64,000 bases of DNA, taken from an uncultured Candidatus Saccharibacteria bacterium (lineage in GTDB: Bacteria; Patescibacteriota; Minisyncoccia; Phycocordibacterales; UBA1006). Positions 1 through 64,000 of the stretch are shown piece after piece (position 1 is the stretch's first letter; the number at the start of each line of letters is the position of its first letter). Under the pieces are notes generated by a model. The model saw only the letters and a list, made by a program, of their open reading frames with translations. It was not told the DNA's origin and searched no databases. The stretch is taken from the NCBI GenBank assembly GCA_964507625.1, contig CAZDPR010000003.1, forward strand, positions 15,101 to 79,100, in the 5' to 3' direction. Both the position numbers and the translations under genes were made by a program.

Positions 1-13
1 TAAAAATGTACCT

Positions 14-463
14 ATGGCACAAAAACATCCGCAGTATGGGTACATGTCCAAACATCACTTGATACCCAAATTTAGAATCCGTGTTTATTACGGTATCACC
101 TTTCGCATGCCCCATAACACTATCCGATTGTGGCGGAAACGTCATGATGCATGGCATACCTTGTTTGGTGATAAAACTATTAATGAAATTATTCGTTATT
201 TAGGTGGACGCGTACACACCATTCAGTATTACCAGCAAGAACCTTGGAAAATTTTGTTTAAAAATAATTCTGCACACAAAGCACAAAAAATTCTTATTCG
301 TGCACGCAGAATGATTCGTAAACAATATGCACATTTAGAATTTGATCCAAATCTACAGTCTAAAGTAAGGCGGATCGAAACCTATATGAACAGTCGTGTA
401 TTCGGGAGAATTTATCTCGATCATCGATTTTCACCGAAACACATAAAAGCAAAGCAGAGATGA
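14..463 (+). CDS. Small basic protein with an HNH-endonuclease-like motif (HH..IP / N / H..WH), no Cys zinc ligands
   Basis: KHHLIPK...HNTIRLWRKRHDAWHTLFG matches the HNH pattern HH-N-H. The segment is about 45% GC against about 33% for the window. A terminator hairpin lies downstream at about 918-948. Confidence 0.35.
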   Translation: MAQKHPQYGYMSKHHLIPKFRIRVYYGITFRMPHNTIRLWRKRHDAWHTLFGDKTINEIIRYLGGRVHTIQYYQQEPWKILFKNNSAHKAQKILIRARRMIRKQYAHLEFDPNLQSKVRRIETYMNSRVFGRIYLDHRFSPKHIKAKQR

Positions 464-664
464 ACTCCCTGCTTTTTATTTCTTGATTCGATATCGTGCA
501 GTTTTTTTGGCAATGCGTTCTGGTTGATCCACCCACTGTTTACCCTGTGCCGTACCCTTATTTTTTGCACGACTGGTTGCAATTTTTTCACCCACCGTCA
601 GATGTTCGCGCGCTTTTTTGGGTAAATATCGACTATGTCCCACTTCGCCTGTATAGCCCCAATC

Positions 665-862
665 TTACTTGGTCCATCGTACCAAACTATTTGCATCAGA
701 TTTTTGACCGACATACCCACCTCCACGCTCTTTATATAATTTTACTGCATACTGCATGGCACGCGCAGAAAATTTACCCATTTTCTCAACGGCTTCCATT
801 TTGCAATATTCCCATAATGGTTCGTTATCTCGAACTGCAGTTTTCCCAACTTGTTTTTTCAT
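665..862 (-). CDS. Conserved small protein (KFSARAMQ.AVKLYKERGGGYVG...LVRWTK signature; resembles a phage/bacterial small-protein family, recalled as DUF5872-like)
   Basis: 65-aa charged ORF, more protein-like than the overlapping + ORF 496..864. The family assignment is from memory and unverified. Confidence 0.35.
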   Translation of the reverse strand: MKKQVGKTAVRDNEPLWEYCKMEAVEKMGKFSARAMQYAVKLYKERGGGYVGQKSDANSLVRWTK

Positions 863-962
863 AGTTTCAGTATAGCAAAAAACTTAATAATCCAATATAA
901 AATTTATAACTAATAAAAAACCGCACCCTGCATCAGGGGCGGTTATCGAGAAAAATCAGACA

Positions 963-1652
963 CTATTTCACATAGCTATTTTCTGGTTTTTTTGTGAGCG
1001 ATTTTTTCCGAATTTCTTTACGAAAATTTTTTGCTTTTCTCCATAAAGTAAAATATCGGTACATAATCTTTTCCTTTTGATGGATAAGGTTAGATGAATA
1101 CTCGTCAATACCATCAAAATACACCCTCATGTTATCCAGACTGAACAGATCTTCTTCTGGTCCATGATCACAAAACCAAGAATTTTTCAGAATATCTGTG
1201 TATTTTCCTGTTTCTTTGATGAAAATTGCAACCTTGTGTTCCACGAGGTCTTTTGGTTTTTTAGAAACCGGATCTAGTGGTCGATTGAGTACGATGTTTT
1301 GCACTAATTGTGCATACGCGACCAATCGGTCAGACATAATTTCTGGCATGTTCCCAGAATTTTCCTTGAACGCCCGTGCAAACAAAGTTTTAGAATCTTC
1401 GGTAATCAGTACCCAGGAAAGTCCTGGTTTCATCAATTTACCGTTGATAATGCCGGTGTTTACTACGGCACGATAGCCAAGATGCTCAAAAATATACATA
1501 TCCTGGTAATGATGGAGCCCTGTTACCCTGTCGGGAAACTCTTTACCCAAACGTTCAAACTCCCGTTTCTTTTCTTCTACAGAAACGAGTCGGAACCCTA
1601 ATTCCAAAAGTCGTTCACGCAAACTCGTGATGATAGTTGATTCTTTTTTCAT
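963..1652 (-). CDS. Hypothetical protein (229 aa)
   Basis: Long ORF in an AT-rich accessory region with no recognisable motif. Confidence 0.4.
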   Translation of the reverse strand: MKKESTIITSLRERLLELGFRLVSVEEKKREFERLGKEFPDRVTGLHHYQDMYIFEHLGYRAVVNTGIINGKLMKPGLSWVLITEDSKTLFARAFKENSGNMPEIMSDRLVAYAQLVQNIVLNRPLDPVSKKPKDLVEHKVAIFIKETGKYTDILKNSWFCDHGPEEDLFSLDNMRVYFDGIDEYSSNLIHQKEKIMYRYFTLWRKAKNFRKEIRKKSLTKKPENSYVK

Positions 1653-1728
1653 ATTACAAATTTTTCTTCACACTACCACACAAATACAAAAAAGCAACAC
1701 CCTAGTGATTACTAATAAGTTATCTGTA

Positions 1729-2373
1729 CTACACCATAATCATTAAAATCGCCATTCCAATCATTACCGCATTTTCTAAAACTGTAACCCATCCCAATGG
1801 TAATGCAGTCCATGTTCCTAAACAAACACATTGGACATGTTCACCTTTTTGAATAACCTTGAATACTCCCAGGGTAGTAATTCCTAAAACAATTATTGTC
1901 ACCCATGATGCAAAAGATACCCACACCCCCGACAAAAATAACCCTGCTAGTCCAAGTTCGATCGCTGGATATATTTGTGCATACAATGGAATTTTTCCTG
2001 CAAGTGGATCATATTCGATAAACGAACGAGCAAAATTCCCCCAAGTTATTGATTTAGAAACACCAAACACAAGAAAAAAGTATCCCATCAACCAGCGATG
2101 TATATTTTGTGTATCCGATATACCATTTTTAGTAATCAGCACAGTAAAAATTGTTGCTATCACAACAACACCCAATAACACAATTAGTGCTTTATATGTT
2201 TTCCAGACTGAATGGTTTGTTGTGCCGATTTTTTGCGCACCCTTTGGCGCATGGTGATCACAATAAAAATGCATCAACCCCCGATCATCAATTATTCGAT
2301 AAGTCGCATCCATAGAACATAGTTCACATTTCATATACTCGAGTATATCGCAAAACAAACACAAATAAAACAC
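1729..2373 (-). CDS. MauE/DoxX-family membrane protein with N-terminal Cys/His zinc-ribbon-like module
   Basis: N-terminus has C-x2-C-x18-C-DHH (CELCSMD...HFYCDHH). Several TM helices follow, with a CVCLG motif in the last TM segment. Confidence 0.45.
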   Translation of the reverse strand: MFYLCLFCDILEYMKCELCSMDATYRIIDDRGLMHFYCDHHAPKGAQKIGTTNHSVWKTYKALIVLLGVVVIATIFTVLITKNGISDTQNIHRWLMGYFFLVFGVSKSITWGNFARSFIEYDPLAGKIPLYAQIYPAIELGLAGLFLSGVWVSFASWVTIIVLGITTLGVFKVIQKGEHVQCVCLGTWTALPLGWVTVLENAVMIGMAILMIMV

Positions 2374-2532
2374 CTCCTAAGGGTGTTTTATTTAACTTAT
2401 CAATATAATCACTAACGCCAGTGCCAACATCCCCATCGCTGGTAATGCTTTTATGATATTATCGCGGACCTTGACATGCATCGCAATTGCCCCTTTATTG
2501 AAATTCTTTTAAATATGTGCTATACTATACAC

Positions 2533-2700
2533 ATGAAGATTAATGCAAAATCAATTAATAAACCACTTTCAGCATCTCAAAAAAAGGTGCTTAAATCTCG
2601 TGGGTTTGATTCTGCAATTGCATCATTTAAAATTGAAGGTGTGTCTTTTTCAAAAGACAAAATCTCCTCACTCCGTTCACGACTCCATTCTGTTAAATAA
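2533..2700 (+). CDS. VbhA/YhfG-like small antitoxin candidate (Fic-inhibitory S-x-x-x-E-G motif)
   Basis: 55 aa. AIASFKIEGVSF resembles the VbhA ALASQRLEGLEP inhibitory motif. Its own promoter is TTGAAA(2498-2503)-17-tgcTATACT(2521-2526), 7 nt before the ATG. A terminator hairpin lies at 2725-2752. Confidence 0.4.
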   Translation: MKINAKSINKPLSASQKKVLKSRGFDSAIASFKIEGVSFSKDKISSLRSRLHSVK

Positions 2701-2724
2701 TTCAATCATTGGATTAACATTTGC

Positions 2725-2752
2725 AACTGCTGCCTGCTGGACAGCAGTTTTA
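2725..2752 (+). terminator. Rho-independent terminator (AACTGCTG-loop-CAGCAGTT + T run)
   Basis: Perfect 8-bp stem followed by TTTT. Confidence 0.6.
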
Positions 2753-2817
2753 TTATAGTAATAGTATACCAAAAATAACCCGAGATGGTTTATTTTTATA
2801 CATTGCATTGATATCTT

Positions 2818-3033
2818 CTAGAAAAAAGTCTTTACATACAGTTGTTCTACTTTGGCGCGTGCCCATGGGGTTTTCCGTAAAAATACCAAACTGGATTTGA
2901 TACTGGGATCGATCTGGAAACAGTTAATATTCACCCGCATTCCCATTTCACCCCAACCCAAACGATCCACCAATTCCTGGAGGATCATTTCGAGTGTTTT
3001 GTTTTGGAAGGGGTTATTGTGAGATATTGACAT
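2818..3033 (-). CDS. DUF2132 (VF530-like) domain protein
   Basis: [25 protein letters not shown]...[16 protein letters not shown] matches the DUF2132 signature. Confidence 0.6.
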
Positions 3034-3078
3034 ATATATTTATTTATATTATATTAATACAAACAAAAAATCAAGAAA

Positions 3079-3498
3079 ATGACTCGAGAACAAAAACTAG
3101 CTCTTATTTCAATCGGTGCAACCTGGTGGGCAAATTACCTGGAAAAACCAGCCCGAGGAGATTCTGCAAACGGCGGAATCGGAGGATTCGGTTCTGTACT
3201 TGCCACCTTCGCAAAAATAACTGTCCAAAAACCTGTTACCAAAGATCAAATTGAACTTTTCAAAAAATCATTGACGGAACAAGTTGGACGAAACATTTAT
3301 GACACTCATCCAGATCAAACACTCACTATCGGGACTGACTGGGCCCCAGAAATGGAACTCGCAAACGCGTGCCATGAATCTGGAGTCAGTGGTACAGAAT
3401 TTCCTAGTAAAACCACTATGTGGATTAATTTTGGAAAAGGTACCATTTCGGTTGCTGTTGGTATTACAGACTCAAAGGTTATCTATACTGCAAAATAG
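3079..3498 (+). CDS. Hypothetical protein (139 aa)
   Basis: Own consensus promoter TTGACA(3027-3032)-17-TATATT(3050-3055) and terminator 3519-3545. Confidence 0.5.
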   Translation: MTREQKLALISIGATWWANYLEKPARGDSANGGIGGFGSVLATFAKITVQKPVTKDQIELFKKSLTEQVGRNIYDTHPDQTLTIGTDWAPEMELANACHESGVSGTEFPSKTTMWINFGKGTISVAVGITDSKVIYTAK

Positions 3499-3518
3499 AT
3501 TAGATACACAATGTACAA

Positions 3519-3545
3519 GGACGAACTTCGGTTCGTCTTTTTTGT
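3519..3545 (+). terminator. Rho-independent terminator (GACGAAC-ttcg-GTTCGTC + T7)
   Basis: Perfect 7-bp GC-rich stem with a TTCG loop, followed by tttttttg. Confidence 0.8.
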
Positions 3546-3609
3546 TAAGTAATAAGGAAAATAAAATAACCTGAAGTGGGTTATTTTATTTTAAGCCAAT
3601 TTTTATAAA

Positions 3610-3876
3610 TTATAATATCATTATCTCAATGAAACCTTTTGCAAGTAACTCTGTAGTTCCCTCGCGCAAATCATGCAGGTTTTCCCATAATTGAAAGGTT
3701 TGATAACTATCGTCTTCTGATATCATTTCCCATTCATCAGGTTCGACTTCTACATAATCATCATCTTCGGGCGTATATTCCTGACACATTACCAAGAATG
3801 GAAAATAAAAATCTGGGTGTTCGTGGCAGTATTTTAATAATTGAATAGCAAGGTCTCGGGTTATGTTCATAGTCAA
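3610..3876 (-). CDS. Highly acidic small protein (88 aa, about 21 D/E vs 4 K/R)
   Basis: Acidic run PEDDDYVEVEPDEWEMISEDDS, located directly downstream of the DpnI-like gene. Confidence 0.45.
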   Translation of the reverse strand: MTMNITRDLAIQLLKYCHEHPDFYFPFLVMCQEYTPEDDDYVEVEPDEWEMISEDDSYQTFQLWENLHDLREGTTELLAKGFIEIMIL

Positions 3877-3941
3877 AAATAGATCATTAGATTAATAATG
3901 ATCTGATCATTGATCAAAATAAAAATAAGATCAAGTCTTTT

Positions 3942-4706
3942 TTATGTAACTGTGTATAATCCTTTTCCTATAAATTCAAGGTACCCTTTATCTCGTAAGA
4001 ATTGTAATTGTTGGCGAATTTTTGCTTGAATATTATTGTTTTCTGGATGAATCTTTTTAAGTTCAGGTTCAAATGCATACATGTCAGTTAGGGTAAATTC
4101 TTTTTTATTTAAAGCATCAATACAATTCATAATATCAAGAATCCAACCTTTCGCTTCTACTTTTTTAATTTTTTTCAAAAAAACTGTCTTTTGCCATTTT
4201 TCTAAAACGTCTTTTTTAGAAATTTCTTTTCCATTTTCAATATAAAAAATTTGTCCCGCTTTTGGAATTTTAGAAAATAGAATATTTGAACCGACCCAGC
4301 CAGCCCGGCGAGCAGTTGGAGACAAAGGCTTCCTTTTTTCAATAATTTCAGATACGAAAAAATGCTTTGGTACCACAAAGAAATCATTCACCAATAATGT
4401 TTCTAAATATTCCATGAAAAAGAAATTTGGTTTTTCTGGAGAGTTAATTCTTTTAATCATTTCTGAATATGCTCCCGCAGCAACAGTTTTTCCAATCTTA
4501 CCTTTTTTAGATTTTAACTCAAAATCCTCGGTACATTTTTTGCAGTAAAAATCAGCTACGGGTTTATTATTTTCATATTCATTTATTAAATTTCCACAAC
4601 TGGGACAATAAATTTCACGTAAAACCCATCTCTCTGTAAGGATACGAGCTTTTTGACTTGCACTTGTGTAGTTCTCAGCTTCTTTAAGGTTGAATAATAA
4701 GTTCAT
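3942..4706 (-). CDS. dpnI-like: DpnI-family methyl-directed (G-m6A-TC) Type IIM restriction endonuclease
   Basis: N-terminus LFNLKEAENYTSASQKARILTERWVLREIYCPSCGN...ADFYCKKCTEDFELKSKKG matches the DpnI catalytic PD-(D/E)xK/E-x-K region. The C-terminal winged-helix part ends IRQQLQFLRDKGYLEFIGKGLY. Full length is 254 aa, as in DpnI. Confidence 0.7.
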   Translation of the reverse strand: MNLLFNLKEAENYTSASQKARILTERWVLREIYCPSCGNLINEYENNKPVADFYCKKCTEDFELKSKKGKIGKTVAAGAYSEMIKRINSPEKPNFFFMEYLETLLVNDFFVVPKHFFVSEIIEKRKPLSPTARRAGWVGSNILFSKIPKAGQIFYIENGKEISKKDVLEKWQKTVFLKKIKKVEAKGWILDIMNCIDALNKKEFTLTDMYAFEPELKKIHPENNNIQAKIRQQLQFLRDKGYLEFIGKGLYTVT

Positions 4707-4872
4707 ATGATTTAATTAATTATTGAAAATTTTCTGTTTAAATAAAATAGTTTAATATATCTAATACTATATATTTTCGCATAATTACAAACAATATTCA
4801 ACCCACCATTTTAAAACCAAAAAACCGCCTTTTCAGCAGTTCCTGTTATCTCCTCCTATTCCCACATTAAGC

Positions 4873-5163
4873 CTACGCCCTTTTATGAATCTCCACCTGT
4901 ACCATAACCATATCCCCTTCCCAGATATCCTGTGCCGTACGCACTGACTTTTTAATCGCAATCAAAAATGCTTGATCGCGCAAATGAGGCAACAATGACG
5001 TCTGCCAAGAGGTAGATCCAATGGTAATGGTCGCACGCAGTAATCCCTTGCCATACTGATCACGAATTGGACCAAATAATTCCCGCGGGACATAGACGAA
5101 ATACCACGGCGTATTCCCTGGCCATTTCCATACCTTTGCAGAAAAAGAAAATTCAGGTGACAT
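4873..5163 (-). CDS. DUF1905 domain protein
   Basis: VWKWPGNTPWYFVYVP...ATITIGSTSWQTSLLP...GDMVMVQV fits the DUF1905 pattern. Confidence 0.55.
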   Translation of the reverse strand: MSPEFSFSAKVWKWPGNTPWYFVYVPRELFGPIRDQYGKGLLRATITIGSTSWQTSLLPHLRDQAFLIAIKKSVRTAQDIWEGDMVMVQVEIHKRA

Positions 5164-5169
5164 AATGGG

Positions 5170-6144
5170 TTATTTTTTCTTCACTACCAATAATTGTGTC
5201 ACCAATGCCGTCATTTGATCTTTTTTCTCGGGCTTACTTTCTGCAATTAATAACGTCAGCGCGGTGAGCGTGCTCGGATTAATATTTCTATACCCCTTTA
5301 CCTGATATTTACGCAAAAACCAAATAAACGCCCATGCACCACTGCGTTTATTCCCATCAACGAACGGGTGGTTTTTCACCATAAAATATAACAAGTGTGC
5401 TGCTTTTTCTTCGGTAGTTGCATAAATTGGTTTTCCGTCGAATGACTGCATCACGTTTCCGATGATCCCCTCTACTGATCCCATTGATCGTTCTTGAGCA
5501 AAAATGTCAGTTGCTTCACCTTTTTTGATCAAGTCATTACGGAGCGTCGCAATCGAATCACGTAATTCATCTGCAGATACGGTGATTGATTTTTTGGCGG
5601 TTCCTACTGGGGTGAGTAATTCTTTGTCATATGCATCGAGTGATGCCCATGTGGTAGAAAATTCTTTTACTAATTCTAAAATACTTTTTGGATCTAATGT
5701 GGCATGTTCAGGGAGGAGGTTTTGGATTGCGGTAACGGTTTTGAGGAATTCCTGATGATTCTTTTGAATTTGCTTACGATTTATCACATAACCTTTGATA
5801 AAGTAATCTTTTAAGATCTTACTTACCCATTTACGAAATTCAATTGCTCGACCTGAATTCGTCCGATATCCAACTGCTAAAATAATATCCAAGGAGTAGA
5901 AATTAACGGGTTTATCAGAATTTGCAATGTGCATTTTTTGCACATTGCTTTTTTCACCAACTTCTTTTGATTTTAAAATATTATTAATGTGTTTAGTAAC
6001 TACTGATCGTTCTACTCCAAACACCTCGGCAATTTGTGCCTGAGTCGCCCAAATCGTTTCATGCGAAAAATCCCCACGGAACTGAATTTCTCCGGAAGAT
6101 GCTTGATATAACACTACAGAATTTTTAACGATTGGTTTTTTCAT
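5170..6144 (-). CDS. RhuM-family N-terminal domain fused to a Fic/Doc-fold domain (noncanonical motif HPFVDGNKRSG, Doc-like)
   Basis: The N-terminus is the COG3943/RhuM signature (FYSLDIILAVGYRTNSGRAIEFRKW). The C-terminal motif HPFVDGNKR is closer to the Doc kinase motif HxFxD(A/G)NKR than to the Fic motif GNGR. No in-cis S/TxxxE(G/N) inhibitory motif is present. Confidence 0.7.
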   Translation of the reverse strand: MKKPIVKNSVVLYQASSGEIQFRGDFSHETIWATQAQIAEVFGVERSVVTKHINNILKSKEVGEKSNVQKMHIANSDKPVNFYSLDIILAVGYRTNSGRAIEFRKWVSKILKDYFIKGYVINRKQIQKNHQEFLKTVTAIQNLLPEHATLDPKSILELVKEFSTTWASLDAYDKELLTPVGTAKKSITVSADELRDSIATLRNDLIKKGEATDIFAQERSMGSVEGIIGNVMQSFDGKPIYATTEEKAAHLLYFMVKNHPFVDGNKRSGAWAFIWFLRKYQVKGYRNINPSTLTALTLLIAESKPEKKDQMTALVTQLLVVKKK

Positions 6145-6186
6145 ATACTACAACCATTGAATCATATTTTGTGTTACCTGTATAGA

Positions 6187-6678
6187 TTATGTACCCAAAT
6201 AACTATCAAAATAAATCGCATGGCAGGTGTAGCCACCAGGGTTTTTTTGGAGATAGTCCTGATGATATTCTTCGGCTTTGTAAAATTTTGTAAACGGTTC
6301 CAGTGTTGTCACTACTGGGTGTGACCAGCGTTTTGAATCATTGACGATTTTGATAAAATCTTCTGCTTGTTTTTTCTCGTCATCGTTTTGATAAAAAATG
6401 GCACTGCGATACGATGTCCCGATATCGTTCCCCTGTTGATTCAAGGTGGTTGGGTTATGAATCTGGAAGAAAAAATCGAGTAATTTCCAAAATGATGTTT
6501 GTGTATCGTCATACGCGATATCGAGCGCCTCCGCGTGTCCAGGGTGGTTTTCATAAGTTGGATTATCATTATCACCACCGGTATACCCTGCAACAATATC
6601 CACAACCCCTGGCTGGGTGCGCATGAGCTCTTCCAATCCCCAAAAACATCCCCCTGCAAAATATGCGTGTTTGATCAT
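6187..6678 (-). CDS. msrA: Peptide methionine sulfoxide reductase MsrA
   Basis: GGCFWG active-site motif; start taken at MIKHAYFAGGCFWG. Confidence 0.85.
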   Translation of the reverse strand: MIKHAYFAGGCFWGLEELMRTQPGVVDIVAGYTGGDNDNPTYENHPGHAEALDIAYDDTQTSFWKLLDFFFQIHNPTTLNQQGNDIGTSYRSAIFYQNDDEKKQAEDFIKIVNDSKRWSHPVVTTLEPFTKFYKAEEYHQDYLQKNPGGYTCHAIYFDSYLGT

Positions 6679-6718
6679 ATTGATCAGTGTAGCACAAACT
6701 ATTCTGATACAAAAAACC

Positions 6719-6928
6719 CTATTGTAAATCAATAGGGCAAGTATTTTTTCCGATAATCTGATACCACAAACACCAACTCATTACTGCTTGGAAAAAGCAA
6801 AAAAGTGCACCAATAATCAAAACTACTTGTACCCAAGCTACGGTTGCAACAAACAACGCAAGTGCTAATAAAATAACCCCCAGTACTGCGCGCATAATGC
6901 GGTCAGCGGTTCCAATGTTTTTCTTCAT
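6719..6928 (-). CDS. DUF2892 (YgaP-C-like) small membrane protein
   Basis: MKKNIGTADRIMRAVLGVILLALALF followed by two TM helices. Confidence 0.55.
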   Translation of the reverse strand: MKKNIGTADRIMRAVLGVILLALALFVATVAWVQVVLIIGALFCFFQAVMSWCLWYQIIGKNTCPIDLQ

Positions 6929-7020
6929 ACCCCTACAGTGTACCCGATTTTGCACAGGATGAATACTTTTTTGAATTATTGACAAAATAGTTAAAAATAT
7001 ATAGAGTAAAGAAAAAAACT

Positions 7021-7350
7021 ATGGATCAAGAAAAGATAGATACACTCGTGTATAATGTTGCTCATTGGTTCTTTCTAAGAATCAAGGAGCAAAACATTGC
7101 AAAAACAATTCCTGGAGAAGATCTCGAAAGTTTCGAAAAAACTCTTATGTTGCATTTTCAAAATGAACTGATAAAAAGGAATGGTAGGCTCGCAATTCAA
7201 GAAGCTGATCGATTAATACTACAAATAATAATGGGAGCTGCGGAAATACACAATATTCCTAAAAAAATAATTCCCAAAGGTTTTTATTTTCTCATTAGAG
7301 TTGAGTATATGGATGTACACAATAAAAATATTTGCATATTAAGACTCTAA
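7021..7350 (+). CDS. Hypothetical protein (109 aa)
   Basis: ORF followed by candidate hairpins at 7354-7376 and 7386-7406. Confidence 0.35.
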   Translation: MDQEKIDTLVYNVAHWFFLRIKEQNIAKTIPGEDLESFEKTLMLHFQNELIKRNGRLAIQEADRLILQIIMGAAEIHNIPKKIIPKGFYFLIRVEYMDVHNKNICILRL

Positions 7351-7392
7351 TCCAAAAAGCTCGTAAGGGCTTTTTTATATACAAAAACACAC

Positions 7393-7863
7393 CTATTCGG
7401 TGTGTGTATCTTTTACGATACAAGCAATGTATCCTGTTTTTGGAATATCTTTACTACTCGTATGTAAAAATTTATGAAATGATAGTGTCATATCAGAATA
7501 TCTACTGAACCCAACAATAGAAGAACTTGCTTCCCTGTTCATAAAATCGTGATTCAAGATAAACACACGTGCAGTAAAAATTTTTTCATGCTGTTTGGTA
7601 TATTGAATTAATTGACTAGTCTGATTTTCATCAAGATATTCAATAGTTTTCTTTTGGTGTTGTATCCAATTTTGGAATCGTTCAAGAATTTTATGAAATG
7701 ATAACACTTTTTCATCTCTCTTGATTCGATTGAATTTATAGATATGTATGAGGTTGCCATCTATTTGATAACATTGGGACAGTTCCAAAATATTTTTTTC
7801 TATTTCCGTGTTTTGCTGATTTTCTAGTATTGAGTAGTTCGTTTTCATTTTTTTTTGGTTCAC
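7393..7863 (-). CDS. Hypothetical protein (156 aa)
   Basis: ORF only. Confidence 0.4.
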   Translation of the reverse strand: MNQKKMKTNYSILENQQNTEIEKNILELSQCYQIDGNLIHIYKFNRIKRDEKVLSFHKILERFQNWIQHQKKTIEYLDENQTSQLIQYTKQHEKIFTARVFILNHDFMNREASSSIVGFSRYSDMTLSFHKFLHTSSKDIPKTGYIACIVKDTHTE

Positions 7864-7897
7864 TGCTTTATATCACAAAAATATTAAAAAGTAAAAC

Positions 7898-8290
7898 CTA
7901 CCAGTTCATGATCGTAATTGTCACCTGGAGAACCGTTGCAAACAATACCCAGCCAAGGTACGGAATATTCACGAGTGTCACCCACCGCGCGTGAGGATAA
8001 ATTGCAATCATTGCCCAAATGAGTGTTCCAAGTACCAAAAATATATCAATCATCGCCAGAACATTATTCTGTAACCCAAACTGGATCGGTGTGAACAGTG
8101 CATTAAAAATGATATTAAGGATAAATGGGAGCGCTACGATAAAAGGAATTTGTCGCATAACGAGCAAATATCCTACATATCCAAAAGAAACAGCAATAAT
8201 TGCATAGAGTACGGACCATACGGGACCAAAAAGCCACCCCGGCGGTGCCCATGTTGGTTTTATTAAGGTTTGATACCACATTGATTGCAT
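7898..8290 (-). CDS. tspO: TspO/MBR tryptophan-rich sensory protein
   Basis: WYQTLIKPTWAPPGWLFGPVWSVLY plus 5 TM helices. Confidence 0.8.
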   Translation of the reverse strand: MQSMWYQTLIKPTWAPPGWLFGPVWSVLYAIIAVSFGYVGYLLVMRQIPFIVALPFILNIIFNALFTPIQFGLQNNVLAMIDIFLVLGTLIWAMIAIYPHARWVTLVNIPYLGWVLFATVLQVTITIMNW

Positions 8291-8296
8291 AGATGA

Positions 8297-8617
8297 TTAT
8301 TGAGGGAAAACGTCATCGATTCCCCCACCATTGGTGAGATTCGTAAATCCTGCTTGTGTTAATAATTGTTGTGCTGCCCCGGATCGCGCACCAGAACGGC
8401 AATACAGACAGATTGACGCGTCTTTGGGAACATCAGGCAATTGTCCTGCCATGATATTTTCTAGTGGGAAATTTATTGCATCAGGATGATGTCGTTCAGC
8501 AAATTCTGCCGGAGTTCGTACGTCGATATAGATCATATACATCAAGTATACCACAAATACATAAAAAGGCCCGAGCATTGCTGCACGGACCATAAACGTA
8601 AAGCCGTCCGAAAACAC
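8297..8617 (-). CDS. Rhodanese-domain (sulfurtransferase) protein with N-terminal TM anchor
   Basis: Active-site loop CRSGARS; DVRTPAEFAERHHPDAINFP. Confidence 0.75.
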   Translation of the reverse strand: MFSDGFTFMVRAAMLGPFYVFVVYLMYMIYIDVRTPAEFAERHHPDAINFPLENIMAGQLPDVPKDASICLYCRSGARSGAAQQLLTQAGFTNLTNGGGIDDVFPQ

Positions 8618-8736
8618 ACAAACACTTGGACTACTTCACACACTGTTTATTCTACCATATTGTACATATTTTGCAATATTTTACAGAGGTATTGACTTTT
8701 TTAATTAATTTGGTAATATAGATAAAAAAACAAAAG

Positions 8737-9051
8737 ATGATTGTAGTTTTCGCACACATTGGTGTAGGTATAGTAGAGCCACCAAGTGTTCTGATAACAC
8801 ACTTGGCCCAAATTCATGATGATATCCCCGTTATTCTTGTGGGGATAGAGAAACAAGAAATAGCCCAAGAAAAAATAGATTTCATTTTTCAAATTACTCC
8901 ATTCGTGGAACTATTTGAAAATGAGATAATAATAAGAAAATCTTCGATTCGAACCCGACACCTGGAAATAAAAACCATTTTTTCAGGTTCCCTTGCCGGA
9001 TACGACTTCCGCAGGTTTTCTAAAATTAAAGCCTCCTTAAGACCACCTTAA
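8737..9051 (+). CDS. Hypothetical protein (104 aa), low confidence
   Basis: Sits between a candidate promoter (TTGACT at about 8693) and a strong terminator at 9034-9062. Could instead be a non-coding transcript. Confidence 0.3.
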   Translation: MIVVFAHIGVGIVEPPSVLITHLAQIHDDIPVILVGIEKQEIAQEKIDFIFQITPFVELFENEIIIRKSSIRTRHLEIKTIFSGSLAGYDFRRFSKIKASLRPP

Positions 9052-9062
9052 GGATTTTTTTT
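9034..9062 (+). terminator. Rho-independent terminator (TCCTTAAG-accac-CTTAAGGA + T8)
   Basis: Perfect 8-bp stem followed by tttttttt. Confidence 0.75.
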
Positions 9063-9175
9063 ATACAAAAAAACTCCTACATTACTGTAGGAGCATATAC
9101 AAACAAGAGACGAAAGGAAATTTTCAATAACTATATCAAAATCTCAAAAAAATGCAAGGGGTAACAATTAATGTA

Positions 9176-9679
9176 TTATTCGCAAGAAATTTTAGTATAT
9201 ACCCGATCAGTTTTTGTGCCACTAGTAGCATCAGGAATGAGCAGGTTTCCAATTTCCAATAATGGATATACATGTTTTGTTATGGTTTCTTCAGAAAGAT
9301 TATAAAGCTCCTGTTCTTTTCCTGGAGCTCCTTCAATGATATACGAGAAAATAACAACAGCTTCAGTTCCTGAAATTGTTCCTGATAATGTTCCTTGGTA
9401 TCCATTGGTCATATCTGGACCTGATTGAGTTCCTGTTTTTGATCCTTCAAATTCTGTTTCGGTTCGTTTAGTGACCGTAATAGTTTCAGTAACAGCATAT
9501 GGTTCAGATTCTGTTGGAGTGGCTATATATCGATAACACAACGGGTTAGAAAGTGGTTCAGAAACGAGAGTGGTTAGGTTTGAATCATCGGAATGATCGT
9601 ATCGATTCAAAACACGCATAATGAGTAATGATGCTAATAAAAGGATGAAAAATGCTATGGGAATAATTATTTTTTTCAT
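9176..9679 (-). CDS. Secreted/membrane-anchored Thr/Ser/Gly-rich hypothetical protein
   Basis: MKKIIIPIAFFILLLASLLI signal/anchor, then low-complexity T/S/G-rich sequence. Confidence 0.5.
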   Translation of the reverse strand: MKKIIIPIAFFILLLASLLIMRVLNRYDHSDDSNLTTLVSEPLSNPLCYRYIATPTESEPYAVTETITVTKRTETEFEGSKTGTQSGPDMTNGYQGTLSGTISGTEAVVIFSYIIEGAPGKEQELYNLSEETITKHVYPLLEIGNLLIPDATSGTKTDRVYTKISCE

Positions 9680-9751
9680 AGTCCAAGTATACCATAATCG
9701 ACACATTGACAAAACATTAAAAATTGTGTATATTTTAAAAAACAATGATCT

Positions 9752-10123
9752 ATGAAAATTCATATGAACAGGATTTGGCTAAAAATTAACATTACCAACT
9801 CTTCATTCATTACTGTTCATATATGGGATAGTGAGAATGAACAACAGTTGTGTAGAAGTTTTTCAGACAAACTGGAGGGATTGAAAGCAAGTTTTCAATT
9901 ATTCTTTTTTGCAGAAACAATTTCCGCAGAAGAATTTTCTTTTCTGATTGAAAAAATACTCTTCCACGCAGAAATTCCTGAAACAACAGCAGGACAACAA
10001 GACTTACAAGATTATTTACTAGTTATTAATTGTCTTGCAGAAGGAAAAATAATAAATGCAACACAGAGGGTGAGATTTCGAAATAAAATACGAAATATTC
10101 AATTCCAAAATAAAACGCCGTGA
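9752..10123 (+). CDS. Hypothetical protein (123 aa)
   Basis: Consensus promoter TTGACA(9706-9711)-17-TATATT(9729-9734); terminator 10115-10138. Confidence 0.45.
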   Translation: MKIHMNRIWLKINITNSSFITVHIWDSENEQQLCRSFSDKLEGLKASFQLFFFAETISAEEFSFLIEKILFHAEIPETTAGQQDLQDYLLVINCLAEGKIINATQRVRFRNKIRNIQFQNKTP

Positions 10124-10135
10124 AAACGGCATTTT

Positions 10136-10597
10136 TTATTGAATAGCAATAATGCTGTAGCGAACTTCACCACGGGGTGTGGTCATTAAAAATTCATCTC
10201 CTACCTTTTTACCAAACATAGCAGATCCCATAGGTGAACTGGTAGAAATTTTTCCCTGGAGAATATCGGCTTCGGTTTCAGATACAATCATAAATGTTTT
10301 TTCAGTATCTTCTCCTTGTTTTTTTACTATGACGGTTGCACCTAATTCGACTATCCCTGAATCAGTTCTCTGAATAATTTCTGCTCGTTTCAAAATATCT
10401 TCGATTTCCATAATGCGTGATTCGTTTTTTCCTTGCTCATTGCGTGCTGCATGATATTCTGCATTTTCAGATAAATCTCCGAGAGCTCGTGCAGTAGCTA
10501 CCCGTTCCCCAATTGCATCCCGTAAAGTTGTTTTACGCTCAAAAAGCTCGGTTTCGAGTTCGGTCTTTTTTTCAAGTGTGATAAATTCTTTTTCCAT
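10136..10597 (-). CDS. greA: Transcription elongation factor GreA
   Basis: N-terminal coiled coil plus C-terminal FKBP-like domain; start at MEKEFITLEKK. Confidence 0.85.
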   Translation of the reverse strand: MEKEFITLEKKTELETELFERKTTLRDAIGERVATARALGDLSENAEYHAARNEQGKNESRIMEIEDILKRAEIIQRTDSGIVELGATVIVKKQGEDTEKTFMIVSETEADILQGKISTSSPMGSAMFGKKVGDEFLMTTPRGEVRYSIIAIQ

Positions 10598-10708
10598 AGA
10601 GATTATTATCCTATCATATTTTGGTAAATAAAAAAAGAAGCACAAAATTTTTTGTCAAGAAAAAGCCCTACCGTAACGGGGGCTTGAATTAAAAAAATAA
10701 GGATATTT

Positions 10709-12427
10709 TTAGGGATTTTTGAAAAAATCAGGATCATTATTCTGTATCCAATCTAATACTGTTCGCATGGTTCGCGACGCCCCTGTTTCGTTCGTTGATG
10801 GTGCAGTATCCATCATAACTACAAATGCATAGGTTGGATTTTCTGCTGGAAAAAATCCGGTAGTCCATGAATTCATAAATTGATTCCCTCGCCCAACCTG
10901 TGCAGTTCCTGTTTTTGCAGCTACTGACACATACGGAACATTTAATACCTGTGCCGTTCCTCTGGTTACAGTTTCGCGCATAGCGTTTCTGATAATTTGG
11001 TAATTTTTTTCATCAATTCCTGTTACATAGCTAATTTGATTTTCTTGAATTCCCTCTTGATCTAATTGTATGTGAGGAGTGATTAATTTCCCGCTCGTTG
11101 CAATACCACCCACGGCACGTAATAGTTGAAGCATAGATACCTGAAAACCAAACTGCCCAATTGCCGAGTTATAGGTATCTCCCTGTCGCCAGGCACCATC
11201 TTGAAAAGTCTTTAATTTCCATTCTGGCGATGGAATAATTCCCTGTTTATCATTTTCAAGTTCAAACCCGGTCGGCGAACCAAGCCCAAATCGCACCAAA
11301 TAATCATTAATACGAGAAATACCTAATGCTTGTTGATTCCCCAAACCTCCTCCAATCGCATAAAAAAAGGTGTTTACTGATTCGGCAATAGCCGTGTAGA
11401 CATTCGTCGGTCCATGCCCTTCGCGTTTCCAGTCTCGGAATACTTGTGGATTTTCTGGATCCCACCGGTTTGGAATTTCTACTCTCCCTGAACTGAAAAT
11501 AGTCGTTTGCGGGGTGATAACCCCTTCCTGAAGTGCTGCGAGTGCGATGTAAGGTTTTACAGTAGAACCAGGGGTATATAATCCGGAAATAGCTCGATTT
11601 AAATATACCTTGCGAGAATCGTTTGCATACCCACGAATCGTTGCTGTATCTTTTCCTTCAGCGAGGACATTAGCATCGAATTCTGGATAACTGGTCATCG
11701 CAATTAATTCACCTGTTTGCACATTCATGATTAATCCAGCCCCTCCTTGAAACTTACTGGATTCTGCTAAATCTTTAATGGCGTTATATAACGCTGATTG
11801 AATTCCTGAATGAATAGTAGTTGAAAGATTCTTCCCTGGTTCTGAAGGAATCATCATATTTTCTGCAGTAATATTACCGAGCGCATCAACCTCTACTACT
11901 TTACTCCCATTATTCCCTGAAAGATATTCTGAAAATACTTTTTCAATACCTACTTTCCCTTCAATATTTTGTCGCCAGAAAAACCCCGCTTTATCACGAG
12001 TCGGATATCCCACATACCCTAATAGATGACCATACCCACCGCCTTCTTTGTAAGCACGATGGAGAAATGGTTCCCCGTTTGGCGCAGGAATATTCCAAGC
12101 TAATGGGATACCATTACGGTCAAAAACTACCCCACGTTCTGCAAAAATGGGAATTTTTTGTAATCGATTATTTTCTGATAGTGCAAAAAATTTTGCACCC
12201 TGAACAATTTGTACCTGATAGAGCCGAGCAATAAAGGTTATAAACACAACAACAACAACACCAATAAAAATTGACACGGCGCGTTTACTAATTGACTGTT
12301 CGATTACACCTTCGAATTGTTGAGTATTAAATCCAGGCCTATTTTGTGCATCGAGCAACACTTGATCAGGATCAATAAAAGAGTGGGTAATTTTTTTAGG
12401 TCGACGCCCAAAAAGTCTCAATATCAT
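10709..12427 (-). CDS. mrdA: Class B penicillin-binding protein (PBP2/MrdA-like transpeptidase)
   Basis: Contains STVKP (SxxK) and KTGTAQ motifs, with an N-terminal TM anchor. Confidence 0.8.
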   Translation of the reverse strand: MILRLFGRRPKKITHSFIDPDQVLLDAQNRPGFNTQQFEGVIEQSISKRAVSIFIGVVVVVFITFIARLYQVQIVQGAKFFALSENNRLQKIPIFAERGVVFDRNGIPLAWNIPAPNGEPFLHRAYKEGGGYGHLLGYVGYPTRDKAGFFWRQNIEGKVGIEKVFSEYLSGNNGSKVVEVDALGNITAENMMIPSEPGKNLSTTIHSGIQSALYNAIKDLAESSKFQGGAGLIMNVQTGELIAMTSYPEFDANVLAEGKDTATIRGYANDSRKVYLNRAISGLYTPGSTVKPYIALAALQEGVITPQTTIFSSGRVEIPNRWDPENPQVFRDWKREGHGPTNVYTAIAESVNTFFYAIGGGLGNQQALGISRINDYLVRFGLGSPTGFELENDKQGIIPSPEWKLKTFQDGAWRQGDTYNSAIGQFGFQVSMLQLLRAVGGIATSGKLITPHIQLDQEGIQENQISYVTGIDEKNYQIIRNAMRETVTRGTAQVLNVPYVSVAAKTGTAQVGRGNQFMNSWTTGFFPAENPTYAFVVMMDTAPSTNETGASRTMRTVLDWIQNNDPDFFKNP

Positions 12428-12442
12428 ATGTATTACTATATC

Positions 12443-12721
12443 TTATTTTAACCAATCAGTCGAACGGAAATAAGTATGAAAAACAAAACCACATCCATAA
12501 AGTAATATCATTATCATGGTATGAAGTATATGGGTATACCAATGATCTCCAGAAAAACCAAACGCTCCGTCCATAATAATACCCACCGCAATAATTTCAA
12601 AAAACCTTGGAAATAAAAGTATCCCAACAACCACAAAAATCCCTACCCCCCACCAAGGAAATAGGAATGGTGTCATGCAAAGCCATGCGCTATATACGAA
12701 TCGTTTCCATGAATAATCCAT
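12443..12721 (-). CDS. Small polytopic membrane protein (possible MreD-like elongasome component)
   Basis: Three TM segments; lies immediately upstream of the PBP2 gene. Confidence 0.3.
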   Translation of the reverse strand: MDYSWKRFVYSAWLCMTPFLFPWWGVGIFVVVGILLFPRFFEIIAVGIIMDGAFGFSGDHWYTHILHTMIMILLYGCGFVFHTYFRSTDWLK

Positions 12722-12729
12722 ATTTGATG

Positions 12730-13263
12730 TTAAAAATCTGATGTTCTACGATAATCAATAATTTTTTCATAGATCGTTCTCAAAATATTATAAATTAATA
12801 TTCCAAAAACAAGGTAAAACAACCACGGAGTACTAAAAATATACACAAACACTGAAAGGACAAAAATGTATACTTTTAAAAGAAAAATAGAACCATCAAA
12901 ATCATCACCCATTCCCTGGATGACTGTCGTCTGTTGTTCTGCGAGTACCTGATCAGAGCGCGATAAAATTTCAGCATCCATTTTTTCTTCACGCAGAGCA
13001 ACTTCTTTTTCTTTCTGTTCCTGAACATTTTTCCAGATTATTTCCTGCTCACTCCGCCATGTATCAGTAACCGTAATCATACGATTAAAAAACAAAACCA
13101 CTCCATCCATAGGAGATTTTTTTGTTTCATTTATTAATGGAGCACTACTCGATGCATCCAAGGTAGAGGAAACAGAAATGGTAGATGACTGAGCAAAAGA
13201 AATAAACGGAACAATAATAAACCCAAGAACTCCTCCGATAACGAAATTTTTGATGATTTTCAT
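12730..13263 (-). CDS. Membrane protein with coiled-coil segment (177 aa)
   Basis: N-terminal signal/TM, an EQKEKEVALREEK coiled coil, C-terminal TM helices. Confidence 0.35.
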   Translation of the reverse strand: MKIIKNFVIGGVLGFIIVPFISFAQSSTISVSSTLDASSSAPLINETKKSPMDGVVLFFNRMITVTDTWRSEQEIIWKNVQEQKEKEVALREEKMDAEILSRSDQVLAEQQTTVIQGMGDDFDGSIFLLKVYIFVLSVFVYIFSTPWLFYLVFGILIYNILRTIYEKIIDYRRTSDF

Positions 13264-13289
13264 AGTACTTCTATTGTAGTACAGATAAT

Positions 13290-13360
13290 GCTACCCGACA
13301 AGGACTCGAACCTCGATTAACAGGACCAAAACCTGCTGTCCTACCATTAGACGATCGGGT
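13290..13360 (-). tRNA. trnQ: tRNA-Gln (anticodon UUG)
   Basis: Acceptor stem TACCCGA/TCGGGTA with a U1:A72 pair. Anticodon stem GCAGG/CCTGT, loop TTTTGGT. T-arm CGAGG-TTCGAGT-CCTTG. Confidence 0.8.
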
Positions 13361-13385
13361 AAAAGAATAACCCTTGTAAAAAGGA

Positions 13386-14429
13386 TTATTTCACGTTTGT
13401 AGTATTACTTAAAATCTCAATAATTGCAAGTTCAAGAGGGATTTCTGGAAAAGTCGACTGACCTGTTTCTTGGTATACCCCGATCAGTTTCCGTAAAAAA
13501 TCTGGAGAACCAATAAAGGAAAGTTGGTATTTTTGCATGAGCACTATCTCATCATTTGAAAATTGATTCTTTTCTTTTTCCCATAACACAGGCGCATGCT
13601 GCATAAACAACACTAAACGAACTGTATGAATGAGTTTTTCCAAAAAATCACTCATTCCTTTTTCATAACTCTGTGCAACAGATTGCACCAGAGTGAATAA
13701 TTTTTCTTGATTTTTTTGGTCAAGGAGTTCCAGGAAATCAAAGACCATATGATCAAACGACCTCAAGCCAATTTTTTCAATATCAGATTCGAGAATGGTT
13801 GTACCTGATGATTGTTCAAGTATTTGTTCGAGTAGTACCAAAGCATCACGAAAAGAACCCTGTGCACGATTTGCTATAACCATCGCAAGATCATGGGAAA
13901 GTTTTTTTCCTTCCTGATCGGCAATGTCAATAATTTGATCTACTAAAATTTCTTTGGTTGGCCTATCTAACTGTATTACCTGACATCGTGATAATACGGT
14001 TGGAATAATTTTATGCAATTCGGTAGTGGCCATAAAAAACAATACATGCGCTGGTGGTTCTTCTAAAATTTTAAGAAAGGCATTCCAAGCACTTTTTGAA
14101 AGCATGTGCACTTCATCTAAAATATAAATTTTATATTGCGAACTGAGTGGTAAAGTAAGCGAATCTTCTCGGAGCTGTCGAATTTCATCAACTCCATTGT
14201 ATGATGCAGCATCAATTTCATAAATATCATGTGAGTGTACACCAATTTCTTTTGCAAAAATACGAGCCAAGGTTGTTTTCCCAGTTCCGCGCCCACCAGT
14301 AAAAATAAGAGCATGAGGGATTTTTTGTGACACTACTAATGATTGTAAATATTGAACGACTGATTTCTGACCCTTTACCTGATCAAAGGTCTGAGGGCGA
14401 TATTTTCGATAGAGTGCAATATGTGTCAT
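13386..14429 (-). CDS. dnaX: DNA polymerase III subunit gamma/tau (short form)
   Basis: Walker A GGRGTGKTTLARIFAKE; DEVHMLS; start at MTHIALYRKYRPQTF. Confidence 0.85.
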   Translation of the reverse strand: MTHIALYRKYRPQTFDQVKGQKSVVQYLQSLVVSQKIPHALIFTGGRGTGKTTLARIFAKEIGVHSHDIYEIDAASYNGVDEIRQLREDSLTLPLSSQYKIYILDEVHMLSKSAWNAFLKILEEPPAHVLFFMATTELHKIIPTVLSRCQVIQLDRPTKEILVDQIIDIADQEGKKLSHDLAMVIANRAQGSFRDALVLLEQILEQSSGTTILESDIEKIGLRSFDHMVFDFLELLDQKNQEKLFTLVQSVAQSYEKGMSDFLEKLIHTVRLVLFMQHAPVLWEKEKNQFSNDEIVLMQKYQLSFIGSPDFLRKLIGVYQETGQSTFPEIPLELAIIEILSNTTNVK

Positions 14430-14592
14430 ATCTATGCAGTATACCAAATTTTGGATAATAAAAAACCCCTGAAAATTCAGGTGGTAAATTGAAGTACTTG
14501 TCATAATTATACCGGTATGAGTACCTTCTCTTGCAAAGGAAAAGCTTTTTTACTTGCCATACCTCTAAATGTCAATTAAAAACACACCAGTA

Positions 14593-15678
14593 TTACTGAT
14601 GTGTTTTTAGGAAGCTTGTAACAATATCCCGCACTTCACCTAATGACTGACTGTTCATTAATTGAATACGCAAATCTTTTGCTCCAGAAAACCCGGTTGC
14701 ATACGCCTTGTAATGTTTTTTCATTACAGCAAAATTTTTATGTTGCCCCAATAATTGCACAAATAATTCAGTATGTTCAATCATTACTGCAAGTTTTTCT
14801 GAAAGTGATATATCTGCAATAGTGTACCGTTTATCTCCTAATATTTTTTTGGACCAAGCATTGGGTAATAATCGTAATAGAATATTTTGTTTCCAAGTCC
14901 CTCTTTTTTTAATAGCGATTTGTTTATTAAAAATCCAAGGATTACCAAACACTGCGCGCCCAATCATGATACCGTCGCATCCAGTTGCGGTTATTTTTTG
15001 CATTCCATCATCACAATCTGCTACATCACCGTTCCCAATAATAATTGTATCTGGTGCAATAATATTCCTGAGTGCAACTATTTGGGTAATATAATCCCAA
15101 TTTGCAGGAACCTGCGATAAATCTTTACGCGTACGCGCATGAACCGTTAACGCTGGTAATTGTTGTTCTAACAACAACTTGATCCAGGTATCAATTTCTG
15201 AACTATAATACCCTACCCGAGTTTTTACCGAAACAGGAATTTTTTTACATCCTGAATTTTGCACTGCGTCATCTACTCCTTGTCGTGCAGCTTGGATAAT
15301 CGCAATTGCTTTTTCTGGAGTTTTAATCATCGCAGATCCACACCCCTGTTTTTCAATCGTTTTATCAGGACACCCCATATTAATATCAATACCATCAAAC
15401 CCCAATTCAGTAACTAACGCACATGCTTTGCGCATATTTTCTGGATTACTAGAAAATAATTGGGCAACAATTGGTCGTTCCAATTCAGAATACTCTAAAT
15501 CTTTCAAGAGTTTTTCTCGTCCCAACGGATGACATAATCCATCAGCAGAAACAAATTCAGTCCAGGTGACATCTGGCTTCCCATATTTTGCAATAATCTG
15601 ACGAAAAGCAGCATCGGTTACATCTGCCATTGGTGCAAGTGCAAAAAAAGGTTTTGAGAGATTGTTCCAAAAATTCAT
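14593..15678 (-). CDS. dus: tRNA-dihydrouridine synthase
   Basis: FALAPMADVTDAAFRQI; TIM-barrel Dus family with a C-terminal extension. Confidence 0.8.
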   Translation of the reverse strand: MNFWNNLSKPFFALAPMADVTDAAFRQIIAKYGKPDVTWTEFVSADGLCHPLGREKLLKDLEYSELERPIVAQLFSSNPENMRKACALVTELGFDGIDINMGCPDKTIEKQGCGSAMIKTPEKAIAIIQAARQGVDDAVQNSGCKKIPVSVKTRVGYYSSEIDTWIKLLLEQQLPALTVHARTRKDLSQVPANWDYITQIVALRNIIAPDTIIIGNGDVADCDDGMQKITATGCDGIMIGRAVFGNPWIFNKQIAIKKRGTWKQNILLRLLPNAWSKKILGDKRYTIADISLSEKLAVMIEHTELFVQLLGQHKNFAVMKKHYKAYATGFSGAKDLRIQLMNSQSLGEVRDIVTSFLKTHQ

Positions 15679-15711
15679 ATCCCTACATTACCTGATATAT
15701 TATTTTTGTAA

Positions 15712-15741
15712 ACAAAAAACCATACGTGTATGGTTTTTTAT
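15712..15741 (-). terminator. Bidirectional rho-independent terminator (AACCATAC/GTATGGTT)
   Basis: aaaaaaccatacgtgtatggtttttt, with A/T runs on both sides. Confidence 0.7.
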
Positions 15742-16664
15742 TCTTCACTCATTATTTCTGTATGAGTAGCTTGTTCTGATAATTCAGAAACTTTTTCTAA
15801 AGATTTTTCCTTTCCACTAAATTTATAAAATATTTTTCCAGGAAATCGTAAGTCAATATATTCTAAAGCTTTTGGTTGTTGTCGGTATTGTTTTTGAAAT
15901 ACCTCGTGCTCAAGACCAGTGGTTACATCCCGTAAAAATATTACATCATCCTGGGATAAAGTTCCTAAAAGCGCAACATTTTTTTGAGGATACAGAGTAA
16001 ATAATCGATCAATAATAAATGCAACGTCTTCGTATTCCAAAAACTCTACGCGAGAAATAATAATATTTTCACTCTGTAAATTTTTAAACAGTGCATCAAA
16101 TCGATACATTAATTCTGGTTCAATAATTTTTTTACCAATAAATTCTGAAAATTGTTTTTCTTGTCGTGAAGAAAATATTGTATATACCCCATCCGAAAAT
16201 CGTGGAGACGCACCATACAAAACCCCTGTTCGATCAATGAACCCGCAGATAGTTTCATTAAAACACCAAACTGCTTCTGGGGACCGTTCTCGAACAGTAA
16301 TGCCAATTGTATGAGGGTTCACAAAAGAAACATATACTAAATCTACAATCGGAAATCTGGATTGAATATTTTTTTGTAATTGCTTTTTAGAAAAAAATAA
16401 AGAACTAGAACGAGGAATAACACCCAGAATAGTTCCTTTTAAATACTCTTCAATAAACGAAACTAATTCTTGTTCAGGAAATGTTTTTACACCAGCTACA
16501 CGAACTTCATCTATTTGAATAGTATCTTGACGGGCAATCATAATAATAACCACAATGAGTGTTAGAAATACCAATGAGCTCAAAAACAGCCATAGCCCAA
16601 AACTTCTCCGTGATGCGCGGAGTGGTGGTTGATGTGTATGCTGTTGTGGAACAGGAGTATCCAT
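15738..16664 (-). CDS. ftsQ: FtsQ/DivIB-like cell-division protein (TM + POTRA-like)
   Basis: N-terminal TM, then IQIDEVRVAGVKTFPEQEL, a POTRA-like segment. Confidence 0.4.
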   Translation of the reverse strand: MDTPVPQQHTHQPPLRASRRSFGLWLFLSSLVFLTLIVVIIMIARQDTIQIDEVRVAGVKTFPEQELVSFIEEYLKGTILGVIPRSSSLFFSKKQLQKNIQSRFPIVDLVYVSFVNPHTIGITVRERSPEAVWCFNETICGFIDRTGVLYGASPRFSDGVYTIFSSRQEKQFSEFIGKKIIEPELMYRFDALFKNLQSENIIISRVEFLEYEDVAFIIDRLFTLYPQKNVALLGTLSQDDVIFLRDVTTGLEHEVFQKQYRQQPKALEYIDLRFPGKIFYKFSGKEKSLEKVSELSEQATHTEIMSEE

Positions 16665-16666
16665 AG

Positions 16667-17953
16667 TTATTCAGAAATTGTTTCTGTTATTGGTTTTCCA
16701 ATAGTTGTTTTCCCATCCATATATTTTTGTAATACGGTTGGAATTTTGATCGTTCCGTCTGATTGTTGATAGTTTTCCAAAATACATGCCACAATTCGCG
16801 GAGTTGCAACAGCGGTATTATTTAATGAATGCACGAATCGTAATTTGCCAGATGCATCACGGTAACGAATGTTTAATCGCCGTGTTTGGAAATCATGGAA
16901 ATAGGATGCACTATGGGTTTCTCGGTAACAGTTTTGTGACGGCATCCAAACTTCGATATCGTATTTTTTTACTTGCCCTTGTCCCAAATCCCCACCACAG
17001 TTTACCACTACATGATATGGAAGTTCTAATGCTTGCAATAACTCCTCGACGTTTTCGGTAATTGCCTCATGATGCTCTACTGATGTTGTGTGTGATGCTT
17101 CACAGAGTACTACTTGTTCCAGTTTAAAAAATTCATGCACACGAATCAATCCTTTCGTATCTTTACTATGACTCCCTGCTTCACGTCGGAAACATGGTGA
17201 AAACGCAGCTATTTTGACTGGTAATTGTGATGCTTCCAAAATTTCATCACTATAGTATGACATGGTTGCAACTTCCCCAGTTCCTGCGAGATAATCATCA
17301 TCCTGTGTTTTATATAAATCATCTTCACCCCCTGGTAAATACCCAGTCCCCATGAGTGTTTTTTTATTCACTAATGACGGCACAATCATCGGAGTAAACC
17401 CTTTTGCAATTAATTTTTCATTAAATAATTGCCATAATGCCATTTCAATTTGCACAGCTTCATTTTTTAAAAAATACCCTCGGAATCCGGCAACTTTTGC
17501 ACCTCGTTCAAAATCTGCCAAATCATGCATTTCACATAACTCAATATGATTTTTAGGATTTGGAATCGTTGGTTTTGTCCCCCAATCACGGATTTCTACA
17601 TTTCCTGTATCATCATCACCTTCAGGAACTGATATGTCGGGAACGTTGGGCACACGTAACATTAATTTTTGCCACTCTGTCATCACCTCTTTTAATTCTT
17701 CCTCGTGTTTTTTGAGATCTTCTTTCAGTACTGACATTTGTGCAATGAGTGTCGATTTTTCATCTGGGGTAGCTGACGGAATTTTATCAGAAACAATGTT
17801 CTGTTCTGCGCGCAGTGTTTCTACCACTGATAGTTTTTCAATTCTTTTTTGGTCAACAGATACCAATTCATCCACATTAAAATCAATGTGTTTTTTACGA
17901 GCTGCTTCCTTGATCAAATCCGGATTTTCCCGGATAAATTTAATATCCAACAT
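16667..17953 (-). CDS. serS: Seryl-tRNA synthetase
   Basis: N-terminal coiled-coil arm plus class II core. A TATAAT -10 lies 7 nt upstream of the ATG. Confidence 0.9.
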   Translation of the reverse strand: MLDIKFIRENPDLIKEAARKKHIDFNVDELVSVDQKRIEKLSVVETLRAEQNIVSDKIPSATPDEKSTLIAQMSVLKEDLKKHEEELKEVMTEWQKLMLRVPNVPDISVPEGDDDTGNVEIRDWGTKPTIPNPKNHIELCEMHDLADFERGAKVAGFRGYFLKNEAVQIEMALWQLFNEKLIAKGFTPMIVPSLVNKKTLMGTGYLPGGEDDLYKTQDDDYLAGTGEVATMSYYSDEILEASQLPVKIAAFSPCFRREAGSHSKDTKGLIRVHEFFKLEQVVLCEASHTTSVEHHEAITENVEELLQALELPYHVVVNCGGDLGQGQVKKYDIEVWMPSQNCYRETHSASYFHDFQTRRLNIRYRDASGKLRFVHSLNNTAVATPRIVACILENYQQSDGTIKIPTVLQKYMDGKTTIGKPITETISE

Positions 17954-18151
17954 ATAGCCGTGATTATAGCACTGTCAGGGTAAAAAATAAAGAAAAAAAA
18001 ACACCTCCCACTTCTTTTTACAGAAATGAGAGGCAATGCTGCTGTTTTTTGATCAATTACTGAATTTCATACTCATACCAAGTAAAGTGATTTTGTATAA
18101 ATATAGCATAAATAAAAAATAATGCAAGTTTTTTAAAAAAGTAATAAACTA

Positions 18152-18340
18152 TTATTTTACAATATTTTTTGGGCTTTCTGGGGACTTAAGTAAACCATTT
18201 TCAAATTGAGAATAATGATACCAAAAACCATTTATCTCTAATAATTCAGCTCCGCAATGGATACATAAGGTAATACCTCTAGAACCTTCTCTCGCCTCAC
18301 AAGTTGAATCCCAACACTCGGGTTTTTCGTCGTTGAACAT
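18152..18340 (-). CDS. Small Cys-rich zinc-ribbon protein (62 aa)
   Basis: C9, C14, C26 and C29 form a C-x4-C...C-x2-C arrangement. Confidence 0.35.
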   Translation of the reverse strand: MFNDEKPECWDSTCEAREGSRGITLCIHCGAELLEINGFWYHYSQFENGLLKSPESPKNIVK

Positions 18341-18390
18341 ATAGGTATATTTTTGTACAGTTTAACAATTATGATAAAATAATCAAACCT

Positions 18391-19242
18391 ATGTTCCCTA
18401 TCCAACCATTTGAAATCCCAGAACCACTGCGTCATATTCCACAATCACCTAAACAATTATCCATTCGTGGCACATTTCCTGATATGAAAAAATTCACCTT
18501 CCTGACTGTGGTCGGACCACGCAATTACACCAGCTATGGTGAGGATGTGTGTCGAACACTCATTGCAGGACTTGCAGGATACCCTATTGTGATTGTGTCA
18601 GGACTCGCACATGGAATTGATCGGATTGCGCACGAATCCGCGCTGGATAATAATCTCATCACCGTTGCGTTCCCTGGATCAGGACTTGATGATAATGCTC
18701 TCTACCCAAAAACAAATTTTAACCTGGCCATGCGAATACTGGAATCTGGTGGAGCGCTCGTTTCTGAATTCAAAGACAACGAAGGCGGTCTCACCTGGAT
18801 GTTCCCTACTCGTAATCGACTAATGGCAGGATTATCGGTTGCAACACTCGTAATCGAGGCAGAACATAAATCAGGTACCCGTATCACTGCACGACTGGCA
18901 ACGGAATATAATCGGGATGTACTGGCAGTACCAGGAAATATTTTTTCCAAAAATTCAGAAGGAACGAATGAATTAATTAGACTCGGCGCAACACCAATCA
19001 CCTGTGCGAACGATATCCTGGAAGCACTGGGATTCCACATTACCGAAACCGCCCCAATGGATTTATTTTCACAATGTAGCCCAGAAGAACAATCAGTCAT
19101 TGAATTACTCAATACTCCAAAAATGAAGGGGGATCTGATCCGTGAAATGGGCATCCCTGTCCACAAGGCAAACATTCTGCTGTCACAAATGGAATTGAAT
19201 GGATTGATTAAAGATGTTGGTGGTGAGATACGGAGAACTTGA
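18391..19242 (+). CDS. dprA: DNA processing protein DprA (Smf)
   Basis: GLAHGIDRIAHESAL and VPGNI motifs; C-terminal winged helix. Confidence 0.85.
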   Translation: MFPIQPFEIPEPLRHIPQSPKQLSIRGTFPDMKKFTFLTVVGPRNYTSYGEDVCRTLIAGLAGYPIVIVSGLAHGIDRIAHESALDNNLITVAFPGSGLDDNALYPKTNFNLAMRILESGGALVSEFKDNEGGLTWMFPTRNRLMAGLSVATLVIEAEHKSGTRITARLATEYNRDVLAVPGNIFSKNSEGTNELIRLGATPITCANDILEALGFHITETAPMDLFSQCSPEEQSVIELLNTPKMKGDLIREMGIPVHKANILLSQMELNGLIKDVGGEIRRT

Positions 19243-19289
19243 CAAATATTTTTGTATATGCTAATATATTTTAAATAAAATCAAATACC

Positions 19290-19550
19290 ATGAAATTAAA
19301 AGCAAGAGATCCTTTGAAAATCTTATTCATAGGAAGAAGAAATTTTGAATTCCCAAATCAATTCAAGAATGGAGAATCTCATATTGGACCCTTACAAGAA
19401 GATTTTACCCATTTTGGAAATTCTATTAAAGTAGGAAATTTTCAAACAGACGCAGTTCTCTATCTCACACCTACAAATGACAGGAGGTTAATAGTAGAGA
19501 CTGAAACATCTTATTTTTTACTTGAGTCCGTACAGGATTGTGAAAAATAG
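19290..19550 (+). CDS. Hypothetical protein (86 aa) inserted between dprA and topA
   Basis: ORF only. Confidence 0.35.
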   Translation: MKLKARDPLKILFIGRRNFEFPNQFKNGESHIGPLQEDFTHFGNSIKVGNFQTDAVLYLTPTNDRRLIVETETSYFLLESVQDCEK

Positions 19551-19648
19551 ACACCAAACTACCGCAAGGTAGTTTTATTAAATTTGCCAAACTTGCCTCT
19601 TTCGTGGTATGTAGTAAAACATTACTCAATCTAAGGTTGTACTATTCT

Positions 19649-22102
19649 ATGAAACTATTAATTGTCGAATCCCCAAGTAAAGCAAAAACTATTGAAAAAT
19701 ACTTGGACGGAAAATACACCGTCCGTGCATCAATCGGACATGTGCGTGATTTACCAAAAACCAATCGTGATGCAATTGATATCCCTGGTGGATTTATTCC
19801 CCGTTATGAAATTTCTGCGGGTAAAGGAAAAGTTATTTCTGAATTACAATCTCTTGCCAAACGCGCTGACGAAGTCATTCTTTCTCCTGATCCCGACCGT
19901 GAAGGTGAAGCTATTGCGTGGCATTTACAGGAACTCCTCCATGATGCAAAAATTACCGCACCGATTAAACGGGTTACCTTTAACGAAATCACTAAAGACG
20001 CGGTTATCGAGGCACTCAATCACCCTCGCGATGTTGATCGTAAATTAGTAGCAGCACAGGAAGCCCGTCGAGTACTGGATCGATTGGTGGGATATGATTT
20101 ATCAGGACTCATCTGGAAAAAGGTACGCTATGGGTTATCAGCAGGACGCGTACAATCCCCTGCGCTCCGTATTATTATGGAACGTGAACGGGAAATTCGC
20201 GCATTCGTCCCAGAAACATATTGGACAATCCAAGGTAATTTTTCTGCAGGAAAAGAAACATTCCCATTAACTTGTACCGAAGAACCTCGTGATATCAATG
20301 AAGTCAAAAGAATACTCGACCTTACCAAAAAACAACCTTGGTCAATTACTGATATCAAAACCAGTGAACAAAAAAGATCTCCTCGCGCACCGTTTACCAC
20401 ATCAACATTACAACAAACCGCTTCCACTCGATTAGGACTTTCTCCTTCACGTACGATGCAATTAGCGCAAAAATTATACGAAGCCGGACACATTACCTAT
20501 ATGCGTACGGATAGTACAAACCTAAGTAAACAAGCCCAAGGGCAGATTCTCCATTTTGTAGAAAAAGAACTCGGGAAAGAATTTGTACAACCACGCACCT
20601 ATGCAACAAAATCAAAAAACGCACAAGAAGCCCACGAAGCAATTCGTCCATCATCAATAGCTAAAAAAATAGCCGGAGCAAACCCAGCAGAACAATCGCT
20701 ATATAAAATAATTTGGGAACGTACGGTTGCATCACAAATGGCAGACGCGACACTATTGAAAACAAAACTGGTAGCAAACATTGATACAAAAAACATTCCC
20801 GATTTTACTGCAAACGGATCCAGAATTATTTTCCCTGGATGGTTAACGGTTGATACGGGTGCCCGTGGTGAAGACGTAGAGTTGCCAAAATTATCCGTCG
20901 GACAAACTATTCAATTAATTGATATTACCGAAACAGAAAAAGCAACCCAACCACCTAATCGATATAGTGAAGCAGGACTCATCAAAGAATTAGAAGAACG
21001 AGGTATCGGCCGACCATCTACCTATGCATCTATTATGCGAACGTTGGAAGATCGTGAATATGTACGCAAGGAAGGCAGGACCCTGTTCCCAACCGATACT
21101 GGGGATGTTGTTTCTAGTTTCTTGGAACATAATTTCCCAACCTATATTAGTGATACATTCACCGCAGAAATGGAAAATGAACTGGATGATATCGCAAATG
21201 GTAAACGAGACTATACCAAAACCCTTGCTGATTTTTATACCCCATTTTCTGCAGAAGTTGCAGAAAAAGATAAACTTGCGAAAGCAACTCACCTGGGTGA
21301 TGCGGAATCACATCTTATTTGTCCAAAATGTGGTGCATCTATGATGATTAAACTGGGTCGCACCGGTAAATTCCTATCATGTACTCGATACCCACAGTGT
21401 GATGGAGCACTGACTATGGACGGTACCGAAATTGGAAAAGAAAAACCATTAGGATATCACCCAAAAACCAACGATCCAATTTATGTATTATCAGGACGAT
21501 TTGGTGCATATGTACAACAAGGTGACGCACCAGAGGTTCCAAAACTCACTAAATTCCCCAAGGGTCATAAAAAAACTGACGCCGACAAAGAATTAATAAA
21601 ACAAGAAAAAGAATCCATAGCGCAAGCAAAATTACTCCCGCAACCGCGCCGTGCATCATTACCTGCACGAATGAAACCTGCTGATGTAACACTCGACATT
21701 GCACTCAAATTATTGGAACTCCCACGGGAATTAGGAAACGACCCAACGACCGGAGAACCTATCATTGCCAATATTGGGAAATTTGGTCCCTACGTAGGAC
21801 GAGGACGAGAATTCAGATCACTCAAAAAAGGATTTGATCCGTATACCATAACACTCGACGAAGCAATTACAATTATTAATACTCCAAAACAATTACCTAA
21901 AGGAACAGAACTAGTAACGACATTCATTCATCCAAAAAGTAAGAAGGAAATGCAGGTATTAAAATCAAAATCAGGAACATTTATCAAATCAGGATTAAAA
22001 CGAATCTATCTACCTGATAATTTTGATATCACAAATGCAACTGCAGATGAGTTCGCCGCGTTGTTAAGCACTGAAACAGTAAAGAAAAAAGGTGGAAAAT
22101 AA
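19649..22102 (+). CDS. topA: DNA topoisomerase I
   Basis: MKLLIVESPSKAKTIEKYL Toprim N-terminus; catalytic Tyr region; C-terminal zinc ribbon CPKCG...CTRYPQC. Confidence 0.9.
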   Translation: MKLLIVESPSKAKTIEKYLDGKYTVRASIGHVRDLPKTNRDAIDIPGGFIPRYEISAGKGKVISELQSLAKRADEVILSPDPDREGEAIAWHLQELLHDAKITAPIKRVTFNEITKDAVIEALNHPRDVDRKLVAAQEARRVLDRLVGYDLSGLIWKKVRYGLSAGRVQSPALRIIMEREREIRAFVPETYWTIQGNFSAGKETFPLTCTEEPRDINEVKRILDLTKKQPWSITDIKTSEQKRSPRAPFTTSTLQQTASTRLGLSPSRTMQLAQKLYEAGHITYMRTDSTNLSKQAQGQILHFVEKELGKEFVQPRTYATKSKNAQEAHEAIRPSSIAKKIAGANPAEQSLYKIIWERTVASQMADATLLKTKLVANIDTKNIPDFTANGSRIIFPGWLTVDTGARGEDVELPKLSVGQTIQLIDITETEKATQPPNRYSEAGLIKELEERGIGRPSTYASIMRTLEDREYVRKEGRTLFPTDTGDVVSSFLEHNFPTYISDTFTAEMENELDDIANGKRDYTKTLADFYTPFSAEVAEKDKLAKATHLGDAESHLICPKCGASMMIKLGRTGKFLSCTRYPQCDGALTMDGTEIGKEKPLGYHPKTNDPIYVLSGRFGAYVQQGDAPEVPKLTKFPKGHKKTDADKELIKQEKESIAQAKLLPQPRRASLPARMKPADVTLDIALKLLELPRELGNDPTTGEPIIANIGKFGPYVGRGREFRSLKKGFDPYTITLDEAITIINTPKQLPKGTELVTTFIHPKSKKEMQVLKSKSGTFIKSGLKRIYLPDNFDITNATADEFAALLSTETVKKKGGK

Positions 22103-22135
22103 AAAAGAGCCCGTGCATAGCACGAGCTTTTTATT
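22102..22135 (+). terminator. Rho-independent terminator after topA
   Basis: gagcccgtgcatagcacgagcttttt. Confidence 0.6.
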
Positions 22136-22153
22136 TAAAAAATTAATTTATAT

Positions 22154-22516
22154 TTATAAAAGTTCCGGTTCAAGTCGAACAAATGCAGACTCAAGCCCTC
22201 CGAAAAGGGCATCAATGTCATGCTTTGAACATGTTGAAACTTTTGTTCCAGCATATTCAAACGACATTTCGCCATTTTCAAATATAACATTTTTGAAACC
22301 ATATTTCTGCAAAAATTGCAGAATAGTTTCTTTCTTTTGCTCCCATGGAAGATTAAGAAAATCTCGGGAATAGTTTTGAAAATGTTGTATCGAACTATAA
22401 TACTTCGATAGTTTTTCAAACCATTGTTGACATAGATCGTTAGTTTTAACTGACTTAGTCTCAACCTGATTTACTCTCACAGGTTTTGCACCAATTACTT
22501 TTATTCTTCCTCTCAT
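22154..22516 (-). CDS. Hypothetical protein (120 aa)
   Basis: Driven by a consensus promoter (feature 22543-22570). Confidence 0.45.
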   Translation of the reverse strand: MRGRIKVIGAKPVRVNQVETKSVKTNDLCQQWFEKLSKYYSSIQHFQNYSRDFLNLPWEQKKETILQFLQKYGFKNVIFENGEMSFEYAGTKVSTCSKHDIDALFGGLESAFVRLEPELL

Positions 22517-22542
22517 TGTATGAATTTTAAATGTTCTAAATA

Positions 22543-22570
22543 ATTATATCACAATATAAATTATTGTCAA
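22543..22570 (-). promoter_or_regulatory. Consensus sigma70 promoter TTGACA-16-TGaTATAAT (extended -10) for the 22154..22516 gene
   Basis: On the minus strand the -35 is at 22570-22565 and the -10 at 22548-22543. TTATCCACAG (a DnaA-box consensus) lies immediately upstream at 22577-22585. Confidence 0.6.
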
Positions 22571-22615
22571 CATATCTGTGGATAACTAAAAAACGCCTTG
22601 TAATCAAAGCGTTTT

Positions 22616-23725
22616 TTAGATCTTAAATTCTATAACATCTCCATCTTTTACAATGTATTCCTTCCCTTCTGTTCGCACTAACCCTCTCCCTTTTGCTTCA
22701 CCAAAAGATCCAGCATCCAATAACTCTTTCCAAAAAATAACTTCAGCACGGATGAATTTGGTTTGGAAATCAGTGTGAATTGCCGCGGCCGCAACAGGAG
22801 CCGTTGAACCGTCTTTGATTGTCCATGCGCGGGTTTCTTTTTCACCAGTTGTAAAATACGTCGCAAGTCCGAGGAGTTTATATGATTTTTTAATCAATGT
22901 ATCTACTCCGTCATCTGCATGTCCAATTTCTGCACGCATCATTTCTTTATCATCACCTTCAAATTCAGATAATTCTTGTTCAATTTTTGCATCTAATACT
23001 ACCCACTCTGAACCATAACTTTCAATTTCCTGACAAATCTGAGCGAATTTTCCTGGATCAGTTTCATCGAGATTTTTACCTCCTGTTCGTTTATTCAAAC
23101 CATAAATAAATTTTTTCAAAGTAAGCAAATTCAATTGCTTGGCAACTTTTTGTTCTTCATCATTCAGCACAACACTGTTTGCCATTTTTTCTGCAGAAAG
23201 TGCTTCAAAAAATTTTTTTGCAACTGATTCTTCAAACATTGCTACTTTATCGCCTCGTTTTACATCACGCTGTAAATTAGCAATTCTTTTTTCTACAGTT
23301 TCCAAATCTGCCAAAATTAATTCCATATTAATCACCTTGATATCTCGCAATGGATCAATTTCACCATACACATGATTAATAGATTCTTTGCCATCTGCTA
23401 CTGCAAAAATCCGCACCATTTCAAGTATGGCATCTACCTCACGGATATGGGCAAGGAATTTATTTCCCAACCCTTCACCTTTACTGGCACCTGCTACCAA
23501 TCCTGCAATATCTACGAATTCAATGGCTGCGGGAATTGTTTTTTGAGTATTTGAAAAAGCGGCAAGTGCATATAATCGTTCATCAGGAACAGAAACAATA
23601 CCGACTGATGGATCGATAGTACAAAATGGATAATTTTCTGCTGGTACACACTTTTTGGTAAGCGCATTAAACAAGGTGGATTTTCCAACATTAGGAAGAC
23701 CTACAATTCCGATTGAGAGTGACAT
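22616..23725 (-). CDS. ychF: Ribosome-binding ATPase YchF (Obg-family GTPase)
   Basis: GIVGLPNVGKSTLFNALT; C-terminal TGS domain. Confidence 0.9.
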   Translation of the reverse strand: MSLSIGIVGLPNVGKSTLFNALTKKCVPAENYPFCTIDPSVGIVSVPDERLYALAAFSNTQKTIPAAIEFVDIAGLVAGASKGEGLGNKFLAHIREVDAILEMVRIFAVADGKESINHVYGEIDPLRDIKVINMELILADLETVEKRIANLQRDVKRGDKVAMFEESVAKKFFEALSAEKMANSVVLNDEEQKVAKQLNLLTLKKFIYGLNKRTGGKNLDETDPGKFAQICQEIESYGSEWVVLDAKIEQELSEFEGDDKEMMRAEIGHADDGVDTLIKKSYKLLGLATYFTTGEKETRAWTIKDGSTAPVAAAAIHTDFQTKFIRAEVIFWKELLDAGSFGEAKGRGLVRTEGKEYIVKDGDVIEFKI

Positions 23726-23783
23726 ATGGTTGGTACTGTACGCTATTTTTATCAAAATTTCAAGTAAAAATAACCCTTCCGGG

Positions 23784-24038
23784 TTATTTTTGTGTCATAA
23801 TTTTCTGTAATTCTGCCTGATGTTCACGCATAACTGTCATCATCGCTGCCTGTTCACTGATTCCTTGTTTTTTCTTGGCTTCTACTTCGTTTTGAATCTT
23901 TTTAAAGAAATCTGGGTTTTTCTGCACTACTTCTAATATCATATCAATTTGTTCATCAGTAACCCCCATTCCTTTTAATTTTGAACCAAGCATTTTTTTA
24001 AGAATAAATTTTTGAAACATATATCGATATAGTATCAC
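23784..24038 (-). CDS. Hypothetical small protein (84 aa)
   Basis: ORF; KKMLGSKLKGMGVTDEQIDMILEVVQKNPDFFKK. Confidence 0.35.
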   Translation of the reverse strand: MILYRYMFQKFILKKMLGSKLKGMGVTDEQIDMILEVVQKNPDFFKKIQNEVEAKKKQGISEQAAMMTVMREHQAELQKIMTQK

Positions 24039-24130
24039 AAAACCACAAATTCAAAAACTTGACAATATCCTCAATATTTACTAATATTTGAAATAAGACA
24101 ACATTGTCCCTCATTTTAAAACTTACAACC

Positions 24131-24274
24131 ATGGAACAATTAGTTGAATTTTTGTTTCAAAAAGAAACATTAGAAGCTTTCCTTAAATTCGCTCTCGCAT
24201 GCGGATCAGCAATGATCCTCGGCGGGAAAATAAAAAACAGAAAACATACAAAGTATGAATCGGAACAATAAAAC
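24131..24274 (+). CDS. Candidate small ORF (47 aa, one hydrophobic segment)
   Basis: Promoter TTGACA(24058-24063)-17-TAATAT, then ORF MEQLVEFLFQKETLEAFLKFALACGSAMILGGKIKNRKHTKYESEQ, then terminator hairpin CCGCGAgcaaTCGCGG + T7. Confidence 0.3.
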
Positions 24275-24316
24275 ATCCGCGAGCAATCGCGGTTTTTTTA
24301 TGTTAGGATAGTACTG

Positions 24317-24895
24317 ATGAAAAAATTTACCACCCTCCATGAACTTCATGCTCATTTTCACACAGTCAATACTTGCAGTTTAAAAGCAGATGCAAATCCT
24401 GTGTTTGGTGACGGAAATCCAGAATCAGCTATTGTATTCATCGGTGAAGCCCCTGGGAAAAAGGAGAACGAAACAGGAAAACCATTTATGGGTGCAGCAG
24501 GAAAATTTTTAAATGAAATGCTTGCCAGTATTAAACTGAACCGTGATGATATTTATATTACCAATATTGTAAAATATCGCCCACCCAATAATCGTGATCC
24601 AAAACCTGATGAAAAAGAATCGTGTGCGGATTGGCTCCGTGCAGAAATTACCTTTATCCAACCAAAACTCATTGTGTTTTTAGGGAGACATTCCATGAAC
24701 CATTTTTTCCCCGATTTAGTAATATCAGAAACTCACGGGAAACTCATCCATCAAACAATTCCAGACTTTCCTTGTGATTATTTCCTCCCATTCTATCACC
24801 CAGCAGCAGCGCTCTATAATGGAGGACTCCGCACGGAACTGATAAAAGATTTTAAAAAAATTCCCAAAATACTACAAAAAATAAAAAACGCATGA
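24317..24895 (+). CDS. udg: Family 4 uracil-DNA glycosylase
   Basis: GEAPG, FMGAAGKFLNEML and YHPAAALY motifs. Confidence 0.8.
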   Translation: MKKFTTLHELHAHFHTVNTCSLKADANPVFGDGNPESAIVFIGEAPGKKENETGKPFMGAAGKFLNEMLASIKLNRDDIYITNIVKYRPPNNRDPKPDEKESCADWLRAEITFIQPKLIVFLGRHSMNHFFPDLVISETHGKLIHQTIPDFPCDYFLPFYHPAAALYNGGLRTELIKDFKKIPKILQKIKNA

Positions 24896-24907
24896 TGCGT
24901 TTTTTAT
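24883..24907. terminator. Bidirectional terminator (AACGCA-tga-TGCGTT) between udg and the NDH-2 gene
   Basis: The stop codon lies inside the loop; A and T runs on either side. Confidence 0.7.
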
Positions 24908-26091
24908 TTAAATGGATTCAATCGAATCACTTTTGATAACGGGAGAATAGAAATAAAATATTTAAGATCGATAATTTTCCGTAACCATGACGATAATTTT
25001 CCAGCAATGACTATACCACCTACCGCAGTAATAGACCATCCATGACCAACACCGATATTGTATGCAACAGGTTTGGGTTGATATGATTGGTATGACTTCC
25101 CTAATATTTTTTGTGTGATTACATAGGCAACATAATTACCATTATGAATAGCAGTCTGTGCTAATCCTGAATATTCCGTATCAGCAATATCTCCGATAAA
25201 AAAACAATTTTCTTGATCTTTTGCTTCGAGGTATTCATTAACTTGAACACGACTTTTCTTTTGCAGAATAATATTTGAAGTTTGATTTACTAATTCATTA
25301 CTGACTGTTCCTGCTGTCCAGATCAATGTTTTTGCACCTAGTGTCATATCAGCCAACGCCACGGTCCATGAACCCTGCTTTAATAATTGACGATTACATA
25401 AAATATTTACCCCTAATTGGCGTAATCGTTTGGTAGCAAGTTGTTGCACTTTTTCTGGCATCATAGGTAATATACGCCCTGCCCCTTCAATAATATCAAC
25501 CGTTACTAATGATTCATCCAGCTTATGTTCTTTACATAAATGTTTTGCATATACTGCAAGTTCTCCTGCTAAATCTACCCCGTTTGGTCCAGCACCTACA
25601 ACAACAAAATGAAGCCCTACCACACAATCTGCAACATCTCCATTATCACAATGTTTTGCAAATAAAGTTTGAATGTGAGTTCGTAATCGTTCTGCGTGGG
25701 TAGTATTTTGAAATGGAAACGACATATCTGCTAATCCTTGAATTCCAAAAAAGTTTGATTCTGAACCAACTGCCATTATCAAATAATCTGCTTGCATTGT
25801 TTCACCAGACGCAAGAGTGATTGTTTTTGTGCTTGTATCGCACCCTATTACTTTTTCTATGACTAACTGCACTTTATGATTTGAAAAAATATCCTCTAAA
25901 GGAATACGATGATAAGATACTGGACCTTTGATAGATAAGTACCCATGGAGTGCGGGATAATATTCAAAAGATGACCGGTCTGAAATAAGTATAATTTCAA
26001 TTCCCAGCTTTTTAGATCGTTTAGATAATTGAAGCGCAGTTTGTATTCCTGCAAATCCTCCACCCACAATAATCACTTTTTTTGTCTGCAT
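24904..26091 (-). CDS. ndh: FAD-dependent NADH dehydrogenase (NDH-2-like pyridine nucleotide-disulfide oxidoreductase)
   Basis: VIIVGGGFAG and GAGPNGVDLAGEL dinucleotide-binding motifs. Confidence 0.7.
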   Translation of the reverse strand: MQTKKVIIVGGGFAGIQTALQLSKRSKKLGIEIILISDRSSFEYYPALHGYLSIKGPVSYHRIPLEDIFSNHKVQLVIEKVIGCDTSTKTITLASGETMQADYLIMAVGSESNFFGIQGLADMSFPFQNTTHAERLRTHIQTLFAKHCDNGDVADCVVGLHFVVVGAGPNGVDLAGELAVYAKHLCKEHKLDESLVTVDIIEGAGRILPMMPEKVQQLATKRLRQLGVNILCNRQLLKQGSWTVALADMTLGAKTLIWTAGTVSNELVNQTSNIILQKKSRVQVNEYLEAKDQENCFFIGDIADTEYSGLAQTAIHNGNYVAYVITQKILGKSYQSYQPKPVAYNIGVGHGWSITAVGGIVIAGKLSSWLRKIIDLKYFISILPLSKVIRLNPFK

Positions 26092-26145
26092 ATAGAAAAA
26101 AGTATACCATACTTTATGTAAAAAATAGGAAGAATATGATAGAAT

Positions 26146-26736
26146 ATGATTATCCCTCTACCGAGTAAGATTTTTGATTCTTATTCGTCTTTATCTATGA
26201 ACCGTTCTTATGATGAAAATGCTTTTATAAAGCTCTATAATGACCATTCTGACGAAATATTTCGTTATTGTTATATTCGTATTAAAGATCGAAATAAAGC
26301 ACTTGACATAACTCAGGATGTATTTTTTAAACTTTGGAATGAATATCGTAAAAACCCGAAGAGGTTTTTTGAAAAAACGAGCATGAAAGCGTTTATGTTT
26401 CGAGTAACTCGCAATACACTGATTGATGCTACGAGAAAAAAACAATCTATTCCGTTTTCCTCATTTATGGATTCTGAATCAGAATCATCTGTAGAACCGG
26501 TCATTGTAACCACTCCACAACAACAACCAGAAGCAAAATACGCAGTCCAAGAATTCATTGAATACCTTGAATTACTGGATGCTCATCATAAAGAAATTCT
26601 TATATATCGATATATTAATGAATATACTATCCCAGAAATTGCAGATATATTGCAAATTTCAGAAAATGCAACTTCGGTGAGAATCCACCGAGCGGTCGAA
26701 CATGCCCGTAATAAACTCAAAGAATTTTATGAATAA
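26146..26736 (+). CDS. ECF-type RNA polymerase sigma factor (sigma-70 regions 2 and 4)
   Basis: Region 2 DITQDVFFKLW; region 4 YTIPEIADILQISENATSVRIHRA. Confidence 0.8.
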   Translation: MIIPLPSKIFDSYSSLSMNRSYDENAFIKLYNDHSDEIFRYCYIRIKDRNKALDITQDVFFKLWNEYRKNPKRFFEKTSMKAFMFRVTRNTLIDATRKKQSIPFSSFMDSESESSVEPVIVTTPQQQPEAKYAVQEFIEYLELLDAHHKEILIYRYINEYTIPEIADILQISENATSVRIHRAVEHARNKLKEFYE

Positions 26737-27814
26737 TATTTTTGAAAAACTTTTTTCTCTTGGTAAAAACATTAGGATGACTGAATCAGAAAAAAACAAG
26801 ATTCGTCATAACCTTGTAGTACATATGAATCATCGTCCTGTACAAACACCAAGTATCTATTTTTTCCGAACTGCAATTATCGGAGCTTTTGCAATGCTTC
26901 TTTTTATTAGTTCTGGAACCACTATGGTAGCATCAGCACAAAAATCACTCCCTGGGGAATTTCTCTACCCTCTCAAGCGAGCAAGTGAATCAGTAAAAAA
27001 AATCACTCTCAGTAGTGCAATAGAAAAAGCAGATTACGAAATTGAACTCATTGAAAAACGTTTTGCAGAAGCAAATACTCTTCTCCAAGAAAAAAAACTT
27101 GATCCAAAAATTGAAACCATGATTAGTAATTCAATTAAAGACCACAGTAAAAACCTTGAGAAAGAAACAATAAAATTAACATCGATTAACCCTGCAGAAG
27201 CATTTGCACTCAATACTCGATTACAGGGGCTTCTCGAAACACAAACCAATGAACTATTAGCGGTAGCAACTCTGACAAATAATAGTAGTGATATCATGAC
27301 ATTATCAGATCCAGTAAAACCAACACTACTTGCACTTGCAACCTATGAAGAATCGCAAAAAGTAATTGAAAAACAAAAGAAAATAGAAGAAGTAATTTTA
27401 GTCGACGCAACCAGTAGTACTCAGTCATTAGCTGAAGAAAAATATACTGCAATCCTTGCTCGTGTAGATCAGTATCCAGATTTATTCACAATTTCGAATA
27501 CGTTCAAGTCTAAAATGATAGATACTTCTTCGACAGTATCCCTATTTTCTACAGATCCTGTAATCCTCTCTAAAGAAATACACACCTCAGTTCCATCTAT
27601 AAATACACTATCTTCTGATATTTCGAGAGAAGTAACAGTAACACTCCCAGATTTATTAGAACAAATAAAACAAGCATATACTGAAAAACAATATGGAAAA
27701 ATTATCATTCTTGCAAATGATATTGAAAAACAGATCAGTGAAACAGTAAAGAAAATACCGTCCGTAGTAGAGCCAATTTCTGTAATCACCCCCGAAACAC
27801 CATTATTACCATAG
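26729..27814 (+). CDS. Membrane-anchored anti-sigma-factor-like protein (translationally coupled to the ECF sigma)
   Basis: Its ATG overlaps the sigma stop codon (ATGAATAA). Cytoplasmic N-terminus, one TM helix, and a long extracytoplasmic coiled/low-complexity domain. Confidence 0.35.
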   Translation: MNNIFEKLFSLGKNIRMTESEKNKIRHNLVVHMNHRPVQTPSIYFFRTAIIGAFAMLLFISSGTTMVASAQKSLPGEFLYPLKRASESVKKITLSSAIEKADYEIELIEKRFAEANTLLQEKKLDPKIETMISNSIKDHSKNLEKETIKLTSINPAEAFALNTRLQGLLETQTNELLAVATLTNNSSDIMTLSDPVKPTLLALATYEESQKVIEKQKKIEEVILVDATSSTQSLAEEKYTAILARVDQYPDLFTISNTFKSKMIDTSSTVSLFSTDPVILSKEIHTSVPSINTLSSDISREVTVTLPDLLEQIKQAYTEKQYGKIIILANDIEKQISETVKKIPSVVEPISVITPETPLLP

Positions 27815-27847
27815 TTAAGAAAAGCTGTTCTCTAACAGCTTTTCTTT

Positions 27848-29332
27848 TTGATTAAAAAATACTATAGTAATACCACTATGAATCCATTCGTGGAAAAAAT
27901 TACACAACTCATCCCTGATATTTCCATAGATGATACAAACCGTATTCACCGTGCGGTTGTTTTTGCTGAACAATTTCATAAAGACCAAAAACGTAATAGT
28001 GGTGAACCGTACGTAACTCATGCGATTGCTGTTGCGTGTCACTTGGCAGAAATAAAAGCTGATATACCTACTATTATCGCTGGAATCCTCCATGATACAC
28101 TAGAAGACACATCAGCTACTGAAATTGATATTGAGCGCGAATTTGGTACTGAAATACTTACCTTGGTGCAAGGAGTTACTAAACTTGGTCACCTGAAATA
28201 CAAAGGAGCTGAACGTCATGCTGAATCACTCAGAAAATTTTTTATTGCAAGCGCTAATGATATCCGTGTGGTTGCAATCAAACTCGCTGATAGGCTCCAC
28301 AACATTGCTACCCTTTCCCATATTCCAAAAGAAAAACAGCATCGTATCGCACTTGAAACGCTCGAAATTTATGCACGGTTAGCAGATCGATTAGGGATGG
28401 GGCGAATGAAAGCACAGCTGGAAGATCTTGCCTTTCCCTTTGCCTACCCCGAAGAACACAATCGAGTAAAAACTATTCTCGAAAACTATCAAACTTTTTC
28501 TGAACCTCATTTAGCAAAAGTTGCGGAAACATTAAAAGAAGAATTAGAAATACTCGAAGCAGACATTACTCGACTCGACTATCGAGTAAAGCATGTATAT
28601 AGTTTATGGAAAAAATTAGTATACAATAATTATGACATCAATCAAATTCATGATATTTTAGCACTCCGTATTTTAGTTCCAACAGTATCAGACTGCTATC
28701 AGGCTTTAGGTATTATTCACGGACTCTATAAACCACTTCCAGGCCGTTTCAAGGACTACATCGCACTTCCAAAACCTAACGGATACCAATCGCTCCATAC
28801 AACCATTTTTGACGGTATGGGGGGTATTGTAGAGATTCAAATACGCACCAATGAAATGCACCAAGAAGCCGAATTTGGTATCTATTCCCATGTACAATAC
28901 AAAGAAAAACAGCGCGGAATAGCCGGATCAAAAACAGAATGGACTCAACAATTATTGGAAGCTCAAAAAACAATGCAAAAACCTGAAGAATTTATTAATC
29001 ATTTAAAACTAGATTTTTTCCAGGAACGAGTCTTCATCTATACTCCAAAAGGTGATGTTATTGAACTACCTCGTGGAGCTGTGGTATTAGACTTTGCATA
29101 TCGTATTCATTCTGATATTGGGAATCATGCCACTGGAGGAAAAATTAATGGAAAAATGTCATCGTTAGATAGCGAGCTCACCCAGGGTGATATTGTAGAA
29201 ATTATCCATAACGAAAAGCAACGACCCAATCGTAAATGGATTGATATGTGTAAAACTTCACTTGCCCGTGGACATATCAAACGATATCTGAAAGAACATG
29301 GTGGCATGATGGATAAATTTTTTGTAAAATAA
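27848..29332 (+). CDS. rel: RelA/SpoT-family (p)ppGpp synthetase/hydrolase (HD + synthetase + TGS; no ACT)
   Basis: HD motif ILHDTLEDT; synthetase motifs; TGS domain YTPKGDVIELPRGAVVLDFAYRIHSDIG. Confidence 0.85.
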   Translation: MIKKYYSNTTMNPFVEKITQLIPDISIDDTNRIHRAVVFAEQFHKDQKRNSGEPYVTHAIAVACHLAEIKADIPTIIAGILHDTLEDTSATEIDIEREFGTEILTLVQGVTKLGHLKYKGAERHAESLRKFFIASANDIRVVAIKLADRLHNIATLSHIPKEKQHRIALETLEIYARLADRLGMGRMKAQLEDLAFPFAYPEEHNRVKTILENYQTFSEPHLAKVAETLKEELEILEADITRLDYRVKHVYSLWKKLVYNNYDINQIHDILALRILVPTVSDCYQALGIIHGLYKPLPGRFKDYIALPKPNGYQSLHTTIFDGMGGIVEIQIRTNEMHQEAEFGIYSHVQYKEKQRGIAGSKTEWTQQLLEAQKTMQKPEEFINHLKLDFFQERVFIYTPKGDVIELPRGAVVLDFAYRIHSDIGNHATGGKINGKMSSLDSELTQGDIVEIIHNEKQRPNRKWIDMCKTSLARGHIKRYLKEHGGMMDKFFVK

Positions 29333-29360
29333 AAACCTCACGATGGAGGTTTTTTGTTTT
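29331..29360. terminator. Bidirectional terminator (AACCTC-acgatg-GAGGTT)
   Basis: Perfect 6-bp stem flanked by A5 and T5. Confidence 0.7.
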
Positions 29361-29946
29361 TTGTATTCTGTAATTTTCTGAGCTCTGCTTCGAGGCTCGG
29401 AATTTCTTCGTATTTTTCATCATCAACGCAAGATTTTATTTTCTGTTCTAACATTCTTATTTCGTCCGATTGTTCTTGGCAATTTTGATCATCATCATTT
29501 GAATTCTCTTGAGAAACCATATGATATTCAAACTCTGTAAAGATAATATATGCGTTGGACGAATAGTGAGACTCTTTTCTAAAACAAGAATAATTTTCAA
29601 GAAAAGGTAGATCAAAAATTCCTGGATCAATTTTTGAAAAATCAATATCAAAATCGTACTCTGATAAGCCTGAACTTAATCTTTTTACTGGAACAACTAT
29701 TTCTTGTTCTCCTAAAATATCGTCTAAATCGTACACTTCAGTAAAAATTGAAAGCATTACACACCTATCAGTAAATATAAAATCATAGATGGATAGAAAT
29801 CTTGTACTCCCAATTTCCATATTTTTGATGCAATGATGATCAAAAGTAACCGGAATTTTTCCTCTAATCATGACACTTGTGTTTTTATGGTGAAGAAATT
29901 TATTTACTTTCAAATTAACAAATATTATTAGAATAGTCAATTCCAA
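29338..29946 (-). CDS. Hypothetical protein (202 aa, acidic C-terminus)
   Basis: ORF only. Confidence 0.4.
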   Translation of the reverse strand: MELTILIIFVNLKVNKFLHHKNTSVMIRGKIPVTFDHHCIKNMEIGSTRFLSIYDFIFTDRCVMLSIFTEVYDLDDILGEQEIVVPVKRLSSGLSEYDFDIDFSKIDPGIFDLPFLENYSCFRKESHYSSNAYIIFTEFEYHMVSQENSNDDDQNCQEQSDEIRMLEQKIKSCVDDEKYEEIPSLEAELRKLQNTKNKKPPS

Positions 29947-30108
29947 GACAAAAGAGGCATTTCTGCCCCTTCAGTCAACTCGAGTGGACTTCGATACGAT
30001 TCTTGTGAACCGATTGATTGTAGAATTACAGTATTTAAAGGAAGTTTTGTAAGAAAAAATCCGCCCTAAACAAAAAGCGGATCTACTTACTTAAAAAATT
30101 ATTTAACT

Positions 30109-30459
30109 TCATGAGTGAGACTTAATACTGTTCTCTCTTTTTATTTTTCTAGCAAGTTGGCAGTTTTTTATCGCTTCATCAAATTGAGACCCTAGCACTT
30201 CACGAAACCTCTTCCATTGAGAATCCCAAGAGTCTGAATACCCTGCTATGTAAGCAAAATCTGAACGAACTGATTCACGAGGATCTGGATGATCAGGTTC
30301 TTCCCCTTTTCTTATTTCAGTCAGTTCTGAGAAGAATTTTAGAATATCTTCATCTTGTGTCAATAACCCAAAACCTATAAATATAGGATTATTATCTGGA
30401 TAAAGTTCTTCAATTTGAGGAATAATTGGTTTAGTTTTATCTACTACAAATTTCTCCAT
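30109..30459 (-). CDS. Hypothetical protein (116 aa)
   Basis: ORF; terminator hairpin ATCCGC/GCGGAT at about 30058-30085. An upstream 8-bp hairpin lies at 30487-30523. Confidence 0.4.
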   Translation of the reverse strand: MEKFVVDKTKPIIPQIEELYPDNNPIFIGFGLLTQDEDILKFFSELTEIRKGEEPDHPDPRESVRSDFAYIAGYSDSWDSQWKRFREVLGSQFDEAIKNCQLARKIKRENSIKSHS

Positions 30460-30603
30460 TTTTTATGATTTAATTATTTTGCAATACTGCTCTCTAAGAA
30501 TTAATAAATCACGCCCAGAGAGCAATATACAAAACGAATCAAATACAATATAAAAGAACTGTATTATATCAATATAATATATTTCTTTTATATTTTGTCA
30601 AGG

Positions 30604-30676
30604 TGGACCCTAGCGGATTCGAACCGCTGACCTCCTCAGTGCAAGTGAGGCGCTCTACCAACTAAGCTAAGGGCCC
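30604..30676 (-). tRNA. trnA: tRNA-Ala (anticodon UGC)
   Basis: GGGCCCT acceptor stem with the G3:U70 Ala identity pair. Anticodon loop CTTGCAC. T-arm AGCGG-TTCGAAT-CCGCT. Confidence 0.9.
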
Positions 30677-30680
30677 AGGT

Positions 30681-30783
30681 GCGAACCTTATCAATACCAC
30701 GGCAACCGTGGTGTTTCTACATCGTAGAAACTTTGGTTCGCTCAGGTTATCTGGCAATAGACGAGCTATTTTCAGGTAACCTG
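30681..30783 (-). ncRNA. Candidate structured small RNA fused upstream of tRNA-Ala (strand inferred from the promoter)
   Basis: Domain 1: a 7-bp outer stem GCGAACC/GGTTCGC (30681-30687 / 30735-30741) encloses two adjacent perfect hairpins, CCACGG-caa-CCGTGG (30697-30711) and GTTTCTAC-atc-GTAGAAAC (30713-30731). Domain 2: stem CAGGTTA/TAACCTG (30743-30749 / 30777-30783) encloses AATAG-acgag-CTATT. A consensus promoter lies just beyond it (see next feature). Confidence 0.35.
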
Positions 30784-30807
30784 TGATCGTAAGAACAATC
30801 TAGAATA

Positions 30808-30835
30808 ATTATAATCAAAGAATGATTTTTTGCAA
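30808..30835 (-). promoter_or_regulatory. Consensus sigma70 promoter TTGCAA-16-TATAAT reading into the structured RNA and tRNA-Ala
   Basis: On the minus strand the -35 is at 30835-30830 and the -10 at 30813-30808. The predicted TSS is near 30800, about 17 nt before the structured region. Confidence 0.5.
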
Positions 30836-30939
30836 GTCATTAGACCAAATAAAATATTTTTTATCAAGATGTCATGTATGATAGAATATCCTTACCGGGT
30901 CGTCACCGGAATGTATATAGTTTGTCTATTATTTTTATG

Positions 30940-31305
30940 AACACTTCGAATAGTATTATGATTCTTGTTGGTATTATAGGAGCTTTGGTTATTGGTTTTT
31001 TTCTTGGAAAAGGTTCTGGTATGTCAAAAATGCATCAGGAAATGATGTCAGGAGATACATCAATGCATAGCATGATGATGGATATGACTGCATCATTACA
31101 AGGAAAAACAGGTGCGGAATTTGATCGAGCATTCCTCGCAGAAATGATTATTCATCATGAAGGAGCAGTGGATATGGCTAAAATGGTATTAGAACAATCA
31201 GATCGACCAGAACTCCAACAATTAGCAAATGAAATTATTACCGCACAAGAAAAAGAAATTGACCAAATGAAAAACTGGCAAAAAGAATGGTTCTCAGCTG
31301 AATAA
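30940..31305 (+). CDS. DUF305 family protein (four-helix-bundle, metal-binding type) with N-terminal TM anchor
   Basis: DRAFLAEMIIHHEGAVDMAKMVL...IITAQEKEIDQMKNWQKEW is the classic DUF305 signature. The ORF opens at 30874; the likely start is MNTSNS at 30940. Confidence 0.75.
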   Translation, partial: NTSNSIMILVGIIGALVIGFFLGKGSGMSKMHQEMMSGDTSMHSMMMDMTASLQGKTGAEFDRAFLAEMIIHHEGAVDMAKMVLEQSDRPELQQLANEIITAQEKEIDQMKNWQKEWFSAE

Positions 31306-31340
31306 TAAAAATACACACGATACAGTGTGTATTTTTATTA
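31306..31340. terminator. Bidirectional terminator (ATACACAC-gatacag-GTGTGTAT)
   Basis: Perfect 8-bp stem plus T run. Confidence 0.75.
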
Positions 31341-33065
31341 TCGATCAGGAGGAATATTATAATAATTAATGAGAAAATTAGTAATATTTAAAAATGGGTC
31401 AACGAGTGTTTCAGAAGAAAACTGAGCTCCTTTTTTAGGATATTCATTCATTAAAAATATAATAAATTTTGGGTCATAAGCCGGAAAATATCCTACAAAG
31501 GTATGTAAATTGCGATCTTCATAATAGCCTCCAGATTCACGATTTGCAATTTGTGCAGTTCCTGTTTTTCCCGCAATAGAATAATGTTTTAATTTTTTGG
31601 TACCATTAAAATAACTATCGAAAGCATTCACCATCATACGAGTTATTTCTTCTGAACTTTCTGGTTTGATCACTGTTTTTAATATCGTTGGTTCAATAAT
31701 TTTTTTTGTACCATCAATATATTCAATATATTCAACAACGCGCGGTTGCATTAATTTCCCACCATTAGCAAGTACCGACATAGCTCGTGTCATCCCGATT
31801 GGTGTCGCAGCAATTCCTTGTCCGAAAGCAATATTGGCGAATTCTACATCACGATTGGTGCGTAAATTTGAAACGAGACCCTTAATTTCCCCCGGTAAAT
31901 CAATTCCTGTAGTTTCTCCGAACCCAAATTTTTCAAATTGTTCTCGAAAATTATTTTTATCCATCCGTTGCATTGCAAACACCATTCCGGTATTCAATGA
32001 TTGATCAAGTACGGTTTGCATTGTAATAGTTCCACGTCCCTTGCGGTCAAAATTTCGAATCGTTCGATCTCCTACTTTGATAAATCCAGCATCATAATAG
32101 GTTGTATCAGCAGTAATCGCTCCTTGATCGAGTGCAGTTGCGAGAATAATTGGTTTCATAATTGAACCCATTTCAAAAACACTTTCAACTGCTGGGTTAT
32201 TTAATAATGCAACTGATGACACGTTTCGATAATTATTAATATCAAATCCAGGAGTTGATGCCATGGCAACAACTGCGCCTGTTTTTGGATCCATGATAAT
32301 TCCTGTAGTACGATCAGAATCCCATTGTTCGCGAATTAATTCAAGTTCATTTTGAAGCGAAGATTGCACCAACGGTTCTAGAGTAGTCACAATATCACCC
32401 TCAGTGGGAATTTCATCCTTTGAAAATTGAGTCAAATGAGTAAATACCTCTGCAAAAAAATTCACATACAATCCAGATGAAACCCTACTTAAAATATCAT
32501 CATAGAAACGCTCTAATCCATACCGTCCAACCAAATCATTATCTTTATATGCAACCAATCCAATAACATGGGGCGCTAGTAATCCTGAAGGTGAAAATCG
32601 AGCATTCATCTGATAGAGCGTTGCCGATTTTATTTGTAACTGTTTGATTTGTTCTGCTTGATCCTGGGTTAATTTCACCGCAAGTTCTTCATAGGTGTCA
32701 TTTTTTTTGGATACCTGTTTTATAAGTGTTTCCTGATCTAGTTCAGGGATAATATTTTTCAATGATTCGTAAAGTTGTTCTGGATTAAAATTTTCTTGTT
32801 GTTGGAGAATACTAGGATTCACCGTAAGCATAAAACCGCGGAGTAAACTTGCCCCTGATACTAATTCACCATTTTTCTTCTTAAAAAAAATACTTCCACG
32901 ATCAAATTGAGAATGAGCAGTTCGCACATACTGTCGATCAGCTTCTTGAGAATATTTTTCACCATGAACAATTTGAAGCCATGCTAATTTTGCAACAAAA
33001 AGAAGCCCTATAAAAATAAAGATGATAGAGATAATACGGATACGATAACCAAACACAGAAGACAT
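31338..33065 (-). CDS. ftsI: Class B penicillin-binding protein FtsI (PBP3)
   Basis: SIMKP (SxxK) and KTGTAQ motifs; sits in the dcw cluster after ftsL. Confidence 0.85.
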   Translation of the reverse strand: MSSVFGYRIRIISIIFIFIGLLFVAKLAWLQIVHGEKYSQEADRQYVRTAHSQFDRGSIFFKKKNGELVSGASLLRGFMLTVNPSILQQQENFNPEQLYESLKNIIPELDQETLIKQVSKKNDTYEELAVKLTQDQAEQIKQLQIKSATLYQMNARFSPSGLLAPHVIGLVAYKDNDLVGRYGLERFYDDILSRVSSGLYVNFFAEVFTHLTQFSKDEIPTEGDIVTTLEPLVQSSLQNELELIREQWDSDRTTGIIMDPKTGAVVAMASTPGFDINNYRNVSSVALLNNPAVESVFEMGSIMKPIILATALDQGAITADTTYYDAGFIKVGDRTIRNFDRKGRGTITMQTVLDQSLNTGMVFAMQRMDKNNFREQFEKFGFGETTGIDLPGEIKGLVSNLRTNRDVEFANIAFGQGIAATPIGMTRAMSVLANGGKLMQPRVVEYIEYIDGTKKIIEPTILKTVIKPESSEEITRMMVNAFDSYFNGTKKLKHYSIAGKTGTAQIANRESGGYYEDRNLHTFVGYFPAYDPKFIIFLMNEYPKKGAQFSSETLVDPFLNITNFLINYYNIPPDR

Positions 33066-33114
33066 AGAAAAATATAAAAAATTATAACAAAATTCCCGCC
33101 AAAAGACGAGAATA

Positions 33115-33435
33115 CTAACGAATCAAAGCAACTGCAGGGTATGATTCTTCGGTATAAGCAAACACAGGAGTAACCGTTTCAGAAAACCCTAATTGTTCAA
33201 TAGTAGTTGGATCAATTGCTTGAGCAAGTTCAAAATAGGTTACTTCTAAATCAGAAATTGCAATTTGTGTTTGACGGATTTCTTCTCGTAATTCTTTTCG
33301 TTCATTCGTAAGCGCAACAGACTGAACAGTAAATCCAGCGTATGCGCCAATAATAAGGACGAGAACTCCCGTGAAAAATCGTGACACCAATACACGATTG
33401 AGAAATGATTTTTTTTGTTGAGAAGAATAATCCAT
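33115..33435 (-). CDS. ftsL: FtsL-like cell-division protein
   Basis: Short bitopic protein with a TM helix and coiled coil, between rsmH and ftsI. Confidence 0.5.
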   Translation of the reverse strand: MDYSSQQKKSFLNRVLVSRFFTGVLVLIIGAYAGFTVQSVALTNERKELREEIRQTQIAISDLEVTYFELAQAIDPTTIEQLGFSETVTPVFAYTEESYPAVALIR

Positions 33436-33461
33436 AAAAATTGCAAATAAATCTGATAATA

Positions 33462-34433
33462 TTATTGTTTTTCAATAATGCGTAATTTTGCACTGCGTGA
33501 CCGAATATTCGAGATAATTTCGCCCTGTGATGGCGTAAGAGGCTTTTTGTGTACAAGTTGGATAGTTTGCGTATCTGCATATGATTTGAAAATATGCTTT
33601 ACGATTCTATCTTCCCCACTATGAAAGGTAATAACTGCAAACCTTCCCTGTGGTGCTAAACATTGAATTCCTGCATGGAGCGCATCGGTAATGGCTCCAA
33701 ATTCATCATTTACTGCAATGCGTAATGCTTGGAATACTTTGGTTGCAGGATGAATTTTAAATTTTAATGATTTTCCACTGGCAATCTTTTTTGGGAAAAG
33801 TGCATTGATAACTTCACGAGCAAGTTGATGCGTCGTCATAATTAATGAATCTTTTCGCACTTGGACTAAATGTCGGGCAATAACACGAGCTTTCGGTTCG
33901 TCACCGTACCCGTAAAAAATATCAGCGAGTGTTTCCTCTTCCCAGAAATTAATAATTTCATAGGCAGTTAATCGTTCTCCTGATAACCCTTTAGCGAGAT
34001 TCATATCGAGCGGTCCATCATGCATAAATGATAATCCTCGATCATGATCCTCAATTTGAAAACTACTCCATCCTAAGTCTAATAATATTCCATCAACTTG
34101 ATCAATAGAAAGTGAATGGAGGATGTCGATAATATTTCGAAAGTTGTTGTGCACAAAATATTTTTTACACGACAGTGGTGCAAGTTTTTCTTGTGCGCGC
34201 ACAATTGCGTCATAGTCTACGTCGCAACCAATAAATGTTCCGTTCGAAGATAATTGTTCTGCAATACCGAATGCATGTCCAGCACCACCCAATGTTCCGT
34301 CAATATATACACCGTCCGGACGGATAGCGAGCGCTTCTAATGATTCGCTATAAAGGACTGGAATATGTAATGATTGCTTGTTCATACTATTTTTCATGAA
34401 GTGTTTCTGCAAGGGATTCAATTTCTGATTCAA
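33462..34433 (-). CDS. rsmH: 16S rRNA (cytosine1402-N4)-methyltransferase RsmH (MraW)
   Basis: IPVLYSESLEAL...GVYIDGTLGGAGHA. Confidence 0.9.
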   Translation of the reverse strand: MNQKLNPLQKHFMKNSMNKQSLHIPVLYSESLEALAIRPDGVYIDGTLGGAGHAFGIAEQLSSNGTFIGCDVDYDAIVRAQEKLAPLSCKKYFVHNNFRNIIDILHSLSIDQVDGILLDLGWSSFQIEDHDRGLSFMHDGPLDMNLAKGLSGERLTAYEIINFWEEETLADIFYGYGDEPKARVIARHLVQVRKDSLIMTTHQLAREVINALFPKKIASGKSLKFKIHPATKVFQALRIAVNDEFGAITDALHAGIQCLAPQGRFAVITFHSGEDRIVKHIFKSYADTQTIQLVHKKPLTPSQGEIISNIRSRSAKLRIIEKQ

Positions 34434-34818
34434 CTTTTTTCAAATACTGTATCCACTGATCTTCATTCCAGAGTTCTAAACGATTACGAGCTCCGATAAT
34501 GACTACTTTTGTATCAAGTTTTGCTTCTTGTTTCAAAAAATCTGGAATAAGGATTCTTCCTGCAGAATCTACTTCTGTTTCTGTTGCACCTGACAACATA
34601 AAACGATTAAACGCACGATTATTTGCCTGATGATCTGAAAAACTTTGAAGGCTTTCCAAATACTTCTTCCCTTCTGAATAGGAATACACAGAAAGACAGC
34701 GATCGAGACCTCGCGTAATAATTATTTTTTTACCGAGTAATTTCCGTAATTTTGCCGGAAGCGACATTCGGTTTTTACTGTCGAGTGTGTGTCGATATTC
34801 TCCGAGAAACATAGGCAT
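34387..34818 (-). CDS. mraZ: Transcriptional regulator MraZ
   Basis: MPMFLGEYRHTLDSKNRMSLPAKLR; tandem MraZ/SpoVT-AbrB domains. Confidence 0.9.
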   Translation of the reverse strand: MPMFLGEYRHTLDSKNRMSLPAKLRKLLGKKIIITRGLDRCLSVYSYSEGKKYLESLQSFSDHQANNRAFNRFMLSGATETEVDSAGRILIPDFLKQEAKLDTKVVIIGARNRLELWNEDQWIQYLKKVESEIESLAETLHEK

Positions 34819-34835
34819 AGAGATGAACTGAAATT

Positions 34836-34885
34836 ATCCCACTTCATCCCACTTCAATAATACGCTATCCCACCATGAAACACAA
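34836..34885 (-). promoter_or_regulatory. mraZ promoter (TTGTGT-17-TATTAT) with three direct GTGGGAT MraZ boxes
   Basis: On the minus strand: GGTGGGATAGCGTATTATTGAAGTGGGATGAAGTGGGAT. The boxes are spaced 21 and 10 bp apart. One lies in the promoter spacer and two just downstream of the -10. Confidence 0.6.
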
Positions 34886-34949
34886 GTAACTGGGTTTCAC
34901 AAAACTGTGGATAACAAAAAACACCCTTTTAGAAGGATGTTTTTTATAA

Positions 34950-35639
34950 TTATTCACTATCGAATGACTTCCCAGTAATTTTTTCATACACAAAAATCTT
35001 TGCAATCATAGTTACCGGAATAGTGATAAACAATCCAATACCAATTAAAAGTAATCCACCGATATTAATGAGTACTACTAATATTCCAAATCCAAGCAAA
35101 TCAAAGAAGTGATTTTTTGTTACTCCTGCTGTTTTTTTAAACAACGCAACAATTCCTAATCCAGAATGATCAATTGCAGTAGGATTTAGAAACATAAAAC
35201 GAATCTGAATATACACAGCTAATGCAACTACCAATCCAACTGCAATGAATAATGGAATTAGACCTTTTATGAGAAATGCAATTACCAATATAACCGCAAT
35301 AGTAATAATTGTAGGGACAATAAAAAGTAATTGTGTTACAAATACCTTCCCCCAAATTTTTGGCTGTGTTTTAAAATCATGCCAAGTATGTGAATTTCCT
35401 CGAATTAAACGTAAAATTACCTGCGCCCAACCAATACTTAATGCAAGACTCACTATGATACTCAAAAGAGTAACCAGTACTGAAAGAATAGTTGTTGATT
35501 CAGTTTTTACTGTTAAAAATTGCATTAATATTAAAACGAGCCCAGACACAAACACTGCAGGTAATATAAAAGCGTAGTTTACTTTGAATAATTTCCATGC
35601 TTGTGAAAGCATTTGAGAATTAGAAAAACCGTGGTTCAT
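34950..35639 (-). CDS. Polytopic integral membrane protein (229 aa, about 6 TM)
   Basis: Hydrophobic periodicity; terminator hairpin at 34916-34945. Confidence 0.5.
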   Translation of the reverse strand: MNHGFSNSQMLSQAWKLFKVNYAFILPAVFVSGLVLILMQFLTVKTESTTILSVLVTLLSIIVSLALSIGWAQVILRLIRGNSHTWHDFKTQPKIWGKVFVTQLLFIVPTIITIAVILVIAFLIKGLIPLFIAVGLVVALAVYIQIRFMFLNPTAIDHSGLGIVALFKKTAGVTKNHFFDLLGFGILVVLINIGGLLLIGIGLFITIPVTMIAKIFVYEKITGKSFDSE

Positions 35640-35727
35640 AATTATATTTTTTATTATCTAATAATATATTTTCAGTATACCATATTTTCTCAAACAAAAA
35701 ACTACCCTTTGGGATAGTTTTTTGTGT

Positions 35728-35803
35728 GGTGCGTGATCCAGGATTCGAACCTGGGGCCTTTCGAGTATCAGTCGAATGCTCTAGCCAGCTGAGCTAATCA
35801 CGC
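35728..35803 (-). tRNA. trnI: tRNA-Ile (anticodon GAU), CCA encoded
   Basis: GCGTGAT acceptor stem; anticodon loop CTGATAC; T-arm CCAGG-TTCGAAT-CCTGG; ends ACCA. Confidence 0.9.
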
Positions 35804-35901
35804 GTTTCAATGCTCCACGAAAAACAGTATACTGATTTTTCGATATTTTGCAAACAAAAAAATTATAATTCTGTATTAGTTTTTTATTTAGTAATCAATA
35901 C

Positions 35902-35929
35902 TTGACAATATTTCAAAATATGCTATAAT
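35902..35929 (+). promoter_or_regulatory. Consensus sigma70 promoter TTGACA-16-TATAAT for the lipoprotein gene
   Basis: -35 at 35902-35907 and -10 at 35924-35929; ATG at 35947. Confidence 0.6.
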
Positions 35930-35946
35930 TAATAAAATTTGGACAT

Positions 35947-36648
35947 ATGAAAAAAAATATTTTTGCCGCAATGATGGGATTGGCAACCCTTTTAATGATT
36001 TCCTGTTCCACGAAAGATGTCATAAATGACATTGACCCAATGGAAACAGAGGGTCTCCAAGTACGGACTCAAATCATAGACTCGTTGAGGAATTTGCCTC
36101 CTGAAGAGCGCGGAAGATTCATGGAACAAAACGCTCCACAACTGAATTCCATGTTAGCCTCTTACCTGAGACAACGGGGATACAGCTGCGAAATCGAAAC
36201 TGTCGGATACTCTTTCGGATCTGGTAAGGCCAAAGGTGTGGAGTCAGGAGACAGTACTCGACACAATGGTCACTACAACGATCAGCTCTACGCGATCATC
36301 AAAGGTGGTAGCTGCTTCGGAGATTCGTTGATTGTGTTTGTCCAGTGTCTCAATGGCACATTCTCCTTAAAGGGGGACGGACAATCACTTGGTACTTATG
36401 TGCCAGAGTTTACGATTGATTCGTTGATGGGGATAAATCGATATGTTGATTATATGATGTCAATTTATTTGGCTGAATATTTTAACATTCCGATTTATAA
36501 AGGGAGAAAAATGAACGAAAAGTTCAGAATTACCCCTGCGGAGGCTCGATTATTAGAAGATTCTATTGGAAATACTCAAGTCACCGTAAAGGTGTATCCT
36601 GGAGATCACTTCCATCTAGGCAGAATGACCTATACCAGGTCGTTCTAA
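35947..36648 (+). CDS. Lipoprotein of unknown function (lipobox LMISC), GC-rich gene
   Basis: Signal peptide MKKNIFAAMMGLATLLMISCS. Local GC is about 48% against a window background near 33%. Confidence 0.5.
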   Translation: MKKNIFAAMMGLATLLMISCSTKDVINDIDPMETEGLQVRTQIIDSLRNLPPEERGRFMEQNAPQLNSMLASYLRQRGYSCEIETVGYSFGSGKAKGVESGDSTRHNGHYNDQLYAIIKGGSCFGDSLIVFVQCLNGTFSLKGDGQSLGTYVPEFTIDSLMGINRYVDYMMSIYLAEYFNIPIYKGRKMNEKFRITPAEARLLEDSIGNTQVTVKVYPGDHFHLGRMTYTRSF

Positions 36649-36663
36649 ATTCGCGAAACTCAA

Positions 36664-36693
36664 ATAGCACGTCTTTATGGCGTGCTATTTTTA
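36664..36693 (+). terminator. Rho-independent terminator (ATAGCACG/CGTGCTAT + T run)
   Basis: 8-bp stem. Confidence 0.65.
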
Positions 36694-36707
36694 CTTCTTA
36701 AATTCTT

Positions 36708-36735
36708 ACAAAAAAGCCACCCATTACAGGTGGCT
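36708..36735 (-). terminator. Rho-independent terminator for the lysozyme gene (AGCCACC/GGTGGCT)
   Basis: 7-bp GC-rich stem with a T run on the minus strand. Confidence 0.65.
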
Positions 36736-36753
36736 TTACAGTTTTTGGAAAAC

Positions 36754-37485
36754 TTATTTTAAGACAAGTCTTGGAAGGTCTCGCCTTTTAATATCGTTTC
36801 CATCGACTGTATTTGCATTTATGCCCGGCATGCGGACATATTCTGCAAATTGATGAATCGCAGCAGCTGCTAGGATAGGGTCGTCCCTACGCGCAGATGA
36901 ATATGCTGCAATCCAAACAGGGTATTCAGTAAAATCATCTTTTAGATGATCGCGGTAATACGCGTATCCTGAATAGATGATGGGCTTTACCCCGTACTCT
37001 TTTTCAACGGCATCGAGCCATTTTTTAAGCCCCACTTTGAGCTTTGCCATGCTTTGCACACGACTTTTTTGCTCAATATCCAGAATCGGAACAAAGTCCC
37101 CTTTCTGGATTTTCCCCCTAATTGCTCGCAGATAATTATCTGCTTGTTTCAGGGAATTTTCGTTGGGATCGTAATAGTGGTACGCACCCACTATGAGACC
37201 CTGTTCACGAGCCTCGGACAAATTTTTTTCAAAATTTTTATCTTTACGATCTGCCCCCATTGTAGAGCGCATGATAGCAAACTCTACTGGGGCATGCTGG
37301 TCCTGTGTTGCCACAGTTTTCCAGCAGACATCCCCCTGATAATGGGAGATATCGATGCCGAACACGGTTTCATTCTGAACAGTTTCGTATCCAGCCTGTC
37401 CGTTATCTAAACAAGCAAAAACAAGTATCGAGAAGAAAAACGAAAGTGCAATTATTTTGATCGCAGAAAAAAAAGAATTTTTCAT
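36754..37485 (-). CDS. Glycoside hydrolase family 25 lysozyme (secreted)
   Basis: GIDISHYQG and EFAIMRSTMG GH25 motifs; N-terminal signal peptide; GC-rich. Confidence 0.8.
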   Translation of the reverse strand: MKNSFFSAIKIIALSFFFSILVFACLDNGQAGYETVQNETVFGIDISHYQGDVCWKTVATQDQHAPVEFAIMRSTMGADRKDKNFEKNLSEAREQGLIVGAYHYYDPNENSLKQADNYLRAIRGKIQKGDFVPILDIEQKSRVQSMAKLKVGLKKWLDAVEKEYGVKPIIYSGYAYYRDHLKDDFTEYPVWIAAYSSARRDDPILAAAAIHQFAEYVRMPGINANTVDGNDIKRRDLPRLVLK

Positions 37486-37574
37486 TTGTTAAGTTTTTTT
37501 TATTATAGCATAATTTATAATATTATCAATTTTGTATAGTGATAATAAAAAACCGCGTTCAGCAGTTTTTTTAT

Positions 37575-37928
37575 TTACGCAATTTTGGTAACTTTGAATT
37601 TCATGTAAGGTTGTCGGTGTCCTCGTTTTTTGTAGTAACGAGATTTAGCTTTGTATTTTACTACGATAACTTTGTCACCTTTTCCTTCTTCGATAAATTC
37701 AGCGGTAACTTTTGCACCTGCAACAGTTGGAGTTCCAATGGTTGTTTTTGATCCATCAGTCGTCATTAGTACTTGATCAAATGCAAGGGATTTTCCAGCT
37801 TCGAATTCCCCATCTAATTTTTCAATAGTAATAATATCTCCTTCACGAACGATGTATTGTTTTCCACCTGTAAGGATTACAGAAAAAGCAGGAGAAAGTT
37901 CTTTAGTTGTTTTCTTGGTAGTAGCCAT
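37575..37928 (-). CDS. rplU: Ribosomal protein bL21
   Basis: ILTGGKQYIVREGD...FDQVLM...KGDKVIVVKYKAKSRYYKKRGHRQPY. Confidence 0.85.
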   Translation of the reverse strand: MATTKKTTKELSPAFSVILTGGKQYIVREGDIITIEKLDGEFEAGKSLAFDQVLMTTDGSKTTIGTPTVAGAKVTAEFIEEGKGDKVIVVKYKAKSRYYKKRGHRQPYMKFKVTKIA

Positions 37929-37997
37929 AATGTTCTCTAGTATACATGAAATCAGAGTTTTTGCAAGAGGGATAACGATGCGTAATAAAAGCCGAAT

Positions 37998-38180
37998 TTA
38001 CGTGGTAAATCCGGCTTTTTTCTTTGACTTTTCCGCAATAGTTTTTGCGACCTCCTCAATAAATGAGGCTGTCTTTGCGGTCAAAGAAAAGGTGAGCCAC
38101 AGGGCTCCGAAAAAAGTTACTCTCATGAATTTCCCAAACAATCCTTCTTTTGCCTGGTTATTATTTCTTACTTGTGACAT
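37998..38180 (-). CDS. Candidate small membrane protein (60 aa)
   Basis: ORF with one TM helix; a hairpin AGCCG/CGGCT overlaps its 3' end. Competes with the + ORF 37852..38208. Confidence 0.2.
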   Translation of the reverse strand: MSQVRNNNQAKEGLFGKFMRVTFFGALWLTFSLTAKTASFIEEVAKTIAEKSKKKAGFTT

Positions 38181-38292
38181 ATACTTTTTTTTGGTTCAAA
38201 AATTATAATAGCATATTTATATTTTTTTGTCAATAATTACAATATTTCCATCACCTTTATTATTCCGCTCTTTTCTGCTACTATGACGATAT

Positions 38293-39672
38293 ATGTTTGA
38301 TATTTACTTGACCAACACCCTTTCCAAAAAGAAAGAAGTTTTTTCACCAATCCATACAGGTTCAGTTGGCATGTATCACTGTGGACCAACCGTATATGAT
38401 TCTATTCATATCGGAAACCTCCGCGCATTCCTCCTTGCTGATATTACCCGACGCGTATTTGAATATAATGGATATGCGGTAAATCAAGTGATGAATATCA
38501 CCGATATCGGACACCTGGTTTCTGATGGTGATAGCGGTGATGATAAAATGACCAAAGGATTAAAACGAGAAGGATTGGAAATTAATCTCGAAAATATGCT
38601 CAAATTGGCTCGTAAGTACGAAGAAGTATTTCTTGCTGATATTGCTGATTTGAACATTCTCCGACCCAAAATTATTGCCCGCGCAAGTGAACATGTCGCC
38701 GAGGATATTGCAATGATTGAACAACTCGAAGTAAAAGGATTCACCTACACCACATCTGATGGAATCTATTTTGATACTGAAAAAATGCCGGATTATGGGA
38801 AACTGGGCGGACTCGACCATACCCATGAATCACGAATTGGTGAAATTTCTGAGAAAAAAAACCCACGAGATTTTGCGTTGTGGAAATTTGATACTGAAAA
38901 AGGTTGGCAGTCACCCTGGGGGCAAGGATTTCCTGGTTGGCATATTGAATGTTCTGGGATGAGTACTAAATACCTAGGAGATCAATTTGATATTCACACG
39001 GGAGGTCATGATCTCGCATCAGTACATCATAATAACGAAATCGCACAATCAGAATGTGCGACGGGACATGCCCCGTTTGTACAGTACTGGTTACATAACG
39101 AATTCGTAAATATTGGTGAAGAAAAAATGGCAAAATCAGGAAATAATTTTATCACGCTCGCTACGGTTCGTGATAACCGTATTAACCCTCTCGCGCTCCG
39201 CTATTTATATCTCCAATCACATTACCGATCTCAAATTTCTTTTTCTTGGGATGCACTCAGCGGGTCAGAAACTGCTCTCAAAAAAATACAAAGTATTATT
39301 ACAGAATTACCAGATGGCGGGACTATTAATGAATCATATCAAACACTCTTTAGAGAAACTATTAATGATGACCTGAATACTGCAGGAGGAATTGCGGTTA
39401 TGTGGGAATTGATCAAAAATCCTGATGTAAGTCCTGAGGATAAAAAAGCAACATTACTCGATATGGATCAAGTACTAGGACTACGATTAGCTGATCAACG
39501 ACCGCTCGATATTGATGAAATTCCTGAACTTATTCAAAAACTATTAAAAGAACGAGCAATAGCACGGGAACATAACGACTGGCACAGTGCCGACTTACTC
39601 CGTAATGAAATCAAAGCATTAGGATACGAAATCAAGGATACCGATGACGGACAAAAAATTAGACGCGCATAA
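38293..39672 (+). CDS. cysS: Cysteinyl-tRNA synthetase
   Basis: HIGN (HIGH) and KMAKS (KMSKS) motifs; CGPTVYD. Confidence 0.9.
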   Translation: MFDIYLTNTLSKKKEVFSPIHTGSVGMYHCGPTVYDSIHIGNLRAFLLADITRRVFEYNGYAVNQVMNITDIGHLVSDGDSGDDKMTKGLKREGLEINLENMLKLARKYEEVFLADIADLNILRPKIIARASEHVAEDIAMIEQLEVKGFTYTTSDGIYFDTEKMPDYGKLGGLDHTHESRIGEISEKKNPRDFALWKFDTEKGWQSPWGQGFPGWHIECSGMSTKYLGDQFDIHTGGHDLASVHHNNEIAQSECATGHAPFVQYWLHNEFVNIGEEKMAKSGNNFITLATVRDNRINPLALRYLYLQSHYRSQISFSWDALSGSETALKKIQSIITELPDGGTINESYQTLFRETINDDLNTAGGIAVMWELIKNPDVSPEDKKATLLDMDQVLGLRLADQRPLDIDEIPELIQKLLKERAIAREHNDWHSADLLRNEIKALGYEIKDTDDGQKIRRA

Positions 39673-39675
39673 CAT

Positions 39676-39700
39676 AAAAACCGCAGAGAGCGGTTTTTAT
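39676..39700. terminator. Bidirectional terminator (AACCGC-agaga-GCGGTT)
   Basis: 6-bp stem flanked by A5 and T5. Confidence 0.7.
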
Positions 39701-40633
39701 TTATTTCCAAACATCTAATTCTTTAGCAATTTCCTCGACATGTTTTTTTGCATCTTTGGAGAGTTTTTTAGGTATTTTGATATGGGTAACAATGAGAAAA
39801 TCTCCTGCACGCATAAACCCTTGAGAAACTCCTTTCCCTTTTAATTTAATTACATGACCTACTGGCATGCATTCTGGAATTTCTATGGTTTCTTTACCAT
39901 CTAATGTTTCTATTTCTACCTTTCTCCCCAATAATGCATCACGTAATGACACTGACAAATCCATTACTAAATTATTTCCATCTTTATAAATAGTTCCATG
40001 TTTTTGTACACGAACCAAAATAAATAAATTTCCTGGTCGCCCATCGGTAATCGTTTCTCCTGCTCCGTCCATGCGTAATTGCTGACCATCTTCTACACCT
40101 GCAGGGATCGTGACGGAAACTTTTTTAGTTCCTTTTTGCACTCCGTCCTGATAATTGGGAACTTCGATTTCTTTGATAAACCCGCGTACTGATTCTTTGA
40201 ATGTCATGGTGATTTGTACCTCAATATTGCGCCCTTTACGCACGCGTCGTCCACCAAACCCAAACGCTGCTCCAAATAAATCACCGAGATCAAAATCATT
40301 CATATCAAAATGAACATTCCCTTGCTGGAACCCTCCCTGCTGTGCCTGTCGCATGATATCTTCCCATGAAAACCCACCGAAACCTTGTCCGAATGGATTT
40401 CCTCCCTGTCCGCCACCGAAACCAGCACCCGCAGAGCCGAATTGATCATACTGCGCACGCTTGTTTTTATCTGATAGTGTTTGGTAGGCTTCATTGATTT
40501 CCTTAAACTTTTTATCATCACCGCCGTTTTTATCAGGATGATGTTGATGAGCCAATTTCCGAAAAGCAGTTTTAATATCCGCATCAGATGCGGTTTTTTC
40601 AACTCCTAAAATTTTATAATAATCTTTTGACAT
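39701..40633 (-). CDS. cbpA: DnaJ-class co-chaperone, class B (J domain + G/F region + C-terminal domains, no CxxCxGxG zinc finger)
   Basis: J domain with DYYKILGV and the HPD motif; Gly/Phe-rich linker; no Cys repeats. Confidence 0.8.
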   Translation of the reverse strand: MSKDYYKILGVEKTASDADIKTAFRKLAHQHHPDKNGGDDKKFKEINEAYQTLSDKNKRAQYDQFGSAGAGFGGGQGGNPFGQGFGGFSWEDIMRQAQQGGFQQGNVHFDMNDFDLGDLFGAAFGFGGRRVRKGRNIEVQITMTFKESVRGFIKEIEVPNYQDGVQKGTKKVSVTIPAGVEDGQQLRMDGAGETITDGRPGNLFILVRVQKHGTIYKDGNNLVMDLSVSLRDALLGRKVEIETLDGKETIEIPECMPVGHVIKLKGKGVSQGFMRAGDFLIVTHIKIPKKLSKDAKKHVEEIAKELDVWK

Positions 40634-40782
40634 AGAATAGTAGTATATATTATTTTACGAGATTTCTCACCTCTATTTTTATTTCTATTTGATACAAATA
40701 AATAAGAGATTTGAAATATTTGACAAAATAATTATTTAAAGTATTATGTATTTATTCTTTTCAAAACTTAATTACTATTTCA

Positions 40783-40962
40783 ATGAAAAACAAGCTTCTC
40801 TTAATTTCTGGTTTAAACATTATTTCTGTTTTTGTTGTTGGTATTTTATTTTTATCCGACACACCAATAGAAAACATTGTTTTTTGGGTTTTAGTTTTTT
40901 TAATAACCATAAGTGCCATTACAGCAAAATTAACGCTCAGAATATTGAAAGAAAATTTTTGA
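40783..40962 (+). CDS. Candidate 59-aa two-TM membrane protein between dnaJ and dnaK (not in the supplied ORF track)
   Basis: Promoter TTGACA(40720-40725)-16-TATTAT(40742-40747). ORF MKNKLLLISGLNIISVFVVGILFLSDTPIENIVFWVLVFLITISAITAKLTLRILKENF. A nested terminator hairpin lies at 40978-41031. Confidence 0.35.
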   Translation: MKNKLLLISGLNIISVFVVGILFLSDTPIENIVFWVLVFLITISAITAKLTLRILKENF

Positions 40963-41028
40963 GAAAATTTATCTATCAACCCTGTACACTCCCCCGAATT
41001 TATTTCGGAAGAGAAACAGGGTTGTTTT

Positions 41029-42930
41029 TTATTCCCCAGTTTTTTCTTGATTTTCATCTGACGAAGTTTCTTCAGAACCTTTTTCAGTAGTTGCATCCGT
41101 AGCTGTTTTTTCTTGCTCTCCGCCAGCTGGCGGATTCTGAATCACTTCATAAATCTTCATCATTTCATTCGAAAGATTCATGGTTGCGGTATCAATCGCA
41201 CTTGCATCGTCTTTATCTTTTACCTCTTTTAATTCTTTAATTTTTGTTTCAATAGATTCTTTTGTTTCTGTAGGGATTTTTTCAGCATATTCGCGTAAAG
41301 ATTTTTCTGCTGCAAAAATTGCTGTTTCTGCCTCGTTTCGTTTATCCACTAATTCCTTTTTCTTTTTATCTTCATCTGCATATTTTTCTGCATCTTCTTG
41401 CATTTTCTTGATATCTGCATCTGATAGACCCCCTCCTGATTGAATAGTGATTGACGCTTCTTTATTACTTGCTTTATCAATTGCTTTTACATTCAAAATT
41501 CCATTTGCATCAATATCAAAGGTTACTTCGATTTGTGGAATTCCTCGTGGTGCTGGCGCAATATCACCTAATACGAATCGTCCGAGTGACTTGTTATCAG
41601 TCGCCATTGGTCGTTCCCCTTGGGTAATATGAATTTCTACTGATGTTTGATTATCTGCAGCAGTAGAAAAGATTTGAGATTTTGATGTTGGAATGGTGGT
41701 ATTGCGTTCAATTAATTTTGTTGCAACCCCTCCCATGGTTTCAATCCCCAGTGACAATGGAATTACATCAAGGAGCAATACATCTTTTACATCTCCCTGT
41801 AATACCCCAGCTTGTACCGCAGCACCTAATGCCACTACTTCATCTGGATTGATTGATCGATTTGGTTCTTTACCAAACAATTTTTTAACTTCTTCTACAA
41901 TTTTTGGCATTCGAGTTTGCCCTCCTACCATAATGATTTCATCAATTTCATTCATTTTAAACGGTGAAGCTTCAATAGCTCGTTTGGTAATAGCGATAGA
42001 TTTATCAATGTATGGTGCAGCGAGTTCTTCCAATTTTGCACGCGTCATTTTCATCATCAAGTGTTGTGGTACTCCATCATTTTGTGCAATGAACGGAATA
42101 TTGATTTCTGTTTCATTGGTTGTAGAAAGTTCGTGTTTTGCTTTTTCTGCAGCTTCTTTTAATCGCTGTAATGCAAGCACATCTTTGGTAACATCAATTC
42201 CTGAATCTTTTTTAAATTCGTCCCCAATCCATTTTACAATTTCACGGTCAATGTCTTCACCTCCCATGTGGGCATCTCCATCGGTTGATTTCACTTCTAC
42301 CAAATCTGCCCCAACCTCGAGAACAGAAATATCAAATGTTCCACCTCCAAAATCGTACACGGCAATTTTTTGATCTTTTTTAGAATTGAATCCGTACGCC
42401 AACGCCGCCGCAGTTGGTTCATTAATTATTCGCTTTACATCCAGTCCCGCAATTTTACCCGCATTTACCGTTGCTTGTCGTTGACTATCGTCAAAATATG
42501 CTGGCACCGTGATCACCGCCTCGGTAATTTTTTCACCGATTTTTGCTTCTACATCGGCTTTGATTTTTGCAAGTGTCATCGCAGAAATTTCTTCTGGTCG
42601 ATAATCTTTATCTCCCAATTTGATCGCAACACCATCATCTGACCCTTTGGTGATTTTGAATGGTGAATGATCAATATCTTTTTTTACTACTTCGTCACTG
42701 AATTTGTGACCCATGTAGCGTTTAATTCCAAAAATGGTGTTTTCTGGATTAGTGACCGCTTGGCGTTTTGCCAATTGCCCTACCAATCGTTCACCATTTT
42801 TTGCGAGCGCCACGATTGACGGAGTTGTTCGTGCACCTTCTGTGTTTTCAATAATTTTTGGTTGACCACCCTCGATAATTGCTACCGCACTGTTGGTGGT
42901 TCCAAGATCAATTCCAATGATTTTTGACAT
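41029..42930 (-). CDS. dnaK: Chaperone DnaK (Hsp70)
   Basis: [14 protein letters not shown] start; full Hsp70 NBD and SBD. Confidence 0.95.
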
Positions 42931-43028
42931 ATTTTTGTAAAAATTATTCTTAATTTTTAATAATCTCTTCGTTCTGAATAACAACCATTCCGAAGTTAGC
43001 TTAAGTATAAACAAAAAAATATTTTTTG

Positions 43029-43058
43029 ACAAGTTTTTTGCGTTCGCAAAAAACTTGT
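43029..43058. promoter_or_regulatory. Perfect 14-2-14 inverted repeat (ACAAGTTTTTTGCG tt CGCAAAAAACTTGT) overlapping the -35 elements of divergent promoters
   Basis: The dnaK promoter on the minus strand is TTGTCA(43032-43027)-17-TATACT(43009-43004). The PaaX-like gene promoter on the plus strand is TTGTTT(43055-43060)-17-TATTAT(43078-43083). Confidence 0.55.
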
Positions 43059-43103
43059 TTAAATAAAAATATAGTGTTATTATTTATAAGAACCAAGAAT
43101 ACT

Positions 43104-43649
43104 ATGAAAAGTAACGATTATTCCAAAAAAATACTGAAAATCCTTTCTGAAAATCGAGCCTTGTCCTTTTCTGATATTACTTCGGAACTGGTAAAAGACA
43201 TTGCTGGAAACGCAAAAAACGACCCAAAAAAGGCCGTATATGCAGTAAATCGATCACTGAAAGGGCTCATCGAATCTGGTGTCATAGAGCGCCATTTTTC
43301 TGGTCAAAACAATTATGCCCGATTAACGGAATCAGGGCGTAAAAAAGCAACTACGCTTAAATTAGAAAGCGAAACCTCACTCCTCCCTAACTGGGATGGT
43401 CAGTGGCGAATAATACTCCTCGACCTCCCCGAATCCCGCAAATCAGAACGCGAGGCGCTCCGGTATTTATTAAAAAAAGCAGGATTCACCTGCCTTAAAA
43501 ACTCAGCTTGGATTTCCCCCTATCCATTTGAACATCTATTCATGAATATTAAAAAAGATCTGGGACTCACAACCGAAATGATGATCATTACCACCAATAA
43601 TCTGGACTTAGAAACAGAAATAGAATTGGTAAAAATATTACAAAAATAA
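43104..43649 (+). CDS. PaaX-family-like transcriptional regulator (N-terminal winged helix + PaaX_C-like domain)
   Basis: C-terminal WDGQWRIILLDLPESRKSEREALRYLLKKAGFTCLKNSAWISPYP matches the PaaX_C pattern; N-terminal wHTH. Confidence 0.55.
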   Translation: MKSNDYSKKILKILSENRALSFSDITSELVKDIAGNAKNDPKKAVYAVNRSLKGLIESGVIERHFSGQNNYARLTESGRKKATTLKLESETSLLPNWDGQWRIILLDLPESRKSEREALRYLLKKAGFTCLKNSAWISPYPFEHLFMNIKKDLGLTTEMMIITTNNLDLETEIELVKILQK

Positions 43650-43676
43650 CACACCTCCGTTAAGAGGTGTGCGCAA
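43650..43676 (-). terminator. Terminator (CACACCTC-cgttaa-GAGGTGTG) with the T run on the minus strand
   Basis: Perfect 8-bp stem. Confidence 0.65.
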
Positions 43677-43692
43677 ATTTAACCTAATATGT

Positions 43693-44559
43693 TTATTCAG
43701 TTTTACCGACAATTATCTGCGTAGCACCGGCTCTAGCAAGAGTAATTTGACGACCAAAGTCTTGCATACCTTTTGATTGGTAAATCCTGTCGGCATTTGC
43801 TGCATCGATTGCCTGCTGCGTTAAAGGTTGAAAATCTGGAACCATTTCAAAAGTTGAGATTTGAACACCTCTTGCTTTAAGGTCCTGATTGATAAGTTCC
43901 ATATAAGTTAACTCCAATGCATTGATATCATGAGCTACCACATCTTCTTTTGGAAACTCATCAGTAGTTACTCTTTTAATACGGGTTTCAATTACTCTGT
44001 TTTCGGCTCCTTCAAAGCGCTGGTTATCATCCTGAGCATCATCTGTTTCGGCATTGGTTTTTCCCAGCTTTTTTGCGTGCTTCATAAATAGTAACGGATC
44101 TGCGATCAGGTAACTATAGGTCAATCTTATTTTTACCTTTACCTGGTCTTTAAAGAGAACATAATATTCCATGTCACCTTGCATTTCATAGCCTGGCATA
44201 GTTTCTTTAATGAAACACATATTTCCTGTTCCTGCTGGAACCCGAGAACCTACCGGAACCTGTTTCCAGTTTACTCCACAATCTTCACTATAAAGTACAA
44301 TTTGATTTGTTTTAGAGTAAGTGCAACTACTAAGAAAACCACCGGCAAGAATGAGTAAAAAAATTGAAGACAATTGAGAAATACCCTTTGCCGCATAAAA
44401 AACCACACGAATCCCAATAATTAGCAATAAGAACAGAAAAGCTGTTTGGTACCAAGGGGCCGTAACCCAATAGTTTCCAGAAACAACAACATTGTACCAA
44501 ATTGTTCCACCCCATAAAGCAAAGATGGCGAGCAGGCTGTACAAAAATACTTTTTTCAT
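43693..44559 (-). CDS. SPFH/band-7-like membrane protein
   Basis: Three N-terminal TM helices plus a C-terminal domain with SPFH-like pattern. Confidence 0.35.
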   Translation of the reverse strand: MKKVFLYSLLAIFALWGGTIWYNVVVSGNYWVTAPWYQTAFLFLLLIIGIRVVFYAAKGISQLSSIFLLILAGGFLSSCTYSKTNQIVLYSEDCGVNWKQVPVGSRVPAGTGNMCFIKETMPGYEMQGDMEYYVLFKDQVKVKIRLTYSYLIADPLLFMKHAKKLGKTNAETDDAQDDNQRFEGAENRVIETRIKRVTTDEFPKEDVVAHDINALELTYMELINQDLKARGVQISTFEMVPDFQPLTQQAIDAANADRIYQSKGMQDFGRQITLARAGATQIIVGKTE

Positions 44560-44670
44560 TTTTTGAAAGGTATCGAATTTATTTATACCGGATCGAGACC
44601 GGATTTGTTCTAAAGAAGTTTATCATACATATTAATTTTTGTCAAACTAAAAAAACGCATAACGCGTTTT

Positions 44671-45273
44671 TTAGTTTGCTTTATATACTACCACCCGCGC
44701 TGGACGGATCACCTTATCCCCCATCATGTATCCCTTTTGAATAATGGTAGCCACTGTATCATCTTGGGATTGGTCGTTAGTATCCTCTGTTTTCATTGGT
44801 TCATGTTTATTCGGATCAAATGCAATACCTACTGCAGAAATTTCTGTCACTCCATAATCATCTAATACTGTTTTCATCTGGTTATAGATATATTCTACCC
44901 CCACGCGCCAATTCGCATCTACAGCGTTCCACGCATCGGTATTCCCCATAGCCATATCAAAACTATCGAGTACTGGCAAAAAACTCATAATCATTCGTTC
45001 CGTAGTTTTTTGTTTTACTACATCGGCGATTTCATCTTTTTCCTTTTTCAAGTTTACATAATCGGCACGAGATCGTTGAAGTGCAGTAAGGTGTTCCCGA
45101 GATTCAGATTGTGATTGTTTTAATTTTTCTCGTAAATCTTTCAGCTTTGCTTTGTCTTTTTTTTCATCTCCCACCCAATCGAGTTCTTCGAATTCCAAAT
45201 CCTCAACTGATTCTTCGATTGATTCATCGTCAATAATTTCATCTAATTGTTCAAATTCTTTTTCATCAGACAT
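44671..45273 (-). CDS. grpE: Nucleotide exchange factor GrpE
   Basis: Acidic N-terminus, coiled coil, GrpE C-terminal beta domain. Not linked to dnaK. Confidence 0.85.
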   Translation of the reverse strand: MSDEKEFEQLDEIIDDESIEESVEDLEFEELDWVGDEKKDKAKLKDLREKLKQSQSESREHLTALQRSRADYVNLKKEKDEIADVVKQKTTERMIMSFLPVLDSFDMAMGNTDAWNAVDANWRVGVEYIYNQMKTVLDDYGVTEISAVGIAFDPNKHEPMKTEDTNDQSQDDTVATIIQKGYMMGDKVIRPARVVVYKAN

Positions 45274-45381
45274 AATCGTTTCAATAAATTAACAGTAATA
45301 TTCGTTCAGAATGAACATTCTGATTATACATAATTTTAGAAATAAAAAAAGCCATAAATAAAAAACACCCTTTGGTGTTTT

Positions 45382-45795
45382 TTATCGTTTTGACCATTGT
45401 GATGATTTTCGAGCTTTTTTAAGTCCGAATTTACGACGTTCTTTTGATCGAGCATCTCGTTTCAAAAATCCAGCTTTTTTCAAATCATCTTTTGATTGTT
45501 CATCTAATTTTACCAATGCTCGAGCAATTCCATGTCGGACTGCTTCTGCTTGGGAATGAATACCTCCTCCAGAAACTTTTACCGTTACGGTGTATTCAGC
45601 AACATTTTCAGTTTCATGAATTGCACCCATAGCAGTTTTGAAAAGTTCTGTTGTTGGGAAATACTCTTTGATTGATCGGTCATTTACCGTTACTACTGTT
45701 TTATCTGCCGGTGTCAATCGTACACGCGCTGTTGAAGTCTTTCGACGCCCAATGGCAGTAGTGTATTGTGTTGTTGTTGATGGTGACATAGGCAT
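45382..45795 (-). CDS. rpsI: Ribosomal protein uS9
   Basis: GRRKTSTARVRL...ends SQWSKR. Confidence 0.9.
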   Translation of the reverse strand: MPMSPSTTTQYTTAIGRRKTSTARVRLTPADKTVVTVNDRSIKEYFPTTELFKTAMGAIHETENVAEYTVTVKVSGGGIHSQAEAVRHGIARALVKLDEQSKDDLKKAGFLKRDARSKERRKFGLKKARKSSQWSKR

Positions 45796-46133
45796 TATTC
45801 AGTAACTTTTAGGTTTTTTAAGATTTCTTCTCGTAATTTGTTACGAGGAAGCATTCCTCGAACTGTTCGCAAGAGAACTTCAGAAATTCCTCGACGCTTG
45901 AGCAAGTTTCCTCGAGTTTCAATCTTGAGTCCTCCTGGATATCCAGAATACGTTTTATACGTATCATCCATTTTATCAGTAAGATCAAGTTTCCCTGCGT
46001 TAATTACTTCTACACTGTTTCCAGACAGTTTATGAGGAGCAAAATCTGGAGAATTTTTCCCACGTAAAATCATTGCAATTTCTGTTGCAAGACGTCCCAA
46101 TTTTTTATTTGTTGCATCAATAGTATGTTTCAT
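45795..46133 (-). CDS. rplM: Ribosomal protein uL13
   Basis: GRLATEIAMILRGK. Confidence 0.85.
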   Translation of the reverse strand: MKHTIDATNKKLGRLATEIAMILRGKNSPDFAPHKLSGNSVEVINAGKLDLTDKMDDTYKTYSGYPGGLKIETRGNLLKRRGISEVLLRTVRGMLPRNKLREEILKNLKVTE

Positions 46134-46148
46134 ACAGGTTTTTATAAA

Positions 46149-46505
46149 TTAAACAAATTCAATAAGGGCCATAGGAGCTCCATCACTTGCTCGTGCTGGT
46201 GCTTTCAGGATACGGGTGTATCCTCCGTTTCGATCCGTAAATTTAGGAGCGATATCGCGAACAATTTTTTGTGCAACATCGATTTGTCCTCCCATATCAG
46301 CAGTGAGTGTTCGCAGTGCGATTATTTCATTAACTGATTTTGCACGAGTAATCATTTTTTCTACAAATGGTCGAAGCTCTTTTGCTCGTGCTTCTGTTGT
46401 CATTATGCGACCTTCGATCACGAGTGCTCGTGCGAGTGAGCGCATAAATGCAAGACGAATGTTTTTCTTTCGTCCAAATTTTCGGTTGTGATTATGGTGT
46501 CGCAT
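46149..46505 (-). CDS. rplQ: Ribosomal protein bL17
   Basis: MRHHNHNRKFGRKKNIRLAFMRSLARAL. Confidence 0.9.
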   Translation of the reverse strand: MRHHNHNRKFGRKKNIRLAFMRSLARALVIEGRIMTTEARAKELRPFVEKMITRAKSVNEIIALRTLTADMGGQIDVAQKIVRDIAPKFTDRNGGYTRILKAPARASDGAPMALIEFV

Positions 46506-46541
46506 AAAGGAAATATCAAATTCTAATAGTAATACTGATTA

Positions 46542-47528
46542 TTATTTTTTTAGTTCAAGTCCAAAATCAGCAAGGACTTCTTTGAGTTCAGAAAGAGCTT
46601 TTTCTCCGAAACCATCGAGATTTAAGAGATCTTTTTCTGTTTTTTGAATTAATCCACCTACAGTTCGAATTCCTGCTTCTGAAAGTGCATTAAGAGTTCG
46701 AGTAGAAAGTTGAATAGAATCAATTCTGGTTTTCAATACATCAGTGAGATCTACTGATTCATCATCTTCTGTATAATCTGATTCTGCTTTTGTGACAGAT
46801 TCAGAAACGGTAACTGATGGATCAGGGATTACAAATTCTTTGAGATCTAAAATTGATTTAAACTGTTCGAGCATAATACGAATTGCATCAGAGAGAATTT
46901 TACTTGGACTCTGAGAACCATCAGTATCTAATATTACTCGCAATCGATTATAATCTGTTCGATCTCCTACACGCATGTTTTCTACTTCATAGTGAGCACG
47001 AACGATTGGAGTAAATACTGCATCGGTAACGATTTCACCAACTTCTGTTTTTTCTTTCACTAAATTTTCTCGAGGTATTAACCCTAAACCTTTTGCTAAA
47101 GTAATACTGATTTCCAGTTTTCCTGATTTATCAGTAATTTCAGCAATTGATTGATCTGGGGTTAGAACTTCTGCAAGCCCGTTCGTATCAAATGATCCAG
47201 CAGTAACTACTCCTGGTTTTGATACTGATAAATGAATGGTTTGCGGTTCGTCACCTAATAAATGGAAACGAGCTCGTTTTAAATTAAGAATGATATTGAG
47301 TGCATCTTCTCGAATTCCTGGAATTGTTGCAAATTCATGCGCAGCTCCGTTAATTTTGAAAGAAATAATACCAGTTCCTGGAATAGATGAAAGGATAATT
47401 CTTCTTAAAGAATTTCCAAGTGTATGACCATAACCAGGAGCAAGTCCTTCGATTTCATACACTCCAGAAGTTTTATCTTCTGAGATAATTTTAAATTTTG
47501 AAGGGAGAACAATTGAAGTAGAATACAT
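46542..47528 (-). CDS. rpoA: DNA-directed RNA polymerase subunit alpha
   Basis: N-terminal dimerisation domain plus C-terminal alpha-CTD helix-hairpin-helix. Confidence 0.9.
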   Translation of the reverse strand: MYSTSIVLPSKFKIISEDKTSGVYEIEGLAPGYGHTLGNSLRRIILSSIPGTGIISFKINGAAHEFATIPGIREDALNIILNLKRARFHLLGDEPQTIHLSVSKPGVVTAGSFDTNGLAEVLTPDQSIAEITDKSGKLEISITLAKGLGLIPRENLVKEKTEVGEIVTDAVFTPIVRAHYEVENMRVGDRTDYNRLRVILDTDGSQSPSKILSDAIRIMLEQFKSILDLKEFVIPDPSVTVSESVTKAESDYTEDDESVDLTDVLKTRIDSIQLSTRTLNALSEAGIRTVGGLIQKTEKDLLNLDGFGEKALSELKEVLADFGLELKK

Positions 47529-47628
47529 AATGCGTAATGTGTGTTTCGTACGAAACTTATTTTAGCATGCTAATGAAAACTTAATGAAACAAGGTTCTAG
47601 AATTTGTTTGATTAAGTGCGTCAATTGA

Positions 47629-48228
47629 TTATCGACTATAAAACTCGATAACTGACTGACAGTTAAGAAACGGATCTGTTTCTTTTGGTAGTTCGATAAC
47701 CGTCGCTGATGAAAAATCCGGAGACCATTTCAACCAATCAACAGTTTTAAAACTTTTTAGTTTTGTTGCAATATCTGCAAACAAAACTCGATTCTTACTT
47801 CCTTCACGAATGGCGATAGAATCACCTTTTTCTACACGGTATGAAGGGACCGTGAGTCGTTTTCCATTAACCGTAATATGTCCATGAGAAACGATCTGTC
47901 GAGCGAGTGCTCGTGATGATGCAAGTCCAAGTCGATAAATAACGTTATCGAGTCGTTGTTCAAGGAGTTGTGCGAGTAAATCAGCAGGTTTCATATGTTT
48001 TCCTGAACTATGCATTGCAAGATTGATATAATTACTGAATTGTTTTTCTCGAACTCCGTAAGTGAATCGAATTTTTTGTTTTTCGATGAACTGTACACCG
48101 TAATCTGAACGTCGAGTCATTTTTTTAGCAGGAGCTTTTTGCCGAGCTAAAAACTTTTGTGTTTGACATTTTTCAAACATTCCAGCACCTAAACGACGAC
48201 AGATTTTATATTTTTTAGTAGTAGGCAT
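47629..48228 (-). CDS. rpsD: Ribosomal protein uS4
   Basis: MPTTKKYKICRRLG; S4 RNA-binding domain. Confidence 0.9.
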   Translation of the reverse strand: MPTTKKYKICRRLGAGMFEKCQTQKFLARQKAPAKKMTRRSDYGVQFIEKQKIRFTYGVREKQFSNYINLAMHSSGKHMKPADLLAQLLEQRLDNVIYRLGLASSRALARQIVSHGHITVNGKRLTVPSYRVEKGDSIAIREGSKNRVLFADIATKLKSFKTVDWLKWSPDFSSATVIELPKETDPFLNCQSVIEFYSR

Positions 48229-48252
48229 AATATACAAATAAATTAAAAAATA

Positions 48253-48687
48253 TTAAACGCGCCGTGCTTTTTTAGGACGGGGACCATTAAATGGAACAGG
48301 AGTTTTATCCTTAATAGAAAGAATGTCAATTCCTCGTGCAATGAATGATCGGATTGCTGATTCACGACCTGAACCAACCCCTTTTACAACAATATCAACT
48401 TCTTTGAGTCCGATCATTTGTGCTTTTTCTGCAAGGATTTCACCAATTTTTGCAGCTGCAAATGGTGTACCCTTTTTAGCACCTTTAAACCCGAGCGCTC
48501 CAGACGAAGAAGACATAATCACATTACCTTCTTTATCAGTAAGTACTACTTTTGTGTTATTGTAGGTAGCCTGTACATGGAGTACTCCGTGTACAAGTTT
48601 TTTTCGAGGAACACGAGCCAATGCTCGATCTTTCAAGCTCTTGTTAACTCGTTGTCCTTCTTGTTTTACGATACGTTTTTTACCCAT
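48253..48687 (-). CDS. rpsK: Ribosomal protein uS11
   Basis: Typical S11 core. Confidence 0.9.
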   Translation of the reverse strand: MGKKRIVKQEGQRVNKSLKDRALARVPRKKLVHGVLHVQATYNNTKVVLTDKEGNVIMSSSSGALGFKGAKKGTPFAAAKIGEILAEKAQMIGLKEVDIVVKGVGSGRESAIRSFIARGIDILSIKDKTPVPFNGPRPKKARRV

Positions 48688-48794
48688 AGAGATAGATTAA
48701 TAAGTGTTAAGTAATAAAGTGGAAAAGTAATACAGTGTGAAATTTTCAAGTTGAGAAACAACTTTTACAACTTTACTACTTGAATTACTGATGA

Positions 48795-49175
48795 TTATGT
48801 TTTTGACTCTTTACGTCGACCAGATGCCATAGTGGTTCGTTTGTTACCACGAACCGTTCGCGAATTTGTTTTTGTTCGTTGACCACGCGTAGGTAATCCT
48901 GCTGCATGCCGAGATCCGCGATACGAACGAATATCTTTCAATCGTTTAATGTTTTGACTCACCTCTCGTTTAAGATTACCTTCGAGTTTGAATCCTTCTG
49001 CAATTGTACGAATTGCATTTTCTTCGTCAGTAGTTAAATCTTTGATCTTTTTAAGAGGATCAATGTTTACTTGCTTGAGGATACTTTTTGCTCGAGACAA
49101 TCCAATACCATAGATTGCAGTGAGACCATATTGTGCCTGTTTATTATCAGGAAGTGTAATACCAAGAATACGCAT
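48795..49175 (-). CDS. rpsM: Ribosomal protein uS13
   Basis: MRILGITLPDNKQAQYGLTAIYGIG. Confidence 0.9.
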   Translation of the reverse strand: MRILGITLPDNKQAQYGLTAIYGIGLSRAKSILKQVNIDPLKKIKDLTTDEENAIRTIAEGFKLEGNLKREVSQNIKRLKDIRSYRGSRHAAGLPTRGQRTKTNSRTVRGNKRTTMASGRRKESKT

Positions 49176-49199
49176 ATGAGAGTGATAAAATAAAATTAA

Positions 49200-49313
49200 T
49201 TATTGACGCGCTTTGTGGCGTGGATTTTTTTTGTTAATACGGTACAAACGACCTTTTCGACGCACAATAATATCGTCTGCACTAATTTTTTTAATCGAAG
49301 ATTGCACCTTCAT
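49200..49313 (-). CDS. rpmJ: Ribosomal protein bL36, Cys-less variant (37 aa; not in supplied ORF track)
   Basis: Translates to [37 protein letters not shown], with the L36 fold signature RRKGR.Y.I. The zinc-ligand cysteines are replaced. It sits between rpsM and infA as expected. Confidence 0.7.
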
Positions 49314-49412
49314 ACAGTTAATTACCAGTTACTAAACAAGTAAACTGAAGATAAAGCTAATAAATAAAAGAAGTAATTCGCAATTAATTTGCCAAATATT
49401 ATTCTAGCATAA

Positions 49413-49628
49413 CTAAACACGTTTGACAATACGTCCCTTCCCTCCGTAAGGATCGAGGAGTACTTGTACAGTATCTCCGACCAAAACCTTAATTCGATGA
49501 AGTTTCATTTTCCCAGAAAGATACGCAATCATGAGCTCATTACCGTCTTTTGGTTGTACACGAAACATTGCATTGGGTAATGCTTCGACAACACTCGCAG
49601 TAATAATAGTTTCTTCATTGGTACTCAT
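49413..49628 (-). CDS. infA: Translation initiation factor IF-1
   Basis: S1-like OB fold. Upstream promoter TTGACA-16-TATGCT at about 49650-49677 (minus strand). Confidence 0.9.
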   Translation of the reverse strand: MSTNEETIITASVVEALPNAMFRVQPKDGNELMIAYLSGKMKLHRIKVLVGDTVQVLLDPYGGKGRIVKRV

Positions 49629-49679
49629 GAGGATATGACCAGCATAGCAAAATTTTTTAAATTGTCAAGAAAAACAACA

Positions 49680-50993
49680 TTATTTTGCAAAATGACGAAC
49701 TTCAATAGTAAATCGACTTTGTTTTTCAGGAACAGTGAATAACCATGGTGGTGTCACCTTGGTAGAAATATCAATAATTCCTGGTAATGTTCGTGTTTGT
49801 TTTACAATTTCTTTTACTTTTTCACCTGCAAATTGCTGTTGGAGCGAATCCTTTGCGACAGTGTACTGAGTAACTAATTGCCCTTTTATCAGTAAGGAAA
49901 AATCAGGTGTGCCAGGAGTACCTGAAAGAGCAAATGTTAGTTTTGTTTTTTCATAATTATTTTCCAGATTTTCTTGATCGCCAATAAAACGATTGGTTAA
50001 TTGATCGAATATATCTTGTTTTTTGAGCAAAACACCTTGAATAGTTCTTTTTCCAATAAAATGAATTCTTCCTTCTTTTATGTGTTCAGTAATTTCAATA
50101 GGTCCCACAGTAATTAAGTCTTCTGGTAAAATAAACTCAGACGGTGTTTGATTGATTAAATATTTTTGTGGATTACTCGCATCAAACTTTGACTGAATAA
50201 TCGTCCGTGCTAATAATCGTTCTGGCTCAGTAATCACCTGACGAGTTCCAATAAATCCTCCCTGAATTTCTCGAACCGTTCGGGCTGTCAATAATGGATA
50301 TGCAGGGAAAGTAAAGTCATCAAAACCAATATTTGACTCATCTCCTGGATTTTCTGCAACAATAACAACATCGCTACTGGCAGGTGTTTTAGTTGTTCCT
50401 GCGGGTATTCTTTTTTCTTGCTCAATAATAAATCGGGTTCCGTTAGTACTCACTACCACCGTTTGACGCGGTAATAATACCGACTGTGTTCCTGTATTAA
50501 TAATTTTAATAGTACCGGTAGCTTTTTCAGAAACAGATTCCTGAATTTCTGTAACCGGACTATGTTGGTATTCTTCAATAACCGTTGCGGTGTTATATCC
50601 CAATTGACCCCCTAACGGTTCTTCTGCAAGAGGAATTGTTTCTTCAATTTCTTGTGTTGATTCTGATAATGTAATTACCGTATGCACTTTCCCCACCGCA
50701 CTGGATAGTGTGAAAAATAATACCACTATCAATAATCCGACAACATACCATAAAAACCCTCCTCGAGTAGGTGTTTTTGATATTTCTGAACGATGATAAT
50801 TCGGCTGGTATTCTAATGTTTGTAAAATATGTTCCTGACGTTTTGTAATAACTGGTGATGAACTTTGTTTAATTGTATCATTTTTTTTAGAAGCAACAGA
50901 AATATCCTGTTTTTTTATAACAGGCTGACTTATTTTTTTCTTTACGACAATATCTTGTCCCACTTTACGTTTTCGTTGTTCCATATATGTCAA
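49680..50993 (-). CDS. Hypothetical bitopic membrane protein with large extracytoplasmic domain (437 aa)
   Basis: Basic N-terminus, one TM helix (GFLWYVVGLLIVVLFFTL), about 330-aa C-terminal domain. Confidence 0.45.
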   Translation of the reverse strand: MTYMEQRKRKVGQDIVVKKKISQPVIKKQDISVASKKNDTIKQSSSPVITKRQEHILQTLEYQPNYHRSEISKTPTRGGFLWYVVGLLIVVLFFTLSSAVGKVHTVITLSESTQEIEETIPLAEEPLGGQLGYNTATVIEEYQHSPVTEIQESVSEKATGTIKIINTGTQSVLLPRQTVVVSTNGTRFIIEQEKRIPAGTTKTPASSDVVIVAENPGDESNIGFDDFTFPAYPLLTARTVREIQGGFIGTRQVITEPERLLARTIIQSKFDASNPQKYLINQTPSEFILPEDLITVGPIEITEHIKEGRIHFIGKRTIQGVLLKKQDIFDQLTNRFIGDQENLENNYEKTKLTFALSGTPGTPDFSLLIKGQLVTQYTVAKDSLQQQFAGEKVKEIVKQTRTLPGIIDISTKVTPPWLFTVPEKQSRFTIEVRHFAK

Positions 50994-51022
50994 AATAGAT
51001 ACTCATTATTTTCACTTTCTAT

Positions 51023-52189
51023 CTACTGAAAATTTTTAATAATAATTAAATCTATATCAGTAATTGATTCTCGATAATGATCAAAAATTGGATCAGTTGC
51101 TAAAAATTGCTCACTGTGCACGAATATCGTTTTTGGCGAACCAAAAATTAGTGCAAATGATTCCTTGTCCTGCCAGAGAGTATATACCATTTTAAAAAAT
51201 AAATTACGTTTGTTATCCCCAATCCAGATCGCCTGTTCTGCAGATAACCCTTCCTCTACCCATTGTTTACAAAATTTTTGTAACTGATATTCCCACTCCT
51301 GGTACACATCCATAAAAGATTTCTGAATTTTCTTTTCAATCCGATCATCAATGATTTTTTGTTGTACTAATGTAAGTAAACCTTGAATTTCATTTCTTGA
51401 AATATTGAGCGTTGTTTTAATCGCGTGTTCTAATTGGTAAAGTCCTATAGGAAATGTACCTACTGCACGAACGCCTTGTACATCAACCCAAAATAATTGA
51501 GTAAGTAGTCCCGATGGATACAATACTAAACTTGGGCTCGTAATAATACTAGTTAAATAACGAGCCGTAATTGATTGTATCGTATGATATGAAATATGAA
51601 GCATTTTTACTCGTAAATATTCATGAATCATTTTACCAACATAGGCAACAATTGCGGTATCAAAAAAACCGCTCATAATATCTAATCCAACTTCCTTGGT
51701 TTTTTTACCTTGCCAGTCAGTAACTGGGTGACCAGACAAAAATACTCCAATTATTTCAGGTGTTACAGTAGGGGTATGTAGTTTAGAATTAAAACCATAC
51801 TGATCAAGTCGAGTTGTAGTAATATCTTTCTGAAGTAACTCTTTCACCATACTGCGCGTTACGGTAAATGGTGTTTTTCGTTTATGAATAAGTCGTTTTA
51901 AAAATGAATGCGCCCATGGTTCTCCAATGATCACCTGCGCAGATTGTGGGTAGAGATTTTTTGTGATCAAAAGATTAATGAGAGATCGTGTAGTTCTGTG
52001 GAGTGCATCTACTAATTGTGTTTCCATTGGTCGCTCATCGTAACGAAACAATTCATATACTAATGATTGGTAAAAAATAATTACCCCAAAAGAATTTACG
52101 AGAGTTACCGAAGCACCTTCGCTATCAAACCTCCAATAAGAGGAAATTTTTTTATCATTTTTTTCTGTATTCGAAAAAAGAGAGAACAT
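51023..52189 (-). CDS. Hypothetical protein with weak ASKHA (actin/Ppx-GppA-like) phosphate-motif resemblance
   Basis: FDSEGASVTLV resembles the phosphate-1 motif D.G..S; VGLDIMSGFFDTAIV resembles the phosphate-2 motif DIGGG.TD. Weak. Confidence 0.3.
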   Translation of the reverse strand: MFSLFSNTEKNDKKISSYWRFDSEGASVTLVNSFGVIIFYQSLVYELFRYDERPMETQLVDALHRTTRSLINLLITKNLYPQSAQVIIGEPWAHSFLKRLIHKRKTPFTVTRSMVKELLQKDITTTRLDQYGFNSKLHTPTVTPEIIGVFLSGHPVTDWQGKKTKEVGLDIMSGFFDTAIVAYVGKMIHEYLRVKMLHISYHTIQSITARYLTSIITSPSLVLYPSGLLTQLFWVDVQGVRAVGTFPIGLYQLEHAIKTTLNISRNEIQGLLTLVQQKIIDDRIEKKIQKSFMDVYQEWEYQLQKFCKQWVEEGLSAEQAIWIGDNKRNLFFKMVYTLWQDKESFALIFGSPKTIFVHSEQFLATDPIFDHYRESITDIDLIIIKNFQ

Positions 52190-52261
52190 AGTATCTATAG
52201 TATACTATATGAAGGTAATTTTATGCAAAAATAAAAAGAGGATAACTTCCTCTTTTTATTT

Positions 52262-54019
52262 TTATTCAATTACCGCTTTGATACGTCGCACTCCTGCACT
52301 ACTCGCTTCTTCTTTTTGAATTTTGAAACTTCCAATGAGTCCTGTGTGTTCGATATGAGGACCACCACAGAATTCTTTTGAGATTGCAGAATCCAAATCC
52401 TGTCCGATGTAATACACGGAAACCATATCAGGATATTTTACTCCGAATTCCATTTCTGCACCGATTTGTTCTGCTTGTTCTCGTGGCATTTCTACGCGTT
52501 GCATTGGTAGATCTTGTGCAATCCATTCGTTTACCAACTTTTCAACTTCAGCTTTTTGTTGATCAGTCATTTTTACATCATGACTAAAATCAATACGGAT
52601 ACGCTCATCGGTAATATTACTCCCCCGCTGGTGCACATGATTACCGAGAACTTGTCGGAGCGCTGCGAGTAATAAATGATGTGCAGTATGAGAACGAATA
52701 ATTTTGTCAGACGTACCACCTAATCCTCCTTTGAATTTTTGTTCTGCACCTGATCGAGATAATTCCTGATGAACTTTCATTTCTGCATCAAACTTTGCAC
52801 GATCAATAGTAATCCCCTTTTCAGCTGCGAGTTCCTCGGTTAGCTCGATCGGAAATCCATAGGTTGTTGCGAGAATAAATGGATCGGTTCCCTTTTCAAA
52901 TTCTTTGAGTCCAGAATCAAGTGTTTTGTAAAATTTTCTTTCTTCTTCAGAAAAAACATTTCCTATTTCAACTAAAACACTTTCACCTTGTAATTCTGTA
53001 TAAATATTTTTATAAATTTCAACTACCGCTGAAACTATTGGAAATAAATTGAAAGAACCTTTAGTTAAATTATACCCTCTCAAAATTGCACGACGCATCA
53101 ACCTTCTCAAAATATATCCTTGGTCTTTATTGTTTGGGCGAACTCCATCTAAAATCATGAATACAGACGTTCGAACATGATCTGCGATAATCCGCCTTGT
53201 TTTAATATCAATATTACTTGAAAAATTATCAATTCTTTCATTTATTAGCAAAAAAATATCTGTATCATACGCTGTAACTTTACCTTGCATTACTGCAGTT
53301 AATCGTTCTAATCCTGCGCCAGTATCCACATTTTTCTGCGATAATTTGCCAATGACTTTCCCATCTTTTTTCTCGTATTCCATGAATACATCGTTCCAAA
53401 TTTCAATGAATTTTTCTTGGTTAATAAGATTAAGAAAATTATCATGAGCAATTTGTTGCCCCACGTATTCTCCTCGCATGTCATAAAACATTTCACTACA
53501 TGGACCACAGGGACCATTATCACCTGGACTCCACCAGTTATCGTCTGCCGGTAGTGCATAGATACGATGTTCTGGAATTCCAAGTTTCATCCAAATGTCT
53601 TTTGATTCTTGATCATATGGCGCGTTTTCATCTCCTGCAAAAATAGTCACCGCGAGCCGTGCAGGATCAAGTCCGAGACCTTCATCTTTACTCGTTAGAA
53701 ATTCATAGCTCCATTTGATTGCATCATCTTTGAAATAGTCACCCAATGACCAATTCCCTAACATTTCAAAAAATGAAAAATGTCGATTGTCACCAATATC
53801 ATCCAAATCCCCTGTTCGTACACATTTTTGACATGATGCAAGACGTTTTCCCAGTGGGTGCGACTGTCCCATGAGATACGGTACGAGCGGTTGCATTCCC
53901 GCCGTATTAAATAATACCGACGGATCATTTTCTGGAACTAGTGACGCAGACGGTAAAATCGCGTGACCGCGTTGTTTAAAGAATTCCAAGAATCGAGATC
54001 GAATTTCTGATGATTGCAT
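52262..54019 (-). CDS. alaS: Alanyl-tRNA synthetase (catalytic + editing domains; no C-Ala domain)
   Basis: N-terminus MQSSEIRSRFLEFFKQRGH; editing-domain HTAHHLL and CGGPH motifs; 585 aa. Confidence 0.85.
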   Translation of the reverse strand: MQSSEIRSRFLEFFKQRGHAILPSASLVPENDPSVLFNTAGMQPLVPYLMGQSHPLGKRLASCQKCVRTGDLDDIGDNRHFSFFEMLGNWSLGDYFKDDAIKWSYEFLTSKDEGLGLDPARLAVTIFAGDENAPYDQESKDIWMKLGIPEHRIYALPADDNWWSPGDNGPCGPCSEMFYDMRGEYVGQQIAHDNFLNLINQEKFIEIWNDVFMEYEKKDGKVIGKLSQKNVDTGAGLERLTAVMQGKVTAYDTDIFLLINERIDNFSSNIDIKTRRIIADHVRTSVFMILDGVRPNNKDQGYILRRLMRRAILRGYNLTKGSFNLFPIVSAVVEIYKNIYTELQGESVLVEIGNVFSEEERKFYKTLDSGLKEFEKGTDPFILATTYGFPIELTEELAAEKGITIDRAKFDAEMKVHQELSRSGAEQKFKGGLGGTSDKIIRSHTAHHLLLAALRQVLGNHVHQRGSNITDERIRIDFSHDVKMTDQQKAEVEKLVNEWIAQDLPMQRVEMPREQAEQIGAEMEFGVKYPDMVSVYYIGQDLDSAISKEFCGGPHIEHTGLIGSFKIQKEEASSAGVRRIKAVIE

Positions 54020-54072
54020 AATAACCCTACCCTATCATATTTTAAGAAACAAAAAAAGCACCAAAATGCTTT

Positions 54073-55866
54073 TTATATCAATCCCATTTTCTTGCAATCT
54101 TTTTCTAATTGTTTCAATTCCTTTTCCAATGACTGCAATCCTGTTTCCCAGAATTTTGAATCAGTGGTATCAATACCAATTTTTTTGAAAATATTTGCTG
54201 GGGTGTCAGATCCACCTGCAGATAAAAATTGATTAATTTTTTCAATAAAACTTTTGTCTTGCTGATATTTTTGGTACATTGCCGTACTAATTAATTGCCC
54301 ATACGCATAACTGTATACATAGAAAAATCGTCGCATGTGGGAATGCATAATCCAACCCAACCCATCCTGTTCTGTGAGTGTTACCGATTTACCCATATAT
54401 CGTTTTAAATATTTTACACGGATTTTTGAAATTTCATCAGCTGACAACATTCCATTTGTATACACTCCGTCATACATTTCTTGTTCAAATTGAAAATGGT
54501 TAATCTGTCGATGAATGGTCATGAATGCTTCCTGTAGATAATTAAATCGTTCGAACAACTGATCTTTCGCTGTCAACGTTGCGTACAATTCATCACGTAC
54601 AAAATTTTCAAATAACGTACTCGCTACTTCTGCGGTTGAAATTGGATGATCATGGTAGAGTACCCCTTGGTGTTTATTAGAATATTCTGCATGAATTGCA
54701 TGCCCCATTTCATGGGCCAGTGTCCGGACTGCATCAAATGTTTCATTCCAATTCAGTAGGATATAGGTCGGTCGCCCGTAATCACCCCAACAATACCCAC
54801 CACCTCTTTTTCCAGATCGAGAATATACATCAATCTGACCATTAATAAGAAAGGAATCAAAAATTGCACGGTATTCTGGGGAAACTTTTTCAAATGCACT
54901 CCGTACGATCTGCACCGCATCATCAAATGAGTATTTTTTATTCGTTGCATGCAAACTGATCGCCATATCATACGAACCTAATGTTTCTACCTGCATGAGT
55001 TTCTTTTTTAAGGTAAACAACTGATTAGTTAATGATTCATATTTTTTAACCGCATTCATTAAAGCAGTAAGTTCTGTAGGCGTATTTTGATAATCTAACA
55101 GAGTAGCTTCAAAAGGTTTTGTAAATCCTCGTAATGTGTCATCAATTTTTTTATTATTAATAACCGCATTCATTTCTGCTTCTGCAATTAATTGTATTGT
55201 TGCTAATTGTTCATATACCAAATCATGTAATTTTTTACGATCTGATTGTTTGTGAAGTGTAGCAATCATTCCAGACGCTTTAGTAATTGGCAATATTTCC
55301 CCCTTCCATTGTACGGTTAGTTTCCCAATTGCTTTTTCTGTCATGTCTGTCCAAAATTCATATGCAGGATTCCGCTTTAAGGAAAGTATTTTTTCTTCTG
55401 ATTCTGATAACTGATGTTTTGCAGCTATAAACAACCGCTCCAACATATATCGATATTTCGCAAAGCGACCATCTTTTACTACTTGCTCTTGAATTTCTTT
55501 TGGTAGTTTTCCTATTGCAAGTGAGTAAAAAATTGTTTCATTAAAAGCATGATTCAGTCGTTCCTGAGTTTTAGTAATCAATCCTGCCAGTTTTTGATTT
55601 CCACTGTCAACTTCTCGTGCTAATGCATAAAATACAAACGGATGTGCAGTAGAAATAGTTTCTTCAAATTGTTCATACTCACGGAGTGATACAAGTAGTT
55701 TTTCACTATTAGTAAAATCGGCACCTTTCCATTTTTTAGCAAATTTTTGACATTCCGATTCTACTAACTGAATATCTTGTTCAATTTTTGGGTCTTTTAC
55801 ATTTTTATACAACAATCCCAAATTCCATTCTGTTTTGTATTCTTTATTTTTTACTGGTTTTTTCAT
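54073..55866 (-). CDS. pepF: Oligoendopeptidase F (M3B metallopeptidase)
   Basis: HEMGH zinc motif. Confidence 0.85.
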   Translation of the reverse strand: MKKPVKNKEYKTEWNLGLLYKNVKDPKIEQDIQLVESECQKFAKKWKGADFTNSEKLLVSLREYEQFEETISTAHPFVFYALAREVDSGNQKLAGLITKTQERLNHAFNETIFYSLAIGKLPKEIQEQVVKDGRFAKYRYMLERLFIAAKHQLSESEEKILSLKRNPAYEFWTDMTEKAIGKLTVQWKGEILPITKASGMIATLHKQSDRKKLHDLVYEQLATIQLIAEAEMNAVINNKKIDDTLRGFTKPFEATLLDYQNTPTELTALMNAVKKYESLTNQLFTLKKKLMQVETLGSYDMAISLHATNKKYSFDDAVQIVRSAFEKVSPEYRAIFDSFLINGQIDVYSRSGKRGGGYCWGDYGRPTYILLNWNETFDAVRTLAHEMGHAIHAEYSNKHQGVLYHDHPISTAEVASTLFENFVRDELYATLTAKDQLFERFNYLQEAFMTIHRQINHFQFEQEMYDGVYTNGMLSADEISKIRVKYLKRYMGKSVTLTEQDGLGWIMHSHMRRFFYVYSYAYGQLISTAMYQKYQQDKSFIEKINQFLSAGGSDTPANIFKKIGIDTTDSKFWETGLQSLEKELKQLEKDCKKMGLI

Positions 55867-55923
55867 ATACTCGATACTCTAGCATAAAAGTCTGTAAATT
55901 AAAAAACCAACGACACTGGTTTT

Positions 55924-56424
55924 TTAATTTCGGTCTTTTAATTCTTTTTCAAAACTTGGATCAGGAAATATTCGTAATCGAATTTTTCTTTCAATAAATG
56001 ATAGTGCGCCTAAAACAAAGAAAGTAAGGAGCGTTGCGAAAATTGCTTCTTTATATAAACCAAATCCTACCGCCATACCAATCGCTGCGCAGGTCCACAA
56101 CCCACTGGCAGTGGTCAAATTTTGTACTTTGTCATCTTTAAAGAAAATAAGTCCTGCCCCTAAAAATCCAATCCCTACAACTACCTGAGCCGCAACACGC
56201 AACGGATCAGTAATAAATTCACCACTTGCAAGAATATATGTATGGGTAACAATTTCGCTAATTGCAATGAATAAAGCAGAGGTCATGCTCACTAATGCAT
56301 AGGTACGCATCCCTGCAGTTTTATGAACAAGAATTCTTTCAAATCCAAGAAGTAATCCAAGTGTCATTGCAAGGGTTAATTTTAGAGCAATGGTAATAAA
56401 TTGGTAATCAAAAATTGTTTCCAT
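55924..56424 (-). CDS. mgtC: MgtC/SapB-family membrane protein
   Basis: ALKLTLAMTLGLLLGFER. Confidence 0.75.
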   Translation of the reverse strand: METIFDYQFITIALKLTLAMTLGLLLGFERILVHKTAGMRTYALVSMTSALFIAISEIVTHTYILASGEFITDPLRVAAQVVVGIGFLGAGLIFFKDDKVQNLTTASGLWTCAAIGMAVGFGLYKEAIFATLLTFFVLGALSFIERKIRLRIFPDPSFEKELKDRN

Positions 56425-56468
56425 AATAAATTCATTATACTATAGCAAAATAAAACAACAAGTATTAA

Positions 56469-57512
56469 TTAATACGGAAAAATATCAATTAATTCACCTG
56501 AATAATAAAATTCATGTGCTAAATCACCAAAAGTATATTGTTGTCCATTCACCGTAATTGGAGCACCTCCTGCTTGAGGATTAGGTTTTGGAATAGATCG
56601 ATTAAATCCAAGATTATAAAGCGTCGCTAATACTCCAGGATTTTTTGTAATATCATACCCAGCACGTTCCCATTGTGCAGCTACTTGTCGCATAAACAGA
56701 CCAACATATAAATAGGAATAATATGTATTTTTTGTGTCAGTAATTCGATTAAACCGTACATCCTCAGGATTTATTCCTGCAGGATACGATACCAGATTTT
56801 CCATAGATTTCCCTAAATAAAAAACTGAGTTTGGATTTTTTAAATTTTCATCAATACGAGCAACGGTTTCTGGTTTTAATCCAGCAATACCAAATGAAAA
56901 TTTGGATAATGATGCAAGAATTTTCAATGGCTCAAAATATTGTTTAAATGAATCTCGTGCATTAGTAAAAAATCGGAACTGTTCTCCAATAACACCACCT
57001 AATAATAATCGTGGTGAAATACCCGCATCACGAGCCGCCTGAATAATGTATTCCTGATCACGAGTAAATGCTGATTTCATAACTTCCCATTCAGCTGAAT
57101 CTGCCCATGCAAAAGCTGTTTTTGCAATTGGTTTTGTGTTTGGAACAATTGCTGTAGTGCACTGCTCCATTTCTGATATAAATTTTTTGTCACCCAAAAA
57201 ACGATTGCTAGCAGTACCGATCATTTCCTGAATGAGTGAAACATCTTGAGAAGTTTGCACTACAGAATAAATATTTCTAGCTGTTTCTGGGGCATAATTT
57301 GCGATCACATGAATTTTACATAAAATCATTGCACGAGTAATTTTACCATCCTGAGGCAATAATTGTGCAACATTACTCTGCAGTGATCGATTGCGCTCAC
57401 TGATTGTACCGCGAACATTTAATAATCCAAATTGCATGGCAATAAATACACTAAAAAACAGAAATCCAATTCCTGCAAAAATAATAAGTGTGATTTTTAA
57501 AAAGTGCGACAT
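56469..57512 (-). CDS. Hypothetical membrane-anchored protein (347 aa)
   Basis: N-terminal TM; no recognised motif. Confidence 0.4.
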   Translation of the reverse strand: MSHFLKITLIIFAGIGFLFFSVFIAMQFGLLNVRGTISERNRSLQSNVAQLLPQDGKITRAMILCKIHVIANYAPETARNIYSVVQTSQDVSLIQEMIGTASNRFLGDKKFISEMEQCTTAIVPNTKPIAKTAFAWADSAEWEVMKSAFTRDQEYIIQAARDAGISPRLLLGGVIGEQFRFFTNARDSFKQYFEPLKILASLSKFSFGIAGLKPETVARIDENLKNPNSVFYLGKSMENLVSYPAGINPEDVRFNRITDTKNTYYSYLYVGLFMRQVAAQWERAGYDITKNPGVLATLYNLGFNRSIPKPNPQAGGAPITVNGQQYTFGDLAHEFYYSGELIDIFPY

Positions 57513-57518
57513 AAAAAA

Positions 57519-58688
57519 TTAACGAACAACACCACCGCCAATACATACATTATTTTCAAAAACAACAATGGATTGTCCAGGTGATACTGATTCTCTGGTT
57601 GTAATAGTTATTTGATAATCATTTGATTCTGATTTTTGGAGCATACATGGATATTCATTTCCGTGATATCGAATTTGTGCTGAATATATTTTTGCTAAAT
57701 CTGGCTCAATACGCCACACACAATCCTGTAATAAAATAACTGATTGATCAGATTTCTGTAGAGGAGTATGTGCAACAGTGAGTATATTTGCGGTGATGTC
57801 TTTTTTAATTACATAATACGGTGCGTCATCAGGGGTTTTTTTATGAATCGTAAACCCATGTCGCTCTCCTAATGTATATAACAACACTCCGTTATGTGTT
57901 CCAATAATTTCGCCAGATACATTCACTACATCACCCGGTTGTTTTGGTACATAATGATTCAAAAATTCTTTCATATCGACTTCACCAATAAAACAAATAC
58001 CTTGTGAATCTTTTTTTGCTGCAACAGGTATCATATAAAGCCATGCTAAAAAACGGGTAAATGATTTTTTAAAACCTCCAACAGGAAAGAGTATTTTTGC
58101 TAATTGTTCTCGATTGAGGGTCCATAAAAAATATGATTGATCTTTTGATTGATCAATACCTTTATAGAGATCTTTTTGATTCGTTTGTGCATAATGACCC
58201 GTAGCAACAAAATCCGCACCGTGTTTTAAAGCATAACGCAAAAAACCGCCGAACTTTACTTCTCGATTACACATAACATCAGGATTAGGAGTTCTTCCTT
58301 CTCGATATTCGTGAATCATATAATCAGCAACACCTTGTTTATATTCTTGTTCCAAATCAAGCTCAAGAAAAGGAATTTCTAAATGAGCACACACCCGCAT
58401 CGCATCTCTTCGTTCATCACGCCAAGTGCATTCTATCCAATCCGGTTGCCATGTCCGAATAAACACACCTGTTACATCGTATCCATATAATTTTAATAGT
58501 AGCGCAGATACACTAGAATCCACTCCACCGGAAACACCAACAAAAACCCGTTTTCCATTACCGGGCTTAATAATACACATCCAGAAATGCTTCAAAAAGG
58601 AAATCATATTGCTACCATAACAGAAAATAGAAAATAAAAAAAGCGACCTATTCGATCGCCTACTTATGTTCAAAAACTTTTTTCCCAA
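57519..58688 (-). CDS. mnmA: tRNA-specific 2-thiouridylase MnmA
   Basis: PP-loop VGVSGGVDSS. The true start is probably internal, since the ORF N-terminus overlaps the next gene. Confidence 0.85.
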   Translation of the reverse strand: MGKKFLNISRRSNRSLFLFSIFCYGSNMISFLKHFWMCIIKPGNGKRVFVGVSGGVDSSVSALLLKLYGYDVTGVFIRTWQPDWIECTWRDERRDAMRVCAHLEIPFLELDLEQEYKQGVADYMIHEYREGRTPNPDVMCNREVKFGGFLRYALKHGADFVATGHYAQTNQKDLYKGIDQSKDQSYFLWTLNREQLAKILFPVGGFKKSFTRFLAWLYMIPVAAKKDSQGICFIGEVDMKEFLNHYVPKQPGDVVNVSGEIIGTHNGVLLYTLGERHGFTIHKKTPDDAPYYVIKKDITANILTVAHTPLQKSDQSVILLQDCVWRIEPDLAKIYSAQIRYHGNEYPCMLQKSESNDYQITITTRESVSPGQSIVVFENNVCIGGGVVR

Positions 58689-59367
58689 TCCATTCTATTT
58701 TTTGGATAAACTTAGAAGGATTAGTTTTGAGTTCTTTTATATAGGTGAGTACTGGGTTTCCATATTTTGAGAATTTATATTCTCTTTTTTTAAGAGCTAA
58801 CTCAAAATGCTTTTTTGAAGTTTTAATATCAACCCCAAAATTTTCCCCATTTTCCCATTCAATAATCAAATCGGAGTGAAGAAATTTATCTTCATTTTTA
58901 TTTGATTTTCTGACAGATCTTATCATTGAGCTACCTTTTTGAACTTCACTGTCAACAACATCGAAAGCAAGAGATTCAGTTTCATATCCTCGCATTCGTG
59001 CATGTATTTCTTCATTAATTTTTTTATATAAATTATTATAATTAACAAGATCTCCATTAATTATAATATTAAGGTTTTGTGAATTTGTTCTTTCAATAAA
59101 CATATCACTACTTATCCTTTTTAAAAATGAAAAAGTAAATTCAATTTTTTCTCCGGTTATTAAGTTTATTCTGTAAAACAACTGAATAGAAGAAAGTACT
59201 TCAAGTGTTTCTATTTTTCGTAATAAAATGAATTCTTGAAAAATAGAGTTTAAATCTTTTTTAAGAAGAATGTCTCGTTGATTACCCCATTGATTGTAAG
59301 GAATCTTTTTTCTCGATTGTTCACCTTTTTCATAAGAAGAAAGATGAACACTTTTTTTCTTGCTCAT
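58660..59367 (-). CDS. Hypothetical protein (235 aa) with a possible PD-(D/E)xK-like motif
   Basis: SDLIIEWENGENFGVDIKTSKK gives a D-x13-D-I-K arrangement. Speculative. Confidence 0.3.
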   Translation of the reverse strand: MSKKKSVHLSSYEKGEQSRKKIPYNQWGNQRDILLKKDLNSIFQEFILLRKIETLEVLSSIQLFYRINLITGEKIEFTFSFLKRISSDMFIERTNSQNLNIIINGDLVNYNNLYKKINEEIHARMRGYETESLAFDVVDSEVQKGSSMIRSVRKSNKNEDKFLHSDLIIEWENGENFGVDIKTSKKHFELALKKREYKFSKYGNPVLTYIKELKTNPSKFIQKIEWIGKKVFEHK

Positions 59368-59427
59368 CTTAACTTGTTTTTTCTAAAATACCACAAAAAT
59401 AAAAAAATGCAAGTATTCTGCATTTTT

Positions 59428-59967
59428 TTATATCACCATTAATTTTTTAAATATTTCAAAAGTTGCACGTATGTCTGCCAATGCAGTGTGCGCCTTTTCA
59501 TTTTTTACCCCCAGTCGTTCACAGAGTTCTCGTAATGTAAAACTGGTCATTGTTGGATCTTTTCGAAACCGCATATACGCAAGTGGAATAGTGTCGAGTT
59601 TTGCGTAAAAAAATGGATCTTTAATATTTTTTTTACCAAAAGCAACGGCTAAAAATGAATAGTCAAAGCTTACATTTTGCGCCACCATAACACATCCATC
59701 ACATTTTTGAGAAAGCACGGTGAGTGCTTCTTCTAATGAATGCGCGAACATCCAATCAGTTTCGTTGTACCCATTAATACGGAGCGCTTCCTGTTCTGCG
59801 GTTTCTATATGTTCTGGTTTTATTTTATACTCAAACTCCTCTATCATTACCCATTCGCCTTTTTCATCCTGTTTTGCAATTAAGCAACCTAGTTCAACAA
59901 TTTCATGTTTATATGGATTAGTCCCTGTTGTTTCAATATCAACAAATGCTAAACGTTTTCCTTTCAT
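59428..59967 (-). CDS. DnaQ-like 3'-5' exonuclease (DEDDh)
   Basis: FVDIETTG (Exo I); NVSFDYSFL; HTALADIRAT (Exo III with His). Confidence 0.8.
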   Translation of the reverse strand: MKGKRLAFVDIETTGTNPYKHEIVELGCLIAKQDEKGEWVMIEEFEYKIKPEHIETAEQEALRINGYNETDWMFAHSLEEALTVLSQKCDGCVMVAQNVSFDYSFLAVAFGKKNIKDPFFYAKLDTIPLAYMRFRKDPTMTSFTLRELCERLGVKNEKAHTALADIRATFEIFKKLMVI

Positions 59968-59992
59968 AGATATAATTTTATTAACTCATAAA

Positions 59993-61030
59993 TTAACGCA
60001 AATATCGTCTTTTATTTGCAACATGCTCATCATGTGTTTTCCCATATCGAATAGCGCCACTATCATCATGAAGATAGTACCAATATTCAGATTTTTGTGG
60101 TTCGAGGGCAGCCTGAATCATTGCTTCGCCAGGATTATTAATTGGACCAATCGGTAAACCTTTCCGAGTATAGGTATTATAGGGATTATCAGTACGCAAA
60201 TCTTTCAAGGTTAAATTACTACTCCCCTTTTGGTGTGTATATAAAAATGTGGCATCTACCTGCATTGGCATACCTGAATCTATTCTTTTCCATAAAATTC
60301 CAGCAATAATCTTTGCCTCTTCTGCATTATATGCTTCTTTTTCTAAAATAGATGCCATAGTAATAATTTCTTTCCATGTTCGTTGTTTCCCTCCAAAAGA
60401 ATCCTTCGTTAGTCCATTTCTGTTAAAAAATGAATTAAATTTATTTTCTATTCGATCAGATTCCTGTTTCAACGAATTAATAACTTGGTCTACCGAAGTT
60501 GTCCTAAAGAAAAAATAGGTATTTGGAAATAAAAATCCTTCCTGTTCTTTGGTTTTTAGTAAAAATTCTCCCGTATTAAAATCGGGAATTGATTTTTGTA
60601 AAATTTCTGACATCTGCACTATTGTTATTCCTTCTGGGAAAGTAACTCGAATTTGACCATTACCATATATTCCTCGATTTATTCTATATAAAACTGCAAA
60701 TACGGTTTCTGGTTTTTCAAAAATATAATCACCAACAATAATTGGTTTTTTATTAAATCGTGCAGAGAGGAGAATTCTAAACCAATCAGCAGAACGAATA
60801 ACATTCGACTCCTTGAGAACCTGCGCCAAATCCCGAGAAAGCATACCGGGATAAATAGTAATAACAGTATCAGGGGTAAAATTTTTTGGTGGACGGGAAA
60901 GGATAGTAATAATGAGCAAGATTATAATAATACAAAAAATAATTCCAAAAAAAACATAACGAAAAAAACCAGAAGGTTTTTTCGGGGTAAACTCAAAAGA
61001 ATATAATGGTTTGCGATTCTTATTAAACAT
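59993..61030 (-). CDS. mltG: Endolytic murein transglycosylase MltG (YceG family)
   Basis: N-terminal TM; YceG-like domain with FPEG...; ILEKEA; NPYNTYTRKGLPIGPINNPG. Confidence 0.8.
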   Translation of the reverse strand: MFNKNRKPLYSFEFTPKKPSGFFRYVFFGIIFCIIIILLIITILSRPPKNFTPDTVITIYPGMLSRDLAQVLKESNVIRSADWFRILLSARFNKKPIIVGDYIFEKPETVFAVLYRINRGIYGNGQIRVTFPEGITIVQMSEILQKSIPDFNTGEFLLKTKEQEGFLFPNTYFFFRTTSVDQVINSLKQESDRIENKFNSFFNRNGLTKDSFGGKQRTWKEIITMASILEKEAYNAEEAKIIAGILWKRIDSGMPMQVDATFLYTHQKGSSNLTLKDLRTDNPYNTYTRKGLPIGPINNPGEAMIQAALEPQKSEYWYYLHDDSGAIRYGKTHDEHVANKRRYLR

Positions 61031-61036
61031 ACTACA

Positions 61037-62443
61037 TTAAATAGGAAGATTAGCGGGTGGTTCAGCTTTTTGGGCAGCAATACGCTCAAATGATCCTGTA
61101 GTGGAAACACGACCAGGAAAATGGAAAATTGTTGCAAGCTCTTCAGTGTTGAGCGTGAACGGTTTTTTTCCATCTTTTTCAACAGAAAAGAAATAAAATT
61201 TATCTTCTGAAGAAGTTGCAGGTGCATAATAATATGCACGCTTTACATATTGTTCAAACATTTTTTTCTGATTTTTTGTAGCACGAACACCTTCGGGATC
61301 TTGCCAAGGAAAATCAAATGCATTTGTAAAATTGGTCATTGATAAGCCATTGTAAGGCGCTGTTTTGGGTGCTGCAAACTGACGAAGCGCACTAGTGATT
61401 TCTGTCGGACAACGCATACCATTAAATGATTCTTTTTTAGCGTAATAAATGACCCGAATACCAACATCAAAACCGAGTTTAGTAATACTTCGTTCAATCC
61501 GATCAACAAGCTCTTTTTTATCTGGGGGAAGATTTTTATATCCACCTACTTTTTTTGCTTTTTCACCTTCACCTGCAGTTGCAGTTGCGTAATCATCGAG
61601 AATTTCCTTAACCAATCGTTGACCCTGTGCCTGCCAGTCCTCAATCTTACCATCTTTTTCTAAATGAAGATAGTCTTCCTTTTCACCAAATAAATGTTTA
61701 AAAAACCAGTCTTCTTGTTTTGCTTCACTGAGTTTTAAATTTTTACCAGCAGCCCGAACGAAAATCTGAATCCAAACCTGCTCACCTTTTTTCAGTGAGC
61801 CAAGCATTTCGATGAGCGGTGTGAGCGGATCAATTTTCTGTTCTTCATCTAATGATAATGATTTATTATCCATTCCAAAATCTAAATAAGTTTTAATAGG
61901 AATAGCATCATCCTTGTCAAGCTTCATTTCAAAACCACGTAATTCCCAACCATTTCCTTTTGCGAACTTGGGAACATATCGGGTATAGTCATCAACTTCA
62001 GTTACTTCAGCATTAGGATATTGTGAATAAATTTGTGTTTCTACTAAATTTTTAAATCGTGATTCTATGCGAATGAAAAAATAAATATTTCCTTCAATAG
62101 AAACAATTTCAAGCGTATGGTACGCCATTACTTTTCCTTTCCAGTTTCGGTCATACCAAGTTCCCACCCCGCCTGCCTGATATAATGCATTCGCTAAAAT
62201 AATTTCCATAGCTTCTGGAGTTTTATATACATCTTTTGGAATTTTTACTTCAAGGAGCGACCATTTGAGCCCTGATAAAAATTCTAATCGCTTCTTTTTT
62301 TTCCACCAATTTTGTGCCAATAAAAAAGAAACTAACGGAACCCAAACGACCGATGTTTTTATTACTATCGGTATAATGAGTTCACTCATGACTGATTCTA
62401 TAATAATCATAGATGTTCCAAGTATACCACAAACAAAAAACAA
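61037..62443 (-). CDS. Hypothetical membrane protein (468 aa; 2 N-terminal TM helices + large soluble domain)
   Basis: ORF; no recognised motif. Confidence 0.4.
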   Translation of the reverse strand: MFFVCGILGTSMIIIESVMSELIIPIVIKTSVVWVPLVSFLLAQNWWKKKKRLEFLSGLKWSLLEVKIPKDVYKTPEAMEIILANALYQAGGVGTWYDRNWKGKVMAYHTLEIVSIEGNIYFFIRIESRFKNLVETQIYSQYPNAEVTEVDDYTRYVPKFAKGNGWELRGFEMKLDKDDAIPIKTYLDFGMDNKSLSLDEEQKIDPLTPLIEMLGSLKKGEQVWIQIFVRAAGKNLKLSEAKQEDWFFKHLFGEKEDYLHLEKDGKIEDWQAQGQRLVKEILDDYATATAGEGEKAKKVGGYKNLPPDKKELVDRIERSITKLGFDVGIRVIYYAKKESFNGMRCPTEITSALRQFAAPKTAPYNGLSMTNFTNAFDFPWQDPEGVRATKNQKKMFEQYVKRAYYYAPATSSEDKFYFFSVEKDGKKPFTLNTEELATIFHFPGRVSTTGSFERIAAQKAEPPANLPI

Positions 62444-62460
62444 CGGAAATCCGTTGTTTT

Positions 62461-63543
62461 TTATTTTACAATTGTATATAAACCGTCTTTTGTTTTTGTA
62501 AAATATTTTGGATTTTGCAAATTTACTAAAATAGTATTTTTCTTAAGGTATCGTTCTTTCATTACTTTTTCTACAATATCTTCTTTACTCATTGGTCCTT
62601 CTGCTTTCAAAATATCAGCAATAACATCACGTACTACTCCGGTTTTATAACCCCATTCTTTTAGTGCATATACACCACGTCCCACTAATACAAATCGATC
62701 ATCTTTGATTAATTCATTGTGAGTTGTTGCAATATGTGTTTTTTTACCAAAAGTTTTATTAATTGCTGCTGCTACTTCTCGGAAATGCATTGGTGATCCA
62801 TGTCGTCGCATAACTAAATATGCATAATCTTTCACCCCACGAGTTTTCACGTTAGGAGAACTCGCTCGACCCCATTCTCCAAGTTTGTTTGAAGAAAGTG
62901 TTTTTGAAATTTGCAACCATCGTTTTGCAGTAGTCGCATCAACGTTATGTGAATCAATTTGACACACACCCTCATGGCATAAAATACGATCAATGATTTC
63001 GTTTTCAGAAATAAGGTCATGTTCAGCAAGGCTCGCATGTACATCAATGAGCGCTCGGTGTACGGTTTCTGCAACAGGATGATTCGTCACCCAACGTTTT
63101 TTATATGAATGATCTTCTTTCATTTCTCGGAATTCATCACCAAGTGTTAAATAGAGAGCAATATGATTTTGAGTAACTCGATCTGGTGCCAACATGGGGA
63201 GTAATTCTTCTTCTGCAACAATTCCACCTAAATCCTGAATAATTTTTTTCAATTCAGCAAAAATTTCTTCTGCCTCATGATAACTATCTGATTTTTTGAT
63301 AGCATTCAATGCAAAATTTTCAATTTGTCGTACTCGTTCACGAGTAATACCATATCGATTACCGATTGATTCTAAGGTCATTCGTTCTCCTGTGTCATCA
63401 AGTCCGAAACGGTTAACAACCACTTGCTGTGCTCGATCTTGGAGATGTTTTAACAATTTTTTTGTTGTCTGTTTTGGTTTAAAAGTAATAGTCACCTTTC
63501 CCATAAAATTCAGCGTAAGAAAGTTAAATGGATAATAGAACAA
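62461..63543 (-). CDS. Sigma-70 region-4-like HTH fused to C-terminal HARE-HTH-type winged-helix domain(s)
   Basis: TLESIGNRYGITRERVRQIENFALNAIKK matches sigma region 4.2. SPMHFREVAAAINKTF...RFVLVGRGVYALKEWGY matches the HARE-HTH pattern; a second HARE-like segment runs from SKEDIVEKVMKE to DGLYTIVK. Confidence 0.5.
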   Translation of the reverse strand: MFYYPFNFLTLNFMGKVTITFKPKQTTKKLLKHLQDRAQQVVVNRFGLDDTGERMTLESIGNRYGITRERVRQIENFALNAIKKSDSYHEAEEIFAELKKIIQDLGGIVAEEELLPMLAPDRVTQNHIALYLTLGDEFREMKEDHSYKKRWVTNHPVAETVHRALIDVHASLAEHDLISENEIIDRILCHEGVCQIDSHNVDATTAKRWLQISKTLSSNKLGEWGRASSPNVKTRGVKDYAYLVMRRHGSPMHFREVAAAINKTFGKKTHIATTHNELIKDDRFVLVGRGVYALKEWGYKTGVVRDVIADILKAEGPMSKEDIVEKVMKERYLKKNTILVNLQNPKYFTKTKDGLYTIVK

Positions 63544-63694
63544 TTCATTATAGAAAGAACAGTCTTTCAGTTCGATTTCCTTGTTACAAAATTATAGTAT
63601 CACGACTAAAAGCAAAAGTCAAATTTCTGTCAAGGCTTATTTTCTCAATATATTTACAAGATTGTAAAGGACATAGTATTGATCAATTTGTCCT

Positions 63695-64000
63695 TTATCG
63701 TTTCTTTAAAATCTTTTTCAAATATTTACCCGTATGACTTACTGGATTGTTTGCAACCTCTTCTGGAGTACCTTTTGCGATAATTTTCCCTCCTCCAACA
63801 CCACCCTCAGGACCGAAATCTAATAGGTAGTCTGCACATTTAATTACATCTAAATTATGTTCAATTAATACTACTGTATTTCCACGATCTACTAATTTTT
63901 CGAGCACTTGAATGAGTCGTTTTACATCTTCAAAGTGAAGTCCTACAGTAGGTTCGTCTAGTAAGTAAATCGTTTTTTGCGTCATCGGACGATACAGTTC
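63695..64000 (-). CDS. uvrA: Excinuclease ABC subunit A, C-terminal part (gene continues beyond window end)
   Basis: [20 protein letters not shown]...[27 protein letters not shown] is the second ABC signature/Walker B region of UvrA. Confidence 0.85.

Follow-up and report, generated by a model that had tools for sequence, protein, structure and literature searches.

The defence genes at the start of the window, the whole 64,000-nucleotide stretch of DNA that was analysed, raise the question of whether they form one integrated island, as an earlier note had proposed for positions 1-6150. Our analysis indicated that positions 1 to ~10130 are probably a recombination-prone accessory stretch of a Patescibacteria (CPR) chromosome, not a single integrated island, and that dpnI belongs to a two-gene cassette. 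The features are as follows (L and P numbers denote related sequences).

14-463, forward strand: ORF1, a strongly basic protein (pI 10.9) of 149 aa with an HNH-like pattern, H14-H15...N35...H44...H48
476-862, reverse strand: DUF5872-family pseudogene of 128 codons, with an in-frame TAA at 665-667
963-1652, reverse strand: ORF3, 229 aa, lineage-specific backbone gene
1729-2373, reverse strand: MauE/DoxX-type membrane protein (Pfam MauE, 5.7e-17, residues 91-213)
2398-2532, reverse strand: DoxX_2 remnant, the C-terminal ~40 codons (tblastx, 51-56% identity to the DoxX_2 genes of L113 and L123)
2533-2700, forward strand: ORF5, a basic protein of 55 aa that carries S-F-K-I-E-G and is a candidate for an orphan antitoxin of the FicA/VbhA type
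2677-2751, reverse strand: Fic remnant, all that is left of a class-I-like toxin gene being its final 24 codons; KTAVQQAAVANVNPMIELFNRMES and stop, equal to the C terminus of the L123 Fic at 19/24 residues
2818-3033, reverse strand: VF530 (DUF2132) small DNA-binding protein, anchor gene (Pfam, 3.3e-29)
3079-3498, forward strand: ORF7, 139 aa, preceded by a promoter (3027-3055) and followed by a terminator (3517-3540) of its own
3610-3870, reverse strand: ORF8, 86 aa with a net charge of -17 (pI 4.05); a short version of a family restricted to Patescibacteria and found directly 3' of restriction-nuclease genes
3871-3941, reverse strand: intergenic element between dpnI and its partner; TTGATC (3934-3929), 13 nt, GATCAATGATC (3915-3905), hairpin, T-run, ORF8 ATG
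3942-4706, reverse strand: dpnI, Type IIM N6-methyladenine-dependent restriction endonuclease; PD-(D/E)XK domain and winged helix
4807-4849, reverse strand: conserved 43-nt terminator/promoter junction that bounds the defence slot
4873-5163, reverse strand: DUF1905 protein, 45% GC (Pfam, 9e-20)
5170-6144, reverse strand: RhuM-Doc fusion, candidate defence gene PDC-S23 (RhuM, 7e-18; Fic, 7e-11)
6187-10130, no single strand: non-syntenic accessory continuation with MsrA, a YgaP-like protein, TspO, a rhodanese and six unknowns, ending before GreA
10136-10645: GreA, where synteny with relatives restarts

Most of the gene list in the earlier note holds, and its observation was in this sense partly confirmed. 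For the DpnI-family enzyme, Pfam (DpnI, 9.9e-75; DpnI_C, 1.3e-33), PADLOC (mREase_II, 5.5e-103) and a full-length match to the solved pneumococcal enzyme (PDB 4ESJ, 1.3e-85) agree. The Pfam matches listed above likewise bear out the DUF2132 and DUF1905 genes and the MauE/DoxX-like protein, whose N terminus carries the expected zinc-ribbon-like module (CxxC...C.HH). The RhuM-Doc/Fic assignment was borne out by both domains, by the Doc-type motif HPFVDGNKR and by PADLOC (PDC-S23, 1.7e-104). As RhuM-DOC fusions in R-M neighbourhoods have been described (PMC3710099), family and published context make it most likely that this protein is a Doc-kinase-type toxin that modifies proteins and provides second-line defence. 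Together with the solitary Type IIM enzyme DpnI, it makes up the intact defence genes of positions 1-10130.

The four reading frames proposed for HMM searches (14-463, 963-1652, 3079-3498 and 3610-3876) exist, but none matched Pfam, NCBIfam or PADLOC. ORF1 also had no match in PHROG or PDB; its motif pattern is present and is the sole basis for calling it an HNH-motif protein, an HNH HMM match being absent. Only 3 relatives of ORF1 were found among 5.8 billion clusters, and the HH...N...H...H residues are invariant in 4/4 known sequences; its AF2 model was unusable (pLDDT 45). The gene is syntenic in L113 and has unrelated surroundings in L114. A word-seeded search gave ORF3 only one homologue (57% identity), which in L003 has GreA on one side and a LysS-like gene on the other, and L113 has a homologue of ~42% identity in the same position. 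ORF1 and ORF3 are lineage genes kept in relatives, and there was no evidence of either as defence cargo of the kind suspected among the unknown ORFs. ORF7, with a promoter matching at 11/12 positions and a 10-bp terminator stem, matched phrog_8937 (function unknown; 7e-12) and had no PDB relative; none of 80 other loci had it near dpnI.

Several units of what had been described as a patchwork of single-gene units proved to be gene wrecks. The small DUF5872-like protein of 65 aa is really the front half, with a weak Pfam match, of a broken 128-codon gene; the full reading is 85% identical in amino acids to the intact 129-aa gene of L113, which has GAA at the position of the TAA. The DoxX_2 and Fic remnants had been missed. 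The upstream part of the DoxX_2 gene is gone, and the frames there are full of stops; of the Fic toxin gene a stump is left, which the 55-aa candidate antitoxin ORF5 has outlived. ORF5 most likely starts at 2533, downstream of a near-consensus promoter (2498-2526; 10/12 matches, TG extension), and its single homologue (P0130, 82% identical), in L123, is convergent with a 197-aa Fic gene and overlaps it. The L123 Fic protein has the motif HPFREGNGRIIR, is related to VbhT (2.6e-13) and lacks an inhibitory motif of its own. Window positions 2546-2753 and L123 positions 6014-6221 share 91.8% nucleotide identity.

Comparison with relatives showed several slots flanked by anchor genes. The block TopA...SerRS...Dus-DnaX-PBP-GreA is syntenic in relatives, and in those that keep TopA...GreA none of the genes of positions 1-10130 follows GreA; L005-L008 keep Dus-DnaX-PBP-GreA and continue with housekeeping genes. 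The order in L003 is PBP-GreA-ORF3 homologue-LysS-like, so that, with the ORF3 homologue directly adjoining GreA, ~8.5 kb (1653-10130) is extra in the window. The closest relative, L113, keeps epimerase-ORF1-DUF5872-ORF3...DoxX_2-VF530, has an unrelated 215-aa gene at the MauE position and carries, in place of ORF7-ORF8-dpnI, an RM-like block (CBS, DUF4357, a 305-aa gene and a 1361-aa T5orf172/ResIII/Eco57I gene) that runs from VF530 up to the 43-nt junction. This junction is 86% identical to L113 13646-13688, with different genes on either side; sites resembling a terminator (4844-4820) and a promoter (4836-4808) overlap it. L116 has two MTases and an HNH-motif nuclease among the same anchors, L123 has Mrr, Fic and Type I R-M adjoining DoxX_2, and VF530 adjoins a variable slot in L113, L116 and L096. 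The relatives are distant (PBP 53-72% amino acid identity) and CPR genomes readily rearrange, so what appears variable is partly divergence.

The synteny comparison by which the island was to be delimited gave no boundary at 6150; synteny returns only at GreA (10136). One island ending at 6150 was therefore rejected, the variable stretch running on to ~10130, although the variable accessory character and the defence genes of the proposed mosaic were borne out, and the earlier interpretation is partly supported as a whole. Composition told a similarly mixed story: terminator-like sites were in excess (19 versus 5.6±2.5 in shuffles), but the promoter-like sites taken as belonging to individual units were not (28 versus 33±5), and the first 900 bp, put at about 45% GC, measured 37-40%. 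Overall GC is not deviant except in dpnI (26-32%) and DUF1905 (45%).

We propose that the epimerase, ORF1, DUF5872, ORF3, DoxX_2, VF530 and DUF1905 are anchors kept in relatives, with the gaps among them filled by defence genes that differ per genome; restriction and toxin genes would be swapped in and out and would then decay. An ordinary lineage-specific neighbourhood of CPR "dark matter" genes, with synteny lost to the distance of the relatives and with DpnI and RhuM-Doc as isolated acquisitions, seems unlikely to us. It would agree with the conservation of backbone genes in L113 and L116, with a GC that mostly equals the genome mean and with the different housekeeping genes that follow GreA in each relative, a sign of general rearrangement. 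It would also agree with the lack of island hallmarks: the called genes have no recorded integrase or transposase domain, no flanking direct repeats (att-like) were found around the stretch, and the nearest tRNA is at 13291. However, different restriction systems lie among the same anchors in four independent relatives, the cargo from the shared junction to VF530 differs from that of L113, and the Logan assembly graph breaks or branches at 5161-5190, where DUF1905 starts 6 nt past the RhuM-Doc stop. Three gene stumps within 2.4 kb point to repeated insertion and deletion. Within the accessory stretch, ORF5 might still be just a short conserved reading frame, or might not code for protein at all, with S-x-x-x-E-G there by chance, a reading that we consider possible but the less probable one. 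HMM and PDB matches, VbhA/FicA included, are absent; by our own estimate, a few percent of proteins of 55 aa would have the three-residue motif by chance; the L123 homologue converges on Fic and does not lie in an operon upstream of it; and the high nucleotide identity could reflect recent transfer instead of selection. Yet its only homologue adjoins a VbhT-related Fic without its own inhibitory motif, the junction with the Fic 3' end is preserved in the window, it has a near-consensus promoter, and length and frame are kept at 82% amino acid identity. The earlier idea of a VbhA-like orphan antitoxin has contextual support of this kind, although not from an HMM match.

We then turn to the dpnI cassette. 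Homology at the level of 4ESJ suggests that DpnI is active and methyl-dependent and would cut incoming DNA in which both strands carry Gm6ATC, namely that of phages or plasmids coming from Dam+ hosts or of phages encoding their own Dam, and would need no methyltransferase of its own. Because such an enzyme cuts Gm6ATC, we infer that the host must leave GATC unmethylated; that it lacks Dam would follow soundly from DpnI biology. No ORF in the 64-kb window has an amino-methyltransferase (D/N/S)PP(Y/F/W) motif, and GATC is not depleted there (observed/expected 0.96). The window dpnI contains zero GATC, and 67 unique homologous genes contain 30, versus 129 expected from a Markov model and 89.7±7.8 from codon shuffling, an avoidance of about 3-4 fold.

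The element 3' of dpnI, in contrast to the gene, holds five GATCs in 48 nt (3882-3932), the only such cluster in 64 kb, which had been missed. The same architecture recurs in 44 distinct elements adjoining dpnI elsewhere, the partner gene usually being preceded by TTGACT-N13-GATCAAnGATC; the spacing is fixed for partner families A, B, C and F, and families D and E are without the element. Outside dpnI flanks, GATCWWNGATC gave ~6 matches in 983 kb, all without a TTGAC box at the fixed spacing. The element has putative sigma-70 promoter geometry, with TTGACT as the -35, AAnGAT as the -10 and 17 nt between them; the -10 matches TATAAT at only 3/6 positions. The partner ATG lies 4-8 nt past the second GATC in 34/44 distinct elements (mode 5) and thus at about +1 in most loci, so the mRNA would be leaderless. 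In the window, a hairpin (AGATCATTA/TAATGATCT, 3904-3881) and a T-run stand ahead of the ORF8 ATG; they may end transcription from the element, or they may be no more than the terminator of dpnI.

In 77 related loci, dpnI has a small gene behind it on the same strand. These genes fall into six or more families that are not related to one another (A 23, B 20, C 8, D 5, E 4, F 3, other 14), and in 48/77 cases the partner differs from that of the nearest DpnI relative. Proteins of families A, B and C are acidic, and neutral or basic ones also occur among the partners. The ORF8 family, which is undescribed, is found 3' of several kinds of restriction nuclease: directly after dpnI in 20/72 loci and in P0125, P0090 and P0087, and, in L106 and L116, behind other genes of nuclease type. 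It has at least 308 homologues, none functionally annotated, and all taxon-labelled ones are Patescibacteria; precomputed Pfam matches gave PF09107 in one listed member and none in the other listed members. The AF2 model is confident (pLDDT 90), and Foldseek found no match in PDB or BFVD. ORF8 would most likely modulate or accompany its nuclease.

That the element is unrelated to methylation, an ordinary constitutive promoter (with a dpnI terminator in some loci) inherited with the cassette and with incidental GATCs, comes fairly close to an even chance. A plain leaderless promoter would have this geometry, and such starts seem to be favoured in this genome: TANNNT ends 4-8 nt before the ATG in 20/61 long ORFs, versus a background of 10.5%, and only 3/61 have an SD-like motif. 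Families D and E do without it, and a related, partly degenerate element precedes partner A behind the non-DpnI nucleases of L106 and L116, so the GATCs may not be tied to DpnI specificity. Against this, conservation within the element is highest at the two GATCs whereas the 13-nt spacer and dpnI third-codon positions vary freely, a TATAAT-like -10 used elsewhere in the region is never swapped in for AAnGAT, the neighbouring gene encodes a GATC-reading enzyme and itself avoids GATC, and the -35 box in the window is itself TTGATC. It is improbable, in turn, that ORF8 and the other partners act as DNA mimics that specifically inhibit the neighbouring nuclease or give immunity to it, much as in nuclease-immunity pairs, checking DpnI if GATC methylation appears. 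Their constant position on the same strand immediately 3' of the nuclease gene, the acidity of families A, B and C, with the strong negative charge of ORF8, and the compact predicted ORF8 fold without a known relative would fit. However, near-identical DpnI proteins have unrelated partners and partner A stands behind unrelated nucleases, a mixing not predicted by specific inhibitor-target co-evolution; some partners are not acidic, and in a Dam-negative cell DpnI requires no immunity.

A DpnI-type enzyme and a RhuM-Doc protein, found in a small genome's variable patch, add members to known kinds and are at first sight an ordinary result. The part worth pursuing, absent from the earlier note, is a dpnI gene free of GATC, a double-GATC promoter-like element behind it and an interchangeable partner gene. 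The ORF positions that had been assigned were correct, and the features discussed here are as follows.

Features of the region (window positions)
14–463, plus strand: ORF1
476–862: DUF5872 gene, broken
963–1652, minus strand: ORF3
2398–2532, minus strand: DoxX_2 remnant, only the C-terminal ~40 residues encoded
2533–2700, plus strand: ORF5, 55 aa, candidate antitoxin
2677–2751, minus strand: Fic stump, the last 24 residues of a Fic protein of the type found in the related locus L123 (19/24 identical)
3079–3498, plus strand: ORF7
3610–3870, minus strand: ORF8, 86 aa, the partner gene 3' of dpnI
3871–3941, minus strand: the dpnI-partner intergenic element
3942–4706, minus strand: dpnI
4807–4849: 43-nt terminator/promoter junction
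5170–6144, minus strand: RhuM-Doc gene
10136–10645: GreA gene

As the earlier note had recognized, the gene at 3942–4706 encodes a DpnI-family enzyme. Its product matched Pfam DpnI over residues 1–179 (9.9e-75) and DpnI_C over residues 184–251 (1.3e-33; PF06044 and PF17726), PADLOC mREase_II (5.5e-103) and PDB 4ESJ, with query residues 1–251 aligned with 4ESJ 4–254 (E = 1.3e-85); as a full-length member it spans the catalytic domain as well as the winged helix at the C terminus. In the alignment with 4ESJ, the stretch PVADFYC..C.E.FELKSKKG and the module CP.CG...C..C were identical or conserved, and the PD...(D/E)xK signature and four-cysteine module are present. The catalytic residues are taken to be those described in the R.DpnI structure papers. 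DpnI cleaves Gm6ATC DNA and requires a Dam-negative host. The window enzyme is likewise predicted to cleave Gm6ATC, and its host to be Dam-negative. No ORF within the 64-kb window carries a (D/N/S)PP(Y/F/W) amino-methyltransferase motif.

The RhuM-Doc/Fic assignment at 5170–6144 was equally sound. The protein matched PF13310 (7e-18), Pfam Fic (7e-11) and, over residues 3–320 of 324 and thus full length, PADLOC PDC-S23 (PDLC04965, 1.7e-104). It carries HPFVDGNKR at residues ~259–267, a Doc-type HxFx(D/N)(A/G)NKR motif, and scored 31.8 bits against TIGR01550 DOC_P1, below the cutoff of 38.65. Doc-type Fic domains modify proteins, and through PDC-S23 this protein is a candidate for a defence function. 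Only one Fic-motif ORF was found in the 64-kb window.

Among the smaller genes, Pfam matched DUF1905 and DUF2132 (now VF530), and the MauE/DoxX-like protein with a zinc module was borne out by a Pfam MauE match (62.7 bits, gathering cutoff 27) and an N-terminal zinc-ribbon-like module. ORF1, which had been called an HNH protein, does have the HH...N...H...H pattern, invariant in all four known sequences of its family, but no HNH match was obtained in Pfam or in a PDB profile search; its AF2 model (pLDDT 45) was unusable. The supposed small DUF5872-like protein is a 65-aa ORF forming the front half of a broken 128-codon gene, interrupted by TAA at 665–667, and the orthologue in a related locus (L113) is intact and 85% identical. 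A word-seeded homology search found one relative of ORF3 and three of ORF1. ORF7 matched phrog_8937, a phage protein family of unknown function, at 7e-12, and was not linked to dpnI in other loci. It has the region's best promoter (11/12) and a strong terminator. The first 900 bp, put at about 45% GC, measured 37–40% in a window of ~36%; the true outliers of the region are dpnI (26–32%) and DUF1905 (45%). Of the promoters and terminators claimed for the individual genes, terminator-like sites were in excess (19 versus 5.6), whereas promoter enrichment was not supported by shuffles (28 sites versus 33±5).

The core genes of the window (TopA, SerRS, DnaX, two PBPs, DnaK, CysRS and a short AlaRS of 585 aa) are those of a small-genome bacterium. 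The closest genome records with the window's PBP (53–72% amino acid identity) were uncultured Patescibacteria, labelled Candidatus Saccharibacteria, Paceibacteria or Parcubacteria, and the region's proteins were found in one NCBI contig (82,109 bp) and in Logan assemblies of SRR13355620. The alanyl-tRNA synthetase, encoded at 52262–54019, is usually ~870 aa in bacteria, and its short form is in keeping with a reduced CPR genome. Gene starts appear to be mostly leaderless and free of SD motifs: across the 64 kb, a TANNNT hexamer ended 4–8 nt before the ATG in 20 of 61 long ORFs (background, 10.5%), and an SD-like motif preceded only 3 of the 61 (background, 6.8%).

Comparison with relatives upheld the view of 1–6150 as a variable accessory stretch, but not as a single element ending at 6150. 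On the right side, the order Dus-DnaX-(177 aa)-PBP-GreA, and further TopA and SerRS, was collinear in five related loci (L003 and L005–L008), and nothing from window 1–10130 was found after GreA in these comparisons. L008 continues with FtsE/X, HisRS, FtsA and PriA, and L007 with a glycosyl hydrolase, CtpA and L9, with no GreA detected after its PBP. In L003, an ORF3 homologue and then a LysS-like gene follow GreA; ~8.5 kb (1653–10130) of the window is thus extra relative to L003, and the variable stretch extends past 6150.

On the left side, the closest relative found was L113, whose ORF1 is 82% identical. Its order is epimerase-ORF1-DUF5872-ORF3 homologue, then an unrelated 215-aa gene in the position of the window's MauE gene, then DoxX_2 and VF530. 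The 43-nt junction is 86% identical in L113, and between VF530 and this junction L113 holds a CBS protein, DUF4357, a 305-aa gene and a 1361-aa T5orf172/ResIII/Eco57I enzyme where the window holds ORF7, ORF8 and dpnI. In another locus, L116, two N6_N4 methyltransferases and a 416-aa HNH-motif nuclease are surrounded by the anchors DUF1905, DoxX_2, epimerase and VF530, and L123 has DoxX_2, Mrr, Fic and Type I R-M. L113, L116 and L123 therefore carry systems differing from that of the window at the same position between conserved flanks, as in a defence hotspot. L116 was considered as a DpnII-like GATC system and rejected: both methyltransferases are PF01555, the nuclease motif is of the HNH type, and nothing ties them to GATC. 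The L123 cluster (5003–11864) is a compact one, with Mrr, an ORF5 homologue, a class-I-like Fic, a Cys-rich 98-aa protein, a membrane protein, HsdS, two unknowns, HsdM and a Bro-N protein. The Fic pair thus lies inside a Type I R-M locus.

A classical integrated island was rejected. No integrase or recombinase domain is on record for the called genes, the nearest tRNA lies at 13291, no convincing flanking direct repeats were found around the region, and there is no att site. Integron cassettes were also rejected: gene orientation is mixed, and no attC-like repeat was found. Rather than one integrated element, the region looks like a series of slots for defence genes, set between conserved anchors. 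A branch in the Logan assembly graph at 5161–5190, between RhuM-Doc and DUF1905, suggests strain-level variation at this junction. Two Logan contigs of SRR13355620 end here, overlapping by exactly 30 nt.

Decay is seen at 2374–2810, which is debris. ORF5 lies here, with a near-consensus promoter at 2498–2526, and had been described as an orphan VbhA-like antitoxin. Family models gave this no support, as no VbhA/FicA similarity was found in Pfam, NCBIfam, PHROG or PDB searches; the context did, through the Fic neighbour of an ORF5 homologue and the Fic stump. A full scan of 1.84 billion representatives yielded one true homologue, P0130 (82% identity); a second match, P0131, is a repeat in a 785-aa secreted-type protein and was judged a spurious low-complexity match. 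The P0130 gene in L123 converges on a 197-aa Fic gene, which it overlaps by 24 nt. This Fic protein, a relative of VbhT (2.6e-13), carries the canonical HPFREGNGRIIR motif but no (S/T)xxxE(G/N) motif of its own, while ORF5 and P0130 both contain the inhibitory-type motif SFKIEG. The pair thus shows the arrangement expected of an antitoxin, the motif residing in a small protein beside a motif-less Fic gene, although the convergent orientation is atypical. L123 6014–6221 corresponds to window 2546–2753 at 91.8% nucleotide identity, and its order DoxX_2-(Mrr)-ORF5-Fic agrees with that of the window's stumps. The most parsimonious course would be that an L123-like ancestor lost Mrr and the greater part of both DoxX_2 and Fic by deletion, leaving ORF5 as an orphan. 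ORF5 is a candidate antitoxin that outlived its lost Fic toxin partner.

A 27-nt sequence occurs in three copies in the window (854–880, 2748–2774 and 9671–9697); on the minus strand it contains a −10 (TATACT) and, 6 nt later, ATGAAAAAA. The middle copy abuts the Fic stump, has ATA in place of ATG and looks like a dead gene start.

The finding for 1–6150 is real and, at the level originally claimed, mostly ordinary: its genes extend known families, and the defence patch they occupy is variable and decaying. The boundaries and several details required correction. It is also a clean example of defence genes exchanged between fixed anchors and then eroding, in bacteria not culturable alone.

We then considered the gene behind dpnI. 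A metagenome scan gave 80 loci with DpnI at 69–81% identity, out of 338 confirmed relatives, and several contig names indicated groundwater samples. In almost all 80 loci, a small same-strand ORF starts 0–70 nt after the dpnI stop, and these ORFs belong to unrelated families.

Partner families behind dpnI
Family A: ORF8-like; 23/77 loci
Family B: 67-aa Cys4 zinc ribbon; 20/77 loci
Family C: 60–75-aa helical protein; 8/77 loci
Family D: nucleotidyltransferase-like, fused to an N6_N4 methylase in two loci; 5/77 loci
Family E: 51–57 aa; 4/77 loci
Family F: second zinc ribbon; 3/77 loci
Other partners: 14/77 loci

The nearest DpnI relative had a differing partner family in 48 of 77 cases, indicating that partners are exchanged faster than DpnI diverges. 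The long members of family A have the family C domain as their C-terminal half. Family D is a nucleotidyltransferase domain of the Pol-beta type, joined in L067 (2194–3189) and L068 to an N6_N4 DNA methyltransferase immediately after dpnI; an active DpnI would be incompatible with a Dam-like specificity of this methylase.

Family A has at least 308 members, every taxon-labelled one from Patescibacteria, and none carries a functional annotation; a precomputed Pfam match to PF09107 was present in one member and in none of the others listed. It comprises two size classes, 86–95 aa and 141–149 aa, ORF8 (net charge −17, pI 4.05) being of the short form. The partner set includes an acidic family with a confident yet unmatched predicted fold: the AF2 model of the long form reached pLDDT 90 and pTM 0.76, Foldseek returned no match in PDB or BFVD, and a sequence profile matched nothing in PDB. 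Neither the ORF8 family nor DpnI was found in the viral contig collection. ORF8 is not DpnD, since PF14207 was absent from ORF8, its long form and all other partner families.

Sampled from the ORF8 side, family A stood behind DpnI in four contexts. In L106 (GCA_013350265.1, Gracilibacteria), it follows a 480-aa DGQHR-motif protein beside a C5 methylase and an SMEK_N protein, and in L116 it follows the HNH-motif nuclease; the family therefore accompanies restriction nucleases of various kinds. The genes of L106 translate only with code 25 (UGA = Gly). In L121 and L122 (2516–3964), the order is LexA-DpnI-ORF8 homologue, a LexA-type repressor (LexA_DNA_bind and Peptidase_S24) ending 10 nt before dpnI; this neighbour might tie the cassette to the cell's response to DNA damage.

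Between dpnI and ORF8, five GATC sites fall within 48 nt; no second cluster of this kind occurs in the 64 kb. Related loci share TTGAC(T/A)T, 13 variable nt and GATCAAnGATC. The box and the GATC pair were at identical spacing in 31 of 68 distinct loci, and 44 distinct full elements were found in all. The spacer and the adjacent dpnI third-codon positions vary freely, whereas both conserved blocks do not; in five loci TTGACA lies inside the last dpnI codons and its distance to the GATCs is kept. The element precedes partner families A, B, C and F, among others, and is missing in front of D and E. Elsewhere in the 983 kb of fetched DNA, the GATC pair occurred ~6 times, without the box at that spacing. 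Three loci have a second full copy upstream of dpnI, before a small ORF (L026 379, L028 887, L083 50). The products of these ORFs begin MSEIKEILIE or MTTNIQGLL, and two units bracket dpnI.

The partner ATG lies 4–8 nt past the second GATC in 34 of the 44 elements (mode, 5). With TTGACT as −35, a 17-nt spacer and AAnGAT as −10, the A of the ATG falls at about +1; the element is thus a putative partner promoter, and the partner mRNA would be leaderless, the start type this genome appears to favour. The GATC sites cover the proposed −10 (−9 to −6) and extended −10 (−16 to −13). The window copy has TTGATC as its −35 box and a 34-nt leader with a 9-bp hairpin and T-run. This hairpin version is common to L116 and the window (88.7% nucleotide identity) despite the different upstream nuclease, and L106 has a degenerate element between the 480-aa gene and the ORF8-family gene.

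The dpnI coding sequence is itself depleted of GATC. In 67 unique genes, 30 sites were observed against 129 expected (Markov-2) and 89.7±7.8 in synonymous-codon shuffles, and the window's dpnI has none. Observed/expected GATC is 0.78 in the dpnI flanks and 0.96 in the 64-kb window.

The families, synteny breaks, stumps and cassette architecture with its statistics are direct observations; what the element does is a matter of hypothesis. With two GATCs across its −10, it could respond to adenine methylation or to DpnI, and the partner might modulate or accompany the nuclease. The promoter would stand behind a dpnI gene purged of its own GATC, and in the normal state of a Dam-negative cell its sites would be unmethylated. 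An invader's Dam methylase would methylate them; they might then be recognized by the two GATC-reading domains of DpnI, or cut. Partner expression would be switched, or a break made at the junction where partners exchange, and the interchangeable, mostly acidic small partner would modulate the nuclease or the cell's response. That the Patescibacteria dpnI cassette holds such a built-in sensor for foreign Dam methylation strikes us as rather unlikely. It is quite possible that the element is a plain promoter whose GATCs are not methylation-linked, the more so as non-DpnI nucleases, too, are followed by a partly degenerate version.

If the methylation-sensor reading were true, it would add a new regulatory layer to methyl-directed restriction and give a function to a >300-member protein family confined to CPR bacteria. 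DpnI is widespread among Patescibacteria from groundwater; the organisms themselves are therefore predicted to be Dam-negative, and their phages or hosts to be Dam-positive in many cases. A literature search found no description of the cassette architecture and no paper on DpnI together with Patescibacteria, and the dpnD literature found was pneumococcal and streptococcal genetics and genomics.

RhuM-DOC fusions (PDC-S23) occur in R-M neighbourhoods as candidate toxins (PMC3710099). The window protein resembles them in its restriction-gene neighbourhood, its RhuM N-domain and Doc-type motif and its full-length PDC-S23 match, but it has no adjacent Type I R-M or PrrC-like gene and no Phd-like antitoxin; instead, DUF1905 follows 6 nt downstream. 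With VbhT-VbhA (class I Fic with a VbhA/FicA antitoxin; PDB 3SHG/3ZCB), the debris shares the S-x-x-x-E-G of a small protein, ORF5, whose homologue abuts a VbhT-matching Fic without its own inhibitory motif. It differs in that ORF5 lacks sequence-profile similarity to VbhA, the L123 genes are convergent with overlapping 3' ends rather than an antitoxin-first operon, and the window's toxin is reduced to 24 codons.

Pneumococcus carries alternative restriction systems at one locus, in the DpnI case dpnC followed by dpnD of unknown function (PMC4471560). The window nuclease is a full-length homologue of dpnC (R.DpnI) and is likewise a solitary nuclease without a methyltransferase, followed by a second gene of unknown function; the DpnI/DpnII/DpnIII locus also resembles the present slot, where L113, L116 and L123 hold different restriction systems. 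Unlike the S. pneumoniae cassette, however, the window cassette belongs to a CPR bacterium, its partner is not DpnD (no PF14207 match), and the CPR partner slot holds at least six unrelated families. Within the CPR cassette, nuclease and partner are separated by the conserved TTGACT-N13-GATCAAnGATC element. The Neisseria dam-replacing gene (drg, PF06044) is of the same family as the window dpnI, with 42% identity over full length, and similarly implies a Dam-negative host, but its next ORF is methyltransferase-like with a DPPY motif; considered as a second example of the element, the drg locus was rejected, having neither element nor small partner.

Dam-sensitive promoters with GATC in the −10 region exist, such as that of the IS10 transposase, and act in Dam-positive hosts by sensing hemimethylation after replication. 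The partner promoter proposed here would resemble them in having GATC over its −10 and extended −10, with the difference that its host is expected to be Dam-negative and the methylation to come from an invader.

Follow-up and report, generated by a model that had tools for sequence, protein, structure and literature searches.

Probable remnants of a FicY/AntY-type Fic toxin-antitoxin cassette near a stand-alone RhuM/Fic/DOC family gene

Results

The small ORF and its promoter were analysed in the window, which denotes the whole 64-kb stretch of DNA (64,000 nucleotides). The ORF at 2533-2700 on the plus strand was annotated as an antY-like gene for a 55-aa FicA-type antitoxin. Its motif-bearing segment, AIASFKIEGVSF, contains the alpha-inh motif S31-F-K-I-E35-G36. 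The promoter (2498-2526, plus strand) is composed of a -35 box TTGAAA at 2498-2503, a 17-nt spacer, TG at 2518-2519 and a -10 box TATACT at 2521-2526. The consensus scan gave 10 of 12 positions plus the TG extension, which is in accordance with the near-consensus extended -10 promoter described in the initial annotation. The -10 box ends 6 nt before the ATG and the mRNA is therefore probably leaderless; equivalent promoters stand 6-7 nt ahead of the peptide ATG at loci L001, L002 and L003.

The ORF is a real, conserved gene. Its 55-aa orthologues form three protein clusters having 80-91% identity to the window peptide, with an additional copy at L095 (91%), and SFKIEG at residues 31-36 is unchanged in all of them. 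The dN/dS ratio ranged from 0.14 to 0.57 across the comparisons and was 0.14, at a dS of 0.45, between the window and L001, which are the two orphan copies. The bare [ST]xxxE[GN] motif on its own is weak evidence for the family, as it is present in 2.9% of the small stop-to-stop ORFs of the window. The family HMM was trained solely on convergent Fic-associated peptides of other phyla, the subgroup of the window being left out; its only significant match among 1061 stop-to-stop ORFs of the window was the 55-aa ORF (E 6.3e-6, runner-up 0.16). Structure prediction for the peptide alone gave a mean pLDDT of 68.

The window peptide is a member of a widespread family of small [ST]xxxE[GN] peptides paired with Fic proteins, in which the peptide gene is convergent to the gene of a class I Fic AMPylase of about 200 aa (HPFREGNGR) and overlaps its 3' end. 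In L002, L003-L006, L095 and L096/L097 the orthologue faces an intact Fic gene tail-to-tail; this gene encodes a 197-aa product with HPFREGNGR and without a cis [ST]xxxE[GN], and the overlap is 24 nt in L002, L004, L095 and L096. The intact Fic orthologues P0124-P0130 carry the canonical HPFx[D/E]GNGRxxR as HPFREGNGRIIR with no cis [ST]xxxE[GN] in the alpha-inh positions, which places them in class I. The HMM match and the orthologues beside Fic genes bear out the earlier proposal that the ORF encodes a Fic-inhibitor-type (alpha-inh) small protein. The question whether other genomes place it next to a Fic gene was answered in part as anticipated: the genes are adjacent and convergent, but the partner is the 197-aa class I Fic and not the RhuM-Fic protein.

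Of 80 Fic loci, drawn from many phyla, 27 had a convergent, 3'-overlapping small ORF with [ST]xxxE[GN], and about 10 further loci had one with the variant motif STAIET or SSAVES. Counted more strictly, such an ORF accompanied 24 of 74 Fic genes, compared with 9 of 388 control ORFs (Fisher p = 3e-14). Class III Fic relatives have a C-terminal cis SYYYEG and are without a convergent small ORF. Across the alignment of 37 peptides the Glu never varies and the Ser is almost invariant. The window peptide has the features of AntY-type convergent FicA proteins, namely a size of about 50-70 aa with the alpha-inh motif (or T/S after Glu), profile similarity to the same-position peptides of other lineages and, in relatives, a convergent position against the 3' end of a gene whose Fic product has no cis motif; of that Fic gene the window keeps the last 25 codons, with the same overlap.

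The relation to VbhA had been proposed from the motif, and here the likeness held at the motif level only. ALASQRLEG of VbhA stands in register with AIASFKIEG of the window peptide, and VbhA scored 8 bits against the family HMM. The comparison with the VbhA and YhfG profiles, failure of which the initial annotation had taken as counting against its reading, gave no match: Pfam VbhA (PF18495) and YhfG (PF10832) did not match the window peptide or its orthologues at E up to 5, while VbhA itself was recovered at 2e-12. The NCBIfam search returned no profile that recognises the peptide, hhalign against VbhA gave a probability of 0.75%, and among the other peptides of the 37-sequence alignment just one reached E 0.1 or better with the VbhA/YhfG models. 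Classical FicTA antitoxin genes lie upstream of the toxin gene and are co-transcribed with it (PMC13327609, PMC3667792), whereas the orthologous loci of the window peptide are all convergent. The peptide would be a functional analogue of VbhA/YhfG outside those families.

The 3' stub of a deleted ficY-like toxin gene was located at 2677-2754 on the minus strand. It comprises the stop codon and the last 25 codons, NKTAVQQAAVANVNPMIELFNRMES, and shares 24 nt with the antitoxin ORF. Its sequence corresponds to the C-termini of the Fic homologues P0124-P0131, with 2 of 24 residues differing from P0127, and blastn of window positions 2546-2753 against L002 gave 92% identity. The four-way alignment revealed a 516-nt gap in the window relative to the intact Fic genes of L095 and L002, so that the catalytic part of the class I Fic is missing. 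Beyond the stub, positions 2763-2797 (minus strand) are a relic of the region upstream of the deleted gene, having an extended -10 element TGgTATACT (reverse complement of 2763-2771) and the hairpin AAAAATAACCCGAGATGGTTTATTTTT (2771-2797); they are homologous to the sequence immediately 5' of the Fic start codon in L095, L001 and L002. This putative promoter is now antisense, pointing into the antitoxin ORF, and may give rise to antisense transcription through the peptide gene. At L001 a separate deletion of 505 nt has removed the toxin, and that locus is otherwise identical to the intact L095. A terminator for the small ORF had also been noted earlier, and a hairpin CTGCTGGACAGCAG followed by TTTT is indeed present at 2734-2747; it is not simply a dedicated terminator of the peptide gene, because it sits inside the Fic stub, in the codons of the conserved TAVQQAA.

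The gene at 5170-6144 on the minus strand encodes a RhuM/Fic/DOC family protein of 324 aa with an N-terminal RhuM region (wHTH-like) and a C-terminal Doc-type Fic domain, HPFVDGNKRSGA, which was the sole Fic-type motif in the six-frame scan of the window. Pfam assigned Virulence_RhuM to residues 69-130 (E 7e-18) and Fic to residues 232-277 (E 7e-11), and the PADLOC model PDC-S23 matched the full length (residues 3-320, E 1.7e-104), as expected for a family that unites RhuM and Fic/Doc domains in a single protein of about 320 aa. The protein is an ordinary, common stand-alone member of this family: more than 7,900 matching protein clusters are named 'virulence protein RhuM/Fic/DOC family protein', and homologues bearing the family name showed 66-77% identity. 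Its Doc-like nature, as claimed earlier, was confirmed. The motif HPFVDGNKR is without a second arginine and follows the Doc pattern HxFx(D/N)(A/G)NKR, 115 of 120 homologues have HPFxDGNKRSGA, and the single PDB match belongs to the Doc family; TIGR01550 DOC_P1 gave E 1.3e-7 with 31.8 bits, under its cutoff of 38.65.

The earlier statement that this protein has no in-cis inhibitory motif was also upheld, since neither [ST]xxxE[GN] nor [ST]xxxE was found in it. An autoinhibited class II/III Fic was accordingly rejected, as the cis helix is absent from the window protein. In 26 of 120 homologues [ST]xxxE[GN] occurs about 30 residues before the His, in a segment which we take, from the known Doc sequence, to be part of the Doc core. 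That is neither the class II nor the class III position: in class II Fic the motif is well before the His and precedes helix alpha-1 (PMC3667792), and in class III Fic it is C-terminal, past helix alpha-7, lying in the relatives about 75 residues beyond the His. The gene was solitary in every context examined, with no Phd-like antitoxin or adjacent small gene in the window or in four other genomes.

The gene located 7 nt downstream of it on the same strand (4873-5163, minus) encodes a 96-aa DUF1905 protein (Pfam E 9e-20). DUF1905 was absent beside the RhuM/Fic/DOC homologues of the other genomes examined, and it is a neighbour only. The gene at 3942-4706 (minus strand) encodes a DpnI-like methyl-directed type II restriction endonuclease (Pfam DpnI E 1e-74, DpnI_C E 1e-33; PADLOC mREase_II E 5.5e-103) and marks the stretch as a defence-gene neighbourhood.

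Discussion

The closest characterised system is FicY/AntY of Yersinia pseudotuberculosis YPIII, which was studied experimentally (Lu et al. 2020, Front Microbiol, PMC7479194). There the inhibitor AntY, with the motif STAIET, is encoded by an ORF that lies downstream and convergent; it binds FicY and prevents it from AMPylating ParE at Tyr106. FicY itself brings about filamentation and an SOS response (PMC7479194). Like the deleted toxin, FicY (about 205 aa) is a class I Fic with HPFREGNGR, and AntY resembles the window peptide in its size of about 55 aa, its S-x-x-x-E motif and its gene, which has its own promoter and lies downstream in convergent orientation. The same layout is found in the Yersinia, Serratia and Pantoea loci L043, L045 and L058, FicY His141 matches the Yersinia locus L045, and the peptides of the two systems align in register. 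The homology of the toxin to FicY was clear in tblastn (E 4e-27) at an identity of only about 31%. The differences are that the toxin is gone from the window, that the window peptide has EG (SFKIEG) where AntY has ET (STAIET), and that the host is low-GC and probably belongs to the Patescibacteria. In VbhA/VbhT, YhfG (EcFicA)/EcFicT and AntF/Fic-1 a small protein likewise lends an alpha-inh [ST]xxxE[GN] to a Fic AMPylase without one, but those systems differ from the convergent arrangement described here, and the window peptide has no Pfam VbhA/YhfG match.

The partner of the peptide in relatives is an adjacent class I Fic, which is deleted here, and the segment 2498-2797 is therefore very probably left over from a class I Fic toxin-antitoxin cassette of the FicY/AntY type, with the RhuM/Fic/DOC gene independent of it. 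The arrangement would thus be the decayed form of a module type already known (PMC7479194), not the non-standard architecture first suggested. Inferring from sequence, the intact cassette would have consisted of a convergent gene pair in which a separate promoter stood immediately before each start codon, the toxin being a Fic AMPylase of about 197 aa with HPFREGNGRxxR. Judged by its homology with FicY, this toxin probably AMPylated the ATPase subunit of topoisomerase IV or gyrase, which would block DNA replication and segregation, and the SxxxEG helix of the antitoxin should put Glu35 into the Fic ATP site. The 516-bp deletion begins at the start codon of the toxin and reaches to about codon 171, leaving the antitoxin gene and promoter intact. 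Toxin-first loss is the usual order of decay in toxin-antitoxin modules, because loss of the antitoxin first would be lethal. The orphan peptide may still be expressed and of use to its host.

The initial annotation had suggested inhibition in trans of the RhuM-Fic/Doc protein 2.5 kb away, as a toxin-antitoxin pair split across the island. Both genes do lie within 3.6 kb and the RhuM-Fic protein has neither a cis inhibitory motif nor an adjacent antitoxin; however, the partner in relatives is the adjacent canonical Fic whose stub stays in the window, and the two genes are therefore hardly a split pair. L001, L002 and L095 have the peptide without a RhuM-Fic gene within 6-10 kb, while the RhuM/Fic/DOC homologues of the four other genomes stand among housekeeping genes with no peptide and no space for one. 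Moreover, HPFVDGNKRSGA lacks the second arginine that is the target of the alpha-inh glutamate mechanism, and the only solved relative of the protein is of the Doc family. This pairing is thus very improbable. It is almost inconceivable that the 55-aa ORF arose by chance with a coincidental SxxxEG: about 3% of small ORFs carry the bare motif and Pfam and NCBIfam gave no match, but the conserved 55-aa length, the mostly synonymous substitutions, the family HMM match and the association with Fic across phyla effectively refute it.

The peptide might also, in line with the alternative given in the initial annotation, be an orphan antitoxin that selection maintains as a stand-alone immunity (anti-addiction) factor against FicY-type toxins of mobile elements or phages. 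The toxin was deleted twice independently, in the window and in L001, with peptide ORF and promoter intact in both, and the dN/dS between these orphans is low. The cassette is the only segment in common with L001 and L002 (87-92% identity), and the lower identity of L001 to L002 in the housekeeping genes flanking it (68-73%) suggests that the module moves between genomes. Against this, the stub is nearly unchanged, and the deletion may be recent and the low dN/dS may predate it; only two orphan copies were found, decay with the antitoxin last is expected without selection, and the relic Fic promoter faces into the peptide ORF. Selection for immunity is consequently considered unlikely. Still less likely is service to an intact FicY-like toxin elsewhere in the genome, outside the 64-kb window. 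Genomes often hold several Fic toxin-antitoxin copies, and run SRR13355621, whose accession is next to SRR13355620, has a contig with an intact related Fic (L097); yet no second Fic motif lies within the window, and the intact Fic of L096/L097 has its own adjacent peptide, just 66% identical to that of the window.

Decay of a FicY/AntY-type cassette is the preferred reading. A broader reading, tentative and improbable at present, is that toxin loss with antitoxin retention is recurrent and selected in these small-genome bacteria, that an orphan with a strong leaderless promoter is an immunity gene, and that the PADLOC 'single-gene' candidate PDC-S04 is a two-gene convergent toxin-antitoxin module. 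If true, the second gene of PDC-S04 has gone unannotated across many phyla.

The RhuM/Fic/DOC gene itself is, with the same high probability as the decayed cassette, an independent single-gene defence-island candidate, which from its motif would use Doc-type chemistry and lie outside regulation by the peptide. Phd/Doc of phage P1 has in common with it the Doc-type motif without a second arginine, the profile matches being weak and the PDB match being to the Doc family only; the RhuM-Fic protein differs in having no Phd-like neighbour and an additional RhuM region of 200 aa at its N-terminus. BifA of Streptococcus equi subsp. zooepidemicus shares the two-domain RhuM and Fic/Doc layout with the catalytic His, and its activity requires the Fic-domain His247, although that study dealt with BifA as a pathogen's host-cell effector (PMC6529018). 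PDC-S23 is a candidate defence system found by guilt-by-embedding.

Peptide gene and its expression signals

The G+C content of the window is 36% and its closest protein relatives belong to Patescibacteria (Paceibacteria and Nomurabacteria metagenome-assembled genomes). The ORF at 2533-2700 (+), translated as MKINAKSINKPLSASQKKVLKSRGFDSAIASFKIEGVSFSKDKISSLRSRLHSVK, encodes a peptide of 55 aa carrying the inhibitory (alpha-inh) motif [ST]xxxE[GN] as SFKIEG, and is preceded by an extended -10 promoter at 2498-2526 (+; TTGAAA-17-TGcTATACT). The SxxxEG motif and the promoter had been noted in the initial annotation and were confirmed on re-reading the sequence. The terminator described there is present beyond the peptide stop codon as a hairpin and T-run at 2734-2747, but it is located within the C-terminal codons (for TAVQQAA) of a deleted Fic gene. 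A search of 5.8 billion proteins gave only three clusters matching the peptide, all of 55 aa and 80-91% identical; a look-up by exact sequence did not find the window peptide itself. The distance between the -10 hexamer and the ATG is 6-7 nt, with the Shine-Dalgarno sequence absent, in all four lineages compared, that is the window (2521-2535) and three contigs of relatives with peptide orthologues, L001 and L002 (both about 9990-10003) and L003 (about 140-153). The L002 promoter differs in sequence from that of the window (TTGACA...TGaTATAAT) with the same close spacing to the ATG, and the Fic gene's own promoter is likewise set against its start codon. This suggests that leaderless expression of the peptide gene is conserved across the four lineages. 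The AlphaFold2 model of the peptide showed three short helices at a mean pLDDT of 68, with motif placement of low confidence.

Partner of the peptide and loss of the toxin

The initial annotation had asked whether other genomes place the peptide beside a Fic gene, and they do. On contigs L002 and L003-L006 the peptide ORF is arranged tail-to-tail with a 197-aa Fic gene, overlapping its 3' end by 24 nt. The partner Fic has the canonical HPFREGNGRIIR, lacks [ST]xxxE[GN] and stops short of the position of the class III C-terminal inhibitory helix; among solved structures, EfFic, VbhT and NmFic are the closest to it. The convergent peptide was also found at close Fic homologues on contigs L095 and L096/L097, where it had been overlooked by gene callers. 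Directly upstream of Fic, a Cys-rich ORF of about 100 aa, probably a zinc ribbon, is present in L002 (10778-11074, -) and L096 (698-1021) and not in L095, and no family match was obtained for it. The 98-aa copy of L002 was considered as an alternative antitoxin and rejected, as the motif is absent and the position is not conserved, GmrSD being located there in L095.

The minus strand of the window past the peptide stop codon still reads ...NKTAVQQAAVANVNPMIELFNRMES*, which is the conserved C-terminus of the partner Fic family (stub at 2677-2754, -). In the four-way alignment the window cleanly lacks 516 nt relative to the intact L095 and L002. The missing stretch begins at the Fic start codon and reaches about codon 171, after which homology returns with the Fic upstream region (extended -10 element and hairpin at 2763-2797). 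L001 has the flanks of the intact L095 (GmrSD, EcoRI-type methylase, MFS and ABC transporter) and carries an in-frame-like Fic deletion of 505 nt (L001 10185-10275 against L095 5920-6600), leaving the start codon and the first ~15 codons. Since the two gaps are different, the alignments indicate that two lineages deleted the toxin independently yet retained the peptide gene. The extended -10 element of the relic Fic gene (2763-2771, minus strand) now faces the 3' end of the antitoxin ORF at about 60 nt, and could give an antisense RNA over this ORF.

Convergent pairing across phyla and comparison with known antitoxins

The generality of the pairing was analysed in 80 Fic loci sampled from species-representative genomes through the alignment of Fic homologues. 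A convergent ORF of 50-80 aa with [ST]xxxE[GN], mostly overlapping the Fic 3' end by 4-67 nt, was found at 27 of them, with typical motifs ASFRIEGI, TSFAIEGIKF and SSAVEGI, in hosts including Paceibacteria, Balneolaceae, Bacteroides, Flavobacterium, Chitinophagaceae, Bradymonadales, Gallionellaceae, Nitrospira, Omnitrophica and Roizmanbacteria. About ten further loci (Serratia, Yersinia, Pantoea, Shewanella and others) showed the same ORF with STA[IV]ET or SSA[IV]ES. The class III relatives in the set carry SYYYEG in cis about 75 residues past the His, and there the convergent ORF is absent. Counted more strictly, a convergent ORF with the motif was present at 24 of the 74 Fic genes and at 9 of the 388 other ORFs in these loci (Fisher p = 3e-14); the convergent pairing is therefore general and non-random. 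A family HMM was made from the Fic-associated convergent peptides, excluding the subgroup of the window, and among 1061 window ORFs the peptide ORF was its sole significant match (E 6.3e-6).

The convergent layout has already been described for FicY/AntY and is known from one Yersinia pair. FicY of Yersinia pseudotuberculosis (His141) AMPylates Tyr106 of ParE and blocks topoisomerase IV, leading to filamentation and the SOS response (Lu et al. 2020, PMC7479194). Its dose-dependent inhibitor AntY is a small protein that carries S22TAIET27 as its motif; the AntY ORF lies downstream of ficY in convergent orientation with its own promoter (PMC7479194). The genes of VbhA, YhfG and AntF, on the other hand, are upstream of their Fic genes (PMC13327609; PMC3667792). 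The Yersinia locus L045 has His at 141 and a peptide of the same type as AntY, and by sequence the window peptide is classed as a distant member of the AntY kind. Its assignment to the VbhA type in the initial annotation was not upheld, as the Pfam VbhA and YhfG models gave no match to it, VbhA itself scoring 2e-12. VbhA aligns in register with the peptide, but it scores 8 bits with the family HMM, and the hhalign alignment is not significant (probability 0.75%). Scans of Pfam, NCBIfam, PADLOC and PDB sequences with the peptide and its orthologues found nothing.

The alignment of Fic homologues (A3) showed a conserved element, (K/R)Y..xxxEG(E)..LPNKLG, at N-terminal residues about 4-20 of the FicY-like Fic family. 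In roughly one member out of four it fits [ST]xxxEG. It precedes the catalytic His by about 120 residues, a class II-like spacing, and is also present in the FicY-like proteins of L043, L045 and L058 (Yersinia, Serratia and Pantoea loci). This "KY..xxEG" element was rejected as a cis inhibitor, because FicY-like proteins share it and FicY alone, without AntY, is active and toxic.

The FicY-like Fic of L002 (10145-10735) matches the PADLOC candidate PDC-S04 (E 1.5e-56), in which the "S" prefix denotes a single gene. As the convergent peptide is conserved, PDC-S04 would seem to be really a two-gene module, and its Fic genes probably need the hidden partner for study or safe cloning. The AntY-type ORFs are labelled "hypothetical protein" in RefSeq, and no Pfam, NCBIfam or PADLOC model covers such relatives of the peptide. 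The layout reaches many phyla, candidate-phyla-radiation bacteria included. AntY-type ORFs also occur on plasmids of Citrobacter freundii (p6_A; L098, 2112-2270, SSTAIETG) and Marinomonas (L099, 2124-2282, SSSAIETG); in p6_A the Fic gene directly follows a site-specific integrase gene.

The RhuM/Fic/DOC protein

The neighbouring gene at 5170-6144 (-) encodes a 324-aa protein with Pfam RhuM (69-130, E 7e-18) and Fic (232-277, E 7e-11) domains; NCBI names its family "virulence protein RhuM/Fic/DOC family protein". Its motif HPFVDGNKRSGA is the only Fic-type motif of the window in any frame, and [ST]xxxE[GN] was not found in the protein; the sequence scan thus agrees with the earlier description of a Doc-like protein lacking an in-cis inhibitory motif. 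Its only PDB match, even by family profile, is a Doc-family protein, and TIGR01550 DOC_P1 matches it under its cutoff. PADLOC PDC-S23, a guilt-by-embedding defence candidate, matches it over the full length (E 1.7e-104). The family is very large, with more than 7,900 matching clusters; the best 120 are 66-77% identical, and HPFxDGNKRSGA is kept in 115 of these homologues. About 20% of homologues have a pattern fitting [ST]xxxE[GN] some 30 residues ahead of the His. This position corresponds to the alpha-inh location of neither class II nor class III, and, judged by the known Doc sequence, the pattern is probably part of the Doc core. The gene is solitary in four other genomes, amid purine-synthesis, MreB/HolB or DoxX genes and at 7-8 nt from the next gene. 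In BifA, the one studied RhuM-Fic protein, the Fic-domain His is required and host-protein phosphorylation is promoted (PMC6529018). A model from a shallow alignment of 36 close homologues had a mean pLDDT of 58, with a poor Fic domain.

The second motif arginine is absent from this protein, and SxxxEG inhibition would therefore have no obvious mechanistic basis. Together with the adjacent Fic being the partner of the peptide in relatives, this speaks against the proposed trans regulation of the RhuM-Doc protein; of the initial reading, the Fic-inhibitor type of the peptide stands and its connection to the RhuM-Doc protein does not. The locus is very probably a decayed FicY/AntY-type module adjoining an unrelated, common stand-alone RhuM/Fic/DOC gene. 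The case is one of ordinary decay of a toxin-antitoxin module within a variable defence neighbourhood, by which the suggestion of a new long-range regulation is removed. Its value is mainly for annotation, since a name, AntY-type Fic antitoxin, can be given to the small gene and the adjacent toxin can be labelled a pseudogene stub.

State of the orphan peptide and its neighbourhood

The two orphan peptide copies gave a dN/dS of 0.14 at a dS of 0.45. Retention of the gene after two independent toxin losses would agree with immunity against incoming FicY-type toxins, but the toxin stub is hardly diverged and the low dN/dS may predate the deletion; this role is considered unlikely, and service to a Fic gene elsewhere in the same genome is rated as more improbable still. 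The peptide may simply be the last part of the module to decay. Its promoter is intact in the window, and since the stub has hardly changed, the toxin may have been deleted recently, with the constraint on the peptide older than this event.

The window shares only a ~300-bp cassette with L001 or L002, at 87-92% identity with unrelated flanks, and between L001 and L002 the cassette is more similar than the flanking housekeeping genes. Both observations fit a mobile module in a variable defence neighbourhood, the defence genes around it in relatives being GmrSD, Mrr and a type I restriction-modification system. Two metagenome scans for further copies, by peptide alignment and by a conserved DNA pattern, gave no confirmed loci. 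In the window, a DpnI-like methyl-directed restriction endonuclease is encoded at 3942-4706 (-; Pfam DpnI and DpnI_C, PADLOC mREase_II), with no methylase adjacent to it. With this gene, the RhuM/Fic/DOC gene and the relic of the Fic toxin-antitoxin module, the stretch at 2.5-6.1 kb stands out as a small defence island. A Logan contig of the same strain, L007, terminates 9 nt past the RhuM/Fic/DOC gene, and this end point may reflect strain variation there. Between a VF530-like gene and the DpnI-like gene lie two ORFs of 139 aa (3079-3498, +) and 88 aa (3610-3876, -), both unmatched in Pfam, NCBIfam and PADLOC. The best match to a promoter in the region precedes the 139-aa ORF (TTGACA-17-TATATT at 3027-3055, 11/12), which also has a clean terminator at 3517-3540.

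Follow-up and report, generated by a model that had tools for sequence, protein, structure and literature searches.

tRNA-Ala is ordinarily found as the 16S-23S spacer tRNA within rRNA operons, and the boxA element of the lambda nut sites reads CGCUCUUA. In leaders of the boxA/nut type a promoter-proximal, single-stranded, U-rich motif heads a stable-RNA unit and is followed by a hairpin in which the sequence is free and the pairing is kept. The boxA consensus in gammaproteobacteria is GYTCTTTAANA (PMC5725501), and boxA elements are not confined to rRNA operons, being known also upstream of CRISPR arrays and of suhB (PMC5725501, PMC7665894). In a different kind of system, 3'ETS-leuZ of E. coli and Salmonella, a short 3' spacer sponges base-pairing small RNAs together with Hfq (PMC6191717, PMC5222698). 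Here we compare these systems with a structured element that lies directly 5' of tRNA-Ala on the minus strand of the window, by which we mean the whole 64,000-nucleotide stretch of DNA analysed. The DNA sequencing runs SRR13355620 and SRR13355621 contain this genome.

The element is preceded by a sigma-70-type promoter (30808-30835, minus strand; TTGCAA at 30835-30830, a 16-nt spacer, and TATAAT at 30813-30808), which is present as the original prediction described it and matches the consensus at 10 of 12 positions. From the promoter spacing, the transcript is predicted to start at A30801/G30800, giving a leader of about 125 nt (30801-30677, minus strand) whose last helix, P1, ends 4 nt before tRNA-Ala(UGC). 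The gap had been given both as 2 nt and as 4 nt; the second value is the correct one, and the linker that joins P1 to tRNA position +1, where RNase P is expected to cleave, is ACCU (30677-30680, minus strand). The tRNA (30604-30676, minus strand; ARAGORN; Rfam, 71.8 bits) carries the G3:U70 pair, and its 3' CCA is incompletely encoded, with CCT after the discriminator base. Folding of the trailer with RNAfold gave an AT-rich hairpin 3' of the tRNA (30547-30594, minus strand), a possible weak terminator that overlaps a promoter-like site of the next ORF and is weaker than the clear hairpin and U-run terminators found directly 3' of the tRNA in six homologous loci (L247, L251, L252, L137, L130 and L194). 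Since these six loci have terminators after the tRNA and the downstream genes differ or converge, the unit consists of the leader and the tRNA only. Rfam scans of the window and of eight homologous loci found no rRNA, and the leader element is single-copy within the window.

The minimum free energy (MFE) of the leader (30800-30677) is -50.3 kcal/mol, compared with -24.5 +/- 3.3 kcal/mol for shuffled sequences (z = -7.85), and none of 200 shuffles folded as well. The fold has two domains, with a 7-bp closing stem and two hairpins with 3-nt loops, exactly as originally claimed. Domain A (30743-30783, minus strand) is a long, irregular hairpin of 15 pairs, in which CAGGUUA/UAACCUG (30783-30777 with 30749-30743) surrounds CUG/CAG and a 5-bp hairpin. 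Domain B (30681-30741, minus strand) is a three-way junction closed by P1, GCGAACC/GGUUCGC (30741-30735 with 30687-30681), and contains H1, an 8-bp hairpin with the loop GAU (30731-30713), and H2, a 7-bp hairpin with the loop UUG (30712-30696); the junction strands are J1, AAA, and J3, AUUGAUAA (30695-30688). All pairs of these two domains in the window copy are Watson-Crick, and its helices alone therefore cannot give the strand of the RNA. The sole G-U pair lies in P0, a weak hairpin of the MFE fold (GAUUGU-UCUU-ACGAUC, 30785-30800, minus strand) that overlaps a motif at the 5' end of the leader. P0 is doubtful as a helix: in the formal covariation count none of its pairs is changed on both sides, it is broken in L251 and L194, and what seems to be conserved at this position is sequence rather than pairing.

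Eight further distinct homologues were identified in metagenome and MAG contigs (L250, L247, L251, L252, L228, L137, L130 and L194). In all nine distinct sequences, the window included, the element lies directly 5' of tRNA-Ala, on the tRNA strand and behind the conserved promoter, and a covariance model run over about 940 kb of related loci matched at these positions only, never away from tRNA-Ala. The hexamers TTGCAA and TATAAT recur at equal distance in L250, L247, L251, L252, L228 and L137, with the variants TTGCAA/TATACT in L194 and TTGCCA/TATAAC in L130; the identity of the promoter to that of the window is 82-97%, versus 49-66% in the spacer upstream of it. Judging by these contigs, the phylogenetic range of the element is one lineage of Patescibacteria (CPR). 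Searches by other routes covered synteny and viral contigs. Nine loci (L001-L009) share mraZ-rsmH-ftsL-ftsI with the window and have no tRNA-Ala after ftsI, so the ftsI-synteny scan gave no homologue. Within viral contigs a 28-mer of the tRNA had no match, GCGAACCAAAG...AAGGTTCGC had one chance match, inside a high-GC coding region, and a 14-mer of the 5' motif had 120 chance matches, none with the right promoter context; the closing-stem pattern returned 115 unrelated matches, many of which may be ordinary tRNAs given its acceptor-like stem.

The formal covariation count, which takes in six of the nine distinct sequences, all from one clade, found 92.9% of cells paired, versus 81.5% in shuffles, and changes on both sides in 17 pairs, versus 8.7 in shuffles, a level reached by none of 500 shuffles. 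Slid-alignment controls gave 2-5 pairs with both-side changes. Domain A has compensatory changes in 10 of 12 pairs at only about 52-54% primary-sequence identity. Five of six pairs are compensated in H1, which ranges in length from 8 to 13 bp across the homologues; in H2 one pair is compensated and two are changed on one side to G-U. Seen by segment, the promoter, the 5' motif and domain B are conserved in sequence, and domain A in pairing only, with P1, J1, the H2 loop and the ...AUAA of J3 near-invariant. Because P1 shows no covariation, its pairing rests on thermodynamics and on the copy in L130, which retains the helix with one U-G pair. L194 has no P1 and forms two hairpins in a row instead, while retaining the 5' motif. 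The linker is 3-4 nt long in all homologues and mostly NCU or NCCU; the distance from P1 to tRNA position +1 is thus 3-4 nt in each of the eight sequences with a junction, where the linkers are ACCU, ACU, ACU, GCCU, CCU, ACUC, UCU and AUA, the final base is U in six, and ACC is not conserved.

Across the nine sequences, 35 G-U pairs occur in the MFE folds, and these identify the tRNA strand as the strand of the RNA. Sense and antisense folding gave -53.0 versus -34.2 for L137 and -47.0 versus -30.9 for L194. No Rfam 15 family matched the window region or seven homologous loci at E<=10, a threshold at which only unrelated, inconsistent chance matches were returned. Taken together, these comparisons make it very probable that the leader is a real, selected RNA structure on the minus strand, co-transcribed with tRNA-Ala. 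What stands of the original prediction of an undescribed RNA fused to tRNA-Ala is thus a conserved, covarying, promoter-driven structure on the minus strand; its suggestions of a tRNA-like element and of a plus-strand leader do not stand, as set out below.

On balance, we favor the view that the element is a clade-specific structured 5' leader of a single-gene unit comprising promoter, leader of about 125 nt, tRNA-Ala and terminator, and we lean slightly towards a role that is mainly in cis. The leader consists of the 5' motif GGAYUGUUCUUAC, a hairpin maintained through its pairing, and a three-way junction conserved in sequence, whose end lies 3-4 nt from the tRNA; RNase P, cleaving at tRNA position +1, would release the leader from the tRNA. 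As a boxA-like 5' motif is followed by a hairpin, our best guess is a leader of the rrn/nut type that is removed by RNase P. The motif and hairpin may constitute a boxA/nut-like site as in the leaders of rRNA operons, kept as tRNA-Ala left the rRNA operon to become an independent gene; such a site could load NusB/NusE on RNA polymerase and so support read-through, ordered precursor folding or processing, and the three-way junction may serve as a binding or processing module for some partner. Plain leaders do not usually carry a stable helix as close as 3-4 nt to the RNase P site, which counts against this account.

Consideration of the 5' motif, (A/G)GAYUGUUCUUAC at 30789-30801 (minus strand), gives insight into how far the likeness to boxA extends. 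The motif is 86-100% identical in the four homologues compared (L250, L247, L251 and L252) and is confined to the leader 5' position in 940 kb of related loci; in all homologues it occupies +4 to +13 of the transcript and is followed by the covarying hairpin of domain A, which begins at +18 to +20. Its boxA-like core, UGUUCUUAC (30797-30789), resembles the boxA of lambda nutR (CGCUCUUAC, CGCTCTTACACA) and the rrn boxA of L170 (GUUCUUUGACAA, GTTCTTTGACAATAG). With Y allowed at position 2, UGUUCUUACGA equals the first 8 nt of lambda nutR CGCUCUUACACA, and it matches GYUCUU of the gammaproteobacterial consensus (PMC5725501); both matches are short and post hoc. The canonical rrn operon of L170 contains GUUCUUUGACAAUAG twice, and L137 has GUCCUUUGAUCA at the position of the 5' motif, which we compare with GUUCUUUGACAA of the L170 rrn operon.

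As in boxA/nut leaders, the stable-RNA unit here is headed by a U-rich, single-stranded motif close to the promoter, and a hairpin of free sequence and kept pairing comes next. By contrast with those leaders, the motif here starts at about +4 of the transcript, and it diverges from the consensus GYTCTTTAANA (PMC5725501) after UCUU, with UCUUAC where gammaproteobacteria have UCUUUAA. The unit differs from those headed by rrn leaders in comprising one tRNA and no rRNA, and neither nut nor rrn leaders have anything that corresponds to the conserved three-way junction. Further points speak against a functional boxA: the likeness, recognised in retrospect, is limited to 7-8 nt, a highly structured transcript of about 200 nt has little obvious need for antitermination, and the three-way junction and the invariant closing stem are left unexplained. 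NusB was not among the 20 window ORFs scanned (17 small ORFs and three neighbors of the element), although 64 kb is too short a stretch to be informative on this point. We put the 5' motif forward as a candidate boxA, and consider it rather unlikely that it would function as one.

An alternative that we regard as possible, if less than probable, is that the leader is itself a functional RNA of about 125 nt acting in trans, with the tRNA as an RNase P processing signal for its 3' end. Such an RNA could use its single-stranded 5' end as a seed, or could serve a junction-recognising protein as a scaffold or decoy. The distribution of sequence conservation is consistent with this, as it falls where a partner would bind, at the 5' end, P1, J1, J3 and the H2 loop. 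Two further points in its favor are a strong promoter that is itself conserved and a compact, GC-rich fold, which closes at its own 3' end and on this model should resist exonucleases. There is also precedent for functional RNAs cut from tRNA precursors in 3'ETS-leuZ (PMC6191717, PMC5222698). In both cases the RNA is a non-tRNA part of a tRNA primary transcript, is conserved beyond the needs of processing, and would be released by tRNA-processing nucleases; the element described here differs in being a 5' leader and in its elaborate, covarying fold. We know of no small-RNA/Hfq network of the 3'ETS-leuZ type in these organisms. In the 64-kb window, sequences that could pair with the 5' motif show no enrichment (9 matches versus 8.84 expected), and inspection by eye revealed no conserved complementarity of the motif to the tRNA, the trailer, J3 or the DUF305 translation start. 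The constant association of the element with tRNA-Ala fits a role in cis at least as well, and L194 retains the 5' motif and hairpins without the junction. The leader may likewise represent a hitherto unrecognised class of stable, structured non-coding RNA of a Patescibacteria clade, released by RNase P from a leader-tRNA-Ala dicistron, with the invariant junction as the core of an RNP or the leader as a gate for RNase P, a possibility that we raise tentatively; in both cases the tRNA gene would also supply the processing signal of another functional RNA.

Less probable is a gate on tRNA-Ala maturation, in which the three-way junction would bind a protein or small ligand and P1 would thereby control the access of RNase P, as a riboswitch-like or protein-dependent switch; we consider this improbable. 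The constant spacing of P1 from tRNA position +1 in all eight junction-bearing sequences, and junction nucleotides that are near-invariant, like those of aptamer cores, argue for it. Against this, the leader offers no conserved alternative partner to either strand of P1, the P1 helices of most riboswitches covary whereas this one is invariant, and Rfam gave no match to a known aptamer. We know of no bacterial precedent in which a ligand controls cleavage by RNase P.

We attach very little weight to the proposal that the element acts on the plus strand, either as a cis-regulatory leader of the divergent DUF305 gene, as the original prediction suggested, or as a DNA-level palindrome such as a repeat or recombination site. 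The gene (Pfam DUF305/DUF4142; likely start 30937, stop 31305) and its promoter-like site occupy 30861-31305 of the plus strand, and the same divergent layout is seen in seven of the nine loci (the window, L247, L250, L251, L252, L228 and L130); this neighborhood and the entirely Watson-Crick pairing of domains A and B in the window are what such a proposal can draw on. On the plus strand the 35 G-U pairs of the homologues would turn into A-C mismatches, the antisense folds of the divergent members are much weaker, and the compensatory substitutions indicate selection on RNA pairing. The promoter-like site (TTATCA-15-TGaTAGAAT, 30861-30887, plus strand), which recurs in L247, separates the element from the gene; L137 and L194 have the leader with no DUF305 start recognisable at the usual position on reading the sequence, and the element is present in the window as a single copy. 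It is absent from the more distant DUF305 homologue loci P0013, P0018, P0020, P0029, P0028, P0008 and P0024. At one of these distant loci a tRNA-Ser occupies the position of the leader and tRNA-Ala.

The reading of the leader as a degenerate tRNA or tRNA-like element, based on a 7-bp acceptor-like stem followed by ACC, is highly improbable: P1 in the window does have 7 bp and is followed by ACCU, and its 3' strand contains GGUUCG, which resembles GGUUCGA of the T arm, but the tail varies among the homologues, so that no ACC is conserved and the reading fails, the hairpin loops are of 3 nt with no T loop, D arm, anticodon arm or T arm, the leader has no G3:U70 pair, and neither ARAGORN nor Rfam (E<=10) called a tRNA at 30677-30801, with the same Rfam result in seven homologues. 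The element does share with tRNAs and tRNA-like structures (the tRNA-like domain of tmRNA, YrlA and viral TLS) a 7-bp terminal helix beside a multi-helix junction, with GGUUCG in the 3' strand; unlike them, it has no conserved NCCA tail and is not detected by tRNA models.

Domain B also resembles the type II hammerhead, in architecture only: both are three-way junctions with an open closing stem, a 5' junction strand of 3 purines, about 0-1 nt between the hairpins, and a 3' junction strand of 7-8 nt. The hammerhead core is CUGANGA...GAAA, with the catalytic residues G8 and G12. The 3' junction strand of L252, CUGAUAA, approaches CUGANGA, but A stands at the positions equivalent to both catalytic residues, and CUGA is not conserved among the homologues (AUGGAUAA, UUUCAUAA, AUGAUUAA). 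We rejected a hammerhead ribozyme, given junction strands of AAA and (N)UGAUAA (or variants) and no match to any Rfam hammerhead model (E<=10). 5S rRNA, SRP RNA, 6S RNA and riboswitches were rejected as well; their conserved cores are absent and no model matches.

Patescibacteria have tiny genomes with very little non-coding DNA. That a non-coding stretch of 125 nt behind a strong promoter of its own has been retained by selection in nine distinct sequences suggests that in such genomes it is probably functional. The alignment and covariance model from this analysis suffice to seed an RNA family and to design probes. If the element is a boxA-type leader, a spacer tRNA would have kept the loading of Nus factors through the break-up of the rRNA operon, and the leader would provide a first handle on boxA in this phylum. 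If RNase P instead releases it as a stable RNA, the element would add a new case, in bacteria, of a tRNA gene that provides the maturation signal for a second functional RNA.

The tRNA-Ala(UGC) gene on the minus strand of the window (30604-30676; ARAGORN; Rfam RF00005, 71.8 bits) lies directly behind a structured leader. The near-consensus minus-strand promoter of the original prediction, TTGCAA-16 nt-TATAAT, is present at 30835-30808 (hexamers at 30835-30830 and 30813-30808), and a predicted start at 30801/30800, 7-8 nt past the -10 box, gives a leader of 125 nt. The minimum free energy (MFE) fold of this leader is the one that had been proposed by eye, with a weak 5' hairpin (P0, 30800-30785), an irregular hairpin of 15 pairs (domain A, 30783-30743) and a three-way junction (domain B, 30741-30681) closed by the stem P1, GCGAACC/GGUUCGC. 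Within domain B, an arm of 8 bp with the loop GAU (H1) abuts one of 7 bp with the loop UUG (H2); the 5' junction strand (J1) is AAA (3 nt) and the 3' strand (J3) is AUUGAUAA (8 nt). The leader folds at -50.3 kcal/mol, compared with -24.5 +/- 3.3 for dinucleotide shuffles (z = -7.85; 0/200 as stable). The linker to the tRNA is ACCU, a gap of 4 nt rather than the 2 nt first reported. No Rfam 15 family matches the element, even at E<=10, in keeping with the earlier suggestion of an undescribed RNA.

JGI metagenome contigs were scanned with the 28 nt that begin the tRNA, and for 122 tRNA-Ala copies the 5' flank was read. A related leader precedes four of them (loci L137, L228, L130 and L194), exactly the copies that share the anticodon stem of the window tRNA, CCUCACUUGCACUGAGG. 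The divergent upstream gene, DUF305, is syntenic, and its homologues led to four further distinct leaders (L247, L250, L251 and L252; L253 and L254 repeat L252 exactly and were not counted separately), so that nine distinct family members are in hand. The element is absent from the more distant DUF305 loci examined; loci L001-L009 have no tRNA-Ala downstream of ftsI, and gene order there is not conserved. Six leaders were used to build a covariance model, which, run on about 940 kb of fetched Patescibacteria-type loci, matched only the known leader sites, each adjoining tRNA-Ala. The family is restricted to one narrow clade; as the 28-mer misses such variants as L247 and L251, its members are under-sampled.

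Covariation in the stems, on which the case for a selected RNA turned, was found. For six sequences RNAalifold predicted 42 pairs and marked 17 as having compensatory double changes. An explicit count also gave 17 pairs changed on both sides, compared with 8.7 +/- 1.8 in shuffles (0/500) and 2-5 in slid-partner controls; the proportion of cells paired was 92.9%, against 81.5 +/- 1.3% (0/500) and 34-43%, respectively, figures that come from six to nine related sequences and are indicative rather than formal probabilities. Compensated pairs number 10 of 12 in domain A, 5 of 6 in H1 (8-13 bp long across homologues), 1 of 7 in H2 (plus two one-sided G-U changes), 0 of 7 in the invariant P1 and 0 of 6 in P0. 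The primary sequence of domain A is about 52-54% identical, and that of the neutral spacer upstream 49-66%; low identity with retained pairing is hard to explain other than by selected structure.

Across the nine sequences the MFE folds include 35 G-U pairs, and divergent members fold far better as sense than as antisense (-53.0 vs -34.2 kcal/mol for L137, -36.2 vs -28.5 for L130 and -47.0 vs -30.9 for L194), so the RNA is read on the tRNA strand. This strand evidence and the promoter-like site TTATCA-15-TGaTAGAAT (30861-30887; also in L247), which intervenes between the element and the DUF305 gene, exclude the plus-strand DUF305 leader once offered as an alternative. In a simple scan for terminators, the H1 reverse complement, GTTTCTACATCGTAGAAAC, followed by TTTGG (30713-30731, plus strand), is flagged; the flag is a by-product of the minus-strand RNA hairpin and does not point to a plus-strand terminator. 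Downstream of the promoter-like site, in the predicted DUF305 5' UTR, a small CCGG-N(5-8)-CCGG hairpin (30895-30909, plus strand) recurs upstream of DUF305 in L247 and L250 (CCGGTGACGACCCGG, CCGGCATTTTATCCGG, CCGGTATGTCCGG; minus strand) and may serve that gene as a small operator or regulatory element.

Identity to the window is 82-97% in the promoter, 86-100% in nt 1-13 of the transcript, (A/G)GAYUGUUCUUAC, and 73-91% in domain B, where P1, J1 AAA(G), the base of H2 (RCC...GGU) with its UUG loop and J3 ...(G)AUAA are best kept. The most divergent junction-bearing member, L130, keeps P1 with one U-G pair. L194 has two consecutive hairpins in place of the junction and retains the promoter, 5' motif and domain A, so the core conserved most widely is the 5' motif with the hairpin. 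Across homologues, 3-4 nt link the leader to the tRNA (ACCU, ACU, ACU, GCCU, CCU, ACUC, UCU, AUA). We rejected the idea of a degenerate tRNA-like element, an acceptor stem followed by ACC, since the linker varies and the ACC tail, not conserved among homologues, is an accident of the window sequence.

A clear hairpin-plus-U-run terminator lies about 10-40 nt past the tRNA in L247, L251, L252, L137, L130 and L194; the window trailer holds only an AT-rich hairpin (30594-30547). Downstream genes vary (a converging NUDIX gene in L247 and L251, unrelated small ORFs elsewhere), and there is no rRNA near the homologous leader loci scanned. Since terminators adjoin the tRNA, downstream genes differ and rRNA is absent nearby, the unit consists of promoter, leader, tRNA-Ala and terminator. 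A selected RNA structure is thus co-linear with tRNA-Ala behind a conserved promoter, and we infer that the two are co-transcribed and that RNase P cleaves at 30676/30677. RNase P prefers U at -1, the base found there in 6 of 8 junction-bearing sequences. The constant 3-4 nt between junction and cleavage site suggests that the junction could influence, or depend on, this cleavage.

The window (G+C about 36%) carries an mraZ-rsmH-ftsL-ftsI cluster just upstream of the element, and also encodes a RelA/SpoT homologue, ribosomal proteins and many small domain-less ORFs. Between the RelA/SpoT homologue and tRNA-Ala lie minus-strand ORFs of 202 aa (29338-29946) and 116 aa (30109-30459), neither with a Pfam match; the only contigs found to encode the 116-aa protein are two short ones (runs SRR13355620 and SRR13355621), both ending inside the tRNA gene. 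By FtsI, the closest genomes (63-70% identity, and 46% for one more) are MAGs that carry the label Saccharibacteria, Paceibacteria or Patescibacteria. tRNA-Ile(GAU) and tRNA-Ala(UGC) are the classical 16S-23S spacer tRNAs; here they stand alone, 5 kb apart (tRNA-Ile at 35727-35803, minus strand), and Rfam finds no rRNA in the 64-kb window. The tRNA-Ile gene has a promoter and, as its leader, a mere 22 nt without structure; the elaborate leader is thus peculiar to tRNA-Ala. Of the 122 metagenomic tRNA-Ala copies that contain the 28-mer, L170 alone has a match to a conserved 23S 5'-end motif within 1.2 kb downstream. A preprint describes unlinked rRNA genes as widespread in Bacteria and Archaea and also mentions Patescibacteria (bioRxiv 10.1101/705046).

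The 5' motif is the one functional lead with outside support. The leader's UGUUCUUACGAUCA(hairpin) resembles lambda nutR, CGCUCUUACACAUUCCA(boxB hairpin) (NC_001416), and its 5' motif also resembles the boxA of L170, the only canonical rRNA operon among the fetched loci, where boxA occurs twice (GUUCUUUGACAAUAG upstream of 16S and GUUGUUUGACAAUAG between tRNA-Ala and 23S). L137 has GUCCUUUGAUCA at this position. The gammaproteobacterial boxA consensus is GYTCTTTAANA, and boxA drifts with phylogenetic distance and is found outside rRNA operons too (PMC5725501, PMC7665894). On these sequence likenesses we propose that the element may be an rrn/nut-type leader, kept by tRNA-Ala on fragmentation of the rRNA operon, that would load NusB/NusE and partners so that the nascent precursor is protected and chaperoned. 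We regard this proposal as rather doubtful, because the 5'-motif match is short and was found post hoc, a structured 200-nt transcript barely needs antitermination, and the invariant three-way junction is unaccounted for.

With P1 and the junction bases invariant, the junction has the look of a site that a protein or a second RNA recognises. The original prediction, in which RNase P frees a stable RNA that acts in trans, is possible without being probable; the data are fully compatible with it, and functional tRNA-precursor fragments such as 3'ETS-leuZ are a precedent (PMC6191717, PMC5222698). A processing switch at the three-way junction strikes us as improbable. We give almost no credence to the tRNA-like, plus-strand-leader and DNA-repeat readings, all of which are contradicted (the element occurs once in the window). 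The likeness to the layout of a type II hammerhead is superficial (J3 of L252 is CUGAUAA), and that reading was rejected: A stands at the catalytic G positions, the core is unconserved and no Rfam model matches.

We found no description of the element in the literature searched, which concerned boxA, the way rRNA operons are organised and candidate structured RNAs. Structured leaders close to the promoter of a stable-RNA gene, which may carry boxA, are a kind with precedents; a covarying hairpin with an invariant three-way junction, joined in Patescibacteria to a tRNA-Ala that stands alone, appears to be undescribed.

Other structures occur around these genes. In a more distant relative, L260, the intergenic slot between NUDIX and DUF305 genes that elsewhere holds leader and tRNA-Ala is filled by a GC-rich, structured-looking stretch of about 130 nt (~890-1015, minus strand; GTTGGCTCCGCGAGTAGGATTGCAAACC...CCTACTCTCTC); the slot has no tRNA and no Rfam match at gathering score, and the stretch may be another unannotated RNA. 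Several Patescibacteria-type contigs carry, in the 5' flank about 100 nt upstream of an intact tRNA-Ala, a partial copy of its 5' end, GGGCCCTTAGCTTAG..., with inserted hairpins (L180 ~2890-2985, L242, L168, L177); these could be duplication or insertion remnants, or a different tRNA-derived leader. In L190, L213 and L237 a tRNA-Ala copy breaks just past the start of the anticodon loop, after GCATTTG, and continues as TCCCGAAAAATAATG...; an intact copy lies about 300 nt downstream in L190 (matches at 11868-11895 and 11545-11572, minus strand) and L213, and an intact tRNA near the match in L237. The break looks as if a mobile element or intron-like sequence had inserted and regenerated the tRNA; Rfam detects no intron family at these loci at gathering score. 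In another lineage (L139, L140, L146) a terminator-like hairpin, AAAAATGAGCCCCCGGCTCATTTTT, abuts +1 of tRNA-Ala, and distinct hairpins stand 5' of tRNA-Ala in the lineages L132/L214 and L173/L183/L208/L230. These bacteria seem repeatedly to have structured sequence directly 5' of tRNA-Ala.
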